In this document: positions 1 to 55,601 of the stretch, in pieces
How positions within the stretch are numbered: position 1 is the stretch's first letter
How the letters are laid out: every line of letters begins with the position of its first letter
Origin: a virus
Lineage: Duplodnaviria; Caudoviricetes
Length of the DNA: 55,601 nucleotides
Direction: 5' to 3' (one strand)
Virus record (IMG/VR): IMGVR_UViG_3300032291_000616
Span: 1-55,601 of that record
Made by a program: the position numbers and the translations under genes
The notes under the pieces: model-generated
What the model saw: only the letters and a program-made list of their open reading frames with translations
The model's database searches: none
Told to the model about the DNA's origin: nothing

Positions 1-123
1 AACTGCCGTGTTAAAGCCAAATGGACAAGTGCGGGTATGACCCTGAATTTGACCGCGAGAGACCTGCAACTCGAACGGTTCATATGCGCCTTGGCGCGAA
101 ATAGATGAAATTACGGTTGCCAT
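1..123 (-). CDS. N-terminal part of a conserved phage structural/hypothetical protein (runs off the window start)
   Basis: Manual translation: MATVISSISRQGAYEPFELQVSRGQIQGHTRTCPFGFNTAV, with GGAG upstream and open to position 1; probably the start of the gene whose C-terminal part is at 55143-55601. Confidence 0.7.
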   Translation of the reverse strand, partial: MATVISSISRQGAYEPFELQVSRGQIQGHTRTCPFGFNTAV

Positions 124-133
124 GTGGCTCTCC

Positions 134-165
134 AAAATAAATTAAAAGCGGGGGCCGAAGCCCCC
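134..165 (-). terminator. Intrinsic terminator
   Basis: Minus strand GGGGGC-TTCG-GCCCCC followed by GCTTTTAATTTATTTT, just downstream of the 389-aa gene. Confidence 0.75.
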
Positions 166-173
166 ACTCGTTT

Positions 174-1343
174 TCAACAACGACCACCGCGCTTTTTCGC
201 TGGTGTGACAGTTACAGACTCTTTGGTCTTGGTCACGCTTTCAGTAGGCTTTGCGGAAGGTGCCTTTGAGCCGAAGAGGTTCTTCACCCCTTCCATGAGA
301 CGCTTGGGCGCACCCAAGATTGACTCACGCATGGCCTCGTTCTCTGCCTTTTCGTTGGCATAGTGACGGTCATACGCGCCCTTGGACATATCCTCAACTT
401 CACCGCCCTTGGCCTTCTTCTGGTACTTGCTGTAGACCTCGTTGGACTGAGCCTTGGCCTGCTTCATCGCAGTGGCATTCTCAGACGCGAAGTTCTTCAT
501 CAAGCGACCTTGAGCAGGAGTCACGCTCCCACCCTTTTTGAAGGTGCCAGACAGTTGGTTGATGCTTACTGGGGTCGATGGCTTTTTACGGCCTTGAGGC
601 ATCGCGACGGGGCGACCTGAGTCAACAGTACCCCCCGCCGCGTAGGCTTTTTTTGGGGCACCGCCTTTTTTGTAGCCACCACCATTGCCGAGGGCCACAC
701 CGCCGGTCTTGTAACCGCCTGCGTTGCCTTCTTTCACGCCACCAGTAGTGCCGGACGTTTTGCCGGTGTACTCAGCGGTGTGCATCTTGGTGTTTTTGTA
801 GCCTTCGCCACCTTTGGCTGAAGCGGACTCAGGAATGATGCCGTTGCCAGTCAGACCGCCTTTGGCGTACTTCTTGACATCGCCACCCTTCTTGTAGCCA
901 CCACCGTTGCCCAACGCTACACCGCCAGTTTTGAGGCCTTTGTGGCCCTTGCTGGCAGGCTTAGATTCGTGAGACTTCAGTTCTTTTTCAAGACCCTTCA
1001 TCTTCGACATCTCTGCCTTGTGTTCTGCTTTGGACTCGCCGCCTTTTTTCATTGCGGGAGCGGCAGGCTTCGCGGCCATCGCCTTGCGACGAGCGGCCAT
1101 TGGAGGCTTGCCGGGTGACTTCACAGGTGCATTGACTGCGGGACGGCCCACCAAAGCGGGAGTGCCCATCAACGCGCCCATGGCGCTACCGCCATCGGCC
1201 ATCTTCTTGTGACCATGCTCGGACGTTTTACCGCCCTTCTTCATGTTCACATGACCGCCTTTTTTGAGTTTCAACTCAACGGTTGGCTCCGTGGTCATCA
1301 TTTTGACCATAGGTTTGAATTGGCCCATGACGTGCCTCCTCAA
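174..1343 (-). CDS. Lys/Gly-rich low-complexity protein with about 14 xxxGG motifs (possible capsid-internal, DNA-condensing protein)
   Basis: 389-aa ORF; repeated MKKGG/YKKGG/YAKGG; duplicated KTGGVALGNGGGYKKGG; last gene of the head cluster. Confidence 0.75.
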   Translation of the reverse strand: MRRHVMGQFKPMVKMMTTEPTVELKLKKGGHVNMKKGGKTSEHGHKKMADGGSAMGALMGTPALVGRPAVNAPVKSPGKPPMAARRKAMAAKPAAPAMKKGGESKAEHKAEMSKMKGLEKELKSHESKPASKGHKGLKTGGVALGNGGGYKKGGDVKKYAKGGLTGNGIIPESASAKGGEGYKNTKMHTAEYTGKTSGTTGGVKEGNAGGYKTGGVALGNGGGYKKGGAPKKAYAAGGTVDSGRPVAMPQGRKKPSTPVSINQLSGTFKKGGSVTPAQGRLMKNFASENATAMKQAKAQSNEVYSKYQKKAKGGEVEDMSKGAYDRHYANEKAENEAMRESILGAPKRLMEGVKNLFGSKAPSAKPTESVTKTKESVTVTPAKKRGGRC

Positions 1344-1789
1344 ACTTTCTGAGCATACACAACGGTCAGGCGGTAGATGCCCTGAGTTGTGCTGATCGTG
1401 CCGTTCGGATCGACAGTGATGACGACAGATTGGTTGGTACCAATGTCATCCATCGCCGCGCATTGAGCGGTGGTGAAAGAAAGTGCGATGCGACCGCCGC
1501 CAATGACGTCAGTGGCCGACAGATACTGAGTACCTGCGGCGGCTGTGCCAATGGTTGCATTGATAGCGGTTGCGGTGCCGCCACCCACTGATTCATCTTG
1601 GATGGTATCGAGGAAAAAGTCGATGATCTGAGAAGAAGCAGGGAGAGTCAGCGTCGCGCTTGTAGCAGTGCCTGCGGACGCAGTGGTGACAGTCGTGGTC
1701 TGGCTCACAACGACGAAACCGCCGTCGACTGAGTCAGTCAGCGTGTCACTACCTGTACGTAGGGTAGAACCGATATAAGTCTGGGACAT
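1340..1789 (-). CDS. Putative virion structural protein (head decoration-like)
   Basis: 149-aa Thr/Ala/Gly-rich beta-type ORF directly after the capsid gene; GGAG RBS. Confidence 0.65.
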   Translation of the reverse strand: MSQTYIGSTLRTGSDTLTDSVDGGFVVVSQTTTVTTASAGTATSATLTLPASSQIIDFFLDTIQDESVGGGTATAINATIGTAAAGTQYLSATDVIGGGRIALSFTTAQCAAMDDIGTNQSVVITVDPNGTISTTQGIYRLTVVYAQKV

Positions 1790-1805
1790 TTTGATCTCCT
1801 GTGAC

Positions 1806-1827
1806 GAGGGGAGCCGAAGCCCCCCTC
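1806..1827 (-). terminator. UUCG hairpin after major capsid gene (partial terminator or mRNA stabiliser)
   Basis: GAGGGGGGC-TTCG-GCTCCCCTC on minus strand; no clear U-tract. Confidence 0.5.
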
Positions 1828-1834
1828 TTGTGGT

Positions 1835-2749
1835 TTAGACGCCGGGGGTGCCGTACATTGCACGCCAGTCGGTGAAGCCAACGTCGTAACGCTCTGTCGC
1901 CTTGTAGCGCATAGAGTCAGTTTCGAAGTCGCCTTCCATGGTCTTCTCCAGTTTGCGGCGCATCAGGAGTTTCATGCCTTCAGGAGCGTCGGTCTGAACC
2001 CACCATGCAGTGCTGGAGGTCAAACGAGACAACACAGCGGCACCTTCGTCAAGCAAGCCGATAGACTTGATTGGGTTGATGTCGTTGTTGGCGTTGCCTG
2101 CACGCAGAACGCTCTTCAACAGAACTTCGGCTTGGAAGACGTTGCCGGGAGCAACCACCAATTGGCGGGGCACCAAACGAATCTTCTTGCCGTTGTTGTC
2201 CACAGCCTGACGAATCTGGATCAGCATCTGCTCGAGCGAAGTCTGAGACAGGTTCGCGGCAGTAGCCAACAGGTTCGAAGCAGTACCGTTCACGATGGGG
2301 TGGCTTGCACTGTTCAGTTGCACGCCGTCACCGCCGGGATAGGCGCTGTTAAAGGCACGGTTCAACACGTTTGCAGACAGGGTTTCCTTGGTCTCGATCA
2401 GGGACTGAGCGAGGTGGCGGGCATACACCTGACCGATACGGATGTGGTCGCCGTCTTCCACCAACACTTTGGTCAACGCGAAGGCCAAGCCATACACGTT
2501 GTACACATAGCGCTTGAGGAACAGCACGCCGCCTTGCTGATAGGAAACAGGAGTTCCATCAGGCAATTGAGGAGCGGCACCGAAACCGTACAGAACGGGT
2601 TCTTCGTGGTAGTTACGGGGAATGCCTTCTTGTTCACGGAAAACTCGTGACCATTCGTCGGTACGTTGGTCGTACACGCCGTCAAAGCATTCATTCAGGA
2701 TGGGTTCGACAATCGAGCGAAAGTCGGTACTACGCATTGGAGCGGCCAT
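1835..2749 (-). CDS. Major capsid protein (Mu gpT-like family, HK97 fold)
   Basis: 304 aa; GFGAAP..PDG..VSY, YGLAFALT, LVVAPG, MEGDFETDSMRYKATERY..GFTDWR motifs; position downstream of scaffold. Confidence 0.88.
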   Translation of the reverse strand: MAAPMRSTDFRSIVEPILNECFDGVYDQRTDEWSRVFREQEGIPRNYHEEPVLYGFGAAPQLPDGTPVSYQQGGVLFLKRYVYNVYGLAFALTKVLVEDGDHIRIGQVYARHLAQSLIETKETLSANVLNRAFNSAYPGGDGVQLNSASHPIVNGTASNLLATAANLSQTSLEQMLIQIRQAVDNNGKKIRLVPRQLVVAPGNVFQAEVLLKSVLRAGNANNDINPIKSIGLLDEGAAVLSRLTSSTAWWVQTDAPEGMKLLMRRKLEKTMEGDFETDSMRYKATERYDVGFTDWRAMYGTPGV

Positions 2750-2764
2750 GATTCACTCTCCTTT

Positions 2765-3337
2765 TTAGATGGCGTTCACGGACGCTTGGAACTGCGACTC
2801 GTTGATGGTTGCACGCACAATCGTGTACGCATCGCCCCAAGCATTGTCAGGGTACGGAGCAATGTCGACGATTCGCATCTGACCGCTGTTACCAGCGCCG
2901 ACGAGAGTCGAAGACAAAGTGGCTTGAGAAAGACCAGTCACATTCGAACCAGCAGTGGTGTTGCTGAGGTCAGCCTCATCACCGATGGCGGTTTGTGCCA
3001 CAGAGCCGTCAGCCTGAATTTCATACACGATCAAAGGATCGTTGTAGAAGTAGGCAACGCACGAACCAGTCTGGTAAGCCGTAGAGGCAGGCCAGTAATT
3101 CGATACGCGACGACGACCGGTGGTGTCGGTGAACTCAACACCAGCGAAAGCACCAACAAAGGCGTCGCCAGCGGCGGCGGGTTGAATAACGCCACCAGTG
3201 ACGTACTTCACCGGTTGGCCCTTGAGAATATCGGACGAGTAGCCCGAAGCGATACCGCCAGCAAGCGCCTGAGCGCGATCCAGACCCGAAGGGTGGAACG
3301 CAGGACGCATACCGAACGGAGCATTAGTAGAAGACAT
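2765..3337 (-). CDS. Capsid-associated (decoration/cement-like) protein
   Basis: 190 aa; NAPFGMRP start, G.F.GVEFTD, DP.IVYEIQADG; conserved position before the capsid gene. Confidence 0.7.
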   Translation of the reverse strand: MSSTNAPFGMRPAFHPSGLDRAQALAGGIASGYSSDILKGQPVKYVTGGVIQPAAAGDAFVGAFAGVEFTDTTGRRRVSNYWPASTAYQTGSCVAYFYNDPLIVYEIQADGSVAQTAIGDEADLSNTTAGSNVTGLSQATLSSTLVGAGNSGQMRIVDIAPYPDNAWGDAYTIVRATINESQFQASVNAI

Positions 3338-3367
3338 TGTCTTACTCCTTGTTTGGTTAAAAGTGCC

Positions 3368-3913
3368 TTACCCTTGGAATGAGGGCGCGGGCATTGGTTT
3401 GTCCATCAAATCCAGACCGTCACCTTCGACTTCACCCAGTTGGCGTCCCTTGCTATCACGACCGGTCATCCGCTCTGCTTGGACACGAATCTTGTTCGCC
3501 TCCTCAAGCGGTGCCTCATGGTGAAAATGAGCCATCACATCTTGGTACACATCCATAGGGATTTTGTACAGGTGCATCTCATTACACGCAATGAAACCAG
3601 CGTGTTCTCCAGCCTTTATGCGGTTACTTTCGAAGCCGGGAAGTTCATCCGCTTTCACGGGCACATACCCCAGTCGAATCCGCTTGTCAATGCTGTCGTA
3701 ACTGTTGGTTGTCGATAGCCAGCAAACGTGCCAACCCGGAATCTCCGGTACTTCTGGCAATGCTCTTTGCGTCCATTCGTCCTTCCACGCCCTGCGGCGT
3801 TCATCGGCGGACACGAAACTGTCTTCTGGGGCGGCACGCACTCGATCTTCAGAAGCGCGATTTTCCCGGCCACCAGCCGACAAAGATTTTTTCAAACGAG
3901 AATCCATTTTCAA
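3368..3913 (-). CDS. Conserved head-module hypothetical protein
   Basis: 181-aa ORF with PEIPGWHVCWLST and RLGYVPV; lies between scaffold and decoration genes. Confidence 0.7.
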   Translation of the reverse strand: MKMDSRLKKSLSAGGRENRASEDRVRAAPEDSFVSADERRRAWKDEWTQRALPEVPEIPGWHVCWLSTTNSYDSIDKRIRLGYVPVKADELPGFESNRIKAGEHAGFIACNEMHLYKIPMDVYQDVMAHFHHEAPLEEANKIRVQAERMTGRDSKGRQLGEVEGDGLDLMDKPMPAPSFQG

Positions 3914-3925
3914 TACTCCTTATGT

Positions 3926-4921
3926 TTAGCGTTGTGCATTACGTGCTTCGATGGCATAGCGACGAATCATCTTTGCCCTCTTCTCTGCGTCATCCCACAT
4001 TCCTGCATCTTTCATGGCCCTCACCTGTTCGGGTGATAGGGTGAAGGAATTTTTTCCTCCACTACTCGATGCACTTTCGCGGCCTGACCCAGTCACTGCA
4101 CTTCGCGGTCGAGAAGTACGAGTCGGTCTCTCTGTTGCATCTTCAGTATAACGGTGTGGCAAATACTTTTGCAAGCGATTGTCAAGTTCGTCCCAATAAT
4201 CACGAGTGCGGGGGTCATAACCCTCTTCACCCATGGCTTGGTCGATGGCAAGCGCTACCCGCGAGTCTGGGTCTTTGCCCTGCGGGTCATACCATTCGTT
4301 TTTGCCCATCCATTGGTTCGCCAGACGTTGCAATTGCGGGTCTGGTGCTTGGATAGTGCGTTGTTGGGGCTGTTGAGTCGCCTTTTTCTTCAAAGCGTCG
4401 AGTGCTTCGTACTGACGACGCGCCTCAAACCACATTTCTTGCGCTGAAGTGAGCAATTCACCGTTTCCAGACGCTGTTGCCTCTGCAATTTTCTGTTTTG
4501 CAAAGGCAATTCGTGCGCCTTGGTCTTCGATAGCCTTGTTCAGACGCGCAATGTCGCTTCCGTGGGACTTTCGCTCCAAAACAGACAGTCGTTCGAGCAA
4601 TTCTTGGTTCTGACGCTCGAGCAAAGTCAGTTTCACGTCCTTTTCAACGGAGACTTGCTTGTGGTACTCCTTGCGGGCACGGCGTTTTTGACGTTTTTGC
4701 TCCCGAAGACGCTCTGCATCGGGGTCAATCTCGCCACCAACGGCCATTTCACGCTGGCGCTGTGCCTCATCATCCTCATCAGACCCTACTTCATGGTCAT
4801 CATTGGCCCCAGCCTCGGGCGAGGGGATGCTTGCAGGCAATTCAACGACCGCAGACCCGTCTTGGGCCTCTTCGATCGAGATGATTTCCTGCTCTTGATT
4901 GGCTTGTTCTTTTTCGCTCAT
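3926..4921 (-). CDS. Putative capsid scaffolding protein
   Basis: 331 aa; acidic N-terminus, long coiled coil, W..KN.WY, C-terminal LSPEQV..MK..G helix pair. Confidence 0.7.
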   Translation of the reverse strand: MSEKEQANQEQEIISIEEAQDGSAVVELPASIPSPEAGANDDHEVGSDEDDEAQRQREMAVGGEIDPDAERLREQKRQKRRARKEYHKQVSVEKDVKLTLLERQNQELLERLSVLERKSHGSDIARLNKAIEDQGARIAFAKQKIAEATASGNGELLTSAQEMWFEARRQYEALDALKKKATQQPQQRTIQAPDPQLQRLANQWMGKNEWYDPQGKDPDSRVALAIDQAMGEEGYDPRTRDYWDELDNRLQKYLPHRYTEDATERPTRTSRPRSAVTGSGRESASSSGGKNSFTLSPEQVRAMKDAGMWDDAEKRAKMIRRYAIEARNAQR

Positions 4922-5343
4922 ACGAATGCCTTCATCTCAAGTGGATTTCCAGTGACTTTTGCGATGACTTCGTGGTCGTTGAGGATCATGAAGAGTGCTT
5001 TCTCTTCGTCATCACCGACTTCGACTTCCCAGCGGTCGCCACCCCATTTCGGAACGCGGATGTAATCCCCGATTTCGCACCACGAGCCTTCCGGCCATGG
5101 CTCCATCGTGTCCCGTTTCTTGAATGCGAGAGGGCCAATCTCGATGACTCGCGCCACCATGTTGTTCCACTTCTCGGTTTCTTTGGTCTCTTGTACCAAG
5201 ATGATTCCGGCACCCGTCACAGTTTGTTTTGTGCGGCGCAGTTGCACCAAAATTCGCCCACCAAGGGGCTTGGCACCGGGATCAACGCTCGGAAATGCCC
5301 AAGCAATCTCAGCGGCATTACCCGCTTCCGGTTTTTCACTCAT
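4918..5343 (-). CDS. groES: Co-chaperonin GroES-like protein
   Basis: KPLGGRILVQ...GAGIILV...ARVIEIGP...GDYI...ILNDHEVIAKV matches the Cpn10 pattern. Confidence 0.85.
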   Translation of the reverse strand: MSEKPEAGNAAEIAWAFPSVDPGAKPLGGRILVQLRRTKQTVTGAGIILVQETKETEKWNNMVARVIEIGPLAFKKRDTMEPWPEGSWCEIGDYIRVPKWGGDRWEVEVGDDEEKALFMILNDHEVIAKVTGNPLEMKAFV

Positions 5344-5518
5344 TGTCTTCTTCCTTTAGAAGTTGATTAAGGATGTCAAGGGATTCGTCAAGACCCTGAA
5401 GTTGTCCGACCAGCCTTTGATACGACTCGAAGTTGATGCAGTTGCCTGCGGCCAACGACTCAGCGATCTCGGCTCTACGCGCTTTTACAGCGCCGATGAA
5501 GTCGGAGACGTACCTCAT
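5336..5518 (-). CDS. Small helical hypothetical protein
   Basis: More likely start at MRYVSDF (ATG 5518, overlapping the upstream stop); FESYQRLVGQLQGL. Confidence 0.65.
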   Translation of the reverse strand: MRYVSDFIGAVKARRAEIAESLAAGNCINFESYQRLVGQLQGLDESLDILNQLLKEEDNE

Positions 5519-5694
5519 GCGTTCTTCTTGTCGACGCCCTTGTTCTGGGAGAAATTCCCATGGTCGCTGTTGGCTTTTGGTTGAGTCGCTTTTGATTCCT
5601 CTTTCATTTGTGATCCATTGATCCATGCACCAGTCGCGTTGCGGTGGTGTTGTTTGACTGCTTCAGACTGTTCGTCTTTCAAAGTGATAGCCAT
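5515..5694 (-). CDS. Hypothetical protein (59 aa, not in ORF track)
   Basis: Manual translation MAITLKDEQSEAVKQHH...KKNA; AGGAG RBS; fills the gap between portal and the next gene exactly. Confidence 0.6.
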   Translation of the reverse strand: MAITLKDEQSEAVKQHHRNATGAWINGSQMKEESKATQPKANSDHGNFSQNKGVDKKNA

Positions 5695-5695
5695 G

Positions 5696-8212
5696 TCATG
5701 CTCCTAAGTTACGTTGGGTTGCTTGGTTGAGTTGAATTGCAGTTTCAGACTGCTCCTTTTGCAATTTCGCTTCATCGACTGTCAGTTCGGCAGTCTTGAT
5801 GCGCTCTTGCGTGAGGTTGTTTTCAGCGTTCATCGCGATCTTGACCTGACGATCCATCTCTTTGTTCTGACCGTCTTGTTGCAGACGTGCAGTGTCGAGT
5901 TGGAGGTCGGCCTGATCCTTGGCGGCGCGACGCTGAGTTTCTGCGAGAGATGCCTGCAACACGGCCTGAGCCTCGCCATCCATAGGCGGTTGCTGTTGCA
6001 TGGACTTCTGCATCTGCATCATCATTTGCTGGAGTTGTTGCAGTGCAGGCACAACACCAGAGAACACCTCTTGCGTGTCCATCTTGACGTGGTCGGATGC
6101 AAGGGCCACGGCCTTGTCGATCTCCTTGACCAGTTTGCTGTCCTCGTACTTCTGGAACTGGATGTTGGTTCCACCTTGAACGTACGCAGACATCTGACTG
6201 GTGTACCAGAGCATCATGTGTTGCTTGATGTGTTCCATCACCTGCGGGATGTACTTCTGAGCCACGAGCGGGTTCGATCCCATCATTGGGTCTAGGGCGA
6301 AGTTCAAATGCGCTTGCAGGTGCGCCAAATGGTCTTGACGAGGGTATGCGAATGCAGGGCGTCCCAGTGCCATGGCGCTGTTCTCGTCTGCCGCATTCAT
6401 CTCGGCAGGCTTCATGGCGTTTGGCATCAGTTCGTTGACGTTGGGCACCTTGAGTTGCTTGAGCATCCGGCTGACAACGGCACGCTGGTCGAAAATCTGC
6501 GGGAACTCCTTGGACATCTGCATCACAGCCTGCATCTGGGCGATGCGCTGGGTCTCGCTGAAGATGTGCGGATCAGACACTGGCACCACGTCGCTGTTGC
6601 GCTTGAAGTCCTCGCGCTTGATCGGCAACTCGGCAACGATGTCACCCTTGCGTTGCTCGTCCAAATACCAGCGGTTGATGCGGGCCAGCACCTTGAGCAT
6701 TCGGCCTTGGCTGTCATGCAGGCGGGCATGGATGCTCGAGAACACTGCGGCACCCTGCTCGATCAGAGCCTGAGTGGTGCCCACAGGCGTGCCAGACTTG
6801 ACGTCAGCGATCTTTTCCTCGGCGGTGGTCACTACCCCCTTGGCGGCGTCCGTGAGCCAGCCCAAGAGGCGGAAAAGCACCTCGCTGGGTGGGTTGAACG
6901 GCATGGGCATCGCAACCTTGCGGATGTCGTCCACACCGGGCGCGGCTTCGACCTCGGTCACCTGAGTCACGTCAATGTTCTGGGACTGACCAGACATCTT
7001 CGCGCCCTTGAGTTTGATCATGGTGGCCGCGTTGTTGATGTGCGCGGTGTCCAGCAGGGCGCGTAAAGAGCCTGTTAGCGCGGCGGCAAGGCCACCGATC
7101 AGGTGAGGCAGGCCGATGGCATAAGCGCCACGCCATGGGATGAACTTGAACTCGATGATCCAGTCCAACTTGGTGAAGGTGTCGTCACCCTCTTCCCAGT
7201 TGCGGTACAAGCCCACGCACTTGTTGTCGAGGGCGTCGATCATCAGGATGTACGGGGCGCTCTCGCCCTTGCTGTGGTTGTCGTCGTCGAGGTTCAAGAA
7301 CGTGCTGACGTGGTACACGCGGCGCAGGCCGTCAGAACCGTCTTGGTACTGGCGACCCTCGATCTTGTCGTTGGCCTTCTCTGCGGCTGTTTGCTCAGGC
7401 TCAGAGGTGGCGCGGATGTAGGACACGTCGCGGTACAGGCCACGCTCGATGCGGTTCTGGAATTCCCAGTCAGTGATGTCTTGCTGTTCGGTCGCACGCT
7501 GTGCGGTGTAAAAGTTGGTCGCGGCGAACGGCAGGATGATGTTGTCGATCGGCACGAACTCAGCGCATGGGCGGCGCTTCTTCTCGTCGTACCAGAGTTT
7601 GAGGAACTGCGATCCACCCATAGGCAACTGCGTGAGCATCTGCTCCATCTCGTCGCGGAACTCCTCGACCTGCTCGGTCAACTGCCAGTTCATGTAGTCG
7701 CGCTTGCGCTCGGCCACCTCGGTCTTCTCGGGTGTGACCTCGCCCAGAATCTTGGTGCGGGTTGGGCCGTCTGGTGGGAACATCTCCTTCATGGCGCGGG
7801 ATGCGAAGTCCACGCACGCCTCAGCCATCACAGGGTGAACCACCTTCGATGCGCCTTGGAACGATGCACCACCGGGCGCGTCATGGCCCAGACCGGTACG
7901 CTTCAAGCCCTCTTCGTACTGCTTGTCGCGCTCCTTGCGGGCCTCCTTGTCCTTGTCGATCAGGTCAAGGTAGCGCAGGGTGATCTTCTCGAGGTCAAAC
8001 AGGTTGACCGTGTCGGCCATGTTGGCGTAGAAGTCCTCGTCCTCCTCGGGGCCGTCAAACTCGTTCATGACCACGCGGGCGGAGCCGTCGGCCAGTTCTT
8101 CGACCTCGGCGTCCTCGTCAGGCAGTTCGACTTCGAGGCCACCGTTGGGCGTCTCTTTCAATCCCTCGATGAAGCGATCGAACTCTGGGTCAATCGGAAA
8201 TTCTGTAGCCAT
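5696..8212 (-). CDS. Portal protein (P22-like podovirus type)
   Basis: 838 aa; FQGASKVVHPVMAEACVDF, DYMNWQL, YAIGLPHLIGGL, PVGTT.ALIEQG, VPVSDP.IFS; Gln-rich coiled-coil tail. Confidence 0.88.
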   Translation of the reverse strand: MATEFPIDPEFDRFIEGLKETPNGGLEVELPDEDAEVEELADGSARVVMNEFDGPEEDEDFYANMADTVNLFDLEKITLRYLDLIDKDKEARKERDKQYEEGLKRTGLGHDAPGGASFQGASKVVHPVMAEACVDFASRAMKEMFPPDGPTRTKILGEVTPEKTEVAERKRDYMNWQLTEQVEEFRDEMEQMLTQLPMGGSQFLKLWYDEKKRRPCAEFVPIDNIILPFAATNFYTAQRATEQQDITDWEFQNRIERGLYRDVSYIRATSEPEQTAAEKANDKIEGRQYQDGSDGLRRVYHVSTFLNLDDDNHSKGESAPYILMIDALDNKCVGLYRNWEEGDDTFTKLDWIIEFKFIPWRGAYAIGLPHLIGGLAAALTGSLRALLDTAHINNAATMIKLKGAKMSGQSQNIDVTQVTEVEAAPGVDDIRKVAMPMPFNPPSEVLFRLLGWLTDAAKGVVTTAEEKIADVKSGTPVGTTQALIEQGAAVFSSIHARLHDSQGRMLKVLARINRWYLDEQRKGDIVAELPIKREDFKRNSDVVPVSDPHIFSETQRIAQMQAVMQMSKEFPQIFDQRAVVSRMLKQLKVPNVNELMPNAMKPAEMNAADENSAMALGRPAFAYPRQDHLAHLQAHLNFALDPMMGSNPLVAQKYIPQVMEHIKQHMMLWYTSQMSAYVQGGTNIQFQKYEDSKLVKEIDKAVALASDHVKMDTQEVFSGVVPALQQLQQMMMQMQKSMQQQPPMDGEAQAVLQASLAETQRRAAKDQADLQLDTARLQQDGQNKEMDRQVKIAMNAENNLTQERIKTAELTVDEAKLQKEQSETAIQLNQATQRNLGA

Positions 8213-8221
8213 GGTCTGTCC

Positions 8222-11200
8222 TTATTTTTTCATCAGCATCAGGCCACCACGACGGCGGCGTTCAACCTGCTTGGGCGTGTATATCACGGCGGCAGGCTTG
8301 CTGGCTTTCGGGTTGATGTAGCCCTCGTAGCCGTACTCGCGGATCATGCGCTCCATGTCAGTCAATTCCTGATCTGGAGACCTGATGCCAGCGTTGTACT
8401 TGGCGGTGAAGGGTGTGCGGTTCGACTCACGGGCCAGCGGCTTGAAGCGCAGTGGGTCGCTGGAAATATCGTAAAGCGATTCGGATTCGGTTCGGTAGCG
8501 ATTCACACCAAGACCCGGCTCTGGAGCGACTGCACCGGGTTCACCGGCGTAGAAGTAAGTGCGGGGCACGATCGGGTTGTCTGTGCCTTGCAGGCGTGCC
8601 ATCTCAGCGCCCTTGATGCCGGTTCCATACTTGGTCGGGTCGGTCACGCGCAACTCAGGGTTGTGGCTGAAGTGGGTCAAGGCCGACTTGGTGGTCGTGC
8701 CTGCCTGCGGTGTGATCAGCGGCTGGATGTAGTCAGGCATCCCACCACGGTACTTGGGATCGGAGAACTCGGGCGGCAGGAGGATGGCCTTCTGGGGCGC
8801 AAACTGGAAGCCACCAAAGGCGTCGCGGATGGCCTCGGTAGCCACGCGCTCACCCTCTTTGTCACCACGGCGGCGTGCCTCGATCTGCAACTCGCGCAGT
8901 TTGGACACCTCGTCCTTGAGGTTGACGTTGAGCGGGCTGTAGTTGACCAGTGAGTTCTGGCCGCGTGTCTCGGCAGTCATTGCCAGACGGGCCAGCGGGC
9001 TGTACATCTGCTGGTGGATGGCCCATGCCTTCTCTTCACCCAGCGGGCCGAACTCGTTGCCATAGATGGCGTGGCCCATGGCGTCATGCACTGCGCGGAA
9101 CTTCTCGTTCTCGTTCAGGCCAGTGGCATCGTCGACGCGGTTGAGGAAGTCGTGTGGGTCGCCGCCTTGGTAGACGTACATATGCTTGTTGCCGTGGATG
9201 TCCTCGAGCAATTCACGGGTGCCGCTGTAGTTGCCTTCGCCACCACGGTGGTACGACAGGTTGAACGGCAGGGCTTGGAACTGCTGATCGGTCTCAACGG
9301 CGAGTTGGCGGTACGCCTTCTCCATGAGGTCGTCGTAGTTCTTCGCGCCAGACTGCTCCAGCACGTCAGGCATGGTACGGGCGTAGGCGTCAAAGACAGC
9401 GCTCTTGTACTCAGGGCTGTCGGTCAGGGCGAGTTCATGCGTGCGGGCAATCGCGCTTTGTTTGGCGAGACTGCTCGGTGGAATTTCTGGCGCAGTGAAT
9501 TCGGTGCCCAGTTTCTCGCGGGTGTACTGCTGGGCGATGCGAAGCGGCTCGTTGAGGTTCGGGTCAGCGATTATTCGATCCACTTCTTCCGTCGGATAGC
9601 GTTGCGGAAGTCCGCCTCGAACGTCTCCTGATCCTGCTTCGAGAGACCCTTGGGCTGATAGCCCAGTCGCTTCTCGAGTTCCGCTACCCTTTGCCTTGCT
9701 CGGATCAGCGGCGGTTGGCCTGACTCTGAAGAATGGGCCTTCTTGTTTGGTTGCATACTTTGCTCCTTGTGGTGTCCCGGTCGATGCCGTCTTTGCCTCA
9801 GTGAGGGGACTTGACAGTTTACCAGACTTGTTTAAGTTTGTGTTGGCGATCTCGCCCAAGGCACCTAAAGTCTTCTGGCCGACCTGCCCAGTCTTGGCCG
9901 CGCCCTTGACCGCACCGGCAGGAGAGACCAGCGACAGGCCAGTCTCCATCATGGGGCGGTCTTCACCGCTCGTCATGTTGAAGCGATTCATCAGGTCTTT
10001 GATCTGCTCCGATCCACCAACAGGCTTTTCAGAAGCCAATCGGTTTTCGACTCGTTTACCACTCGCTAAGTCACGCACAGCGTCGACGCCCTCCAACCCC
10101 ATGTTGATCAGGTCAACAGGGGCACCGACCAGCGGAGCGATCATGCCCCGGTTGATGAGGTCAGTGAGGGCGCGAGGCTTTTTTAGGGAGCCGATCTCCT
10201 CTTTGCCTTGCTCTTTTGCCATGCGGGCCAGAATCTCGGCCATCAGTTTGGCTTTGGTCAAGCCTTCACCACCAAGTTCACTCTGGTCGACTGCGCCACC
10301 ACCATCGAAGCGGGGCAGATAGTTCATCATGCCGCTGTCGCTTGAGTCGGGCATGGTGTTGTCGATGTTCAGGTTGGGCACTGCGCCGCCTTGGGCCATC
10401 TCCACGTCACCGACGATGGCGGACGCAGGGATGTCGAACTCAGACCACTCGTCGCCCTTCTCGTAGCGGACACGGTAGCCGGGCTCGTAAGGTGTGCGCT
10501 TGGTCTTACCCGTCTCGGGGTCGATGATCTTCTTGCTCATCAAGTCGTTCATGTCCTCGCGCATCGGCTGATTGCCCACGCGGGTACGGTGCAGGATGGT
10601 GTAAGGCGGCTTGTTCTTGGCCGCGCTGTCCTTGGTGAACACGCGCTGGCCCTTGTCGTACTTGTAATCGAAGCCTTCCATTTGCTTCTGCGCCTCCATG
10701 GCACGGGCGCGGACAGAATCGCCCAGCGAGGTGTGGAAGTCTTGCAGTGTGGTCAGGTCTTTCTCGGCGGTCTGAGGCTTTGCCATGCCAGCCTCTTTTG
10801 CGGCCTTCTGGATGGCCTTGCCAGCCTTGGCCCAGCCACCACCTGCGGCCTTCCATGGCATGGGCTTGATGGCCCCGCCTTCGGCCTTCCATTGCAGGGA
10901 CTTGATCACGCCACCGTTGGCCTTGTTGATCTCGGTTGCCATGGCGTCGTGGTACGCGCCTTCGTAATCTTTGTCGCGGCTGGCCGTTACCTTGGTCACA
11001 GCGCCGCCCTTCTTCTTGAGGTACTGCTTGCCACGCAGGACGTCTTCCATCACCTTGCGTGGGTTCTGACCTGTCTGCTCGGCGGTGCGGCGGATCATGC
11101 GCTCGAGGTTCTCGACGTACAGTTCTGGCTTGGTCTTCAGGGCGGTCACATCAGCGGAGCCGTACCAGCCCAGTGCCTGCGCTTCTGCTGGGGCCATGCC

Positions 11201-12214
11201 ATGGCGCTTTGCACCACGTTGCCACAGGTCTTCGAATCCAGCATACTCTGAACCAGAGGGGGCGGCCTCCCAAAAGCCGGGGCGTTCTTTTGCCTGCTTG
11301 AGGCTCAACTTGCCCGACTCGACATCCTTGCGAGGGAAGTGCGTCGCGATGACGTTACCCTCTTCATCCTTCTCTACCAACTTCGATGCCAGCCAGCGCG
11401 GATCACCACGCTCGATGATCGGGCCACGCACAGCGTTGACGTCGACGGTCACGGGCTTGAGGTTGCCTTGGTAGTTGCGGTAGAACGTGCCCAACTTCTT
11501 GTCGGGTGGCAGTGCGCCTTCGATGTCACCGGCGGCGATCTGCTTGCCACGGGAGAAGATGTCACCCTGCGCCAGCGATCCATACCCGGGCGGCAACTCG
11601 ATGGCTGTGCCCTTGGGTGCTTCCTGCTTGCCGCGCTTGATCTTGTTCGTGAGGAGGAATGCGTCGTCCGGCAGTTGGCCTGTCTGGCTGAGGTAGTGCA
11701 GGTAACTGCCCATCTTGTTCTGCTGGTCGACAGGGTTGCGCTGAGACGCTGAGGCCATCTGAGCGAGGAACTGGTCGAACTCCTTCTGGCTCATGCCGAT
11801 GTCCATGGCGACCTGACGGATCGGCTCGGTGCCGTACCACTCCTGCACGTTCAAGTCCTTGCCTTGGTTGATCAGTTTGTCGATCTTCTTGCGTGCGGTG
11901 GGCGAGTCGAGCAGGTCTTGCATCCGCTCGGTGTACTTGGGTTGCTTGCCTGCGGCTCGGGCCTTGTCGACCGTTGGCATACGTGGCAGGTCTTTCTGCT
12001 CGACGCCCGGGGTGTACATACCCTGCGAACGTGGCATCAAGGGCAGGCCAGTGCCCGAGGGCGTCGTCATTGGTGCTTGCTTGGCCTCCAGCACCTTCTC
12101 GAGTTTGCTGGCCTTCTCAGCGGCTTTCTGAGCGGCGAGTGCGGCCTCCGCCTCATCGGATGCTTGTTTCATCACCTTTGCGAATGCCATTCCCGTCTTC
12201 TTCACGTCCGCCAT
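8222..12214 (-). CDS. Large multidomain (polyvalent-type) protein, probably packaged and injected
   Basis: 1330 aa between terminase and portal; several globular segments (VTVDVNA...AQALGW; FRAVHDAMGH; THFSH...RTYFY...GYEGY) separated by xxxGG linkers. Confidence 0.7.
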   Translation of the reverse strand: MADVKKTGMAFAKVMKQASDEAEAALAAQKAAEKASKLEKVLEAKQAPMTTPSGTGLPLMPRSQGMYTPGVEQKDLPRMPTVDKARAAGKQPKYTERMQDLLDSPTARKKIDKLINQGKDLNVQEWYGTEPIRQVAMDIGMSQKEFDQFLAQMASASQRNPVDQQNKMGSYLHYLSQTGQLPDDAFLLTNKIKRGKQEAPKGTAIELPPGYGSLAQGDIFSRGKQIAAGDIEGALPPDKKLGTFYRNYQGNLKPVTVDVNAVRGPIIERGDPRWLASKLVEKDEEGNVIATHFPRKDVESGKLSLKQAKERPGFWEAAPSGSEYAGFEDLWQRGAKRHGMAPAEAQALGWYGSADVTALKTKPELYVENLERMIRRTAEQTGQNPRKVMEDVLRGKQYLKKKGGAVTKVTASRDKDYEGAYHDAMATEINKANGGVIKSLQWKAEGGAIKPMPWKAAGGGWAKAGKAIQKAAKEAGMAKPQTAEKDLTTLQDFHTSLGDSVRARAMEAQKQMEGFDYKYDKGQRVFTKDSAAKNKPPYTILHRTRVGNQPMREDMNDLMSKKIIDPETGKTKRTPYEPGYRVRYEKGDEWSEFDIPASAIVGDVEMAQGGAVPNLNIDNTMPDSSDSGMMNYLPRFDGGGAVDQSELGGEGLTKAKLMAEILARMAKEQGKEEIGSLKKPRALTDLINRGMIAPLVGAPVDLINMGLEGVDAVRDLASGKRVENRLASEKPVGGSEQIKDLMNRFNMTSGEDRPMMETGLSLVSPAGAVKGAAKTGQVGQKTLGALGEIANTNLNKSGKLSSPLTEAKTASTGTPQGAKYATKQEGPFFRVRPTAADPSKAKGSGTREATGLSAQGSLEAGSGDVRGGLPQRYPTEEVDRIIADPNLNEPLRIAQQYTREKLGTEFTAPEIPPSSLAKQSAIARTHELALTDSPEYKSAVFDAYARTMPDVLEQSGAKNYDDLMEKAYRQLAVETDQQFQALPFNLSYHRGGEGNYSGTRELLEDIHGNKHMYVYQGGDPHDFLNRVDDATGLNENEKFRAVHDAMGHAIYGNEFGPLGEEKAWAIHQQMYSPLARLAMTAETRGQNSLVNYSPLNVNLKDEVSKLRELQIEARRRGDKEGERVATEAIRDAFGGFQFAPQKAILLPPEFSDPKYRGGMPDYIQPLITPQAGTTTKSALTHFSHNPELRVTDPTKYGTGIKGAEMARLQGTDNPIVPRTYFYAGEPGAVAPEPGLGVNRYRTESESLYDISSDPLRFKPLARESNRTPFTAKYNAGIRSPDQELTDMERMIREYGYEGYINPKASKPAAVIYTPKQVERRRRGGLMLMKK

Positions 12215-12224
12215 ATCATCCCTT

Positions 12225-13634
12225 TCACGCCGCGTACGGGTTCACCCGCTTTGGTTGAACCTCAAGATAATCATCATCGTCATCATAACGAGGCTCGGGG
12301 TTTATGTCGAGGAAACCCATGTCCTTTAACAAACGGATCGCTTGCGTCGTGCTGTCCACGTAGTCGTCATGTGCCGAGTCAGGGAACGAGCATATCTGGC
12401 TCAGGAACCCTTCGGCCCAGTCCTTCACATACCCGGAACGCACACTGCTCTCAGGTAGCCACACACGGCCTGTCGTGAAGATGGACGCAGTGATCTGAAG
12501 GCGGGTCATCTTGTCGGCGTTGCCCGGGTTCCATGGCCGCACAGGCAGGTGCATCTGGCGCAACTCCTGCACCAGTGAGATGCCTGCGGCCTTGTCCTCC
12601 ACGAGGATCAGGTCGGGGCGCTTGGCATCCTTGCCTTCACCGTAGGAGACACGCCATTCCTCCAGCACCTTGGGCTTGAGTTGAGGGAAGGTCAGGTGTT
12701 CGGCCCAACAATCGATCAGCAGGACGGAAATTGGGCCATCCATGGGCTTGAACACGCCCCACGTCGTCATGGCCGTCGGGTCGTTGTACTGCTTGTCGGT
12801 GAAGGCGCAGTCGTAAGACTGCACGATGAACTCGAACTTGGGGAACGGCTTGTTGGCAGGCCACAGGCGGAACATATCGCGGGAAACGACCTTGCCATCC
12901 TCGAGGTCGACGATCTCGCCCAGCACCTCCTGCTGGTACAACTTCGATCCCTTGTACTGCTCCAACTGACGCTGGAACGTGGGCGCGAGGTTGTCCTTGT
13001 TGTCGTAGGTCGATGCACGGTCGATGATGACGTCGTCACCCTCACGGCCAATCAACTCGAGGATCAGGTCTTTCGGGCGGGGCGTCGTGGTCACGATCAC
13101 CTTGGGGCTGTCACCCAGACGCAGACCGAACTGCATCATGTCCCACGCCTCTTGGATGTAGTTGAATGCGGCCAACTCGTCAGTCCATGCGAAGTGGAAC
13201 TGCGGGCCGCGCAGACGCTCATAAGCGTCGGCTGAGATACCCCGGATGATCGAGCCGTTGACCAGTTTGATCTGGTGATCCTGCTTGTTGTAGTCAAGGA
13301 TCAACTGCTGGGGTATGCAGGCCAGCAGGCCAGACTGCCCCTCAAAGCAGGTGAACTTCAAGTCGTTGGACGTAGGAGCCAGCACCAGCGCACGGGAGCC
13401 GGGAACTACCCAGCACCACCACCACAGGGCTTCGGCGGCTGAACGGGTCTTACCCGCTCCACGGCCTGCCAGCATCATCCAGACGTGGTAGTCCTGCTCG
13501 AGGGGTGGCGGTATCTGGTAGGCGTGGGCACCGGTCACCCATGCCGTATGAGCCAGCACCGCGATGCGGTTGGCCTCGTCGAGGTTGTCGAACTCCTCGG
13601 CTAGGTCAGCGTCAAGGTGTTCAACCAGTGACAC
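12225..13634 (-). CDS. terL: Terminase large subunit
   Basis: Walker A GRGAGKT, LRGPQFHFAWTDE Walker B, TTTPRP, nuclease motifs SYDCA and HDDYVDS. Confidence 0.95.
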   Translation of the reverse strand: MSLVEHLDADLAEEFDNLDEANRIAVLAHTAWVTGAHAYQIPPPLEQDYHVWMMLAGRGAGKTRSAAEALWWWCWVVPGSRALVLAPTSNDLKFTCFEGQSGLLACIPQQLILDYNKQDHQIKLVNGSIIRGISADAYERLRGPQFHFAWTDELAAFNYIQEAWDMMQFGLRLGDSPKVIVTTTPRPKDLILELIGREGDDVIIDRASTYDNKDNLAPTFQRQLEQYKGSKLYQQEVLGEIVDLEDGKVVSRDMFRLWPANKPFPKFEFIVQSYDCAFTDKQYNDPTAMTTWGVFKPMDGPISVLLIDCWAEHLTFPQLKPKVLEEWRVSYGEGKDAKRPDLILVEDKAAGISLVQELRQMHLPVRPWNPGNADKMTRLQITASIFTTGRVWLPESSVRSGYVKDWAEGFLSQICSFPDSAHDDYVDSTTQAIRLLKDMGFLDINPEPRYDDDDDYLEVQPKRVNPYAA

Positions 13635-14241
13635 GCTTGCCCATTTCCATTGCGCGGATCAACTCGAACAGTCGGCCACTGCCGGTCTCCTCGGTCTTGA
13701 TCGGGGCACCGTTGGCGTCCCCGGCGATGATGGTCTTGTCCCCGTACTTCTCGGGCTTCCACTTCGCCAGCAACTTCAGGCGGGTCTCAATGCGGAGTTT
13801 CGAGCGCTGAATGTGTTCGGTGTCCACCACGCGGGTGACTTCGATCTTGCCGTGGGCATTCCTGATCTCCCTGTCCATCCAGTCGTTGGACGAGTTGTCA
13901 GCGATGTCGAGGCATTCCTCGGCGATGTTGTCATATCCCATTTCACGGGCGCGTGCGATGTGTGCAGAAAGGTCTTCATCGCGTGCCATCCAAAAATAGA
14001 TGTTCCTCCACGCTGGCATACCCTCCATACGACATATCTCTCTCAATGGCACTCCCTCACTGAGGAGTTCGCATATCTTCTCTGCTACTACGGGATCGTA
14101 GGACGAGGGTCTACCGATAGCGTGCTTCTTGAGTTGTGTCTGGGCGTCGCCGATGACCTTCTGTACGGCCTGCTTGGCCTTTGCGGTCTCGGTCTTGGTT
14201 GCACGCGGCTTGCGTGGCTTCTTTGGCGTTTCGGGCGTCAT
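13621..14241 (-). CDS. terS: Terminase small subunit (Sf6 gp1-like)
   Basis: GRPSSYDP..AEKICE.LSEG..LREICR.EGMP HTH, RSKLRIETR...KW.PEKYGD; overlaps terL start. Confidence 0.88.
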   Translation of the reverse strand: MTPETPKKPRKPRATKTETAKAKQAVQKVIGDAQTQLKKHAIGRPSSYDPVVAEKICELLSEGVPLREICRMEGMPAWRNIYFWMARDEDLSAHIARAREMGYDNIAEECLDIADNSSNDWMDREIRNAHGKIEVTRVVDTEHIQRSKLRIETRLKLLAKWKPEKYGDKTIIAGDANGAPIKTEETGSGRLFELIRAMEMGKRVTG

Positions 14242-14310
14242 CCCTATTCCTCCTGCGAATGGTTGAAGTTGTGGTTCAGTTTATCCGATTCGCTTTCGTG
14301 ACGCTAGTGT

Positions 14311-14389
14311 GCCAACATGGCTGGAGCCTGCCCGGAATGTTTGCGAGACACCCGGTTGGGTTGCACCCACAGACGCCAGTCATCTTGGC
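14311..14389 (-). ncRNA. Candidate structured RNA (three-way junction) upstream of terS
   Basis: 20-bp closing stem with 3 mismatches (14311-14330 / 14370-14389) enclosing two hairpins; intergenic. Confidence 0.4.
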
Positions 14390-14428
14390 CCCCGTTTTAT
14401 TTGATCGGGCGGGGAAACCGATTCGCTA

Positions 14429-14662
14429 TCAGTTCGCTGGGGACTCGCTAGTCTCGATCAGTTCTTGCTGGTCGGGGTTGCTGTACTGCTCCACTGCGGT
14501 GCCCTTGCTCAACTCATTGACGAGGTCATCTTGCGATGCCACGCGAACGGTCAGCATGGTGTTTGCCACATGGCTCAGTGCCTGCTGGCGCAGGCTTGCC
14601 TTGATCAGGCGGGTCTTGCCGTCGGGCGTGCCGACGAGGTAAATGCGCTGTGCTGTTGCCAT
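14429..14662 (-). CDS. Hypothetical protein
   Basis: 77 aa, RLIKA...QALSHVA...VRVASQDDLV; GGAG RBS. Confidence 0.75.
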   Translation of the reverse strand: MATAQRIYLVGTPDGKTRLIKASLRQQALSHVANTMLTVRVASQDDLVNELSKGTAVEQYSNPDQQELIETSESPAN

Positions 14663-14690
14663 CTCACTCTCCAGTGTTGTTATGCCTTGA

Positions 14691-14710
14691 ATTTTAACAT
14701 GAAATTGACC
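14691..14710 (-). promoter_or_regulatory. Degenerate operator copy overlapping a TAAAAT -10 box
   Basis: TTTTAA-CATGAAA-TTGACC shares 14 nt with the site at 17210-17228. Confidence 0.45.
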
Positions 14711-14737
14711 AAAAGAAAACCCGCTCGTGGCGGGTTT
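14711..14737 (-). terminator. Intrinsic terminator
   Basis: AAACCCGC-N5-GCGGGTTT hairpin followed by TCTTTT on minus strand. Confidence 0.6.
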
Positions 14738-14815
14738 CCGGTGTTGGTAGAGGGCACCACCCCTTGTTTACCGATTCGGTTTGCTTTCGCTGTAGGATCG
14801 CTACGCATTCGCTTT

Positions 14816-14962
14816 TTACATGAATACGAGTATACCCACACACAGGACAAATGCAACCCCTGCCAGTGCCTCGTTGATGATGTACCGGCGGCTCCGTTCG
14901 TAGTACCACTGCCGCTGGCTGGGCAGGTCTCGCATCATGTTGTCGATCTCATGCTTGGTCAT
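14816..14962 (-). CDS. Small protein with C-terminal TM helix (48 aa)
   Basis: Manual translation MTKHEIDNMMRDLPSQ...LAGVAFVLCVGILVFM; ATGA overlap with the upstream gene. Confidence 0.55.
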   Translation of the reverse strand: MTKHEIDNMMRDLPSQRQWYYERSRRYIINEALAGVAFVLCVGILVFM

Positions 14963-15216
14963 TTGTTCATCTCCTCGATCAATGCCGCACACAATGCGCG
15001 TGCGCCTTCGTTGCCACCCTTGGCCGAGATGACCACGGTCTCACCCTCTACACGCACGCCACGCATCAGCGCCTGCCACGGTTTTGGCTTGAGACCCTCA
15101 TACCGACGGGACTCTTTAGGGGCGGTCAACAAACGCGCCCGCTCCGCCTGCCTCTGCTCGTCGCGCTGTCGCTGGAGCAATGCGTCTCCGCCAAACTCTC
15201 CTTCCCAGTCAGTCAT
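14959..15216 (-). CDS. Hypothetical protein
   Basis: 85-aa ORF, GGAGG RBS, overlaps both neighbours. Confidence 0.6.
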   Translation of the reverse strand: MTDWEGEFGGDALLQRQRDEQRQAERARLLTAPKESRRYEGLKPKPWQALMRGVRVEGETVVISAKGGNEGARALCAALIEEMNK

Positions 15217-15385
15217 GCTTCACCTCCTGCGCCTCAATTGGCTCGATGTACCGGTAATCCCGTGGATCAACCACAGAGACCTCCAAACTACCGTTGACCA
15301 GTGCAACCTTCACGAACCCTGCGCCGTACACGAGGGCGTTGTGGGTGGCCTGCTCATAGGTCTTTGCCAAGTCGTCTTCGGTCAT
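15209..15385 (-). CDS. Hypothetical protein
   Basis: Likely start MTEDDLAK at an ATGA overlap; 58 aa. Confidence 0.55.
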   Translation of the reverse strand: MTEDDLAKTYEQATHNALVYGAGFVKVALVNGSLEVSVVDPRDYRYIEPIEAQEVKHD

Positions 15386-15525
15386 GTCCATACCCTCTTG
15401 GTTTCGGGCGCAGGAGGCGCTTTCTCGGTTGGTTGAGGGGTAGACATAGCCACCCCGTAAAAAATCGCGCTGAGGGCGCAAAACAGGGCCAGCGTGATGG
15501 CCGTGAGCAGGATGGCTTGTCTCAT
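15382..15525 (-). CDS. Small N-terminally membrane-anchored protein (47 aa)
   Basis: Manual translation MRQAILLTAITLALFCALSAIFYGVAMSTPQP...; ATGA overlaps at both ends. Confidence 0.5.
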   Translation of the reverse strand: MRQAILLTAITLALFCALSAIFYGVAMSTPQPTEKAPPAPETKRVWT

Positions 15526-15740
15526 GCCGCATCCCCGTCGTCATCATCGTCGGGGTATTCATCCTTGTTGGCGCGGTCTTCGTCAGTTTCGATGGGCGTA
15601 TGCAACGCCTCGTATTCGCGCTTGACTTGACGGCGGCGCTCCTCCTCCGCCAGTTGCTCCGGGGTGATGGCCCGGAACTGGCGCATCAATTCGGACTCGA
15701 CTTCGTCGAACAGGTTGCTCATGTTGTTCATGTTGCTCAT
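15522..15740 (-). CDS. Small acidic protein
   Basis: Likely start MSNMNNMSNL; GGAGG RBS; acidic tail DEYPDDDDDGDAA. Confidence 0.6.
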   Translation of the reverse strand: MSNMNNMSNLFDEVESELMRQFRAITPEQLAEEERRRQVKREYEALHTPIETDEDRANKDEYPDDDDDGDAA

Positions 15741-15931
15741 GATGCCTCCACCACGCGGGTCAGGGCGGCGATCATCTCGCGGGCCTCCTCGTGACTCAGC
15801 ACGCAGTTGGCACCGCCACCGTGCAGTTGAATGGACAGCCACACCTCGCCGTCGTCGTAGTAGTCGACGAACACTGTGCGGTTGTCGTCACGAGTGGTGA
15901 TACGGGTTTGCAGGTCTTCGGTTGTTGCCAT
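15737..15931 (-). CDS. Hypothetical protein
   Basis: 64 aa; GAGGAG RBS. Confidence 0.7.
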   Translation of the reverse strand: MATTEDLQTRITTRDDNRTVFVDYYDDGEVWLSIQLHGGGANCVLSHEEAREMIAALTRVVEAS

Positions 15932-15941
15932 GGTGTTCTCC

Positions 15942-16190
15942 TCAGTTGAAGTATTGATCGATCTCAGCGTTGATGCGGTCGTGGTCGCGGGCAGTGAGTT
16001 TTCTCTCGAGCCACGCGGCCTTGTAGCCCTTGCGATCCAGCACCTCCCACTCGGCCTCGCTGTAGCCGTAGTAGTCCATGTCGCTGTCGGCGTGGTAGTT
16101 GTACGAGCCTTGCACGCACTCGTAGTGGGTGACGCCGATCAAGCAGGGGATGCCTGCGATGGTGGTCTCGATCTCTGCTTCGTATGTCAT
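15942..16190 (-). CDS. Conserved phage hypothetical protein
   Basis: 82 aa; IAGIPCLIGV...ADSDMDYYGY.E.EWEVLDRKG..A.WLERKLT; AAGGAG RBS. Confidence 0.75.
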   Translation of the reverse strand: MTYEAEIETTIAGIPCLIGVTHYECVQGSYNYHADSDMDYYGYSEAEWEVLDRKGYKAAWLERKLTARDHDRINAEIDQYFN

Positions 16191-16230
16191 TTCGCTTCTC
16201 CTTCGCTGTCCTGCTTATTGCAGTGATGCC

Positions 16231-16260
16231 AGTATAACACCAACTTAAACGTCAACGCAA
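16231..16260 (-). promoter_or_regulatory. Sigma70-like promoter with overlapping dyad operator
   Basis: TTGCGT-18-TATACT; dyad GTATAA-N7-TTAAAC at 16232-16250. Confidence 0.6.
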
Positions 16261-16272
16261 TACCCCGCAATG

Positions 16273-16292
16273 AAAAAGGGGCTTTCGCCCCT
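16273..16292 (-). terminator. Intrinsic terminator of DUF932 gene
   Basis: AGGGGC-GAAA-GCCCCT-TTTT. Confidence 0.7.
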
Positions 16293-16300
16293 CCTTCACC

Positions 16301-17155
16301 TTAAACTGCCAGCGCCTCCTCAATGCTGACCTGATTGGTCTTGAGTTGAGCCAAGCCATCGGCCAGAGACCAGAGGGCACGGTTCAACTTGACGTTCTCG
16401 TTGACACCACCCACAGCACGGGTGCTGGTGCGGCGACCGGTGGTGGAGCGGCCAGACAAGCCACCCTTGAGCAGGTTCTCTTGCACGCGGTTGAAGGTCG
16501 TCCACAGGTCGGCCTTGTTGTCGGCCCAGCGACGGGTGCGGAGAACTTGATCGGCCTGCACGGGAGCCTTGTCCTCGTCCCAGCGCAGGGACAGGGCGGC
16601 GTTGGCGAACACGGTGGCCTCCTCGGGTGCCAGTGTGATCGACTTGTAGGTGTCGATGCGGCCAGCGATCTCCTCGACGTTATCCAGCACGCGCACAGCG
16701 CCCTCGATCACGTCATCCACCACGTTGCCAGAGTGGCGCACGCGGATGTCGTTGCAGACGTCACCGGCGATCAAACCGTTGGAGCAAACGAAACGGAAGA
16801 AGCCGGAAAGCAACTGGTACGAGGACGAACCGTCGTGGCTGTTGAGCAGGATGATCTCGGGCACTTCCTCGAGGCTGGTGATGCTGGACTCGTGGCGCAG
16901 GCGCACGAGGTGCTTGGTGTGTTCGCGCTTGGACTGATCGCGGACGCGGGTCTGGCGAACCTCGAAGGGCTGGAAGCCCTCACGGCGCAGGCCATCCAGC
17001 ACATCGATGGTGGGGATGAAGGTGTAACGCTCACCACGGGACTCGTGGGCTTCCTGCGCCAGCACGCTGGGGGCGTAACGGGCGATCTGCTCGTTGCTCA
17101 GAGGGGTGGTGGAACGGAATGCAGACTGGTTGCTGGAACGTGCGTACTGGTACAT
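16301..17155 (-). CDS. DUF932 family protein (plasmid/phage)
   Basis: APSV.A..AHESR.ERY.FIPT, EIILLNSHDGSSSYQL..G.FRFVC.NGL, DLWTTFNRVQEN, N.KLNRALW. Confidence 0.88.
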   Translation of the reverse strand: MYQYARSSNQSAFRSTTPLSNEQIARYAPSVLAQEAHESRGERYTFIPTIDVLDGLRREGFQPFEVRQTRVRDQSKREHTKHLVRLRHESSITSLEEVPEIILLNSHDGSSSYQLLSGFFRFVCSNGLIAGDVCNDIRVRHSGNVVDDVIEGAVRVLDNVEEIAGRIDTYKSITLAPEEATVFANAALSLRWDEDKAPVQADQVLRTRRWADNKADLWTTFNRVQENLLKGGLSGRSTTGRRTSTRAVGGVNENVKLNRALWSLADGLAQLKTNQVSIEEALAV

Positions 17156-17208
17156 GATTAACTCGCTTTCTGTTGGTTACCCGACAACACCTTGTTGTCA
17201 GTGCTTGC

Positions 17209-17236
17209 AGTTTAACATGAAATTAAACGTCGTCAA
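17209..17236 (-). promoter_or_regulatory. Sigma70-like promoter with perfect dyad operator
   Basis: TTGACG-16-TAAACT; GTTTAA-CATGAAA-TTAAAC at 17210-17228. Confidence 0.7.
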
Positions 17237-17239
17237 CAT

Positions 17240-17428
17240 TTATTTTGACTTTGTTGTAGGTACTTTCCCTAATCCCTCACCTTTGAGGTGGCGCAAGAGA
17301 GGAGCCAGCACCTGCTCGGTGTTAGGCACCTCCTTCATGTGCCGCTCGATCTCGGCCACGATGTAGTCGCACCCGTGGTCAAAGCCCTTGATGTAGTTGA
17401 TGTCGGCGGCGGATTTTGGATCGAACAT
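17240..17428 (-). CDS. Hypothetical protein
   Basis: 62 aa; GAGGAG RBS. Confidence 0.65.
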   Translation of the reverse strand: MFDPKSAADINYIKGFDHGCDYIVAEIERHMKEVPNTEQVLAPLLRHLKGEGLGKVPTTKSK

Positions 17429-17438
17429 GGTGATCTCC

Positions 17439-17591
17439 TCAGAAGGGTGCGTCAGGAACTTGGGTCAGGTCAAAGCGCGGCTTGCGCGTGCGCTTGATCT
17501 TCACCGTGATGAACTTGTAGTGGTCGGCGGGCTTCTCCCACACCCAGCGGGTGACCTTGCCCATGTAGTCGAGGATGCCGTACTTAATCAT
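17439..17591 (-). CDS. Small basic hypothetical protein
   Basis: Likely start MIKYGILD with GAGGAG RBS; 50 aa. Confidence 0.6.
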   Translation of the reverse strand: MIKYGILDYMGKVTRWVWEKPADHYKFITVKIKRTRKPRFDLTQVPDAPF

Positions 17592-17601
17592 GGTCTTCTC
17601 C

Positions 17602-17937
17602 TCAGTAGTTCTTCTCGATGACGGCCAGCATCTCAGCGACGCCAGCAGAGATGTCGGTGTATGCCTCGAGTTCATTGGGGTTCTGCGCGGCCTGATCTGT
17701 CTTCTCGGCGTAGTCGCCTTGGATCAAGATGCGATCACCGGCCCAGCGACCGATCATCGAATGCTCGGGGAAGTCGCCGCCCCCACGCCCGTTGCTGTTT
17801 GCCAGCAAAGCAAAGAGTGCGGTGCTGGTGCTTGCGATGTGACCGACCTGCTCGTACAACTTGAGACCGTTGTCGATGGCGTGCGGGTTGATGCGTTCTT
17901 TTTTGTCTAGGTTGTAGACCTCGTGATACTGTCCCAT
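17602..17937 (-). CDS. Conserved phage hypothetical protein
   Basis: MGQYH..YNLDKKE, GLKL.EQ, GRGGGD, GRWAGDRI...GDY. Confidence 0.8.
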   Translation of the reverse strand: MGQYHEVYNLDKKERINPHAIDNGLKLYEQVGHIASTSTALFALLANSNGRGGGDFPEHSMIGRWAGDRILIQGDYAEKTDQAAQNPNELEAYTDISAGVAEMLAVIEKNY

Positions 17938-17963
17938 GATTCGCTTTCCTTTCGCTTTGAGAT

Positions 17964-17977
17964 GGGGCCGAAGCCCC
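17964..17977 (-). terminator. UUCG hairpin between genes
   Basis: GGGGC-TTCG-GCCCC; no U-tract. Confidence 0.4.
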
Positions 17978-17982
17978 GGGGT

Positions 17983-18186
17983 TTACTTGTGGATGATGTT
18001 GGCGAAGCGGGTGTCCACCTCGGCCTCTTTGACGGTGTCGTAGCCACGCACACCGCAGGTCTTGTCGTCCATGAAGACGTAGTCGTTGTCGAGGGTCACG
18101 ATGATGCTGTTGCCAAGGTGGCGCTCGTCATCGATGTGAGCGATCCAGCCACGTTGGGCCAGCATCTTGTCGAGTGTCTTGCTCAT
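17983..18186 (-). CDS. Hypothetical protein
   Basis: 67 aa; GGAGG RBS. Confidence 0.7.
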   Translation of the reverse strand: MSKTLDKMLAQRGWIAHIDDERHLGNSIIVTLDNDYVFMDDKTCGVRGYDTVKEAEVDTRFANIIHK

Positions 18187-18198
18187 GCTGGCCTCCGA

Positions 18199-18486
18199 TT
18201 ACTTGCTGGTGACCTTGACCGAGAACACGGCGCTGGTCTTGCTGTACTTGGCGATCTGGTCGGCGGTGATGCCGAGGTCAGCGCACAGGGTCTTGTAGTC
18301 GACTGTCGAGCGGTTGGTCTCGATGTAGGTGGCCTTGAACAGGTCGCCTTCGACAACCTTGGCACCGCCTGCGCTGGCGGCGTCCTTGATGCCGTCCTTG
18401 ATGGCGTCGGCTTGCTTGGTGAGTTCGGCAATCTGGGCCAACAGTTGACCGAGGGTGTCGACTTGGGTGGTAGTGATTGTGTTCAT
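18199..18486 (-). CDS. Conserved phage hypothetical protein
   Basis: 95 aa; N-terminal coiled coil, EGDLFKAT, R.TVDYK. Confidence 0.75.
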   Translation of the reverse strand: MNTITTTQVDTLGQLLAQIAELTKQADAIKDGIKDAASAGGAKVVEGDLFKATYIETNRSTVDYKTLCADLGITADQIAKYSKTSAVFSVKVTSK

Positions 18487-18541
18487 GGTTTAACTCGCTT
18501 TCGTTGTTACCTGACGGCTTGATTGCTTGGTCAGTGGTGTT

Positions 18542-18569
18542 AGTATAACCCAGAGTTAAACCATGTCAA
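18542..18569 (-). promoter_or_regulatory. Near-consensus sigma70 promoter with dyad operator
   Basis: TTGACA-16-TATACT with AT-rich upstream sequence; GTATAA-N7-TTAAAC at 18543-18561. Confidence 0.75.
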
Positions 18570-18590
18570 CACCTTTTTGCAAATTATTTT

Positions 18591-18881
18591 CTAGGTAGTT
18601 TCCCCTAGTTGTTGGCGGACGTCGGCCAGCAGGTCAGCCTCGTCGAACCCCCAGTGCTTAGGGAACCCCTTCGTCCCGAGGCCATGGAGGCCCGTACGGC
18701 CCCTGTGATGCTCTGGGCATAGTGGGATGACGTCCATGTGGCTTGCGCGTCTTCCAGCCCCTGTTCCGGCCCTTGGATGATGGAGTTCCGCCGGGGTGCC
18801 CGGGTAACCCATGCGGCGGCAGACCGCACAGCCCAGTTCGGCCACCCGGCTCATGTGCTTTTTCTCAGCCAGTGTGGTCAT
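18591..18881 (-). CDS. Ref-like (recombination enhancement) HNH nuclease
   Basis: Likely start MTTLAEKKH; GCAVC...AELHH...VIPLCPEHHRG..GLH. Confidence 0.8.
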   Translation of the reverse strand: MTTLAEKKHMSRVAELGCAVCRRMGYPGTPAELHHPRAGTGAGRRASHMDVIPLCPEHHRGRTGLHGLGTKGFPKHWGFDEADLLADVRQQLGETT

Positions 18882-18883
18882 GG

Positions 18884-19225
18884 TCAGCCCACCATCAGTT
18901 TCGGTGGCCGTGGCATCTCGACGTCCATCGGACGCCAGAGGTGCAGGCAGTTCTTGTGGATGTTGACGTAGTCCGACTTCGGCGGGTGGTACTGCACCAC
19001 GCAGTCGTCCTCGTCCCAGAAAAGGTCTTTGACTTGGCACATCTCTTCCCACGTTGGGCATCGGTCGTCACGCGAGACGCTGACGTGTTCCCAGCCCATG
19101 CCATTGCTGGCGATGACGCGCACGCGCTGGCTGTGCTTGAGCGTGATCTCGAACAGCCCATTGGTCTCGTCACCCGGCCCATAGGCCGGATGTGTGACTC
19201 TGAATTTATCGGGGCAGTGGAACAT
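18884..19225 (-). CDS. Conserved phage hypothetical protein
   Basis: GWEHVSVS...RCPTWEEMC.VKDLFW.....VVQYHP....YVN.H.NCLHLWRP. Confidence 0.85.
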   Translation of the reverse strand: MFHCPDKFRVTHPAYGPGDETNGLFEITLKHSQRVRVIASNGMGWEHVSVSRDDRCPTWEEMCQVKDLFWDEDDCVVQYHPPKSDYVNIHKNCLHLWRPMDVEMPRPPKLMVG

Positions 19226-19458
19226 CAGTCATTCCTCTCTTTCGCCCATTCGTTGCGGATGCCCGCCACCCAGCCAGCGTTGAAGTGACGACGCACCTCA
19301 TCGTTGCTGGCTGTGCGTGGCGCACCCGGGTTATCGAGGTAGTCGTTGAATGCATCCTCAAAACTCTTCACTCGCAAGACCTGACGCTTGCGCCAGCCCT
19401 CGGCCTCTTGTCGGCGCTCCAACTCCATCCATGCCTCCTCTTCTGGGTCTTCAATCAC
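19225..19458 (-). CDS. Hypothetical protein
   Basis: Probable GTG start (IEDPEEEAW) with GGAGG RBS. Confidence 0.55.
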   Translation of the reverse strand: MIEDPEEEAWMELERRQEAEGWRKRQVLRVKSFEDAFNDYLDNPGAPRTASNDEVRRHFNAGWVAGIRNEWAKERND

Positions 19459-19666
19459 GGACGCCTCCTTCGCGATTGATCTTGAAAAAATAGTCGTCGC
19501 GATACTCTGTGGGCGGCACGAAGCCATGGCGCTTCCATGTGCCCATCACATCAGCGCCGCGAGTCCACACCTTGCCCCATGGGGTGGCGTGGGTCTCTTC
19601 TTCTTTTTGCACCGGCACCATGTCGGCAACCAGCATCAATTTTTTCTTTCCAAGTTTTGCAACCAT
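19451..19666 (-). CDS. Hypothetical protein
   Basis: 71 aa; ADVMGTWKRHGFVPPTE; AAGGAG RBS. Confidence 0.7.
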   Translation of the reverse strand: MVAKLGKKKLMLVADMVPVQKEEETHATPWGKVWTRGADVMGTWKRHGFVPPTEYRDDYFFKINREGGVRD

Positions 19667-19667
19667 T

Positions 19668-19811
19668 TCAGTTCTCCTTACCAGTGATCCCGAGATACAT
19701 CGAATAAACCATCAGCGCCGCCCCTGCAAGACCCAGCCACATGGTTTGGAAAATCCATGTGTCCAGTTGCAACAGAAAGGCACCGCCAACCATGCAAAGC
19801 CCGTACCTCAT
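19668..19811 (-). CDS. Small two-TM membrane protein
   Basis: Likely start MRYGLC at ATGA overlap; two hydrophobic segments. Confidence 0.55.
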   Translation of the reverse strand: MRYGLCMVGGAFLLQLDTWIFQTMWLGLAGAALMVYSMYLGITGKEN

Positions 19812-20143
19812 ATCGTTGCTTTGCCTTCGGCGCGATTGTTGGCCTGCTCGGTGCGCCAAATCTCAACACGGGCCTGTGCGCCGATCAAGTCCCAGCGCAA
19901 CTTCTCTTCGATCTCGACAGCCTCCTTGAGACCGATTAGCAATGCGACGTAGTCGTCGTGACTGTATGCCTCGCGCTCCTGTGCATTGACAGCAGTCTCC
20001 ATCGAACGCTTCATCAGAATGGCCTTGAGAGACTTGCGGTACTCCTCGAGGTACACGCGCTCCGCTTTGGCTTTCGCAAACTTCTTTGCGTTGGCGATGA
20101 TGTAGTCGACCGCCTTGTGTGGGTCGCGATGGTCAGTAGACAT
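19808..20143 (-). CDS. Conserved coiled-coil phage protein
   Basis: AKAKAER.YLEE.RKS.KA, AQEREAY, EIWRT.QAN.R. Confidence 0.8.
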   Translation of the reverse strand: MSTDHRDPHKAVDYIIANAKKFAKAKAERVYLEEYRKSLKAILMKRSMETAVNAQEREAYSHDDYVALLIGLKEAVEIEEKLRWDLIGAQARVEIWRTEQANNRAEGKATI

Positions 20144-20270
20144 TGCGGCCTCCGAACTTGCGACGGTTGCGACGGATCACCATGATGATGAAGACCACCA
20201 CGCAGAACCAAAACATGAGTCCAGACATCGCCATGAACGTCCAGAAAAAATTACCGAATGAATCAAACAT
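20133..20270 (-). CDS. Small single-TM protein (45 aa)
   Basis: Manual translation MFDSFGNFFWTFMAMSGLMFWFCVVVFIIMVIRRNRRK...; AAGGAG RBS. Confidence 0.6.
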   Translation of the reverse strand: MFDSFGNFFWTFMAMSGLMFWFCVVVFIIMVIRRNRRKFGGRNVY

Positions 20271-20775
20271 TGCCGCTCTCCTTTTTGATATTTGCCCAGT
20301 TGAATTGCTCCGACATCATCTCGTCGAAGTCGAAGTGCTTGCCGAAGCAACCACGGAATGTGACCTCTTCATCCTCGAAGCCCCAGACCTTGTTGTCGTA
20401 GATGTGAACAGCGGATGGCACGGCCACCAGCCCGTTGATAAAGTCCCAGCCGCGTAGCGTTGCACGCCAAATTCCAGACCGCTGAGACTTGGATTCGATC
20501 AGACCCCAATGCTCGAGCAGGGAGTACGTTTTGCTCTTGAGCATCCAGCGCGGGCCTTTAGCCTGCACGTCGACCCAGCCATCGTCATCGCCGTTGATTG
20601 CGATCCAACGCAGGCACAGCGCAAGGTGCTGGCTGAGTTTGGTCTTATAGACCTTACCCCACTTGCCACAGCAAGGGCAGTACGCACCGTCGCTCTCGAT
20701 GCTCTTGTTCCAGTTGTTCCGCATCTTTGCAAGGAAGAGTCCCTCGCCTTCAAACATATCAAATTGCTCTGTCAT
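20263..20775 (-). CDS. Hypothetical protein with CPCCG knuckle and probable winged helix
   Basis: 170 aa; YCPCCG, L..WGLIE, G.WR.T.RG..F. Confidence 0.75.
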   Translation of the reverse strand: MTEQFDMFEGEGLFLAKMRNNWNKSIESDGAYCPCCGKWGKVYKTKLSQHLALCLRWIAINGDDDGWVDVQAKGPRWMLKSKTYSLLEHWGLIESKSQRSGIWRATLRGWDFINGLVAVPSAVHIYDNKVWGFEDEEVTFRGCFGKHFDFDEMMSEQFNWANIKKESGNV

Positions 20776-20977
20776 TTTTAATCCTTCGCTTTATGGTTTC
20801 AATAAATTTTTCCGCCGCCATTCGCTTCATACCGTTGTCGCACCGCTCCCTGTACCGCTTCGTTTTGTCGATCAATTCGTTGCGCTCCCATTGAATGGCC
20901 GCTTCCCAAATCCTGATCCCCGCATCGTTGATGCCGTACTGACCGAACAGGTGTTCAAACGCCTCTTTGCTCGTCAC
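20759..20977 (-). CDS. Hypothetical protein
   Basis: Probable GTG start TSKEAFE with GGAGG upstream. Confidence 0.55.
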   Translation of the reverse strand: MTSKEAFEHLFGQYGINDAGIRIWEAAIQWERNELIDKTKRYRERCDNGMKRMAAEKFIETIKRRIKNDRAI

Positions 20978-21122
20978 GCTCTTCCTCCTCTCTTTCCATC
21001 CGATCTGCCATGCTCCACGCATCGGTAGCGATGTCGTCGATGTCGCCGTCGTAATACTTGTCCATGATTAGCGCCATCATTGCCATGCCAGCCCAAATCT
21101 GTTTCATGCTTGGCTCACGCAT
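20955..21122 (-). CDS. Hypothetical protein
   Basis: MREPSMKQIWAGMAM..., AW.MAD.M motif common in small phage proteins. Confidence 0.65.
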   Translation of the reverse strand: MREPSMKQIWAGMAMMALIMDKYYDGDIDDIATDAWSMADRMEREEEERDEQRGV

Positions 21123-21330
21123 CTTTCTTCTCCTCTGGAAAGAGTGCATCGCCTGCGGCGTTTGGGAACTTCGCGCCCCACGCCACCAACTGCAACACGT
21201 CCATCTTTTCCATGAACCCGTCGACAGCACTGATGCGATACACAACCTGACCGAACTCATCCTTCATCTTCACGATGCCGACGGTTCCCTTGCTTGACGT
21301 GAACCACGTCCAATCCATCACCTCGTTCAT
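21115..21330 (-). CDS. Hypothetical protein
   Basis: Likely start MNEVMDW at ATGA overlap; WGAKFP..AG..LF. Confidence 0.65.
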   Translation of the reverse strand: MNEVMDWTWFTSSKGTVGIVKMKDEFGQVVYRISAVDGFMEKMDVLQLVAWGAKFPNAAGDALFPEEKKDA

Positions 21331-21728
21331 ACTTCGCTCACTTTCACTTTCAACATTCCGCCGATTGGCTCGGCCCAATAAATTCGCAGGTCAACGATGT
21401 TGGAGTCGTCTTCCCACACGCCCGCATGAGTGCAGGCATCCAGCACCGCCTTGAGCAGGTTGTCCAAATCGCGGCGGCGGTTATCTGGCCGGTACGCCTC
21501 GATCTCGACCCGCATCTTCCCCGCGTAGTGCTTTGCGCCACGCTGAATAAGCACCTGATCGGCCACCGACTTGCGGTACTCGCGCCCCTTGGCCGAAATG
21601 ATCATTCGACCTTGGAAGGTGCGCCAGTAGGTGTTGACCGATGGAGGCCAAGGCAATGTGAACTTGATACTGTTTTCGTTCTTACGAACTACTTCGCTCA
21701 GTTCATGCGTGAGTTCTTCAAGTGTCAT
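21327..21728 (-). CDS. rusA: RusA-family Holliday junction resolvase
   Basis: LPWPPSVNTYWR, PD.RRRDLDNLLKA.LDA, G.WEDDS. Confidence 0.92.
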   Translation of the reverse strand: MTLEELTHELSEVVRKNENSIKFTLPWPPSVNTYWRTFQGRMIISAKGREYRKSVADQVLIQRGAKHYAGKMRVEIEAYRPDNRRRDLDNLLKAVLDACTHAGVWEDDSNIVDLRIYWAEPIGGMLKVKVSEV

Positions 21729-22018
21729 TGGCGTTGGCTCGGAATGCGATTGAGGATGTCGTTGGCAAGAGGCGAGTTGAAGTTCTCGTCGTCTTCTTTA
21801 CCAGCCAGTTTGGCCTCGTATGCATAGGCCATCTCTGCACACGCTTGGCGCTCGATAAAAATGGCCTGCTTGGTGGTTTGTATTGCCACCGCCATGATCT
21901 CTGCCTTGGCTTGTGCCATAGCGTCCTCAAACTCTTTTGCGGTGAACAACTGTTGACCAGTGCCCTGCGCGAAAAATCGTTTTTGAAAATCCGTCAATTC
22001 AACTTTGCTCATTTCCAT
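21725..22018 (-). CDS. Hypothetical protein
   Basis: ORF overlapping rusA start; ERQACA motif. Confidence 0.65.
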   Translation of the reverse strand: MEMSKVELTDFQKRFFAQGTGQQLFTAKEFEDAMAQAKAEIMAVAIQTTKQAIFIERQACAEMAYAYEAKLAGKEDDENFNSPLANDILNRIPSQRQ

Positions 22019-22260
22019 TCTCCTTCGTTACCTCGGTTACCTTTGATCCATTGATCTCTAACATCTTTTTCAAGATTCGATTCGGGGTGAAGTTCGTTCC
22101 ACCCTTTCTTCCAGCGCCCAGTGTGGTCACTGTAGCCACGGAGCCAACGGTATGCACCATCACGATCTTTAATCCGCATCTTGATGACCTCCCGAACGAG
22201 ACAGCGGTACATATGCTCACGGTCTCTGGCTCTTGCAATTTCTTTTTCCTCGGCATTCAA
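22009..22260 (-). CDS. Hypothetical protein
   Basis: 83 aa; ATGA overlap with helicase stop; W.KGNRG..G.W. Confidence 0.65.
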   Translation of the reverse strand: MNAEEKEIARARDREHMYRCLVREVIKMRIKDRDGAYRWLRGYSDHTGRWKKGWNELHPESNLEKDVRDQWIKGNRGNEGEWK

Positions 22261-23261
22261 AATGATCCTCCACCGTCAAATGACATCGCCACCGCGCCAG
22301 CCATCTCTGTGAACTGCTGACTGTCTTTGTCGTACCACAGCGAGAACCAATCCTCTGCCTCACCGTTACGTTGCTTCTCACACATCAGCATGGCGTCAGG
22401 CAACTTGTCGTCGACCGTGCCCTTCTTTTGCTTGTCGTGTTCTTTCTTTTTGTTGCGCCACATTAGCAAGACGTTGTCCACCTGATCAGCAATCGCGCCG
22501 GTGCCCTTGATGTCGTTCTTGTTTGGTTGCAACTCTTCGTTCTGCAACTTGCGGATGTGGTGAATCAGGTGAATGTGGATGTTGTGATCACGGGCCACAG
22601 CGGTGATCTCGTCGACAAACATCTTCTGTGCGTTGTAGTCATCCTCACCGGGCACGCACTTCATCAATGAGTCGATGAAGACGTGACTGACGCCCAACTC
22701 CATCGCGCAATACCGTGTCACCGCAATCACTTGTTGCGTGGTCACCGTACCCTGCTGGTCGTATAGCCACAGGCGGTCACCGGCAAACTGGTGAAAGCGA
22801 TCGAGCAACCTGCCCATGTACTTTTCTTTGGACATGAACTTAGGGAACTCGATGTTCTCGCCAGCGAACTGTCGGAGCATCCGGTACAGCGTGCGCTTAG
22901 GCTTCATCTCAAAAGACTGAATGCAGATTTTCTGGTTCTGCTTGATCAGGCTCAATGCAATCTGACCCGTGATCAGTGACTTGCCGCCACCGTTTGAACC
23001 AGCGTACAAAGTCACCTCACCGGGCCGAAAGCGGAAACTGTGTTCGGTCTTAGGCCACGGCATGGTTTGCGTGACTTCTTTGACCGGGTTCGCAATCTCA
23101 TCGCGCAACTCATCCAACAAGAGACCGACCTCACGTACCTTGTTGGTCAGGTCATGGGCTTTCAGATATTTTTCAACGTCCACATCTTCCGGCTTGAGCA
23201 GTCGGACTTTGCGGGCCTCGTCGAGCGCCTTCGCACGCTCTTGGACATTAGACATTTGCAT
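22257..23261 (-). CDS. SF4 (DnaB/T7 gp4-like) replicative helicase
   Basis: FRPGEVTLYAGSNGGGKS Walker A, VFIDSLMK Walker B, HLIHHIRK, KG.GAI.DQ.DN, EKQRNG. Confidence 0.9.
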   Translation of the reverse strand: MQMSNVQERAKALDEARKVRLLKPEDVDVEKYLKAHDLTNKVREVGLLLDELRDEIANPVKEVTQTMPWPKTEHSFRFRPGEVTLYAGSNGGGKSLITGQIALSLIKQNQKICIQSFEMKPKRTLYRMLRQFAGENIEFPKFMSKEKYMGRLLDRFHQFAGDRLWLYDQQGTVTTQQVIAVTRYCAMELGVSHVFIDSLMKCVPGEDDYNAQKMFVDEITAVARDHNIHIHLIHHIRKLQNEELQPNKNDIKGTGAIADQVDNVLLMWRNKKKEHDKQKKGTVDDKLPDAMLMCEKQRNGEAEDWFSLWYDKDSQQFTEMAGAVAMSFDGGGSF

Positions 23262-23682
23262 AGTGCATTACCTCTTCAATTCGCTGTTGTGCCACTTTCA
23301 AGCGCTCGTTGTCCTCATCGGTCAACTTCCTGCCTTTACGCAGGTCGCTGGCGCAGATGCTGACCACCAGTGCCTCGAACGCAAGGATGCGGATGAGGTC
23401 GCTGGCGTAGAACGCGGGTTTGAGTTTTGGTTTGCCCTCGATGGGGTAATCGCGGCGTTTGTTGTCTGGCGGGAACAGGTCGGTCATGTCCATGCCCAAT
23501 GCCTGCACCACGCTCAAGGTCTCACATCCTGCAAAGCAGTGCAAGAGAACCCGGCCATCGTCTGCCTCGCGGATCGCAAGGGACGGGCCTTTGTCGTTGT
23601 GTGCAGGACAGCAGGCAGTCCATGAGCCGTTGCGGCCCTTGACTTTTTGAAGTCGCGACAACATGACCTCGACAGGGGTCAT
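23248..23682 (-). CDS. Primase CHC2 zinc-binding domain protein (no TOPRIM)
   Basis: CCPAH.D..PSL.I......LLHCFAGC; only 144 aa. Confidence 0.85.
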   Translation of the reverse strand: MTPVEVMLSRLQKVKGRNGSWTACCPAHNDKGPSLAIREADDGRVLLHCFAGCETLSVVQALGMDMTDLFPPDNKRRDYPIEGKPKLKPAFYASDLIRILAFEALVVSICASDLRKGRKLTDEDNERLKVAQQRIEEVMHYANV

Positions 23683-24326
23683 ATCACTCTCCGGCCCTGA
23701 GCCACAGCCTGCTCGGGGAAGTAGTCGTCCTCCCAGCGGCGCTGGTTGATGTACGTCATCGGGGCAGGCTCAAAACCACCAAGCCACTGCTCTGAGGTCT
23801 TCAGGTCGTTGACGTTGTTGATGATGACTTCGGCCACCTGATCGAGGTTGTGCTTTTCCCACTTCGCCAACACAGCGGCCTTGCCGACCTTGCGTTTTGA
23901 CGCAGGCCATGCGGCCCAAAATTCTTCAAAGCGTGCCGCCGACAATGTATTTATATTCTTATTCTTATTCTTCTTAGGGTTCGTGTTCGGTTTCGGTTCG
24001 GTTACCGATTCGGTTTTCTTCGGCCTGCCGCCTCGCTTCCCGAGGGATCGGTTTGTCTCGACTTGATGCTGATATTTCGCTATTTCAGCATCACAACGTG
24101 CGTTTCGATACCCCTCTTCGGTACGTTCGAAAAATTCCCCCAAAACCGATTCGGTAATGTCCAAATCGAGGCGGATTTTGCGGGCCACCATCGTGGCATC
24201 GAGCGGGATCGGAGCCTCACTCATGTAGTACAAGTCGAGCAGGCGACGGTACGCGAGGTCTTCGGCGTCTGACAGGTGCGTTGTGTGGGTGATGTAGTCC
24301 CCGAGATGGAATTTGTACCAAATCAC
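23679..24326 (-). CDS. DUF1376/YdaU family replication initiator
   Basis: WYKFH.GDY...T.HLS..E..AYRRLLD.YY.SE.P; C-terminal FEEFW..WP..RK.GK...W...P.TY.NQ.RWED. Confidence 0.88.
   Translation of the reverse strand: MIWYKFHLGDYITHTTHLSDAEDLAYRRLLDLYYMSEAPIPLDATMVARKIRLDLDITESVLGEFFERTEEGYRNARCDAEIAKYQHQVETNRSLGKRGGRPKKTESVTEPKPNTNPKKNKNKNINTLSAARFEEFWAAWPASKRKVGKAAVLAKWEKHNLDQVAEVIINNVNDLKTSEQWLGGFEPAPMTYINQRRWEDDYFPEQAVAQGRRVI
23944..24051. repeat. Putative replication origin (AT-rich tract plus TTCGG iterons) inside initiator gene
   Basis: AT-rich TATTCT repeats 23944-23976; TTCGG at 23986, 23992, 23997, 24009, 24019; palindrome ACCGATTCGGT at 24004 and 24145. Confidence 0.55.
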
Positions 24327-24532
24327 TTGATCTCTCCAAAAAGGTCTGGCCGAAGCGTCTTGCGCTTAACCTTTCCGTTGGTAAATTTCTCGATCATCAG
24401 AGCGAGACCGGCACTGGGAACCTCACGGCCCGAGACGATGAGAGACATCCACGTCTTGCTCACCCCCAGTTTGTTCGCGAGTTCGATCTTCGAACCGCGT
24501 GGTTTATCTCGGAAATACTCTTCAAGTGTCAT
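24323..24532 (-). CDS. Cro/YdaS-like HTH regulator
   Basis: LANKLGVSK..MS.I..G...PS..LA..IEK.T.GKV....LRPDLF. Confidence 0.88.
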   Translation of the reverse strand: MTLEEYFRDKPRGSKIELANKLGVSKTWMSLIVSGREVPSAGLALMIEKFTNGKVKRKTLRPDLFGEIK

Positions 24533-24548
24533 CTGACCTCCTGTGTTG

Positions 24549-24634
24549 GTTTAAGTGGATCATACACCAAGCAAAAATAAATGCAAGGGGGTTGTATGTC
24601 AGGGTTAAACGTGCTACAGTTGAGCCTTGTTTAA
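24549..24634. promoter_or_regulatory. Divergent sigma70 promoters
   Basis: Leftward TTGCAT-16-TATGAT (24586-24559); rightward TTGTAT-17-TACAGT with extended TG (24592-24620); GTTTAA/TTAAAC half-sites at 24549, 24605, 24629. Confidence 0.65.
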
Positions 24635-24648
24635 CCTGAAAGCGAATT

Positions 24649-24825
24649 ATGCACGACGAAGGTGAAGCACATCAAGCGATGCTTGAACGAATGCAAATGC
24701 TCGAGGAAGCCCTTCACCGGGCCGAGACGGGCGTTGCTACCGAAGACGACTGGAGCGTCATCCGCTTTGAGTGCGGTGCGCCCAGAAGTCAAACTTTGAA
24801 ACCTGAAATTGAATGGAGTGAATGA
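24649..24825 (+). CDS. Hypothetical protein (58 aa, not in ORF track)
   Basis: Manual translation MHDEGEAHQAMLERMQMLEEALHRAETG...; first gene after the rightward promoter. Confidence 0.65.
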   Translation: MHDEGEAHQAMLERMQMLEEALHRAETGVATEDDWSVIRFECGAPRSQTLKPEIEWSE

Positions 24826-25487
24826 TGGCTTTGATAGCGAAAGAAAGCGGCGGTGGAAGTTTTACCCCTGTGCCGCAGGGTATGCACCTCGCACGGTGCT
24901 ACAGGGTGGTTGATCTGGGCACCCAGAAGTCCGAGTACCTTGGAACCGTGAAGCACCTGCCAAAGGTGATGTTGCAGTTTGAAGTTCATGGCGAGGATGA
25001 GAACGGCAAAAAAATCGAAACGGCCAAAGGTGAGCCAATGTCGATCAGCAAGAACTTCACGCTGTCGTTGGCTGAGAAAGCCACCCTCCGCAAAGACTTG
25101 CAGACATGGCGTGGTCGTGAGTTCACCGCAGAAGAACTGCGCGGGTTCGAACTCAAAAACGTGTTGGGTGCATGGGCAATGATCTCCGTGATCAAAGCCG
25201 CCGGTACCAACGGCAAGGAGTACACCAACATTGCGGCAATCATGGCCGTGCCACCAGCCATCAAGAAGGCGGGTCTGCCAGAGGGCTTCAACGCTCTTGG
25301 CATCTTCTCGATTGATGAGCCTGACATGACCATGTTCGACACCTTCAGCGATGGCCTGAAGCAAAAAATTCAGGGTTCGCCTGAATGGCAAAACCGCTCT
25401 GGCGGTGATGCACAACGCCAGACTGGCGGTCAATCGAACGGAGGCGGCTCCGGCTTTGACGACATGGATGACGACATTCCTTTTTAA
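24822..25487 (+). CDS. Putative single-stranded DNA-binding protein (OB fold, acidic tail)
   Basis: G.H.ARCY..VDLGTQ, SL.EKA.LRKDL..WRG; Gly-rich linker and SSB-type C-terminus DDMDDDIPF. Confidence 0.75.
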   Translation: MMALIAKESGGGSFTPVPQGMHLARCYRVVDLGTQKSEYLGTVKHLPKVMLQFEVHGEDENGKKIETAKGEPMSISKNFTLSLAEKATLRKDLQTWRGREFTAEELRGFELKNVLGAWAMISVIKAAGTNGKEYTNIAAIMAVPPAIKKAGLPEGFNALGIFSIDEPDMTMFDTFSDGLKQKIQGSPEWQNRSGGDAQRQTGGQSNGGGSGFDDMDDDIPF

Positions 25488-25500
25488 TCTGGAGCAATAA

Positions 25501-25836
25501 ATGACTGCACGTTCTTTCAATGACACCATTGTGGCCCTGCGCTACGGCACCCTGCACGACGATCTGTCGACCGAGTTGAACAATCTTGTCGCCAAGGTTG
25601 CCAACACCATGAAGGGCGGCGAACTCGTTCTCAAACTCAAACTGAAGCCCGGTAAAGGCGGTCAGATTGAGATTGTTGACGACATCGTTGTCAAGGCACC
25701 CAAAGAAGAGAAGGGCACCTCGATCATGTTCGCAACACCTGAAGGCAACCTCACTCGCGAAGACCCCCGCCAAATGCAGATTGAAGGTCTGCGCTCGGTG
25801 GACATGGAAACTGGTGAACTCAAGAAGGTGGGCTGA
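25501..25836 (+). CDS. YfdP-like protein (usual partner of DUF2303)
   Basis: K.G.L.LKL..KP, F.TPEGNLTREDPRQ; directly upstream of DUF2303. Confidence 0.75.
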   Translation: MTARSFNDTIVALRYGTLHDDLSTELNNLVAKVANTMKGGELVLKLKLKPGKGGQIEIVDDIVVKAPKEEKGTSIMFATPEGNLTREDPRQMQIEGLRSVDMETGELKKVG

Positions 25837-25838
25837 TC

Positions 25839-26669
25839 ATGGCGTACGACGACGACACCCCCATCCACGACACTGAAGCGGCGCTGATCGCTGGTCAAAA
25901 CCTTGGTGATGCAAAGATCATCAACGGCCACCCTTATGCCATCGTGCCCGAAGGTTCAGCCTTCCGTGACCTCGAGGAACTGCTGACTGCGCCTCTGCGC
26001 CGCAAGGGGAATACCTCCCTGCGCGATGCTGAGTCGTTCTGCCGGTTTGTCTCCCAAGAGACCACCTCCAGCACTCGCATCTACGGCAACATCAAAGAAG
26101 GGCGCTTCCGTGCGGTCTTCAATGACAACCGTGGCGGCGAAGAAGAGGGTCTGCCTATCGCTGGCTGGCGCGACTACACCGCGACCTACACCTGCCCCCA
26201 ATCTGTTGAGTGGGCAACGTGGAAGGCCAAGAGCGGTCACCAAATGAATCAGGTGGCATTTGCCCAGTTCATCGAAGACAACTTGCCGGACATCGCCCAG
26301 CCGCCTGCGGCTGAGATGCTGGAGGTGTCGCGCACTCTCGAGGCGAAAAAGAAAGTCAACTTCGCGCAGGGCATTCGCTTGTCGAACGGCCAAAACGAAC
26401 TGACCTACGAAGAGCAGGTTGAGGGCACCGCAGGCAAAGGGAAGTTCAAGATTCCCGAAGAGTTCACCATCGGCATCCCGGTGCTAGAAGGTGGCCTGCG
26501 TTACGCGGTGCAGTGTCGTCTGCGCTATCGCATCGCTGATGGCGGTCAACTGACCATGTGGTACGAGATCATTCGTGCCCACAAGATCATGGAAGACGCC
26601 ATCAATGCGGTGTGGAAAGACATCGAAGAGAACACCGGCAAGAAAATTTTCAACGGCGACCCCGCCTAA
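25839..26669 (+). CDS. DUF2303 (YfdQ-like) protein
   Basis: S.EW..W.....M.Q..FA.FIEDN..DI, IPEEF.IGIPV..GG, RLRYR. Confidence 0.85.
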   Translation: MAYDDDTPIHDTEAALIAGQNLGDAKIINGHPYAIVPEGSAFRDLEELLTAPLRRKGNTSLRDAESFCRFVSQETTSSTRIYGNIKEGRFRAVFNDNRGGEEEGLPIAGWRDYTATYTCPQSVEWATWKAKSGHQMNQVAFAQFIEDNLPDIAQPPAAEMLEVSRTLEAKKKVNFAQGIRLSNGQNELTYEEQVEGTAGKGKFKIPEEFTIGIPVLEGGLRYAVQCRLRYRIADGGQLTMWYEIIRAHKIMEDAINAVWKDIEENTGKKIFNGDPA

Positions 26670-26685
26670 AAAAAGGAGAGCGGCA

Positions 26686-27054
26686 ATGGAAAACAAAGTG
26701 ACCCTCGAGTCCATCGTGCAAAAGATCGTCGGCGAGATGTACATCGTCCTGCCAGACGGTCGCACCACAGTTTGTATGCTGACCATGAAGAACGGCTACA
26801 CCATCAAAGGTCTGTCGGCCTGCGTGGATGCATCGAACTTCGACATGAACATCGGTCGCAAGATCGCGTTCGAAGACGCCATCCGGCAAATCTGGCCCCT
26901 TGAAGGCTACCTGCTGGCCGAGCGCCTCTTCTGGGAGCGTGCAGTGCCCGTGGCCTCAAACCCGCCTGAAGCACCTAAAAAAGTCCACTGGACTCAGACC
27001 CCTGAAGGCAAGAAAAAAATGGCCGCACGCAAGCGCAAAGGGGCAGGCAAATGA
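26686..27054 (+). CDS. N4 gp49/Sf6 gp66 family protein (Acb4-like putative anti-CBASS sponge)
   Basis: Start MENKVTLE; TTVC.L.MKNGY...G.SACVD..NFD..IG.KIA...A...IWPLEGYLL. Confidence 0.8.
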   Translation: MENKVTLESIVQKIVGEMYIVLPDGRTTVCMLTMKNGYTIKGLSACVDASNFDMNIGRKIAFEDAIRQIWPLEGYLLAERLFWERAVPVASNPPEAPKKVHWTQTPEGKKKMAARKRKGAGK

Positions 27055-27578
27055 AACGCTACCTCGGAACCAAGGAAATCAATGCCCGCCCCATGAGCCG
27101 TCAGGAATACAACGTCCTGCGCGGCTGGGAACTGCCATCGAATGAGAATGGCGCTGACCCCGGCTACCTCGTCGAATATCTCGACGGCGGATCACCAAAC
27201 CATCCTGACTTTCAGGGCTACATCTCGTGGTCGCCCGTTGGGGTGTTTGAGCGGGCCTACAAGCCTACCGACGGCATGACCTTCGGTTTGGCCCTCGAGT
27301 GCCTCAAACGTGGCCTCAAAGTGGCGCGGAAGGGCTGGAATGGCAAGGGGATGTGGCTATCCCTTTCTGGCGATGGATTCGCTGGCGAGACGCCACTGGT
27401 GCGCTACGTCGACCACGACAAGTTCTGGTCGAAGAACAACAGCGACTTCGCTGTCGAACAGGGTGGCTGTGCCAAAGTGTTGCCATGCATCACCATGAAA
27501 ACCGCAGACGACTGCATCCTCATGGGTTGGCTTGCATCTCAGTCCGATATGTTGGCTGAAGATTGGGTGGTGGTGTGA
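27051..27578 (+). CDS. DUF2829/Tad2-like sponge domain fused to an N-terminal GY..SWSP domain
   Basis: MTFGLALE.LK.G.KVAR.GWNGKGM...MKTAD.....W..SQ.DMLAEDW; N-terminal Y.GTK, GYLVEY.DG, YISWSP..VFE.AY. Confidence 0.85.
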   Translation: MKRYLGTKEINARPMSRQEYNVLRGWELPSNENGADPGYLVEYLDGGSPNHPDFQGYISWSPVGVFERAYKPTDGMTFGLALECLKRGLKVARKGWNGKGMWLSLSGDGFAGETPLVRYVDHDKFWSKNNSDFAVEQGGCAKVLPCITMKTADDCILMGWLASQSDMLAEDWVVV

Positions 27579-27745
27579 TGGACAGCATCGGCGGACTTCT
27601 GTTTGTCGCGTGGATCGGCCTTGCATGGCTGACCCATGTGATCACCTGCATCAGTGCTGGCAAGTGGCTCTTTCTGCTTGCTGGTGCCATCTTCTTCCCC
27701 ATCGGTTGCGTGCATGGCACCGGTGTTTGGTTTGGGATGTTCTGA
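27578..27745 (+). CDS. Small membrane protein
   Basis: 55 aa hydrophobic; AWLTHV..C, GAIFFPIG.VHG. Confidence 0.7.
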   Translation: MDSIGGLLFVAWIGLAWLTHVITCISAGKWLFLLAGAIFFPIGCVHGTGVWFGMF

Positions 27746-27957
27746 TGAAACCAACACCAAAACTGCGCTTTGTGCGCCGCGCTGTGCCAGACAAGACCTT
27801 TGGCGAAAACATCTCTGTCTACAAGCACATCCTCCAGCAATGGTGGGAAGACCCTAGTGTTGTACTGGCCGTGGTTCGGATCGGGCCAAACGGAATACCA
27901 ATCAACGAACACCCCGGTGAATGGCGCGACATACCAATTGAAGAGGAGAACACATGA
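27745..27957 (+). CDS. Hypothetical protein
   Basis: Start MKPTPKLRFV; ILQQWW, GEWRD.P. Confidence 0.7.
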   Translation: MKPTPKLRFVRRAVPDKTFGENISVYKHILQQWWEDPSVVLAVVRIGPNGIPINEHPGEWRDIPIEEENT

Positions 27958-28715
27958 GCATCACAGCAAAAGAGCCTCGCGCAAGCGAGAGCAACCACTG
28001 GTACACCCGCGACGGCGTGCCACGCTACACCGTGATCGGTGCGAACGGCAAGGAGCGCAACACCACCCTGCGTGACGCCCGCAAAGAGAGTCTGGTGCCC
28101 TCGGTCACCACGGTTCTCAACGTGGCCGCAAAGCCTGCTTTGAACCAGTGGCTACAGCGTCAGGTGCTGTTGGCCGCACTCACCCTGCCACGTCGCACCG
28201 ATGAGCCGGAGGATGATTGGATAGCCCGCATCATGGACGACTCGAAAGAGCAAGGACGCGCCGCCGCCGACCTCGGTACGGACATCCACGCTTCGATCCA
28301 GTCGTTCTATGAAGGCGTGCAGGCCGAGCGCCATCAGGAACACGTCCAAGGTTGCGTGGCCGCGTTGCAGACCCACTTTGGTCATCAAGGCTGGATCGCC
28401 GAGCGTGCATTCGCTCACGAGATTGGCTTCGGTGGCAAGGTTGACTTGCACGCACAAAACATCGTGGCCGACGTCAAGACCAAGGACTTCACCGACCCCG
28501 ACAAGATCGATGCGTACGACGACCACCTCATGCAGTTGTCGGCCTACCGCGTTGGTCTGGGGATGCCCACAGCACGTTGCGCGAACGTCTTCGTCTCACG
28601 CAGTGTGCCCGGTCTGGTAAAAATCATCGAGTGGGATCAAGAAGACCTCGAGCGCGGGTGGCAGATGTTTCATGCACTGCTCACCTTTTGGCAAACAAAA
28701 AACAAGCACAAGTGA
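27954..28715 (+). CDS. PD-(D/E)XK exonuclease-like protein
   Basis: PSVTTVL, GT.IH, E.......GFGGKVDL, D.KT, QL.AY. Confidence 0.85.
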   Translation: MSITAKEPRASESNHWYTRDGVPRYTVIGANGKERNTTLRDARKESLVPSVTTVLNVAAKPALNQWLQRQVLLAALTLPRRTDEPEDDWIARIMDDSKEQGRAAADLGTDIHASIQSFYEGVQAERHQEHVQGCVAALQTHFGHQGWIAERAFAHEIGFGGKVDLHAQNIVADVKTKDFTDPDKIDAYDDHLMQLSAYRVGLGMPTARCANVFVSRSVPGLVKIIEWDQEDLERGWQMFHALLTFWQTKNKHK

Positions 28716-28717
28716 TC

Positions 28718-28930
28718 ATGGAACAAGTCAAGGCATTCAAAACCAGTGACGGCACATTGTTTGACACCGCTGAACAGGCTGAAAAACACGAGATGTTTCT
28801 CAAGCACTCGAACGTGGTCGAGGAATTCCTTGACAGCGAACTCAGCCCTTACAGCGGGCCACAACGTGTGATCGCACGCAACTCAATCATCAACTGGGAA
28901 CTCTGGAAGACAAAAAATGGAAATCAGTGA
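28718..28930 (+). CDS. Hypothetical protein
   Basis: Start MEQVKAFKTSDG.LFDT...A..HE. Confidence 0.7.
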   Translation: MEQVKAFKTSDGTLFDTAEQAEKHEMFLKHSNVVEEFLDSELSPYSGPQRVIARNSIINWELWKTKNGNQ

Positions 28931-29141
28931 AGAACTCGTCAAGCAAATCTTCTTTCAAAGCGACCGTCCCCGCAAGGATGCGGTGCTGGCCGATGAAGTC
29001 GACATCGTGCAGTTCGCCAATAATGTGATCGCGGTCACCCGCTCCGAGATCGCAAAGGCCGAACACCAGCGGTGCGTGAAGATCGTCAATGACATGAACC
29101 CCGAGGTCGCCCGCGCCCTCAACAATCAGAGACCAAAATGA
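28917..29141 (+). CDS. Hypothetical protein
   Basis: 74-aa ORF overlapping neighbours. Confidence 0.7.
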   Translation: MEISEELVKQIFFQSDRPRKDAVLADEVDIVQFANNVIAVTRSEIAKAEHQRCVKIVNDMNPEVARALNNQRPK

Positions 29142-29371
29142 TCCTGTATCAAGCCCTCTCGAAAGACGCTGACGGCAACCTTGAGATCGATATGAAGGTG
29201 CTACACCAGATGGCACACGCATACGACGAGGGAGCCAAGAGCGATGAATGCCTGCTGGCAAAGTTCATCGTCTCAGCGTTCCAGTGTGGGTTTGATGCTG
29301 GCGTTGCGGAGGCCGAAGAGAATCATCGCAGGACGGCTGTCTTGATGATGTGTACCGGAGGCACCGCATAA
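29138..29371 (+). CDS. Hypothetical protein
   Basis: 77 aa; ATGA overlap; last plus-strand gene. Confidence 0.65.
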   Translation: MILYQALSKDADGNLEIDMKVLHQMAHAYDEGAKSDECLLAKFIVSAFQCGFDAGVAEAEENHRRTAVLMMCTGGTA

Positions 29372-29394
29372 AAAAAGACCCCGCCGAAGCGGGG
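29370..29394 (-). terminator. Intrinsic terminator of late operon at the convergence point
   Basis: CCCCGC-TTCG-GCGGGG-TC-TTTTTTT on minus strand. Confidence 0.75.
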
Positions 29395-29425
29395 CCAAGA
29401 GGAGAGCGGCAACTGCTCCTAAACT

Positions 29426-31120
29426 TCATTCTTCCGGTTGGGGTTCCCCTTTGAGGGCACGATACCCTTCGTAGGCCGCAAGGCCAGCCCCACCGACTGT
29501 TCCCAGCCCGCGCAGGGCCAGCAAAATCGGATGGGCAGGGGGTAGCATAGACATCACCCCGAAAGTCGCCTCCAGCGTGGACAGAACCGCCCCGCTGATG
29601 TCGCCCTTCTTGTATCGATCAATCGCCTCAGCGGCAGACATACCGGTCGCGGCACCGGAAATCACACCCAGAGCCTTCGGCGCGACCTTTGCGGTTGCGG
29701 CACCGACCTTTGCCAGTCCACCCGGCTGGGCATCCTTGGCACGCTGTGCGGCTTCTGCGGCGACGTTGGCGGCAGATTGGGCGCGATCCACAGCCCCTTG
29801 CTGGGTACGGGCGGCACGAGCGGCTTGATCAGCCTGCTGGCGGGCTTCTCCGGCCTGCTGGCGGGCACGACGGGCCGCTTCCACACGTTGCTGGGCGGCG
29901 ATGCGACGAGCCTCTTCTTGCTGGGCCAGTCTGGTTCGCTCGGCGGCTTCACGGGCCTGACGCTCGGCCAGTTCCCGCTCCATGGTCACAGAACGCTCAC
30001 CAGCCAGTTCTGGCGGGAGCATCAGTTGGCCTTTGCCTTGCCCGCTCAACTTGTAGTCACCGGCACCGAGTTGCTGGATTTTCTGCTTCGCGGCCACATC
30101 CCGGTCGATGATGGCTTGACCACCTCGGGGGTTATCCTTCCTCATGTTCTCGGCAGTCTCAGCGATGACGTCAGGCACATCCTGACCCATGGCCCTGACC
30201 CAGTTGGCCGCGCCAGACGATCCGGGAACCTTACGGCTTGCGCCAGCAACGTCCTCAACCACCTCAGTGGCGGCTGTTGCGGCAGAAGGCGCTGGCGTGG
30301 CCCGGGTGGTTGCACGCAGTTCTTCTTGAGCAAAGCGCAACTCTTCGGCGGCTTGATTGGCGGCGGTTTGACGCATCCGCAGTTCATTCTCGAGGTCACC
30401 AACAGACACGCCGGGGCCGCGAGACTGAACCTCACGCAGGCGGTCTTGAGCAACACGCAGGCGCTCTTGAGCGGCCTCAAGTTTTGGGGTTGTAGGTAGC
30501 GTGGTGTGCTGTGCAATCTTGCCCGCAACCAGACCAGCGCCAGCGCCAGCAAGCGCGGCGTCTTCCTTGTTGACGATGGCGGCTTGCTCAACAGGAGCAG
30601 GTGCAGGTTCGCTTGCAATCCGCTCACCCTCAGTCGGGCCGGTGCCGAACGGATTGTCTTCGGGCTTCATCGACTCAAGTCGAGCGTTGACCAAAGAGTA
30701 AGCGTTGCGAACTGCTGGGCCGTAGTCTTCTGCGCTGGCGTAGGAGCCGCGTACGCCTTGGCTCAAGCCGGTGGTGAATGCGTCAACATCAGAGCCGGTA
30801 CCAATCGCCTTGGGGTACAAACGCTTCATGAAGTCCACGTAGTACGCGGCAAAGGTTTCAGGGTCTTCAAACTTGATGTAGGCGTCGTTCGACTTTTCTT
30901 TTTTGTCGTACGCTTTCACGCCTGCGCCACTGAAGTCCTTGATGTTGCCGAGGTTGTAGGTGCCCGGGATCACACTCTTTCCCCAGCCGGTTTCAAGGCC
31001 AAACTTGGCAAGAATGATCTTTGGGTCGACGCCCAGTTCCTCACCGATTTTTTGTGAGATTGGGCCGTACTCTTGAATGAATGCTGTGGCGTCTCCGCCC
31101 TTTTTGTTCTCGGCCATCAC
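29426..31120 (-). CDS. Virion-associated peptidoglycan hydrolase (GH73/FlgJ-like) ejection protein
   Basis: N-terminal A...LETGWGKS.....NLGNIK...YAS..DY; coiled coil; hydrophobic C-terminal helices. Confidence 0.8.
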   Translation of the reverse strand: MMAENKKGGDATAFIQEYGPISQKIGEELGVDPKIILAKFGLETGWGKSVIPGTYNLGNIKDFSGAGVKAYDKKEKSNDAYIKFEDPETFAAYYVDFMKRLYPKAIGTGSDVDAFTTGLSQGVRGSYASAEDYGPAVRNAYSLVNARLESMKPEDNPFGTGPTEGERIASEPAPAPVEQAAIVNKEDAALAGAGAGLVAGKIAQHTTLPTTPKLEAAQERLRVAQDRLREVQSRGPGVSVGDLENELRMRQTAANQAAEELRFAQEELRATTRATPAPSAATAATEVVEDVAGASRKVPGSSGAANWVRAMGQDVPDVIAETAENMRKDNPRGGQAIIDRDVAAKQKIQQLGAGDYKLSGQGKGQLMLPPELAGERSVTMERELAERQAREAAERTRLAQQEEARRIAAQQRVEAARRARQQAGEARQQADQAARAARTQQGAVDRAQSAANVAAEAAQRAKDAQPGGLAKVGAATAKVAPKALGVISGAATGMSAAEAIDRYKKGDISGAVLSTLEATFGVMSMLPPAHPILLALRGLGTVGGAGLAAYEGYRALKGEPQPEE

Positions 31121-33060
31121 TCACCTGCTTTCTTTGTGCGAACGGTGCCATCGACATCGACGTACAAGCCGCCCACCGGCACATTCTTGAACGCCGCATC
31201 TTCCCTGCTCTTTATGCGAGGAGGGCCAGCGGATGGCGTGGCCGCAGGAGCGGATGACTTGGCTGGTGCCGCAGGAGCCGCAGGTGCTGTCGGCTTCTTC
31301 TCTTCCTTGCCTTTTGGTGAGGTGCGGAACAACTCAGCGTTGGACTTCTGCATTTGACCCAGACGTGCGTCGTAGGCATTGTTGATGCGATCAAGTTCAT
31401 CAGACGCCAAGAAGTCTCGGTACGAGTTCTCGGGGTTCTTGCTGAAGCGGTTCCATGCCTTGAACACCTCTTGGTCGTACTTACCCTTCATCTCGATGAA
31501 CTCAGACTTCAGGCGGATCACACGAGCAGTGTCGGTTGGCATCGCGCCCAATGCGGCATACAGGTCGCCTTCGCGCTCGGTCGTTGCGCCTTCACCCGGC
31601 ACACGAGCGGCCTTGCGGAACTGCACGGTGAGGTTCGCATACTCACGAGCAAACATTTGAAGAGCCTCGCGGTCTTCTTTAGACAACTTGTACGAAGCCA
31701 ACTCGCTTGATGGAATCGAGATCGATCCAAAGTTGCCAGCCTGAATGCCCTTCTGTGCAGAACGCATCACAGCGGCGGCAATACCGTCGTCGTTCATCAG
31801 GTCGAACGCACGCTTGTTGCTTGTGGCAAGTTCACGCATACCGCGTGCGGTGTTGACCAACTCACGCGACGCAGTGAAGTTCGTGTCCAGACGACCGATC
31901 TGCTCTTTCTCTTGTTGCACCTGCGCCTTGCCGCGCTCGGTAGTGATGTCCTGTCTCTGCTTGCGCTCCTCGACAGTGAGAGGCCTATCGCCACCGGTGG
32001 TGGGCTTCTCGCCGGGTTTGCCTTCTGTGGGTGCCTCGCCGGGTCTACCTTCAGCAGGAGTAGATGGCTTGCCCTCGAGCCAGCCGCGACGCTTGAACCA
32101 ATCAATTTCAAGGTTCGGGTTCTGTTCGGCAACAGCACGCTCGTGGGTCTTCTTCCACTCTTCGTAAATCGAGTACGGCACCTTCTTCGTGCCAATGTAA
32201 CGACCAAAGTCAACCTCGACGATCTTGTCGCCGGACTGTGGCAGGAATTGCTGACGACTGCGAGAGTACGGGCCTTCCGGTGTGGAGATGATGTCCTCGC
32301 GTTGCATCTTGGCAATCTCGGCCAACTCTTTGCCGTACTTGCCTGACGGATCGAGCAGGTACGCCTCCTCGATGTCCTTGTCGGTGATGAGCGCCTGCTG
32401 ACGGGGTGCGCCAGTCGACATGACTGGAGATGTGGGGGCGGCACCAGCAGGGCCAGCGACAGGGCCACGAGCAGGAGCGCCGCCAGCGGGAGCGCCTCCG
32501 GCAGGGGCACCACCAGCCGCAGGGCCACCCACAGGCCCGCCTACGGGGCCACCAGCGGGGCCAGAAGGCATACCGGGCATACCAGCACCCAGACGGGTTG
32601 CTCGGTGGCCCAAAATCGCGCCTTGCTGGGATAGGTCATACATCTTCTGCTGGAGTTCCATCTCCATCTTGTTTGCGGCTTGCTTACGCGCAAACTGCTT
32701 CTCCGCCTCGCTCGACATACCCTCAGCGGCATACCCAAGCGATTCGCCAAACGAGCCGGTTTTGGTTGGCTTTAGGAAGCCAGCCGCCGCCGCCATCATG
32801 GTTGGATCAAACGGCAAACCCATGCGGGTGTCGAGGCTCGACTTCAGACGCTGGGCGGTCGCATTGAGCGCCTCACGTTGTGCCTGCAACTCACGCAGTG
32901 ACTTTGACAAATAATCTTCTGGCGCAGGCGCTTGCTCCTGCTCCATGCCGGAGGCGCGTGCCGCCAGATTCTCTTGCTTGGGAGGCTGTGCCGGTGCGGC
33001 AGGTGCGGCAGGCCGAGCCTGATTGAGTCCGCCGACGGGTGCCTGTTGTGGTTGTGCCAT
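31117..33060 (-). CDS. Putative internal virion (ejection) protein
   Basis: 647 aa; AAGFLKPTKTGSFGESLG, Pro/Gly-rich repeats, helical C-terminal half; position in the ejection cluster. Confidence 0.65.
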   Translation of the reverse strand: MAQPQQAPVGGLNQARPAAPAAPAQPPKQENLAARASGMEQEQAPAPEDYLSKSLRELQAQREALNATAQRLKSSLDTRMGLPFDPTMMAAAAGFLKPTKTGSFGESLGYAAEGMSSEAEKQFARKQAANKMEMELQQKMYDLSQQGAILGHRATRLGAGMPGMPSGPAGGPVGGPVGGPAAGGAPAGGAPAGGAPARGPVAGPAGAAPTSPVMSTGAPRQQALITDKDIEEAYLLDPSGKYGKELAEIAKMQREDIISTPEGPYSRSRQQFLPQSGDKIVEVDFGRYIGTKKVPYSIYEEWKKTHERAVAEQNPNLEIDWFKRRGWLEGKPSTPAEGRPGEAPTEGKPGEKPTTGGDRPLTVEERKQRQDITTERGKAQVQQEKEQIGRLDTNFTASRELVNTARGMRELATSNKRAFDLMNDDGIAAAVMRSAQKGIQAGNFGSISIPSSELASYKLSKEDREALQMFAREYANLTVQFRKAARVPGEGATTEREGDLYAALGAMPTDTARVIRLKSEFIEMKGKYDQEVFKAWNRFSKNPENSYRDFLASDELDRINNAYDARLGQMQKSNAELFRTSPKGKEEKKPTAPAAPAAPAKSSAPAATPSAGPPRIKSREDAAFKNVPVGGLYVDVDGTVRTKKAGE

Positions 33061-33073
33061 CTTTTACTCCGCC

Positions 33074-34069
33074 TTATCGGACACGGCCACCAACACGGTA
33101 GCCTTGTCCTTTGTGTGTGACTGACATCGGTGTGCGACGAATGACACCGCCTTTGGCTTTGCCACGGGTTGCCGCCTCCGCTTGTGCGTTTTTGAGTGCG
33201 ATGTCCGCATTCAATTGATCGATCTGAGCCGCAGTCAATGCAGACTTGTCGTTGGTGTTCGCGGAGAACGAGCCAATAGCCGTGAGCAGGCCAGCAATCT
33301 GTGACAGCGGGCTGTTTGAGAACGCGCCCGGTGCCACTGTCTGCTTGACGTCGCCCGTTGGAATTTGGTAACCCTGCATGAGTTTGGAGAAGGCCTGCGC
33401 CTGCGCCATGGGGTAATCCAAAACCTTCTGACCCAAAGCCTGCTCTTGTGAGCCATAGTCGTACATCGACTTCAAGCCGCCAAGACCAAGTTGCTGTTGC
33501 TCTTGACCCAGCGTGGTGAACGAGCGGCCAGCCTCAAGAGCGCGTTGCAAATCGGTTTGCGCGGCTTTGGTGGCAGTGTCGTAGCCAGACTGAAGGAACT
33601 GGCCTTGTTTGCCCAGCAAATCAGCCTGCAAGTCACGCATCACGTTACCGGTGATCTGCTGTTGACGGCGTGAGCCAAACTGGCCCGTTCCAATCGCCGC
33701 GCCACCGAGGTTCGGAAGGACGTTCTCGCGAATGTTGCGCTGTTGCAGACGACCCATCTCATCCACCACAGAGCGGGTGTACGGGTTCATGTAGTCAGCA
33801 ACCACATCAGGCGCAGTTGTCGCACCAGCCTCGCCCATCAATTGCGATGCGGCACCCAAAGAGCCTGCGCCAGAGAAGGCCACGTCGGGAACCATCTGGA
33901 GGGCTTGTTGTTGCAACGGCGAAAAGCCAGCGATGCCACCTTGGGTGACAGCACTCTGGCCGAGGTTCGCAATGTCCTGAAGATAGTTGGTGTAAAACTC
34001 TGGCGCAACTTGTTGCGACTCAGTTGTTGTGGTTCCGTAAATCGGATCGCCTTGAAATAGTCCAGCCAT
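33074..34069 (-). CDS. Putative internal virion (DNA transfer) protein
   Basis: 331 aa Gln/Gly/Ala-rich; IAGFSPLQQQA, YMNPY...V, GQFGSRR. Confidence 0.7.
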   Translation of the reverse strand: MAGLFQGDPIYGTTTTESQQVAPEFYTNYLQDIANLGQSAVTQGGIAGFSPLQQQALQMVPDVAFSGAGSLGAASQLMGEAGATTAPDVVADYMNPYTRSVVDEMGRLQQRNIRENVLPNLGGAAIGTGQFGSRRQQQITGNVMRDLQADLLGKQGQFLQSGYDTATKAAQTDLQRALEAGRSFTTLGQEQQQLGLGGLKSMYDYGSQEQALGQKVLDYPMAQAQAFSKLMQGYQIPTGDVKQTVAPGAFSNSPLSQIAGLLTAIGSFSANTNDKSALTAAQIDQLNADIALKNAQAEAATRGKAKGGVIRRTPMSVTHKGQGYRVGGRVR

Positions 34070-34070
34070 T

Positions 34071-36902
34071 TCACTTTCCTTTCTTCAGGTATGAGGTCAA
34101 CGCCTTGGTCTTGGGCGGAATCTTATTCACGGGAGCCGAACGCTTGTGTGCGCGGATGTTTTCGCGGAACTTGTCAAGAGCCTGCGCTCCTGCTTTCGTT
34201 GACCCGTTGCCAATCTGTGCCACGGTTTCAGCATCGATGACGTACTCGCCATCGGCCAGCATCGCAGGGATGTCGTCGGACTGACCATCGCCGGGGCCAT
34301 GCACTGCGGAGCCTTTGCGGAAGTCCAAGCGACCTTCAGCCAGAGGCACATCAGAGATCGCTGGCAAGCCGCCGCGCTTCATTTGCTGGGGCATTTGCTG
34401 ACCAGCCTGCACGGGCATTTGAGGCTTAGGCATCTGGGGCATCATGCCACCAAGACCACCGGCCTGCTGGCCTTGCTGGGTAGGTTGTGGGTTCTTCAAG
34501 TTTTGCAGGGGATCAATCGGCTTGCCGAATGTGAAGTAGGTATCCACCGAGCCGCCGTCAGCCATTTGAGGCTGGGCCGCTTCAGCAGGAGCCTGCTCTT
34601 CTTCGTAGCCATAGTCACCCTCGCGCACTGGGTTGAAGCCCGGTGCATTCAAGTTGCGATACAACTCATCGCCATACAGTTCAGGCATTTGATCGCGTGC
34701 GCTGTACTCGTTGTAAGTTACGAAGCGAGGAGCGCCAATGCCGAAGTCGGTGGTGCGTGGGTTGATTACGCCAGCCTTGCTCATGTCAATCGATGGCGCA
34801 GGTTCATTGCTACCACCAAACAAGTTCTGATCACTCAAGAGTGTGCCCACCAAAGCGCCAGCGGCACCAGCACCAAGCGTTGGGTTCTCTTTGAACCAGT
34901 TTGCAAGACCAGACAAGGCACCTTGTTCTTTTTGCTGTTGGAGGCGCTGTTGCGCGGTCTGCGCTGGGGTGGTAGGTTTGCGGTATGTAGAGCCGCCACC
35001 ACCACCAGCGCCGGTAATCGAGGTGTCAGTTGCTTCGGTCGAACTGATCACATTGCCTTCAGAGTCAAAAGTGATTGTTGAACCGTCATCGTAGGTGTAA
35101 GTCTGACGACCAGACTCATCCGGGGCGTTGGTGTAACTCACCACGTCACCGTTTGCGTTGTAGGTCAGTGTTGAACCGTCGTCATAGGTGACCGTCTGAT
35201 TGCCACCTTCTTCGGACTGCCCAGTTTGGTACAGGTTGCCGTCGGAGTCGTAGGTCACATACGAGCCATCACTCATGTACTCGATGTACGAGCCATCGTC
35301 GAAGATTTCGGTGTCGACAATATCAGAGCCACCCTGATAAGAATTACCCAACAGGCTTGTGTCTGGTGCGCCGTAGCCGAAAGGACGAACACCAGACAAA
35401 TCGTTGTAGGTGTTGCCGACTGGGTTGCGATTGCCGGTCAGCGTGTAGCCAGTCATGGTTGGTTCGTCAAACTCACCGAAGTTGTAGTCGACGTTCTGCC
35501 AGTCTTGGACTTCTTCGCCGGTGTCGGAGTACCCGCCATCCACAAAGCGGCGAACACCGCCACCATTTGCCATCAGTGTCACAAGACCTCCCTTTTTCTC
35601 CTCGGGGTATTCCCAGTCATCGTAGACAGGCTCATCCTCGTAGGTGTATTCATCTTCGGCGTACCAGTCATCAGGAAGCGTGGTCTCACTGTCATCGTAC
35701 GCATAGTCGCCCTCAGCGTACGGGTCATAGACCACATTGCCATCCCAGTCGTACTGGTAGCCATATTCATCGGTGTAGACATAGTCGGAATGGTCTTCCT
35801 CGTCCACATATTCATCAGTGTAATCGCCGCCAGCAGAATAAACTAGATCGCCATTCGAGTCGTAGATGTTGCCATCCTCGTCTTCGTAATAACCAAGTTC
35901 AGTTTCGCCGGAATCTTCGTACCCTGTATCTGCCGCATCTGACGAAGAAAGGATGTTGCCATCCGAATCCAGCGTGATGGTGGAGCCGTCATCGTAGGTG
36001 TAGGTTACAGAGCCGTCATCATTGATCAGGCCACCAAAATCGTCGTAATCGGAGCCTTCTGTATTGCCCTCATCTACGACGCTCTCGTCAACCGCATCTG
36101 TTGAAGAGATGACATTTCCATCAGCATCCATGGTGACAGTTGACCCATCATCGTAGGTATAGGTCACAGAGCCGTCTTCATTGACCTTACCGCCAAATGC
36201 GTCGGTTCCTGTGTCGCTGTCTGAGCCTGTTGTTGATCCACCGGTACCGCCTGTACCACCAGTGCCACCAGTGCCACCAGTAGGAGTTTTAGGCGTCACA
36301 GGGGGCTTAGGCGTCACCGGAGGCTTTGGTGTTACGGGCGGCTTAGGCGCTACAGGAGGCTTGGGTGTGACTGGAGGTTTTGGCGTCACTGGAGCCTTGG
36401 GTTTGATTGCCCCGGTCACAGCATTGACGGCTTTATCCACCAGCGGATCAACCACCTTACCTTTGACTGCATTGATCGCTTTATCCACGGCGGCGGAGCC
36501 GGTGGTGCCCTTGCCGCCAGTTGCGGTATTTGCACCAAACAACTTGTCGTAAGCCATCTTGCCTGCCATGCCAACACCTGCGCCCAAGGCGGCGTTTTTG
36601 AGGGTGTTACCTAGACCAGACGTCGAAGCCGCGCTTGCGGTGCGCGTAATCGATGGACGAGTGGTTCCAGAGACCTTTGTGGTCAACGAGTTGGGTGTGC
36701 CAGCATTGATACCCGGCGTGGCCGTAGAAGAGCCTGTCGTGGTGGCCGTGGAGTTTGGCTTGAGAGCGCTCGTCAAAACGGCAGAAGGCCGGGATGCGGT
36801 CTTCTGCACAGCCTTCATCTTGTCACTTGGACGGCCTGCCGTCTGCTGGGGCGTTGCCCCGGGCAAGGTTGCAGATGAACTTCTCTTGTTCAGAATTGCC
36901 AT
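34071..36902 (-). CDS. Large repetitive acidic virion-associated protein
   Basis: 943 aa; PKPPVT and TGG repeats, TYDDGST.T.D.DGN repeats, C-terminal GPGDGQSDDIPAMLADGEYV domain. Confidence 0.7.
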   Translation of the reverse strand: MAILNKRSSSATLPGATPQQTAGRPSDKMKAVQKTASRPSAVLTSALKPNSTATTTGSSTATPGINAGTPNSLTTKVSGTTRPSITRTASAASTSGLGNTLKNAALGAGVGMAGKMAYDKLFGANTATGGKGTTGSAAVDKAINAVKGKVVDPLVDKAVNAVTGAIKPKAPVTPKPPVTPKPPVAPKPPVTPKPPVTPKPPVTPKTPTGGTGGTGGTGGTGGSTTGSDSDTGTDAFGGKVNEDGSVTYTYDDGSTVTMDADGNVISSTDAVDESVVDEGNTEGSDYDDFGGLINDDGSVTYTYDDGSTITLDSDGNILSSSDAADTGYEDSGETELGYYEDEDGNIYDSNGDLVYSAGGDYTDEYVDEEDHSDYVYTDEYGYQYDWDGNVVYDPYAEGDYAYDDSETTLPDDWYAEDEYTYEDEPVYDDWEYPEEKKGGLVTLMANGGGVRRFVDGGYSDTGEEVQDWQNVDYNFGEFDEPTMTGYTLTGNRNPVGNTYNDLSGVRPFGYGAPDTSLLGNSYQGGSDIVDTEIFDDGSYIEYMSDGSYVTYDSDGNLYQTGQSEEGGNQTVTYDDGSTLTYNANGDVVSYTNAPDESGRQTYTYDDGSTITFDSEGNVISSTEATDTSITGAGGGGGSTYRKPTTPAQTAQQRLQQQKEQGALSGLANWFKENPTLGAGAAGALVGTLLSDQNLFGGSNEPAPSIDMSKAGVINPRTTDFGIGAPRFVTYNEYSARDQMPELYGDELYRNLNAPGFNPVREGDYGYEEEQAPAEAAQPQMADGGSVDTYFTFGKPIDPLQNLKNPQPTQQGQQAGGLGGMMPQMPKPQMPVQAGQQMPQQMKRGGLPAISDVPLAEGRLDFRKGSAVHGPGDGQSDDIPAMLADGEYVIDAETVAQIGNGSTKAGAQALDKFRENIRAHKRSAPVNKIPPKTKALTSYLKKGK
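36240..36402 (-). repeat. Coding tandem repeats (PKPPVT about 6 copies; TGG about 5 copies)
   Basis: 18-nt and 9-nt periodicity with diversified synonymous codons. Confidence 0.85.
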
Positions 36903-36906
36903 GGTC

Positions 36907-38607
36907 TTATCCTTTGCTCTTCAACAGCGATGTCAGACCGGCGATATTTGTCACTGGGGTCAAAGTTGCGACATCTTTTTTCTTCGGAGGCATTGGTTTG
37001 CCTTGTTGCGCTGGGCGCGGTGTTGCAGACTGCGTTGGCCGTGCCGCCGCCAATTGAGTGGGCGACATACGAGCCGGTGGCTTTGTGGCAACGCGGGTCT
37101 GCGCTGGCCTCTTGGCAACCTGACGTGTCGGCGTGCCGCGCAGTGTTTTGGTGATACCTTGACGAATTGCAGGCTTGAGAATCTGGTTCAATGCACCAGA
37201 GATCACGGACTGACCACCGCCTGTTGGCATGAAGCCAGCGGCCAAGCCACCAAGGGTTGGAGCCTTCATGCCGATACCGGGCTTCTCGCCAGCAACGTCA
37301 ACCACAGTATCTTCAGTTTGAGGCTTGAGCATAGACTCGCTGGCCTGCTCAAGCACATCAGGCTCAACAGGTGCAGTCATGGCAGTCAAGCCGCCTCTTG
37401 GCTGAATCTGCTCTTGCACTGTGGGCGTCTCTTGGTATGTCTGCATCTCTTCAAGAGCAGGCACTTTTGCGCCAAGTTCTGCGGCGTAATCTTCCTCTTT
37501 GGGAGACGAAATTTCTTGCGCGTAGACAGGTTCAGCCGAGTCTTGATCGGCGGTAATTGGAGTTGGCAACTCCTCGCCGTATTCAGTTGCAATATCAGAG
37601 ACGTCCTCTGAAGGCGCAATCATTTCTGCTTCGGTCTCAAGGTACTCAGTTGGCGACTCATAGCCAGCCATTTGAGTATCGAGAGAATCAGCAGACATCG
37701 CCTCTTCAATCATCGGGTCTTCATTGACGTTTGGCGACTCGTAGCCAAGGTCAGAGACCTCAACCATGTCGACGATCTCATCGGGAATACCTGCGCCGGT
37801 GCCCCTTACGCCAGAAGTCTCAGCCCAAGAGTCATCGAGTTCTGTCAAGAGGGTTGCACGAGCCTCCTCGTTGCCTTCCTCAGATTGAACGATCTCAAAT
37901 TCAGTTGTTGCGGTTGCATTGAATTGTTCGCTGATCGAACTGACGGCGTAGTTTGCGCCAAGGTTCGCAGTACCGTTGATCATGCTGTTGGTGAACGCAG
38001 TGTCAAAGTCACCGCGACCGGTCAACTCAGCGGTGACACCAGAGGTCAAAGCCTTCTCAGCAATGGTGCCGAACTGACCCATGTCAGGCAGGTCGGTCAA
38101 AACTTCTTCGCTGACAAAATCGCTGATCTCGCCAACGCCAGCACCAACCACGGTGCCCGTGAAGCCACCAGCAAAGCCATCCTCAAAGTCGCCGCCCCGA
38201 ACCTCAGAGACGACGCCGTTGACGAGACCCTTGCTGATGCCGTCAACCACCACGTTGGACACAGCCTCGTTGATGATTGCGTCACCAATCGATGCGGACA
38301 GGGTTGAACTGATTGCGTTGGTGGCCGCAGGCGCAAAGTACGCAGTGCCAGCGGACAGCACGATGTCTTCAAGATCACCACCACGAGCGGCAGTGATGGC
38401 GGCGTTGGTCACCATGGGTGGGATACCCACAAACGAACCAGCGACAGAAAGCAAAACAGGAAGCGGATCGTCGATCACCGCCTGCACTACATCGCCAACA
38501 AATTCGACAGCCTCGCCGACAAAATCACCAACGGCTTCTACAACATCACCGACGGCGTCAACAACGCTCTCGACCGCGTCGACAACAAATTCAACAACTG
38601 CACTCAT
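36907..38607 (-). CDS. Putative ejection protein with amphipathic N-terminal repeat and Gly-rich hydrophobic helices
   Basis: 566 aa; VVEFVVDAVESVVDAVGDVVEAVGDFVGEAV; repeated (R)GGD(L/F)ED; acidic middle, basic tail. Confidence 0.65.
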   Translation of the reverse strand: MSAVVEFVVDAVESVVDAVGDVVEAVGDFVGEAVEFVGDVVQAVIDDPLPVLLSVAGSFVGIPPMVTNAAITAARGGDLEDIVLSAGTAYFAPAATNAISSTLSASIGDAIINEAVSNVVVDGISKGLVNGVVSEVRGGDFEDGFAGGFTGTVVGAGVGEISDFVSEEVLTDLPDMGQFGTIAEKALTSGVTAELTGRGDFDTAFTNSMINGTANLGANYAVSSISEQFNATATTEFEIVQSEEGNEEARATLLTELDDSWAETSGVRGTGAGIPDEIVDMVEVSDLGYESPNVNEDPMIEEAMSADSLDTQMAGYESPTEYLETEAEMIAPSEDVSDIATEYGEELPTPITADQDSAEPVYAQEISSPKEEDYAAELGAKVPALEEMQTYQETPTVQEQIQPRGGLTAMTAPVEPDVLEQASESMLKPQTEDTVVDVAGEKPGIGMKAPTLGGLAAGFMPTGGGQSVISGALNQILKPAIRQGITKTLRGTPTRQVAKRPAQTRVATKPPARMSPTQLAAARPTQSATPRPAQQGKPMPPKKKDVATLTPVTNIAGLTSLLKSKG

Positions 38608-39050
38608 TTTTTGGCCTCACGTTTTGGGCCGAGTTTCAAGGTGACACGGTAGCCATCCTTGAGTTTCTCAGCCTTGTATCCCATGCCCTCTTGCGGCGGG
38701 TTGCGCGAGATGGCCTTGAAGATGTTGATGATGGTCGGGTCTTGGAACGTCGTCACCATGGTGTCGAAGCCCATCTTGTATGCGGCTTGCACCCACTCGT
38801 ACGAGTTCTCGAGGTAGTTCCTCGCGGTGTCCGCATTCAGCGCCCGAAAGAATCCGATGCGCTCACGAACGTGGTGCATCACGAAAATGGTATTTCCGGC
38901 GCGGTAGGTACTCGTGCCGGGTTGGTTCATCTCTTCGACAAGAGCGGCAAAAATACTGGCCGCAGGATGAGGAGACTTGGTCTCCTGTGCCGCGATCATC
39001 AAGACCGCCTCATCTTTCAGTTCTTTTTTCTTGCTATCGACCAGCATCAC
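38604..39050 (-). CDS. Hypothetical alpha/beta protein, possibly a divergent GNAT-fold acyltransferase
   Basis: 148 aa coupled to the ketosynthase stop; helix-helix-strands-helix-(GF)-strand pattern; fold assignment is inference. Confidence 0.45.
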   Translation of the reverse strand: MMLVDSKKKELKDEAVLMIAAQETKSPHPAASIFAALVEEMNQPGTSTYRAGNTIFVMHHVRERIGFFRALNADTARNYLENSYEWVQAAYKMGFDTMVTTFQDPTIINIFKAISRNPPQEGMGYKAEKLKDGYRVTLKLGPKREAKK

Positions 39051-40162
39051 AGCCCCTCAAAAATTGCGGCGGAGTAAATGTTTCCCATCCCTGCCGCCAG
39101 ACTCAGGATGTGGCCCTTGGGGGGCGTGACAGATTCCGAAAGGAATACCGAATCGGATTCAGTTCGGTTCTCGATTCCCGGGACGAATCCCTTCTTGATG
39201 TCGTCCAGCAATAGTAGCGTCTCGAGGAGGCCGCTGGAACCCATTGTGTGGCCGATTTTCTGCTTGTAGGAGGTCACGACGACGTCTTTCAAGCCAGACC
39301 CAAGGATGGCGGCTTTCTCCGCCTTGTTGTTCGATACTGTGCCCGTGCCGTGGGCCTTGACGATGCCGATGTCGTGGCGCAAGGTCTTGCTGTGGAAGCA
39401 GGCACCGCCGATAGCCCGGGAAAAGCCCTCGCCGTCCTCGCACTGGCCGATGGCGTTGGTGCTGTTCTCGGAGGCGTTGTAGGCACCCACCAAGCGGGCG
39501 TGTGGGGTGCGCTGAAAGCGCTTGACCAGTCGCTCGTTCTCAAAGACCGCCAGCGCGGCCCCCTGACCCACGTAGAAGCCGCGATTCTTGCTGTCGAAGG
39601 CCGAAGGCTTGACACCGTTCTCGGCTTCGTCCTTGGCCGTCAAAACGGCTTGCGACTCGCCAAAGAACTCCAGCACGGCGTTGGACACACCGTCTTCGAC
39701 CGTCAGGACGATCACGCGGTCAAAGTCGTAGTGCTTCATCAGCACCTCGACATCCATCATCACCTTCAGACTGCTGGCGCAGGCAGAGGCGTCGGTGGTG
39801 ACCATGCCCATCTCGCCGAAGGACTGAGCCGTGCGACCGGCGTAAACCTGTGTCAGCGTGAACGGCAGGAACTTGTAGGTGTACGACAGGCGCGAGTTGT
39901 AGGAGCGTTGTCCGATGCCTGCAAAGTGGGCGTTGCCACCCGCAAGGATGAAGGCAGTCTTGCCGCAGGACTCTTCGCGAAGTTGCTTTGCCAACTCAGG
40001 GTCAAGAACCTTCTCGGCCAACTTGTGAGGGACGTAAAACATCCCGGTCTGGGTGCGCTTGTAGGTCTCAGGGAACCAGTGAACACGCTGTGGGAAAACG
40101 ATGTCGTCGAACAATTCAACATGATTGGTCGAGGCTGTGCGGTAGTGCGTCAGGTAGATCAT
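39047..40162 (-). CDS. Beta-ketoacyl-ACP synthase (FabB/FabF-like, divergent)
   Basis: SACASS (Cys128), AFD..NRGF.VG.GA, AHGTGT..N (His271), SYK..IGHTMG.SG (Lys300, His305). Confidence 0.92.
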   Translation of the reverse strand: MIYLTHYRTASTNHVELFDDIVFPQRVHWFPETYKRTQTGMFYVPHKLAEKVLDPELAKQLREESCGKTAFILAGGNAHFAGIGQRSYNSRLSYTYKFLPFTLTQVYAGRTAQSFGEMGMVTTDASACASSLKVMMDVEVLMKHYDFDRVIVLTVEDGVSNAVLEFFGESQAVLTAKDEAENGVKPSAFDSKNRGFYVGQGAALAVFENERLVKRFQRTPHARLVGAYNASENSTNAIGQCEDGEGFSRAIGGACFHSKTLRHDIGIVKAHGTGTVSNNKAEKAAILGSGLKDVVVTSYKQKIGHTMGSSGLLETLLLLDDIKKGFVPGIENRTESDSVFLSESVTPPKGHILSLAAGMGNIYSAAIFEGL

Positions 40163-40443
40163 GCGATCTCCTTTTGTGCCTCTTCGACCGATGCAGGCTC
40201 CTTGGTTTTGCGCCGCATCAAAAAGTCGTAGACCTCCTGAACGGAGGTCGGGTGGAAATCCTTGGTCTCATCGTCGTCAGGTATGCCGTACAACTCTGTG
40301 AGGTACATGAGCATGATGAGTCCATCAAGACTATCGATGCCGATGTCTTGCAAGGTGTCTTCCATTGAAGTTGCCGCTATCTCGTTTGCGTGGGCTGGTC
40401 GCGCCACTTTCGAGACCATGTTGAATAGTTCTATGAAGTCCAT
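40159..40443 (-). CDS. Acyl carrier protein
   Basis: 94 aa acidic; L.DIGIDSLD (Ser38 phosphopantetheine site), E.YGI, T(S)V.EV.DF. Confidence 0.88.
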   Translation of the reverse strand: MDFIELFNMVSKVARPAHANEIAATSMEDTLQDIGIDSLDGLIMLMYLTELYGIPDDDETKDFHPTSVQEVYDFLMRRKTKEPASVEEAQKEIA

Positions 40444-40445
40444 TT

Positions 40446-40694
40446 TTATTCTGATGGGTTATTGACAGCGTTGACCAATGCCACGGCCCACTCCTGCCAG
40501 TTTGTAAATGGATCAGGCCCGGGGACTCCGTCGCGATCAAACGACGAGATGCCTTTCAGTCCACGCGCCCACGCTTTCCAGTCTTGTTCACCTCCCGGTA
40601 TTGAAAGTTGTTGCGCCGCATATGCCTCGCACATAAGACACGCCCACGAGTCCCATGTGTGATAACGAGGGTCATATACGACAGGAATCGTCAT
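40446..40694 (-). CDS. Trp-rich small tail-region protein
   Basis: YDPR..TW..WA, W..WA.GL, P.P..F..WQEWA; ATGA overlap with the tail gene. Confidence 0.75.
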   Translation of the reverse strand: MTIPVVYDPRYHTWDSWACLMCEAYAAQQLSIPGGEQDWKAWARGLKGISSFDRDGVPGPDPFTNWQEWAVALVNAVNNPSE

Positions 40695-42763
40695 GACGAA
40701 TAACCTCTGACGTCGCCCGCATCTGCATTGACCAGCACGCGACCCATTTCGTAGTTGCCACCAGAGACGTTGCTGGTGAATCTCAAACGAAGTTCTCGGC
40801 GCTGTTCACGCATATCAATTTTGCCTGTTCCCGGCTCAAAATAGTAGGGGTCAGAAATCTTGTCCTGCTCCTGAGCGTATGGGCGTCCAATAATCTGCAT
40901 TGACATTGTCCCGGACTGAACGAAGTCAGGTTCAATGCGCTCGATGTGGAGCCAGAAATTCTCGCCCACAGGCGCAGTCTGAGATGGGCCACCACCGACC
41001 CAGCCAAGGTCAGACGTCTCGAACATCGATTCGATGGCGTTCGACAACTCATAGATGACGGCGTCGGTGCCCACCTCGTGTTGCCAAATCACGATCTTTC
41101 CGGGCACGGTGTAGAAGGTGGCAGTCACTGTGGCGCTGGCCGTGGCCGCATTCGACAGGGTCACTGTGAAATAGTTGGGCGTCGCGCTGGGCACAATATC
41201 CGTCACCAAAGTGTCTGTCGGGATGCCAGCCGCAACCACCAGTTGGCCGTTCTGGATCAAGTTCGTCAGTGGAACCTCGATGTCGAAACTGCCATTGGTT
41301 GTCGTGATCGACGAAGAGAAGATGGTCTCTTGCGTGCTGAGTTCAGAACCAGCATTGATCGGGAAGCGGAACACCTGCGAGAAATACCCGGCAGTGCGGT
41401 TGCATCCATCAGCAAAACCGCCGTCGTACCAGCAGTTCTCGCGCACGTTGTAGATGATGCAGTTGTTGCACTCTTCCGAATCACCCTCGGGGTAGAACCA
41501 CCAAATCTCGCCGAATCGAGGAACCTTGGTTGCCCAGACCTTCTGACGCTGAACGTAGTTCAGGTTGTCAAAGAAGTAGTTCTGGTTGAAGGCGTTTGGA
41601 ATCTCTTTGACCACACCGTTGTAGAGCAGGAAGCGATCCACGCCGATCCAGTAGTAGATGCCGTCGTACTCGATCACAGACTGGCTCGACAAGATCGAGG
41701 ACTGGCTCGAGATGATGTCGTAGCGCCAGTAGAAGGTCTGGGGCGTGCCGCCCACCGTGATGGTGGTTGGGGCATAGGAGACTCGGATCAGCGAGTCCAA
41801 AGCCCAGAACAGGCCGGAAGGAGAGTTCGTGCCACCACGAACTGGAAGCCCCTTGACGATCTTGGTGGACGACACGTTGGTTTCGTTGGCGTCAGCGCCG
41901 TTCCAATCGAACGGATCGCCAGCCACGTTGTTCTTGATCAGCCCGTTGTCACCGTACACGAAGATGTATGGGTGAAGCACCACCACGCCGCCAGACACCT
42001 CAATGGTGTCGCCGGTAGGGGTTGAGCCGCCTGTGTCCTTCAAAGGTGCCAGCACGAGGCCGTTAAGCGGCCCGCCAAGCACAGCGGTGTTTACAGTGCT
42101 GTCGATCTGGGAAAGGTTGTGACCGGGGTGGGCCACAAGGAAGTTTGCGCCAGCGCCTTGCGAATCGAAAAGCGAATCGAATTGCCAGAGGTGGTCGGTG
42201 CTTGGTGTGAACAAGTCATCCGACGTTGCCACCGGCACAGACCAGCCAGAGCCAGTTCCGCCGATCGATGTATTGGCGCAGGTAAGCGAATCACCGGGCA
42301 CATAGTAGTTGCCAGCGTCCGTGATGGTCACGGTGGACACTACCCCGCCAGAAACGACGATGGTGGCCTTTGCGCCTGCGCCGTAGCCTCCAGTGAGGGC
42401 CACGTTGGTGTAGGTGCCGTTGGTGTAGCCAGTACCCGGCACGATGGTGCCCAAGGTCAGGATTTCACCACCAAACACCATTTCGTTGGTGCCTGAGCCG
42501 ATGCCGTTGTTGTCGATGTCGATGACCTCAATTCCGTCATCGTAGCCGTTGAAAATCTTGTTGATGCCGTCTTCTGAGTTGACGTAGATGCCACGAGACA
42601 GGCCATCAGCATTCGTGACGATGGCGCGGTATCCGCCGATCTTGCGGGGGCGTCCGCGCTGGAACCGCACCCACTTGCCGTCGGTGTAGAAGTTCTTGTC
42701 GAAGTACGTCCCGTCCCGTTGAATGCCGGGTTGGGTGTCAATCGAAAAAACCTTCTGCGTCAT
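40691..42763 (-). CDS. Tail tube/nozzle protein (P22 gp10 / T7 gp12-like)
   Basis: 690 aa beta-rich; PGI.RDGT, WVRFQRGRP.KIGG, FGEIWWFYP, YN..EN.W. Confidence 0.75.
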   Translation of the reverse strand: MTQKVFSIDTQPGIQRDGTYFDKNFYTDGKWVRFQRGRPRKIGGYRAIVTNADGLSRGIYVNSEDGINKIFNGYDDGIEVIDIDNNGIGSGTNEMVFGGEILTLGTIVPGTGYTNGTYTNVALTGGYGAGAKATIVVSGGVVSTVTITDAGNYYVPGDSLTCANTSIGGTGSGWSVPVATSDDLFTPSTDHLWQFDSLFDSQGAGANFLVAHPGHNLSQIDSTVNTAVLGGPLNGLVLAPLKDTGGSTPTGDTIEVSGGVVVLHPYIFVYGDNGLIKNNVAGDPFDWNGADANETNVSSTKIVKGLPVRGGTNSPSGLFWALDSLIRVSYAPTTITVGGTPQTFYWRYDIISSQSSILSSQSVIEYDGIYYWIGVDRFLLYNGVVKEIPNAFNQNYFFDNLNYVQRQKVWATKVPRFGEIWWFYPEGDSEECNNCIIYNVRENCWYDGGFADGCNRTAGYFSQVFRFPINAGSELSTQETIFSSSITTTNGSFDIEVPLTNLIQNGQLVVAAGIPTDTLVTDIVPSATPNYFTVTLSNAATASATVTATFYTVPGKIVIWQHEVGTDAVIYELSNAIESMFETSDLGWVGGGPSQTAPVGENFWLHIERIEPDFVQSGTMSMQIIGRPYAQEQDKISDPYYFEPGTGKIDMREQRRELRLRFTSNVSGGNYEMGRVLVNADAGDVRGYSS

Positions 42764-44004
42764 CAGAATGCACCCCCAGCAACGCCACCTGTGAAGGTGC
42801 CGGTGCCACTGATCGTCAAGCCGGTGGCCGACAACGTGAAGAGGTTGGTACCCAAGATGCCGATGTTGAATTGGCCCGAGGCGGCGCGGTACACACCGGT
42901 GGTCGGCTCAGAACCAAAGTACAAGGCAGGGCTGGATACGGTGCCGTCAATCAAACCAAGGGCAGACGCACCAGCCAGCACGGTGTTGGCGTTCACAAGG
43001 TTGACCGAGTCGCAAATCAGTGTGGCCTGCTGGTTCGAGGCAATCGTCGCCTCGGAGCCGCCGGTGTTGGTTGTGAGTTTGATCGTGTAGTTCGACACAC
43101 CGCCGACGGTGGCGTTCTGGACGTAGTACACCTGCACCGTCTGCGGGACGATGATCGTGGCGTTGCTCGAGAGCGTGCCGGTGAACTTCAGGATCACGTT
43201 CGACGCCTCGGCGGCTGTCAGGGTGATGGTTCCGCCGGTGACGGCTTTTGTCAGTTGCGTGAAAGCGAACTGGGTCGACTTGCCCAAGCCCACGGTATAG
43301 AAGGCCGCGCCAGAGCAGACGATGATGCAGGAGTCGCTTGGCTGAAGAATCAGCGATGCGGAGCCGTTGATCACGTCACCGCCAGAGCAGGCCACGGTCA
43401 ATGCGCCGGTACCGCTGTTGCGGAGGAACATGAACCAGTTATTGCCCAGCGTGGTCACGCCAGACAGGGTCAGCGTGCCAGCGCCGCCAGTCCACACATA
43501 GGTGTTCGAGCGGTCAGTTGTCAGCGCGGTGTAATTTGACGAGAAGGTGGTGACCGGCTGGGACTGGTTCAGCGTCTGGCCGATCGCCAGCAAGCCATAG
43601 CCCGCCAGAGTGGCCGCATCGGCCCCAGAAGAGCCGATCCCGAAGGCGATGATGCCCCATGTGCCAGTGACGGTCGGATTGGCCGTGATGTAGATGTAGC
43701 GGGCCTCGCCAGCGGGGATCGAGATGATCGTGTTCGCGCCGCCAAAATCCTTGACCGTGAAGGTCGTAGCGCCCACGTTGCGGATCATTGCATCCTGACC
43801 GACCGATGCTTGGTTGGCAGGAGGCATATAAAGCGAAAGGCCCGCAGAGGAGGCTGTGACCTCCATGATGCGGGCGGCGTAGTCGTCGGTGGCGTTTCCG
43901 TTGATCGGCCACTCCAACTGCGTGTTCGCTGATAGGGTGATGGCTCGGTAGGAAACGTCGGTTGGTTGGATGACGTTGCCGGTGAAGGGGCTGTTGTAAC
44001 TCAT
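42763..44004 (-). CDS. Tail structural/fibre-like protein
   Basis: 413 aa Thr/Gly/Ser-rich; repeated LP.......G.....RN.G modules; DGT...PAL.F.SE..TG.YR. Confidence 0.7.
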   Translation of the reverse strand: MSYNSPFTGNVIQPTDVSYRAITLSANTQLEWPINGNATDDYAARIMEVTASSAGLSLYMPPANQASVGQDAMIRNVGATTFTVKDFGGANTIISIPAGEARYIYITANPTVTGTWGIIAFGIGSSGADAATLAGYGLLAIGQTLNQSQPVTTFSSNYTALTTDRSNTYVWTGGAGTLTLSGVTTLGNNWFMFLRNSGTGALTVACSGGDVINGSASLILQPSDSCIIVCSGAAFYTVGLGKSTQFAFTQLTKAVTGGTITLTAAEASNVILKFTGTLSSNATIIVPQTVQVYYVQNATVGGVSNYTIKLTTNTGGSEATIASNQQATLICDSVNLVNANTVLAGASALGLIDGTVSSPALYFGSEPTTGVYRAASGQFNIGILGTNLFTLSATGLTISGTGTFTGGVAGGAF

Positions 44005-44006
44005 GG

Positions 44007-44642
44007 TCAGGTATCCAATACTGCGGCTTGACGGTCACCAATGCGCTGAACATCTTCTTGCTTCAGCGTCTGCATGATTGCGTCGTAGTTGGCTTGCCAC
44101 ATCTGCATTCTGCTGTCGTTCTTCAGGAACGGCATGGCCTGCAAGAGAGAGCCATACAGCATTGCTTGTGGTGCGTAAGTGGTGAACCAGTTGGTCTGGT
44201 TGGAAGAATCAAGCGGCTGGACTCGCTCGTAGTACAGCACCTCGAAGACGTAGTCGTCATCAGGGGTGGGGGCCACGAGCCAGTGGGTGTAATCGTAGTC
44301 TGCGTAGTAGGCCGGAACATCAGTCTCGGTTGGGTTCGGCCAATACTCGCGCAGGTACTCGTACTTGCGGAGCAGAACGGGCTGTTTGACGCCACCCACA
44401 GTGACGTTCATGGAGACAGTCTTGTGCCAGCGTGCTGGCTTGTCGATGATCGGCTGGTTGGACGTCATCGTGGACGTCATGGGCGTCAGGTTGCCAAGGA
44501 ACTTGATCTGGCTGGCGATGATCTGCTCGGCCAGCATGATGAAGGTCGGGATTTTCTCGAGCGTCGCGGTGTCGGTGCGCTCAAGGTACGAAGAGACGTC
44601 TGCAACCAGAGAGTCATACGTCATTACTGCGGCAGTTGTCAC
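44007..44642 (-). CDS. Head-tail adaptor / tail tubular protein A-like
   Basis: MTY.SL...V..YLER.D, IPTFI.LAE, VAPTPD..Y..E..YY, NW....AP...LYGSL..A..FLK. Confidence 0.8.
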   Translation of the reverse strand: MTTAAVMTYDSLVADVSSYLERTDTATLEKIPTFIMLAEQIIASQIKFLGNLTPMTSTMTSNQPIIDKPARWHKTVSMNVTVGGVKQPVLLRKYEYLREYWPNPTETDVPAYYADYDYTHWLVAPTPDDDYVFEVLYYERVQPLDSSNQTNWFTTYAPQAMLYGSLLQAMPFLKNDSRMQMWQANYDAIMQTLKQEDVQRIGDRQAAVLDT

Positions 44643-44657
44643 TTTGCGGCTCCTCCA

Positions 44658-44996
44658 TCACACGTTGCGTTCAAAATGCGGGCAGTCCACGAGCGACTTG
44701 AAATTCCCACCCCAGCGGTTTTTGGGGTGCAAAGACTCCCAAAATGCACCTATTGGTGCCAGCGTTGTTTTATCCCAAATTATCTTACCGTCCTTGAAGA
44801 AATTCAAGTCGATGGCGCATCTCTTCAGGTGAATCGAATTCATGGTCTTGGAGCGGCCTGCTTTGACGTGGAGCGCCTGTTGTTCAGGTGTCCGGGCCAA
44901 TTCCCCGCCAGTAACCATAAAACCCTGCTGGGTGGCGTACTGGATCAACTTGCAGGCATCGAGCAAAAATGCGGCTTGTTCTTGTGACAGGCTCAT
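44658..44996 (-). CDS. Endolysin, peptidase M15 family
   Basis: RT.EQQ, SKTMNS.HL..CAID, WGG.F, D.PHFE. Confidence 0.88.
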   Translation of the reverse strand: MSLSQEQAAFLLDACKLIQYATQQGFMVTGGELARTPEQQALHVKAGRSKTMNSIHLKRCAIDLNFFKDGKIIWDKTTLAPIGAFWESLHPKNRWGGNFKSLVDCPHFERNV

Positions 44997-45526
44997 TGTT
45001 TGCCCTCCGTGAGTTGCTTGATGGTCTCATCCTTGTCTTTCGACCCACGGGTTGTACCGAACTCGAAAGAGTAGATGTTATCGAGGTAGCCGAGGAAGCG
45101 GCCCAAAACGAGCGTAAAGATGCCCTTAACGTACTCATTGATGCTCTGGTCTTTCCAGACAATCCAGACCATGGAGCCGACCATTACAACGGCCAAGAAG
45201 AACATCAAATTGGCCCGGTTGTTGGTCATGCCTCGCTTGATGAATTCAGCGTCTCTGGTGCGGGCTGAATCGCGGTCAGCGACTTCAATCTTGAACCCCT
45301 CCAACTCTTGCTTGGCCTTCTCAATGCCGAGTTCCAGCAGGCGCTCTTCATGATCAAACTGCAACTGGCGCAGTTTCTCAACGGTCGCAGGAGATGGATC
45401 GTCAGGAATCTTGAAGCCAATCGCGTTTTCGACGACCTCTTTACCCTTTGCTTGGATCGCAGATGACAAAAGGCCCAGACCATTCTGGGCCAATGTGCCT
45501 AGCAAGGATGCAACGATTGGAACCAT
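44993..45526 (-). CDS. Holin-like membrane protein
   Basis: DR.SAR.R, two C-terminal TM helices, F.FG...GS..KD; adjacent to endolysin. Confidence 0.7.
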   Translation of the reverse strand: MVPIVASLLGTLAQNGLGLLSSAIQAKGKEVVENAIGFKIPDDPSPATVEKLRQLQFDHEERLLELGIEKAKQELEGFKIEVADRDSARTRDAEFIKRGMTNNRANLMFFLAVVMVGSMVWIVWKDQSINEYVKGIFTLVLGRFLGYLDNIYSFEFGTTRGSKDKDETIKQLTEGKQ

Positions 45527-45795
45527 TATTTTTTCCCCATTTTTTCGCGCTCCTCGAGCAATCTGACTTTGACTTGCAACTCGTTAATGTGTTGCATCAA
45601 CTGCTCTTTTTGCATGGCTCGGCGCTCGGCAGAGATGGGGCTGTCCGTTGGGACGCCCTCTTTGGTGATCAAGGCAGGCATTGCGCCCTCAATCTTGGTG
45701 AGGCGATTGGAAAAGTCAGCGACTTGACCAAGTAGCCACGCAAGCGCGGCGACCACGATTGGAATTACTGCCTTGAGTACGTCTGACCATGCCAT
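45526..45795 (-). CDS. Membrane-anchored coiled-coil protein (lysis region)
   Basis: N-terminal TM (VIPIVVAALAWLL) followed by coiled coil. Confidence 0.65.
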   Translation of the reverse strand: MAWSDVLKAVIPIVVAALAWLLGQVADFSNRLTKIEGAMPALITKEGVPTDSPISAERRAMQKEQLMQHINELQVKVRLLEEREKMGKK

Positions 45796-46016
45796 TACTT
45801 GTCCGCCTTGTTGTCGAGTTTTGCAAAAATCTGCTTGCAGATGTCCTTGATCTCGTCGATGTCTCGGTGGTAGTCTTCCTTGGAGACATAGGTCTTGGGC
45901 ATCTCTCGGACATCGGCGTCAAGACGCTCGATGGCCTTCGTGATGTTGTTCAAGACCCAGCCCCCAAAGAAGGCGGCGATCCCTACGACGATGTTGAAGA
46001 TCGCCTGTGATTCCAT
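45795..46016 (-). CDS. Membrane-anchored coiled-coil protein (lysis region)
   Basis: N-terminal TM, MP..YV.KEDY, IF.KLD.K.DK. Confidence 0.7.
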   Translation of the reverse strand: MESQAIFNIVVGIAAFFGGWVLNNITKAIERLDADVREMPKTYVSKEDYHRDIDEIKDICKQIFAKLDNKADK

Positions 46017-46162
46017 TACTCAGCCTTTGTTTCTTCTTTCGGTTGATTCTTCGCTTCAGCCTGCATAGCCTCGACGAGTTGGAACACCTCTTGGTAGGGA
46101 CGAGACCCAAGGTATCCGATGATTGCGTTGAGCAGTTGCTCAGAGATCAGGAGTTGTTTCAT
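46016..46162 (-). CDS. Small conserved protein (48 aa, not in ORF track)
   Basis: Manual translation MKQLLISEQLLNAIIGYLGSRPYQEVFQLVEAMQAEAK...; AAGGA RBS. Confidence 0.7.
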   Translation of the reverse strand: MKQLLISEQLLNAIIGYLGSRPYQEVFQLVEAMQAEAKNQPKEETKAE

Positions 46163-46213
46163 TGCCGTTTCCTTAAAAAATTCCGCTGTTGTGGGTCAGC
46201 GGTTCACCCTTTT

Positions 46214-46372
46214 TTATTCGTCAGCAGGCAGGGGCGTATTTCCTTCGGCAAGCCACTTTAGGTAGGCTTGGTAGTCCGCGTTTCCTTCAGCAAAAGGAAT
46301 GCAAGCGTTGTCGGATGTTCTCACGACCACATTTGCGATGTGGCCCTGTATGTCTTTAAGTAGTTTGTACAT
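46214..46372 (-). CDS. Tail fibre assembly chaperone-like protein (52 aa)
   Basis: Manual translation ...IPFAEGNADYQAYLKWLAEGNTPLPADE; paralogue of 48254-48430. Confidence 0.75.
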   Translation of the reverse strand: MYKLLKDIQGHIANVVVRTSDNACIPFAEGNADYQAYLKWLAEGNTPLPADE

Positions 46373-47485
46373 TTATAACTCCGCAGAAAATGCGATTGCA
46401 AATGCCGTGCCTTGGTCTTTTGCCAAGAAAACAGAAGCACCAGAAGAGAACACAGCGGCAGAAGTAAAGTCAATTCGACAGCCATTGGCGGTCAAGTATG
46501 GGGTAGTCAATGTGAGGGCCACAGTAAACGCCGCGCCATCTATATACCCGCTCCCCGTGTATGAAAATGTAGGAGGAACCCGCATTGGTATTGGGTATTG
46601 TTTGTAGAAACGACCCGAACTTGAGTTTGGGCAACCGCCCGGCGCAAAATAGTCATACTGACCATTTAGGCCCACATTGTTGAAGAAATACCTCTGGCAC
46701 AAAGACAACTCCGTCCCATACGAACGGAAGTCGAACGATGTGGCTACAGTGCCTACTTCAATCTGGGCCGCAGTGATTCGGAATGTCGCACCAGTGGTCT
46801 CAGACAAGGCGACGGTTCCTTGCACACCACGAGAGCCACCAGAAGATGCCCACACATTCGCTGTCGGTTGCAACGAACTGCTACCGCTTCCCAAGTTCAA
46901 CTGAAGGCGCATCGAGGCAACATTGGTTGTGGGCCAAGTACCAGTGGTGCTACCGGGAATGGAAACGGCTACAGGAGTCCAAGTATTTGCCGAAGAAATC
47001 GTGAAGGTGAAACCATAAACTTGATCTCCAGCATTGCTTAGAATGCATCCACTGAATGTTCCGGTGAGACTGGACTTGACCTGAAACGAAACAACAATAC
47101 CTTTGGCGCTTGCAGTACCAAAAGCAAGGTCAATGATGTTCAGCCCCTCGATGTATTGGGCAAGCAAACGACTGTCACTTGATGTGGTTGCAACGCCAGT
47201 GCCGTTGGTAACTAACAAGGAATACTGATACCCAGCAGGAGCATCAGTTGACTGCTGGCAAGTCATTGTGGTGCTGTTGGTGCCAAGGTTCTGCACAAAC
47301 CAGCGGTCAGTGATAAACGCTTGAGATGTTGCGGTTGGGACAGAAACAGACGCGCCCGCGTTCCTCTGATCGACCCGCATATCGCCGTTGATCAATTTAT
47401 TTTTGAAGGACGTCGCATCACCAGCGCCCAGCGAGTAGCCAGACTCTGTGGTCATCTTTTCTGCTTGTACTGTTCCGTAACTCAT
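46373..47485 (-). CDS. Tail fibre / receptor-binding protein with carbohydrate-binding-like domain
   Basis: FKNKLINGDMRVDQR, DRW, Q.EVG.VATSFD, EL.LCQRYF, SAEL. Confidence 0.75.
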   Translation of the reverse strand: MSYGTVQAEKMTTESGYSLGAGDATSFKNKLINGDMRVDQRNAGASVSVPTATSQAFITDRWFVQNLGTNSTTMTCQQSTDAPAGYQYSLLVTNGTGVATTSSDSRLLAQYIEGLNIIDLAFGTASAKGIVVSFQVKSSLTGTFSGCILSNAGDQVYGFTFTISSANTWTPVAVSIPGSTTGTWPTTNVASMRLQLNLGSGSSSLQPTANVWASSGGSRGVQGTVALSETTGATFRITAAQIEVGTVATSFDFRSYGTELSLCQRYFFNNVGLNGQYDYFAPGGCPNSSSGRFYKQYPIPMRVPPTFSYTGSGYIDGAAFTVALTLTTPYLTANGCRIDFTSAAVFSSGASVFLAKDQGTAFAIAFSAEL

Positions 47486-47655
47486 GCTGTTACTCCTGCA
47501 AGTTGCTCGTCAGTTGGACGAGGCAGTGTTGGGTGGTTCCATTCCTTGAGGTAGTCACCGCGACCATCACTGTCGTTTTGCAAGACGATTGTTCTTACGA
47601 AATCGCGGTCGGCAACTTCAGGGTAGATTGCTTTAATTTTTTCGTAGAGTGTCAT
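47482..47655 (-). CDS. XkdW-like small tail protein (57 aa)
   Basis: Manual translation MTLYEKIKAIYPE...LQNDSDGRGDYLKEWNHPTLPRPTDEQL. Confidence 0.75.
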   Translation of the reverse strand: MTLYEKIKAIYPEVADRDFVRTIVLQNDSDGRGDYLKEWNHPTLPRPTDEQLAGVTA

Positions 47656-48257
47656 CATGCAGTCCTTGCCAAATAGCCAGAAAAATATGTGTAGTTGGAA
47701 TAGCCTGCAAACTCGGGGCTTGCTCCAAGGCTAAATCCATAACCCTCTAAATAATCTGTTGAACCGTTCAAATAGATTAAAGATGAAGCGCTTGCCGTCC
47801 AATCATCTAAAGTTCCAGAGGCTGAAGCGTAGTTTGAACAGTTTTTCCAATTACTACCGTTTTTGTAAATAGACACCAAGCAAGCCTGAAATGTGTTTGA
47901 TAAACACGACATTGTCAATTGCACAAAATAATACCCAGCAACTGTTGGCTGGAAGCGATAGTTTGTTGTGCTGTCAAAAGCGTTTGCAGTATCAAACTCT
48001 TCGGCATTAAATTGAATTTTTGTCCAAACCCCACTTGATACCGTTTGATTGCCAGTCCTATTGACACTAAACGCAGGGCCGTTGCCAGCCACATTAGAGG
48101 CCAGCATAGCCTGCGTAACAGAGCCAGTCGAGGCGGTGGTGACCAGCGTGCCAGTGTTGTCTGGCAGTGTCAGCGTGCGGTCGGTATTGCTGTTTGGGCT
48201 GGCAATCGTGAAGATGCCTGTGCCGCTGGCGTTACCAGCGAGTTGTACCTTGCTCAT
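47655..48257 (-). CDS. Tail fibre protein with C1q-like C-terminal domain
   Basis: RTLTLPD..GT, PAFS, K.QF..EEFDT..AFD...YRF.P.VAGYY, YLNG.TDY.E. Confidence 0.75.
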   Translation of the reverse strand: MSKVQLAGNASGTGIFTIASPNSNTDRTLTLPDNTGTLVTTASTGSVTQAMLASNVAGNGPAFSVNRTGNQTVSSGVWTKIQFNAEEFDTANAFDSTTNYRFQPTVAGYYFVQLTMSCLSNTFQACLVSIYKNGSNWKNCSNYASASGTLDDWTASASSLIYLNGSTDYLEGYGFSLGASPEFAGYSNYTYFSGYLARTA

Positions 48258-48430
48258 GCTTGCGCTCCTTGTTCGTCAGCGGGTAGGGGTGTATTGCCCT
48301 CGGCAAGCCACGCTAGGTAGGCTCGGTAGTCTGTGTTGCCTTCGGCGAAGGGGATGCTGATGTTTTGACCAATGATGGTCACAGCGCAATCTTCACCATA
48401 TTGGTTTTTTTGAAGTTTGTATTGAATCAT
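48254..48430 (-). CDS. Tail fibre assembly chaperone-like protein
   Basis: Start MIQYKLQK; IPFAEGNTDYRAYLAWLAEGNTPLPADE. Confidence 0.75.
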   Translation of the reverse strand: MIQYKLQKNQYGEDCAVTIIGQNISIPFAEGNTDYRAYLAWLAEGNTPLPADEQGAQA

Positions 48431-48431
48431 T

Positions 48432-49508
48432 TTAAAACTCCGCTGAATAGCCGATAACGGCGCTTGAGTTGTTGCCCAAAAGATTGCATCCTGCACCTCC
48501 GCTTCCTGCACTGGTCACGTTCAGAGTTGCACTATCTGTCTCTCCCGCATTCCAAGAAATTGAAGTAGTTACAACTGAACCAGCGCCGTTAAGGGCTTCT
48601 ACGTTAAAGTGGCTTACAGAAGAAACTGAAACGCTCGGAGTTGTTCTCATGGTGACTTTAAAAAACACCGTTGGGAATGATTGGCCAAGTGAGCCGTTGC
48701 CACTTATGGCGTGACGCGTATTACCACCCCCAGTAGTTTTGTAGAAGTACCGCTGGCACAAAGCCAACTCAGTGCCAATGCTGAGGACATCAAAAGAAGA
48801 CGCAACACTTCCAAATTCCATCTGGACTTGCGACAACATAATTCCATCACCGCTGACGTTTGCGCCAAGAACAAACTCAAGCGAAAGAGAGCCAAAAGTA
48901 GTTGGCAGTGTTTTGGTCACGGTGTAACGTGTCCAAGTAGTTGTCAGCGTCACAGAGGTATCGCTGTTAGTCCCTGCAAAAAGACAAGTTCCATCAATAC
49001 CAGCAATCGTTCTGGTGCGAACAGTCAGCGCAGTTGAGCCAGCGTTTGAATTTACTGAGCGCGCCATAAATGAAATGGTTACAGTTGTGTTCTGCAAGTC
49101 CAAGCAATTCATGTACTCAATCTGCTGACCCATTTGCATAAACGCATTGGATGCACTTGCAACAAACTTCCACGCATAACGGCTACCCGTCGGGAGGCTG
49201 GATGTCTCTTGGCTAACAGTCCCGCCAGTAGGAAACGCAGACGCCCATCGGTCTGCTAGGTAGGTATTTCCGGTTGCAGTTGTGCTTGTTCCGCGTTGCC
49301 AGATGTCCATGCTTCCGTTGATGATTCGGTTTTTGAAGCCAAAGGTGCTTGAGGCATTCCAAACGGTTGTGCCACCTGCGGCGGCGGCAACTTCGTTCGC
49401 GCTTGGGTAAAAAATACCAGTGTCGGTATCGTTGCCCTTGAACGCAGGCGTGGAGGCGGAACCATCCACCCCCGCAATGCCAGTCGTTCCGTTGATTGTG
49501 ATGGACAT
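48432..49508 (-). CDS. Tail fibre / receptor-binding protein, paralogue of 46373-47485
   Basis: DGSASTPA..G.D.DTGIF, FKNRIING.M.IWQR, ADRW, ELALCQRYF, SAEF. Confidence 0.75.
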   Translation of the reverse strand: MSITINGTTGIAGVDGSASTPAFKGNDTDTGIFYPSANEVAAAAGGTTVWNASSTFGFKNRIINGSMDIWQRGTSTTATGNTYLADRWASAFPTGGTVSQETSSLPTGSRYAWKFVASASNAFMQMGQQIEYMNCLDLQNTTVTISFMARSVNSNAGSTALTVRTRTIAGIDGTCLFAGTNSDTSVTLTTTWTRYTVTKTLPTTFGSLSLEFVLGANVSGDGIMLSQVQMEFGSVASSFDVLSIGTELALCQRYFYKTTGGGNTRHAISGNGSLGQSFPTVFFKVTMRTTPSVSVSSVSHFNVEALNGAGSVVTTSISWNAGETDSATLNVTSAGSGGAGCNLLGNNSSAVIGYSAEF

Positions 49509-49518
49509 TCTTTTCTCC

Positions 49519-50493
49519 TTAAATCACTGTCCAGACAGAACCGCTCGATACCGTCACGGTGATGCCTGAATCTACTGTTACTGGGCCAGCCGACATTGCG
49601 TTGGAACCTGATGGGATTGTGTAGTCAGCCGACACGGTCTGGCTGTTCACAAAGATGCCGTTGCCTGCCACCAACTCGCTTGACTGGAATTCACCAGTGC
49701 TGGGCTTGTATAAGAGTTTCGCATTGCTCGTGTAAATTGTCGAGGCAGTGCCACTTGTTGCGGCGGCGAAAAGCGGATAGACGTTGCTCGAGGTCGAGGT
49801 GTCGTTGCTCAGTGCCGCACCGCCCACAGAAGCCCAAGTCGTGCCGTTGTAGCCCTCAAACTCGGTCGTAGTAGTGTTGAAGCGCAACATACCCGAAGCA
49901 GGGCTTCCGGGGCGCTGTGCAGTCGTACCCTTGCTGATCGTCAGAGAACCGGTCGACGAGAAGGCCGAGTCAGCGGTCGCAGTCAGTGCGCCGGTGATCG
50001 CCAGAGTCGTGCCGTTCCATGTCAGGTTGGACGAGTCGGACAGCAAGCCAGAAGCGCCAGCAAAGGTCACGCGACCCGATGTCAAGCCACTGCTACGAAC
50101 CTGCGTGGCGGTAAAGTTTGTGCCGTCCCAAGTCAGGCCAGAGGCGTCAGTCAAGAGGCCGGACGCACCTGCAAAGGTCACGCGGCCAGAAGTCAGCGCG
50201 GAGTCCTTGATGCTGGTAACCGTGAGGAACGAGCCATCCCATGTCAGACCAGCCGCACCAGCGACCGTGCCAGACGAGTTGAACAGCACCTGAGTGTTCG
50301 TGGAGGTGCCCACACCACCCTTGGTGCCGATGACCTGCACGACGCCTGCGCTGTCCTTGTAGAACAGTTTGCCGTCAGCGATGTTGATCGCCAGTTCAGC
50401 GCCGTTGACGTTGCTCAGGTTCGCGGCCAGCGGGACAGCCGAAGCCGTCGAACTGGCGTAGATTTTGATCGGGGTGTAGCCTGTTTGAGCCAT
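49519..50493 (-). CDS. Tail fibre protein
   Basis: ELAIN.ADGKLFYKD, LTSGRVTFAGASGLL twice, GTTAQRP...G.LRFN.....FEGY. Confidence 0.78.
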   Translation of the reverse strand: MAQTGYTPIKIYASSTASAVPLAANLSNVNGAELAINIADGKLFYKDSAGVVQVIGTKGGVGTSTNTQVLFNSSGTVAGAAGLTWDGSFLTVTSIKDSALTSGRVTFAGASGLLTDASGLTWDGTNFTATQVRSSGLTSGRVTFAGASGLLSDSSNLTWNGTTLAITGALTATADSAFSSTGSLTISKGTTAQRPGSPASGMLRFNTTTTEFEGYNGTTWASVGGAALSNDTSTSSNVYPLFAAATSGTASTIYTSNAKLLYKPSTGEFQSSELVAGNGIFVNSQTVSADYTIPSGSNAMSAGPVTVDSGITVTVSSGSVWTVI

Positions 50494-53189
50494 TAGAAAG
50501 TTCCTCCAGCGATGCCGTTTGTGATTGTGCCAGTTGACGGGTTGACGGTCGGGCCATTACTCACGAGCAATCCGTAAGTGCCCGTCGACGAGCCAGTCGC
50601 AAGCGGTAGGTAATAGTCAGCGTTTGCGCTGGTGCCAGTCAAAGTCACGTTGGCCGCATTGGTGGCGTTCGTGGCGTTGGTTGCGCTACCCACTGACAGG
50701 GTTGATTGAGCGACGTACTCGGGAGCCGAAGCACCAGCAGTCAGCACATAAGTGCTTGTCCCAAGGGACAGGAATGTCGTTGCACCAGAGCCAGACTGGT
50801 AAGCAATTGCACCAGCCGAGCCACCCGCCAAGTTGGTGGCTGTGCCCACAGTGATGCCCGAGGGAGCCGACCATTGAGGCGCAGAGCCGCTCGAAGTCAA
50901 AATCTGGGTGCTGGTGCCAATACCCAGCGCGGAGAGCGTTGTGGCCCCGCTGGCGTACAGCAGGTCACCGATGGTGTACGAGCCGATGTTAGTGCCGCCA
51001 CGGGCCACTGCAAGCGTTCCAGCAGTCACCTGCGATGCGTTGATCGAGATCGATGTGTCGGTGACGCTGGTGATCTGGCCTTGCGCGTTGACGGCGAACA
51101 CAGGCACAGCCGAAGCCGCGCCGTAGGTGTTGGCAGTCACACCAGTGTTCGTGATGCTGAATTGCGTGCCGGAGAGGGTCAGGCCAGTGCCTGCGGAGTA
51201 CACCTGCGAGGCAGAGACCTGAGCGAACGTGATTGCAGTCGTGCCAAAGGTGATGACGCCTTGCGTGTTGCAGACGTAGGTCTCACCAGCGCCGGTATTG
51301 CCGCTCTGAATGAAGAATGCATCACCCTCGCCGAGGCTGTTCGGACTCTTGAGAGCGTAGGTGTCTGCGTCGCTGGCGCGGGTCAACACCCATGCAGTCG
51401 AGCCGTTACCGACCGTGGTCACAACATAGACGCCGTTCTCAAACTGGTTGGTCTGGTTGTAGATCAGAATGCGGTCGTTGACAGAGGCCACCACGCCGTC
51501 GGGCGTGAAGGCTCCCAGCGTGCCTGCATTGGTCAGGGTTGCGCCCACACCGGCTGTGCCGTTGTTGTAGGTCGCGTTTAGGTTGCCGGTGCTGTTGGGC
51601 ACCTCGTACTTGACCGGCGCGTGGTAGGTGATGCCAGAAGACACCAGCGTGTCCACATACTGCTTGGTTGCCAGTTGCAAGGCGCTCACAGGGTCTTGCG
51701 TGACCGCAATAGAGGTCAGGCCACCCAAGGTAAGCGAAGTGCCACCCAGCGCGATGTTGGTCGTGCCAATGGTCACCGACGAGTTGGTCAGCGCACTGTT
51801 GGGGATGTTCGTGAACGTGTTGGCAGAGCCGGACATCGACTTGTTGGTCAATGTGTCGGTCGTGGCGCGGCCTACCAGTGTGTCGGTGCTGGTTGGCAGA
51901 GTCAGGGTGCCGGTGTTGACGATCTGCGCGATGACAGGGGTCGTCAGCGTCTTGTTGGTCAGCGTCTGCGTGCCGTTGAGCGTGACAACGCTCGAGTCGA
52001 TGCTGATCGTCCGTGCAACAGAACCATTGAAGGTTGTGCCGGAATCGAGTTGCAGGCCAGTGCTGACAGTCAGCGCGGCGGTGGTCGTGGCTGTGATCGT
52101 GCCGGACGCACCCAATGCCACAGTGACGCCGTTGTAGGTCACAGACGAATTCACCAGCGACGAATTGCCGATGTTTGTCAGCGTGTTGTCAGGGCCGTTG
52201 ATCGTCTTGTTGGTCAGGGTCTCGGTGCCCGCCAAAGTCGCCAAAGTGCCCGTGGTGGGCAGGGTGACGTTGGTGATGCCGGTCTGGGTCAGCGTGAGGT
52301 TGAATGCACCAGACAGCACGAGGCTTCCGCCAAGCGTGATGGTCTTGCCGGTGTTGTCGACGCCTGTACCGCCGCTGGCACCGTTCAAGATGCCACCGAG
52401 GGTCACCGCGCCGGTCGTTGATGTGGCCGGTGTCAGTCCGGTTGCGCCCGCACTGAAAGATGTAACGCCACCGGTGAGCGAAAACTGCCTCCAAGAACCC
52501 GAGGCGTAGCCGTCAAAGGTCTGGGTGGTATTGTTGTAGCGAATCTGACCATCAGAACCGACCGGTTGCTGGGCCGAAGAGCCAATCGGCACCGTCATGG
52601 CCGCAGTTCCGGGCAGGATCACGTTGTCGACGATGGAGATGGTCGGGTTTCCGCCTTGTCCGTTGCCGTTTGCGACCGAAATCTGGTTTGCGGTGCCCGC
52701 GATCAGCACGCCACCGGCGGTTGTGCCGTTTTGGAAGGCCAAAAGGCCGGTTCCGCCGACTTGCGCGATGGCCGCGATCAACCCATCAAGGGCCAAAGTG
52801 GGGTTGCCGGACACACCGCTGGCGTTCGTGACGGCCAAACCGGTGCCAGAAACAGCGATCTGGCGGGGCGTAACGGCGTTTCCAGCCGTTTTTACGATGA
52901 TGCCGGTACCAGAGGACTCCAAAGAGCCAGAAGTGGCGTTTAGCGTGATCTGGAGGGTGCTTTGAGCGCCTCCGTCAACCAGACCAATGCCCGTGCCACC
53001 GGAAAGGCGGCGCGAGTTGGTCAGCGTCGGCTCTTGGTTGAGCGTCAAAAAGGTCTGTGTCTGGGTCGGCGAGGCCGCAAGAGCCTGCGCGGTGGTCTGA
53101 ACCGTGACCCCGTTTTGGACGACAGGAACGAGTTCAGACCCGGTGATCGGGCCTGCTTGAGGTAGTTGGGATATGGTTACGTTTGCCAT
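50493..53189 (-). CDS. Long tail fibre protein
   Basis: 898 aa Thr/Gly-rich; ISQLP, repeated TLTNKT, ATKQYVD, NG.YVVT...WVLTRA.D. Confidence 0.8.
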   Translation of the reverse strand: MANVTISQLPQAGPITGSELVPVVQNGVTVQTTAQALAASPTQTQTFLTLNQEPTLTNSRRLSGGTGIGLVDGGAQSTLQITLNATSGSLESSGTGIIVKTAGNAVTPRQIAVSGTGLAVTNASGVSGNPTLALDGLIAAIAQVGGTGLLAFQNGTTAGGVLIAGTANQISVANGNGQGGNPTISIVDNVILPGTAAMTVPIGSSAQQPVGSDGQIRYNNTTQTFDGYASGSWRQFSLTGGVTSFSAGATGLTPATSTTGAVTLGGILNGASGGTGVDNTGKTITLGGSLVLSGAFNLTLTQTGITNVTLPTTGTLATLAGTETLTNKTINGPDNTLTNIGNSSLVNSSVTYNGVTVALGASGTITATTTAALTVSTGLQLDSGTTFNGSVARTISIDSSVVTLNGTQTLTNKTLTTPVIAQIVNTGTLTLPTSTDTLVGRATTDTLTNKSMSGSANTFTNIPNSALTNSSVTIGTTNIALGGTSLTLGGLTSIAVTQDPVSALQLATKQYVDTLVSSGITYHAPVKYEVPNSTGNLNATYNNGTAGVGATLTNAGTLGAFTPDGVVASVNDRILIYNQTNQFENGVYVVTTVGNGSTAWVLTRASDADTYALKSPNSLGEGDAFFIQSGNTGAGETYVCNTQGVITFGTTAITFAQVSASQVYSAGTGLTLSGTQFSITNTGVTANTYGAASAVPVFAVNAQGQITSVTDTSISINASQVTAGTLAVARGGTNIGSYTIGDLLYASGATTLSALGIGTSTQILTSSGSAPQWSAPSGITVGTATNLAGGSAGAIAYQSGSGATTFLSLGTSTYVLTAGASAPEYVAQSTLSVGSATNATNATNAANVTLTGTSANADYYLPLATGSSTGTYGLLVSNGPTVNPSTGTITNGIAGGTF

Positions 53190-53533
53190 TAGGGACTCGG
53201 ACTCAGGTTATCCAGATTGCCGTTGTTCTCCGGCGTCTGGGTGTTTTGTTCAGGTGACAGCGTCCAGTCCTGATCGGGCGACGTGACAATCCCATCCGGG
53301 TCGACCGCAACGCTGACGTCGGGGCGTGGAAACCGAAGGTTAATCCTTTCGGTTTGTCGCGCAGGCAGGCGATAGGGGTCAAGTTGATCCTTGCACCCAC
53401 GATCCTCACACACGCGCAGACCCGGAAAGTTCGAGTCGGCCACGAGAGTGACGAACGGAACCTTCATCTTGCAACGATCGCATACCGCGATGGCTACAGA
53501 GGCAAGGCCGCGAGTGTCGAGGAAGGTTGGCAT
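53189..53533 (-). CDS. Conserved hypothetical protein with Cys cluster
   Basis: IAVCDRC...GLRVC...C.D..DP....RP. Confidence 0.75.
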   Translation of the reverse strand: MPTFLDTRGLASVAIAVCDRCKMKVPFVTLVADSNFPGLRVCEDRGCKDQLDPYRLPARQTERINLRFPRPDVSVAVDPDGIVTSPDQDWTLSPEQNTQTPENNGNLDNLSPSP

Positions 53534-53536
53534 CGC

Positions 53537-54610
53537 TTACCTCGTGTACACGCTGATGTTGGGAGCGAGGTAGATCGGCGACTTGTCGCGCTCTTCCTGC
53601 TCGGCTTCGAAAAGATATTTGTCAGCCATCTTCTCGAGGTAGGTGATGCGGTCTGCGGCGACCTGCGGCAACTCCATCGCCATGCGGTGAGACAGCATCA
53701 TCAAGACTGCCTCGTACCAGCGCTGTGGGATTTCCAACTCGCCAGAAAGCGCACCCACGTCCATGATCTGGCGTGAGTACCACACGGTCATTTGAATGAA
53801 CGGGTCACTGGGCGTAGGCCACAAGTACATCGTCGGCTGAGGGATGGTGCGATCAAACCAGAACTGGAACGGCTGGTTGGCTGTGAAGTTCTTGTTGGGC
53901 AGGTTGGTGTAGTCGTCGCGGTTGAGGCGAGACATCTGGATTTCGCGGCTGTTGTTGCCGACGTAAAACTCGCGCAGGCCCAACGTGGTGTTGTTGTAGG
54001 CGCGGATGCGGTAATACTGCACAGACTGACCCGGATCGATGTCAGTCCACACCCACTGGTTGTCGGTGACGATGATCTCGCCAAGGTTGTCCAGCGTCTG
54101 CCATGTGATGTTGTCCACGCTGTACTCGAGCGTGATCGACCATGTGGCCGAGCCGCCGCCAGAGATGTATGGCAAGAAACCAATCGAGCCAGCGTAGATT
54201 GGGTTACCAGTGCCGTAGTCGACCGAGATATTCCCGTTCGCGCTGGTCTGCTGGCACCATGTGTCAACATCGTTGTCGTAGGCCAAAGCGACAGTGCCAC
54301 CTGCGGAGGTGGCGTACTGGCCGGTTGGTCGGTTCATCGTGCGGTACAGCACGTTGAGAACGTCGATGGTGCCAAGTGGCATCGAGTAGATGTACTGGTC
54401 AGCCTTCAGGCCAAACACCTTCTTGTTGATGCACCAGTAATTGATGCCCTTGTTGCCAAGGTGCGAGAGCAGGAAAAACAACGACTGCTTTGCTGAAAGC
54501 AGTTGCTCCGAAGTCAACTCCTCGGCCAGTTTTCCGCAACGACGTGCGCCATGATCAATCAGTGTTTGCACACTGGTGACTGTCGCTCCAACGGTTCCCG
54601 AGTAAGCCAT
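53537..54610 (-). CDS. Head-tail connector-like protein with inserted discoidin-like domain
   Basis: A.RCG, N.GIN.W, R.DY.NLPNK, P.Q.WFDR, LWP.P, PQRW.EA. Confidence 0.65.
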   Translation of the reverse strand: MAYSGTVGATVTSVQTLIDHGARRCGKLAEELTSEQLLSAKQSLFFLLSHLGNKGINYWCINKKVFGLKADQYIYSMPLGTIDVLNVLYRTMNRPTGQYATSAGGTVALAYDNDVDTWCQQTSANGNISVDYGTGNPIYAGSIGFLPYISGGGSATWSITLEYSVDNITWQTLDNLGEIIVTDNQWVWTDIDPGQSVQYYRIRAYNNTTLGLREFYVGNNSREIQMSRLNRDDYTNLPNKNFTANQPFQFWFDRTIPQPTMYLWPTPSDPFIQMTVWYSRQIMDVGALSGELEIPQRWYEAVLMMLSHRMAMELPQVAADRITYLEKMADKYLFEAEQEERDKSPIYLAPNISVYTR

Positions 54611-54619
54611 TCCTGTCCC

Positions 54620-55141
54620 TTACCATCCGGGGCACTTCCAGCGCTTCAGCGATGCTTTGGCGCGTTCGGCGTCCCCTTTTGAGTTCTCAACAACCCCCGA
54701 CATCCGCGCACAGAAGGAGTCCTTGCGGGCACCACCTTGCGGTTGCGGGGCTTTCAAATTACTGCCTGTTTCACGGTTGTATTTTGCCCGACCCTTCTCG
54801 GTAAGGCCAGCACCTTGAGACACAGGCAACTTCTCCTTGCGGCCAACTGACAGCGACACGCCGCCCTTGGCCTTGGCCGTCTTGGCCGAATCCTTGAACG
54901 CTTGCGCGGTCGGAGCGCCCGGGGCACCGGGCTTTCGCATCTTCTCACCAGAGCCTTCAGCGATGCGCTCACGTTTGGCGTTGATGTTGGCATAGAGACC
55001 GCCACCAGCAAACTTCTTGCCCTCGTCGGCCTTGGCGAATTCCTTACCAACAGACTGAGGCACGCCCACCTTCTTTGCGAACTTAGGGTTGTGCGCGACA
55101 GCCTGCATGAGGCGATGTTGGGAGAGCGACTTGCTTGGCAT
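54620..55141 (-). CDS. Basic mosaic protein (MPSKS..QH.LM; GLYANI.AKR.RI; LKAPQP.GG.RK.SFCARM modules)
   Basis: 173 aa; three short basic modules joined by FAGGG/KAKGG linkers. Confidence 0.75.
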   Translation of the reverse strand: MPSKSLSQHRLMQAVAHNPKFAKKVGVPQSVGKEFAKADEGKKFAGGGLYANINAKRERIAEGSGEKMRKPGAPGAPTAQAFKDSAKTAKAKGGVSLSVGRKEKLPVSQGAGLTEKGRAKYNRETGSNLKAPQPQGGARKDSFCARMSGVVENSKGDAERAKASLKRWKCPGW

Positions 55142-55142
55142 A

Positions 55143-55601
55143 TCAAGGGCCTTCTTTGATGACGACCATTTGCAATTGGGCGCTCATGTTAGAAGAACCA
55201 AGAAAAGCAATGCCACGGAAATCAATGTCAGACTTTTCAGTGACTGGGAATGGGTAATCAGCCTCACAAGTAAAAGCGCCAATTGCTTGGATGCGAGTCA
55301 CTGTAGCCAACAAGAAAGCGCCGCCAAAAGGACGAACATAAATTTTTCCAGTGCTACCTGCATTGGCAGTGGCGTTATAGGACGACACCATGTAGCGTGT
55401 GATGTACGCTGTGTAACCAGCAGGCACTGTGTAGACGCACTGCTCTGCAACACCAGCAGTTGCGGCAATTGCGGCAAGAGTCGTTGGTGTGCTGTTTGCA
55501 ATTGTGATGGTTCCCTCATTGGCATTCGAGGAACCTGCTGTTGCAACATATGCTGTGTTCACGCGCAAGAATGACTGTGTAGTCGTCACTGCTGTAGTGC
55601 C
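55143..55601 (-). CDS. C-terminal part of conserved phage protein (5' end outside window)
   Basis: Frame open to 55601 (GTTAVTTTQSFLRVN...); YTVPAGYTAY, EKSDI. Confidence 0.75.
   Translation of the reverse strand, partial: GTTAVTTTQSFLRVNTAYVATAGSSNANEGTITIANSTPTTLAAIAATAGVAEQCVYTVPAGYTAYITRYMVSSYNATANAGSTGKIYVRPFGGAFLLATVTRIQAIGAFTCEADYPFPVTEKSDIDFRGIAFLGSSNMSAQLQMVVIKEGP

Follow-up and report, generated by a model that had tools for sequence, protein, structure and literature searches.

The genome of an uncultured phage (IMGVR_UViG_3300032291_000616), a record rated 100%-complete and analyzed here over its whole 55.6 kb (the window), carries within its late structural operon a cassette of four genes, which encode an acyl carrier protein (ACP), a ketosynthase (KS), a candidate acyltransferase of the GNAT fold (p148), and a structural protein candidate of 566 residues (p566). 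At about an even chance, the cassette serves to build a private acyl-ACP, from which the GNAT moves the chain onto a p566-type virion protein. In this reading, the target, donor, and acceptor, every chemical step, and the biological role of the cassette are what we infer from the evidence below.

Table 1. Genes of the cassette and its surroundings in the window.
Feature	Coordinates	Strand	Basis
p211, p413, p690, upstream tail/virion structural genes	40691..44642	-	PHROG matches, annotated homologs
p82, small three-helix protein rich in Trp, adjoining ACP on the upstream side	40446..40694	-	ORF, predicted model
ACP, 94 aa, diverged	40159..40443	-	PDB alignment, profile, DSLD motif
KS, 371 aa, short KAS-II-like	39047..40162	-	Pfam, PHROG, PDB FabF alignments
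p148, compact GNAT-fold acyltransferase candidate	38604..39050	-	AlphaFold model, structure searches
p566, candidate acyl acceptor	36907..38607	-	Position, conserved N-terminus
p943, p331, p647, p564, presumed internal/ejection proteins	29426..36902	-	Role inferred from position

The first-pass annotation had described a chain of overlapping genes, running from ACP through KS and a 148-aa protein to a 566-aa protein, between a tail region and ejection-type genes, and both statements hold. All four open reading frames are found on the minus strand at the coordinates originally given, and their junctions (ACP/KS, KS/p148, and p148/p566) are 4-nt stop/start overlaps (ATGA, GTGA, and ATGA, respectively), with an ATG one codon after the GTG of the GTGA junction. 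On one side, the cassette is flanked by the tail/virion genes p211 (phrog_2941, 2.1e-33) and p690 (phrog_3287, 8.9e-24); homologs of these upstream structural genes in MW202545.1 bear names such as "phage stabilization protein" and "tail protein." On the other side lies a set of large proteins in the order p943-p331-p647-p564, which is maintained in relatives. The C-terminus of p943 resembles a short motif of tape-measure PHROGs (about 1e-6), and p564 (564 aa) carries a peptidoglycan hydrolase domain at its N-terminus (PF01832, 1.8e-11; phrog_3513, 2.5e-13). Lysis genes are also located within this late operon.

The cassette is long-resident, since it contains none of about 10 expected (calculated) AGCT sites, as in the remaining genome, where this tetramer is absent from all 55.6 kb against about 153 expected. 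Of the 64 six-base palindromes, 33 are likewise absent from the genome, and the GC3 and codon usage of KS fall inside the range of other late genes. The earlier proposal that the cassette shares the restriction-site avoidance of the genome is therefore supported.

As first annotated, the ACP carries its phosphopantetheine serine at Ser38, within a G-I-D-S-L-D motif. The protein scores 14.1 bits (E 0.057) against Pfam PP-binding, for which the cutoff is 20.8, and matches phrog_5934 ("acyl carrier protein") at 1.8e-3 and NCBIfam acyl_carrier at 5.9e-4, far under the cutoff of the latter. A profile built from 26 family members retrieves ACPs alone from the PDB (14 of 14 matches, best E 6.6e-5). 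PDB ACPs align with the phage ACP at the DSL serine, and Asp37-Ser38-Leu39-Asp40 does not vary in any of 70 sequences. The KS matches both Pfam ketoacyl-synthase domains (N-terminal, 7.5e-10; C-terminal, 9.4e-13) and phrog_35856 (1.5e-37), and it scores 107.6 bits against NCBIfam fabF, which has a cutoff of 493.75. When KS is aligned to solved FabF structures, Cys128, His271, His305, and Lys300 fall on catalytic residues, in agreement with the intact Cys/His/His triad noted at first, and none of the four varies across 66 distinct family sequences. In 28 distant family members the Cys, first His, and Lys are invariant and the second His is at least 90% conserved. By these alignments, the catalytic residues of KS and ACP are under strong purifying selection.

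The N-terminal ~95 residues of KS are family-specific. Among 50 cluster representatives related at E ≤ 1e-30, 42 exceed 250 aa (256–473 aa), and most of these begin to align at the first residues of the phage KS. A phage-only KS clade had been suggested as a check on the first-pass annotation; the family does split from FabF-like outgroups with a support of 100, but two cellular Burkholderiales loci fall inside it. Pfam searches of this complete genome at E ≤ 1 return no PPTase (PF01648), FabD (PF00698), AMP-ligase (PF00501), FabA/Z (PF07977), or FabG/FabI-type enzyme (PF13561), which bears out the earlier statement that FabG, FabZ, FabI, and PPTase are absent.

According to its AlphaFold model (pLDDT 91.9, pTM 0.85), p148 has the helix and strand order of a GNAT, and it is a GNAT-fold acyltransferase candidate with a confidently predicted fold. 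The transferase that seemed to be missing from the first reading of the locus is, as modeled, supplied by this candidate. Foldseek finds 47 PDB matches at E ≤ 1e-3, the VIA wide search gives Z scores of 10.4 to 8.6, and a second structural comparison gives Z up to 11.4, for RimI (2cnm). Neighbors from different GNAT classes score almost equally (Z within about 1), and the RimI-like best match therefore does not single out N-terminal acylation. Within the family alignment (numbered on the 147-aa form beginning MLVDS), Gly51-Asn52-Thr53, Phe55, His58, and Leu70-Asn71-Ala72-Asp73 are invariant. Family and profile searches detect no sequence-level similarity to any characterized acyltransferase, with no match in Pfam, PHROG, or NCBIfam. 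The homologs form 1496 clusters; no Pfam domain is present in any of the 120 listed, among which every name given is "hypothetical protein." No canonical CoA-binding motif is evident by eye, and p148 could be non-catalytic or could use a different donor.

The cassette is a conserved phage-borne module, late-operon-linked in this lineage. ACP and KS are present in all of the 81 loci first collected and p148 in 75, the 6 misses being contigs that end at KS. Among 80 loci seeded with the GNAT, 79 have KS as its neighbor, and a p566-type protein directly follows the GNAT in 106 of 109 (the other 3 are cut). The synteny proposed for the region, from tail genes through ACP, KS, and the small ORF to ejection genes, is not universal: in 38 loci whose contigs are long enough to include a GNAT, ACP-KS has none beside it, and all 15 of these that were examined lie among early-type genes. 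On the KS tree, contexts with and without the GNAT are intermixed, with 5 or more switches between them. The part of the cassette that changes place is ACP-KS. For instance, phage G003 carries it in an early region, ~20 kb from a late operon that reads p82-GNAT-(MSAV... protein)-p331-p647, and in G004, a 100%-complete genome, ACP-KS is present and a p148 homolog was not detected. In other phages the pair sometimes lies beside FabZ (5.8e-30), a weak di-iron desaturase-like protein, or a cupin. Taken with G004 and the early-type regions, these neighbors indicate that the pair does not depend on the GNAT.

The candidate acceptor, p566, contains an acidic, Val-rich amphipathic repeat (15 Asp+Glu vs. 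1 Lys+Arg in the first 100 aa), a single hydrophobic segment (residues 49–67), a variable acidic middle, and a basic C-terminus. It has no family match in Pfam, PHROG, or NCBIfam, and its gene position suggests a virion or ejection protein. The N-terminus, M-S-A-V, is conserved, as M-S/G-A-V among p566-type proteins. Under established rules, methionine aminopeptidase removes Met1 when residue 2 is Ser, Gly, Ala, Thr, or Pro. Residue 2 is one of these in 79 of 79 distinct p566-type N-termini (Ser 52, Gly 21, Ala 4, Thr 1, Pro 1), so Met1 is predicted to be removed by these rules. Lysine is sparse in this part of the protein, with none among the first 45 residues in 34 of the 79 and one in 29. 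The MSAV start overlaps the GNAT stop codon, and conservation could thus partly reflect the constraints of translational coupling. Upstream of ACP, p82 is found at 75 of 81 loci. Its model (pLDDT 83.5) has three helices, with no structural match (best Z 3.9) and no Pfam, PHROG, or NCBIfam match.

The two cellular loci of the KS family, L245 and L246, are metagenome-assembled, and such loci were found in 1 of 301 Burkholderiales genomes sampled. Both carry the same short KS and their own ACP, and in the tree their KSs are sister to the main phage clade. In the slot of p148, following KS, they have a HlyC-type acyltransferase (PF02794; 8e-18 in L245 and 5e-21 in L246); in L245, its ATG and the KS stop form a 4-nt overlap. 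Another HlyC-like gene precedes ACP, and genes for a TolC-like protein (1e-20; 8e-23) and for a protein with RTX repeats (2e-44; 6e-31) are close by. These loci strengthen the analogy to HlyC and RTX toxins drawn in the first-pass annotation.

In the proposed mechanism, a host PPTase would convert the phage ACP to its holo form, and a host malonyl transferase would load it with malonyl. The phage KS could then load Cys128 with an acyl primer drawn from the host pool and condense it with malonyl-ACP, giving a β-ketoacyl chain on the phage ACP that host reductive enzymes might process further. The product of the gene overlapping the KS stop, p148, would take the chain off the phage ACP and join it to an amine. 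The acceptor would most likely be the p566-type virion protein encoded directly downstream, and the favored site is the α-amine that would be bared by removal of Met1 from the M-S/G-A-V N-terminus. This private acyl transfer is favored because the KS and ACP residues are intact, p148 has a predicted GNAT fold with sharply conserved His58 and Asp73, the GNAT is linked to p566 and to KS, and the cellular sister loci pair the KS family with HlyC-type enzymes. The known chemistry of acyl-ACP-dependent protein acylation, the p566 N-terminus, and the long residence of the cassette point the same way.

A less likely possibility is that ACP-KS makes a β-ketoacyl-ACP or a tailored acyl-ACP with which the GNAT acylates a small amine (for example, an amino acid, a polyamine, a sugar amine, or a homoserine lactone derived from SAM); with similarly low probability, the product would be a late-infection signal, a surfactant, or an envelope-modifying lipid. 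The NodF/NodE/NodA proteins of rhizobia offer a precedent, as a dedicated ACP, KS, and N-acyltransferase that parallel the phage cassette, with NodA, which is not known to be a GNAT, acting on a sugar amine. The structural matches of p148 include GNAT-fold enzymes that use acyl-ACP and small acceptors, namely TofI (Z 9.1) and LasI (Z 8.8), both AHL synthases, and the acyltransferase domain of NcdE (Z 9.1), but p148, at 148 aa, is far smaller than the matched LuxI-type synthases (184 and 197 aa). The FabZ, desaturase-like, and cupin neighbors of ACP-KS elsewhere are typical of small-molecule or lipid pathways, and because lysis genes share the late operon, late position is no proof of a virion role. 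However, a small-molecule product leaves unexplained why a p566-type gene follows the GNAT so regularly and why the two stay among the structural genes even where ACP-KS lies at another site. In the cellular sister loci, the KS family occurs together with protein acyltransferases and RTX-repeat proteins.

It is also rather improbable that the cassette combines two unrelated functions, with ACP-KS as auxiliary genes supporting or redirecting fatty-acid synthesis of the infected host, and p148 as a GNAT of the internal virion protein A (IVP-A) type, like T7 gp13 or P22 gp14, which would act in morphogenesis as an acetyl-CoA-dependent or non-catalytic factor chemically unlinked to the ACP. Phages with ACP-KS in early regions apart from a GNAT, and G004, would fit such a division. 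In IVP-A (T7 gp13, PF11090; P22 gp14, PF11039/DUF2824) and in cobaviruses, a small GNAT-type gene lies between tail-tube and internal/ejection genes, and the cobavirus GNAT, which adjoins internal virion protein genes, is compared to T7 gp13 in the account given in PMC6775973. Entries named "internal virion protein A" rank 19 and 24 among the viral fold matches of p148, and in the ESM Atlas the closest clusters with a Pfam family belong to PF11039 DUF2824 (scores 0.92 and 0.90). On the other hand, PF11090 and PF11039 match nothing in the genome at E ≤ 10, and the IVP-A fold matches p148 no better than generic GNATs do (TM 0.45–0.50). Moreover, KS adjoins the GNAT through stop/start overlaps, and G003, which separates them, still has both. 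For boosting bulk fatty-acid synthesis, a highly diverged private ACP and a KS that lacks an accompanying reductase or dehydratase would be poor tools, and the p148 slot of the cellular loci holds an acyl-ACP-dependent protein acyltransferase.

Transfer to a protein other than p566 or to a site other than its N-terminus (p82, p690, p943, or another late protein, an internal lysine, or a host envelope protein) is very unlikely. HlyC-type enzymes are described as acylating internal lysines (PMC8339906; PMC8510554), and p82 too remains beside the GNAT where ACP-KS is elsewhere (p82-GNAT-p566N in G003 and L226), but p82 occurs in fewer loci of the distant sets than p566N (27 vs. 33 of 73), and the lysine of p566 in S-K-G-L-V-N-G (~residue 132), kept among close relatives, is not kept in distant p566-type proteins.

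Private acyl transfer to p566 would be a phage counterpart of the RTX systems (HlyC/CyaC/ApxIC) and of CdiC of class IV CDI, in which a membrane-engaging protein is acylated from acyl-ACP. HlyC-type enzymes are reported to use a His/Asp dyad and to have a GNAT-like fold with no detectable sequence homology to GNATs (PMC8339906; PMC8510554). Compared with PF02794, p148 has no Pfam match and an hhalign probability of 0.4%. Classical RTX systems draw on host housekeeping acyl-ACP and modify an internal lysine, whereas the phage encodes a dedicated ACP and KS within a virion operon, and its likely site is a predicted N-terminal amine. Like AcpP and FabF of type II fatty-acid synthesis, these are a discrete ACP and a KAS-II-type enzyme with a Cys-His-His triad, but the phage KS, at ~40 aa less than FabF, differs from it over the N-terminal ~95 residues and is not accompanied by a reductase or dehydratase. 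GNATs are also reported to acylate the N-termini of ribosomal peptides: in goadvionins (GdvG), lipolanthines, selidamides, and lipoavitides (LpvE), a GNAT attaches a chain made by dedicated enzymes of the fatty-acid or polyketide synthase type to a peptide N-terminus or lysine, and GdvG is described as taking ACP-bound acyl units only (10.1101/2023.10.25.564083; PMC8784127). These maturases belong to bacterial secondary-metabolite clusters and act on short, leader-guided peptides, whereas the candidate phage substrate is a 566-aa structural protein. Lipidation of a delivered protein by CdiC is described as leading to its anchoring in the outer membrane of the target cell (PMC8510554). If private acyl transfer does take place, a lipid on the p566-type protein would aid entry into, or anchoring in, the host envelope during DNA delivery.

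At 55.6 kb, the window constitutes a complete virus record, and its late genes lie on the minus strand. Their order starts with the terminase, a 1330-aa protein, the portal and the head genes, and resumes across the record ends with the adaptor and fibre genes, the endolysin and three tail or virion genes (p211, p413 and p690), followed by the cassette of acyl carrier protein (ACP), ketosynthase (KS), p148 and p566. An ORF check returned the coordinates that the first-pass annotation had assigned to all four cassette genes (see the table), whose successive junctions are ATGA, GTGA and ATGA overlaps. Downstream of p566 lie p943, p331, p647 and p564, which by their position would be ejection proteins. 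As expected of a virion-borne protein that opens the cell wall, p564 carries an N-terminal peptidoglycan hydrolase domain (PF01832, 1.8e-11). The 1330-aa ORF between terminase and portal (8222-12214) matches only DUF7178, weakly, and the unknown PHROG phrog_3170 (8e-13).

Coordinates of the cassette genes and of genes and operons in related loci
Feature	Sequence	Positions	Strand	Type
ACP	window	40159-40443	-	ORF
KS	window	39047-40162	-	ORF
p148	window	38604-39050	-	ORF
p566	window	36907-38607	-	ORF
Gene beside ACP-KS, other lineage	L090	9130-9558		
Gene beside ACP-KS, other lineage	L084	9086-9892		
Gene beside ACP-KS, other lineage	L086	5561-6364		
Gene near ACP-KS, other lineage	L087	9540-9905		
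Large protein headed by p566-type N-terminus	L136	2865-8261		
Large protein headed by p566-type N-terminus	L137	3696-8306		
Large protein headed by p566-type N-terminus	L147	5426-9940		
Large protein headed by p566-type N-terminus	L157	6591-10046		
Cellular operon	L245	7277-14361		
Cellular operon	L246	1229-7548		

The cassette is long resident in this genome, confirming what had been proposed from its restriction-site-avoiding codon usage. AGCT does not occur in the window (0 observed vs. about 153 expected under a Markov model and about 209 from base composition), and the window also lacks 33 of the 64 six-base palindromes, for 16 of which at least 5 occurrences would be expected (e.g., GGCGCC, 30.6; CGGCCG, 25.6). 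The cassette shares this avoidance, and its codon usage is ordinary for late genes. Among 14 related loci checked, AGCT is missing from L002, L003, L005, L010 and L049, partly depleted in L001, L022 and L034, and not depleted in the other 6; together with the palindrome depletion, this pattern points to strong lineage-specific selection by restriction systems. Two paralogous tail-fibre genes (46373-47485 and 48432-49508; phrog_4492, 4e-39 and 1e-46) stand out by clearly lower GC (0.50) and GC3 (0.49-0.50); of the longer late genes they also deviate most in codon usage, suggesting host-range modules that were exchanged recently.

Ser38 of the phage ACP aligns with the phosphopantetheine serine of ACPs (DSL motif), confirming the first assignment, and the DSLD motif is invariant in 70/70 sequences of relatives. 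The single ACP sequence falls below the Pfam cutoff (14.1 vs. 20.8 bits) and the NCBIfam cutoff; a profile of 26 members, searched against the PDB, retrieved ACPs only (14/14 matches, best 6.6e-5). No PPTase, FabD, AMP-ligase, FabA/Z or FabG/I-type reductase was detectable in the complete genome, in agreement with the earlier remark that FabG, FabZ, FabI and PPTase are lacking.

The KS (371 aa) contains both Pfam ketoacyl-synthase domains of the thiolase fold above cutoff (PF00109, 7.5e-10; PF02801, 9.4e-13). The Cys128/His271/His305 triad, described at first pass as intact, aligns together with Lys300 to the active site of solved FabF structures, and all four residues are invariant in 66/66 distinct sequences of relatives. 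The KS is nevertheless not a FabF. Its best NCBIfam match, fabF, scores far below the curated equivalog cutoff (107.6 vs. 493.75 bits), and the protein is ~40 residues shorter than FabF. An N-terminal stretch of ~95 residues is family-specific: solved FabF chains mostly begin to align near residue 97, a few at 27-69, and for most FabF-like representatives the aligned part starts at about residue 95-115. In quick IQ-TREE searches, which gave SH-aLRT support only and composition warnings, a long branch (support 100) splits the family from FabF-like proteins. The first-pass annotation had asked for a test of whether the KS clade is phage-only. It nearly is: two cellular Burkholderiales loci fall inside the family.

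The third gene, p148, matches no sequence family in Pfam, PHROG or NCBIfam. Specifically, no Pfam acetyltransferase family matches it at E<=0.1, and its profile finds nothing better than E 0.73 among PDB sequences. Its homologs form 1496 clusters; the 120 listed have no Pfam domain, and those with a name are called hypothetical protein. An alignment of p148 relatives (A1) has the sharp motifs G-N-T-x-F-x-x-H and L-N-A-D, with invariant His58 and Asp73. In the AlphaFold model (pLDDT 91.9), the order of elements is that of GNAT enzymes (alpha1-alpha2, beta2-4, alpha3, beta5, alpha4, beta6-7), and Foldseek returns 47 PDB matches at E<=1e-3. A wide unbiased structure search (VIA) gave Z of 10.4 to 8.6 over the best 50 matches listed, and in a second search the highest Z (11.4) belonged to RimI, an N-alpha-protein acetyltransferase. 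The acyl-homoserine lactone (AHL) synthases TofI and LasI, which use acyl-ACP, are among the structure matches; ApxIC is not among the 50 matches listed in either search, which does not speak against a similarity. The modeled fold names the chemistry, namely acyl transfer to an amine, and does not specify the substrate, because scores are tied across GNAT classes. Canonical GNATs bind the acyl-CoA pyrophosphate through a Q/R-x-x-G-x-G/A motif after beta4. At its beta4-alpha3 junction, p148 instead has, by eye, an invariant L-N-A-D-T-A-R-N. No structural match was found for p82, the small ORF directly upstream of the ACP (best Z 3.9).

Proteins of the p566 type differ widely in sequence and length (up to about 1800 aa), and nearly all of their 79 distinct N-termini start M-S/G/A/T-A-V. 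Among them, 52 have S as residue 2, 21 have G, 4 have A, and one each has T and P; the first 45 residues are poor in lysine. A complex prediction for p148 (A1) with residues 1-80 of p566 (alignment A3) scored 0.02 vs. a mark of 0.32, was run without controls and counts neither way. In some relatives, this N-terminus heads a far larger protein of 1151 to about 1800 aa. In a related genome (G003), this large protein also carries, by fusion, a p943-like C-terminus; p566 and p943 thus behave like modules of a single ejection-type protein. In the window, p943 (34071-36902) contains two sorts of short repeat, PVTPKPP and G-T-G-G, and its middle region, which is very acidic, has at least 4 copies of a longer repeat of the type Y-T-Y-D-D-G-S-T-x-T-x-D-x-D-G-N-V-x-S-S-T. 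The ~80 residues at its C-terminal end share a short motif with tape-measure PHROGs, and no other piece of p943 is as well conserved across relatives (85-87% over the ~10% that tblastn matched in several loci).

Close relatives of the KS occur on 151 IMG/VR contigs and the wider family on at least 547 viral contigs. ACP and KS are both present in 81/81 of the first loci and p148 in 75/81; the remaining 6 are contigs that end at the KS. In 155 loci (some contigs fetched twice), a p148-type GNAT gene was found in 109, followed directly by a p566-type N-terminus in 106/109, the other 3 being cut. In a search seeded with the GNAT gene, the KS adjoins it in 79/80 loci. The synteny raised at first pass is conserved in the lineage of the window but is not universal. 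There are 38 loci with room for a GNAT gene and none present; in the 15 of these that were read, ACP-KS sits among small early-type genes, judged by eye to encode a nuclease and an SSB-like protein.

What follows the KS differs in other phage lineages: a gene for a FabA/FabZ dehydratase (5.8e-30), or one for a protein of 269 aa that weakly matches (about 1e-4) di-iron proteins of the rubrerythrin and acyl-ACP-desaturase type. One locus (L087) has a cupin (4e-7) next but one after ACP-KS. These neighbors indicate that ACP-KS is the core of a variable acyl-tailoring set. In keeping with this, the cassette product could be a small molecule or lipid; we consider this unlikely, as it leaves the regular succession of GNAT and p566-type gene unexplained.

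On the KS tree, loci with and without a GNAT are intermixed, which takes at least 5 switches between the two contexts. In G003, which lacks a GNAT at its ACP-KS, a p148 homolog lies ~20 kb away in the order p211-p413-p690-p82-GNAT-(1151-aa protein starting MSAV)-p331-p647, which is the late operon of the window minus ACP-KS. This arrangement argues that the GNAT and p566-type genes are a fixed couple, and that ACP-KS is movable within the genome. Furthermore, the 100%-complete phage G004 has ACP-KS and no detectable p148 homolog, which speaks against an obligatory link between ACP-KS and the GNAT. Two further contigs are uninformative on this point: G001 (the contig of L096) showed no GNAT, but its late operon is cut off by the end of the contig, and the contig of L226, which is 34% complete, showed no KS. 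The cassette might combine two unrelated functions, a metabolic ACP-KS beside a morphogenesis GNAT of the type of the podoviral internal virion protein A (IVP-A). The ACP-KS pairs in early regions and the G004 genome are compatible with such a division; the regular adjacency of KS and GNAT, and the presence of both in G003, speak against it, and we judge it improbable.

A megablast of the region against a phage collection gave no match. By protein, the only match above 60% identity there was MW202545.1; the other 18/19 matches (24-29% identity) are unannotated contigs that look like host FabF. Four cassette-bearing, phage-like contigs (L242, L240, L241 and L243) were binned to Polaromonas, Nitrosomonadaceae, unclassified Pseudomonadota and Balneolaceae MAGs. 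This binning and the cellular Burkholderiales relatives weakly hint that the hosts include freshwater betaproteobacteria.

A scan of about 185,000 species genomes with a tighter alignment (A6) found 25 relatives, of which 9, all in MAGs, are full-length family members. All 9 have an ACP and 3 also a GNAT; these 3 contigs (2.8, 7.7 and 37.6 kb) look like binned phage DNA. A cellular origin is clear for two loci. L245 lies within a Burkholderiales contig of 890 kb, where genes for a NiFe hydrogenase and a histidine kinase adjoin it; L246 comes from a second Burkholderiales MAG. The two share the order HlyC-like gene, ACP, short KS and HlyC-family acyltransferase (PF02794; 8e-18 in L245, 5e-21 in L246), with a TolC-like gene and an RTX-repeat protein nearby; in L245, there is a 4-nt overlap between the KS stop and the acyltransferase ATG. 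On the tree, the KSs of the two loci group together (support 100) within the family, as the sister group (support 87) of the main phage clade (support 98). The arrangement is rare, being present in 1/301 sampled genomes of that order, and no description of an HlyC-type operon with its own ACP-KS was found in the literature searched. The N-termini of the cellular RTX-repeat proteins (MSAAVAWVEENIVKPI... and MSGAATWINDNVVQPI...) resemble that of p566 by eye; hhalign gave a probability of 0.35%, an HMM of the p566-type N-terminus found nothing in L245 or L246 at 1e-3, and the resemblance was dropped as evidence.

HlyC-type enzymes are reported to acylate proteins from acyl-ACP by means of a His/Asp dyad, and to have a GNAT-like fold despite "unidentifiable sequence homology" and without the CoA-binding elements (PMC8339906, PMC8510554). 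One of these enzymes, CdiC, is described as lipidating a delivered protein, which leads to anchoring in the outer membrane of the target cell (PMC8510554). Likewise, GNATs are reported to acylate the N-termini of ribosomal peptides, with GdvG taking ACP-bound chains only (10.1101/2023.10.25.564083, PMC8784127). p148 has a GNAT fold and an invariant His and Asp that may correspond to the dyad, and it occupies the translationally coupled slot after the same KS family, but it has no match to PF02794 at E<=0.1. As hhalign of A1 against the HlyC-type protein of L245 also detected no relation (probability 0.4%), p148 is best described as a functional counterpart of HlyC and not as a member of its family. 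From this genomic context, p148 may use an acyl-ACP donor and a protein amine acceptor as HlyC does.

A second comparison is with IVP-A. In cobaviruses, a GNAT gene adjoins internal virion protein genes and has been compared to T7 gp13 (PMC6775973), and p148 is likewise a small GNAT-type gene between tail-tube and internal-protein genes. At the sequence level, neither PF11090 (T7 gp13) nor PF11039 (DUF2824) matches anywhere in the genome at E<=10. "Internal virion protein A" entries of BFVD rank 19 and 24 among the viral fold matches of p148 (TM 0.45-0.50), and its nearest named ESM Atlas family is DUF2824, with weak scores of 0.92 and 0.90 and only 141 and 118 features in common.

The reading that we favor is a protein-acylation cassette, as the first-pass annotation suggested. 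Host PPTase and host malonyl loading of the phage ACP would give a private acyl-ACP, on which condensation by the phage KS would yield a beta-ketoacyl chain, unless host reductases act. p148 would then move the chain to an amine, for which the N-terminus of the p566-type protein is the likeliest candidate. Taken as a whole, we regard this reading as evenly poised; we are more confident that ACP, KS and p148 are an acyl-transfer system, and less so that the p566-type N-terminus is the acceptor. A broader proposal is put forward tentatively, as one that may well prove wrong. It holds that a phage GNAT lipidates the ejection-protein N-terminus with a beta-ketoacyl or fatty chain from a private ACP/KS for entry into the envelope, that the long-unexplained GNAT-type IVP-A genes (T7 gp13 and P22 gp14 types) encode protein acyltransferases acting on core proteins, and that in some bacteria the same ACP-KS family supplies HlyC-type enzymes that act on RTX-repeat proteins with special acyl chains. 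Ejection proteins lipidated in this way would be to bacterial viruses what the myristoylated penetration proteins are to animal viruses.

Acyl-ACP-dependent transfer by a GNAT-like enzyme is known; what appears new, in that no paper on it was found in the literature searched, is its setting, a virion operon of a phage that also encodes a dedicated ACP and ketosynthase. The same literature yielded no description of phage virion proteins acylated by phage-encoded enzymes or of lipidated phage ejection proteins, and no paper on a KS-ACP pair in a phage virion module; supplementary annotation tables (e.g., of PMC6775973), which lay outside the search, may hold such gene calls. If the favored reading is true, phage assembly or entry would include a post-translational step that is new, with at least 547 viral contigs carrying it. 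The cassette would also provide a compact, self-contained toolkit of ACP, KS and transferase for site-specific protein lipidation, and the cellular operons would be a form of RTX-type protein acylation in bacteria that had gone unnoticed and that brings an ACP and a ketosynthase of its own. Even with a small-molecule acceptor, a widespread virus-specific KS family with its own carrier would constitute a new class of phage metabolic gene.
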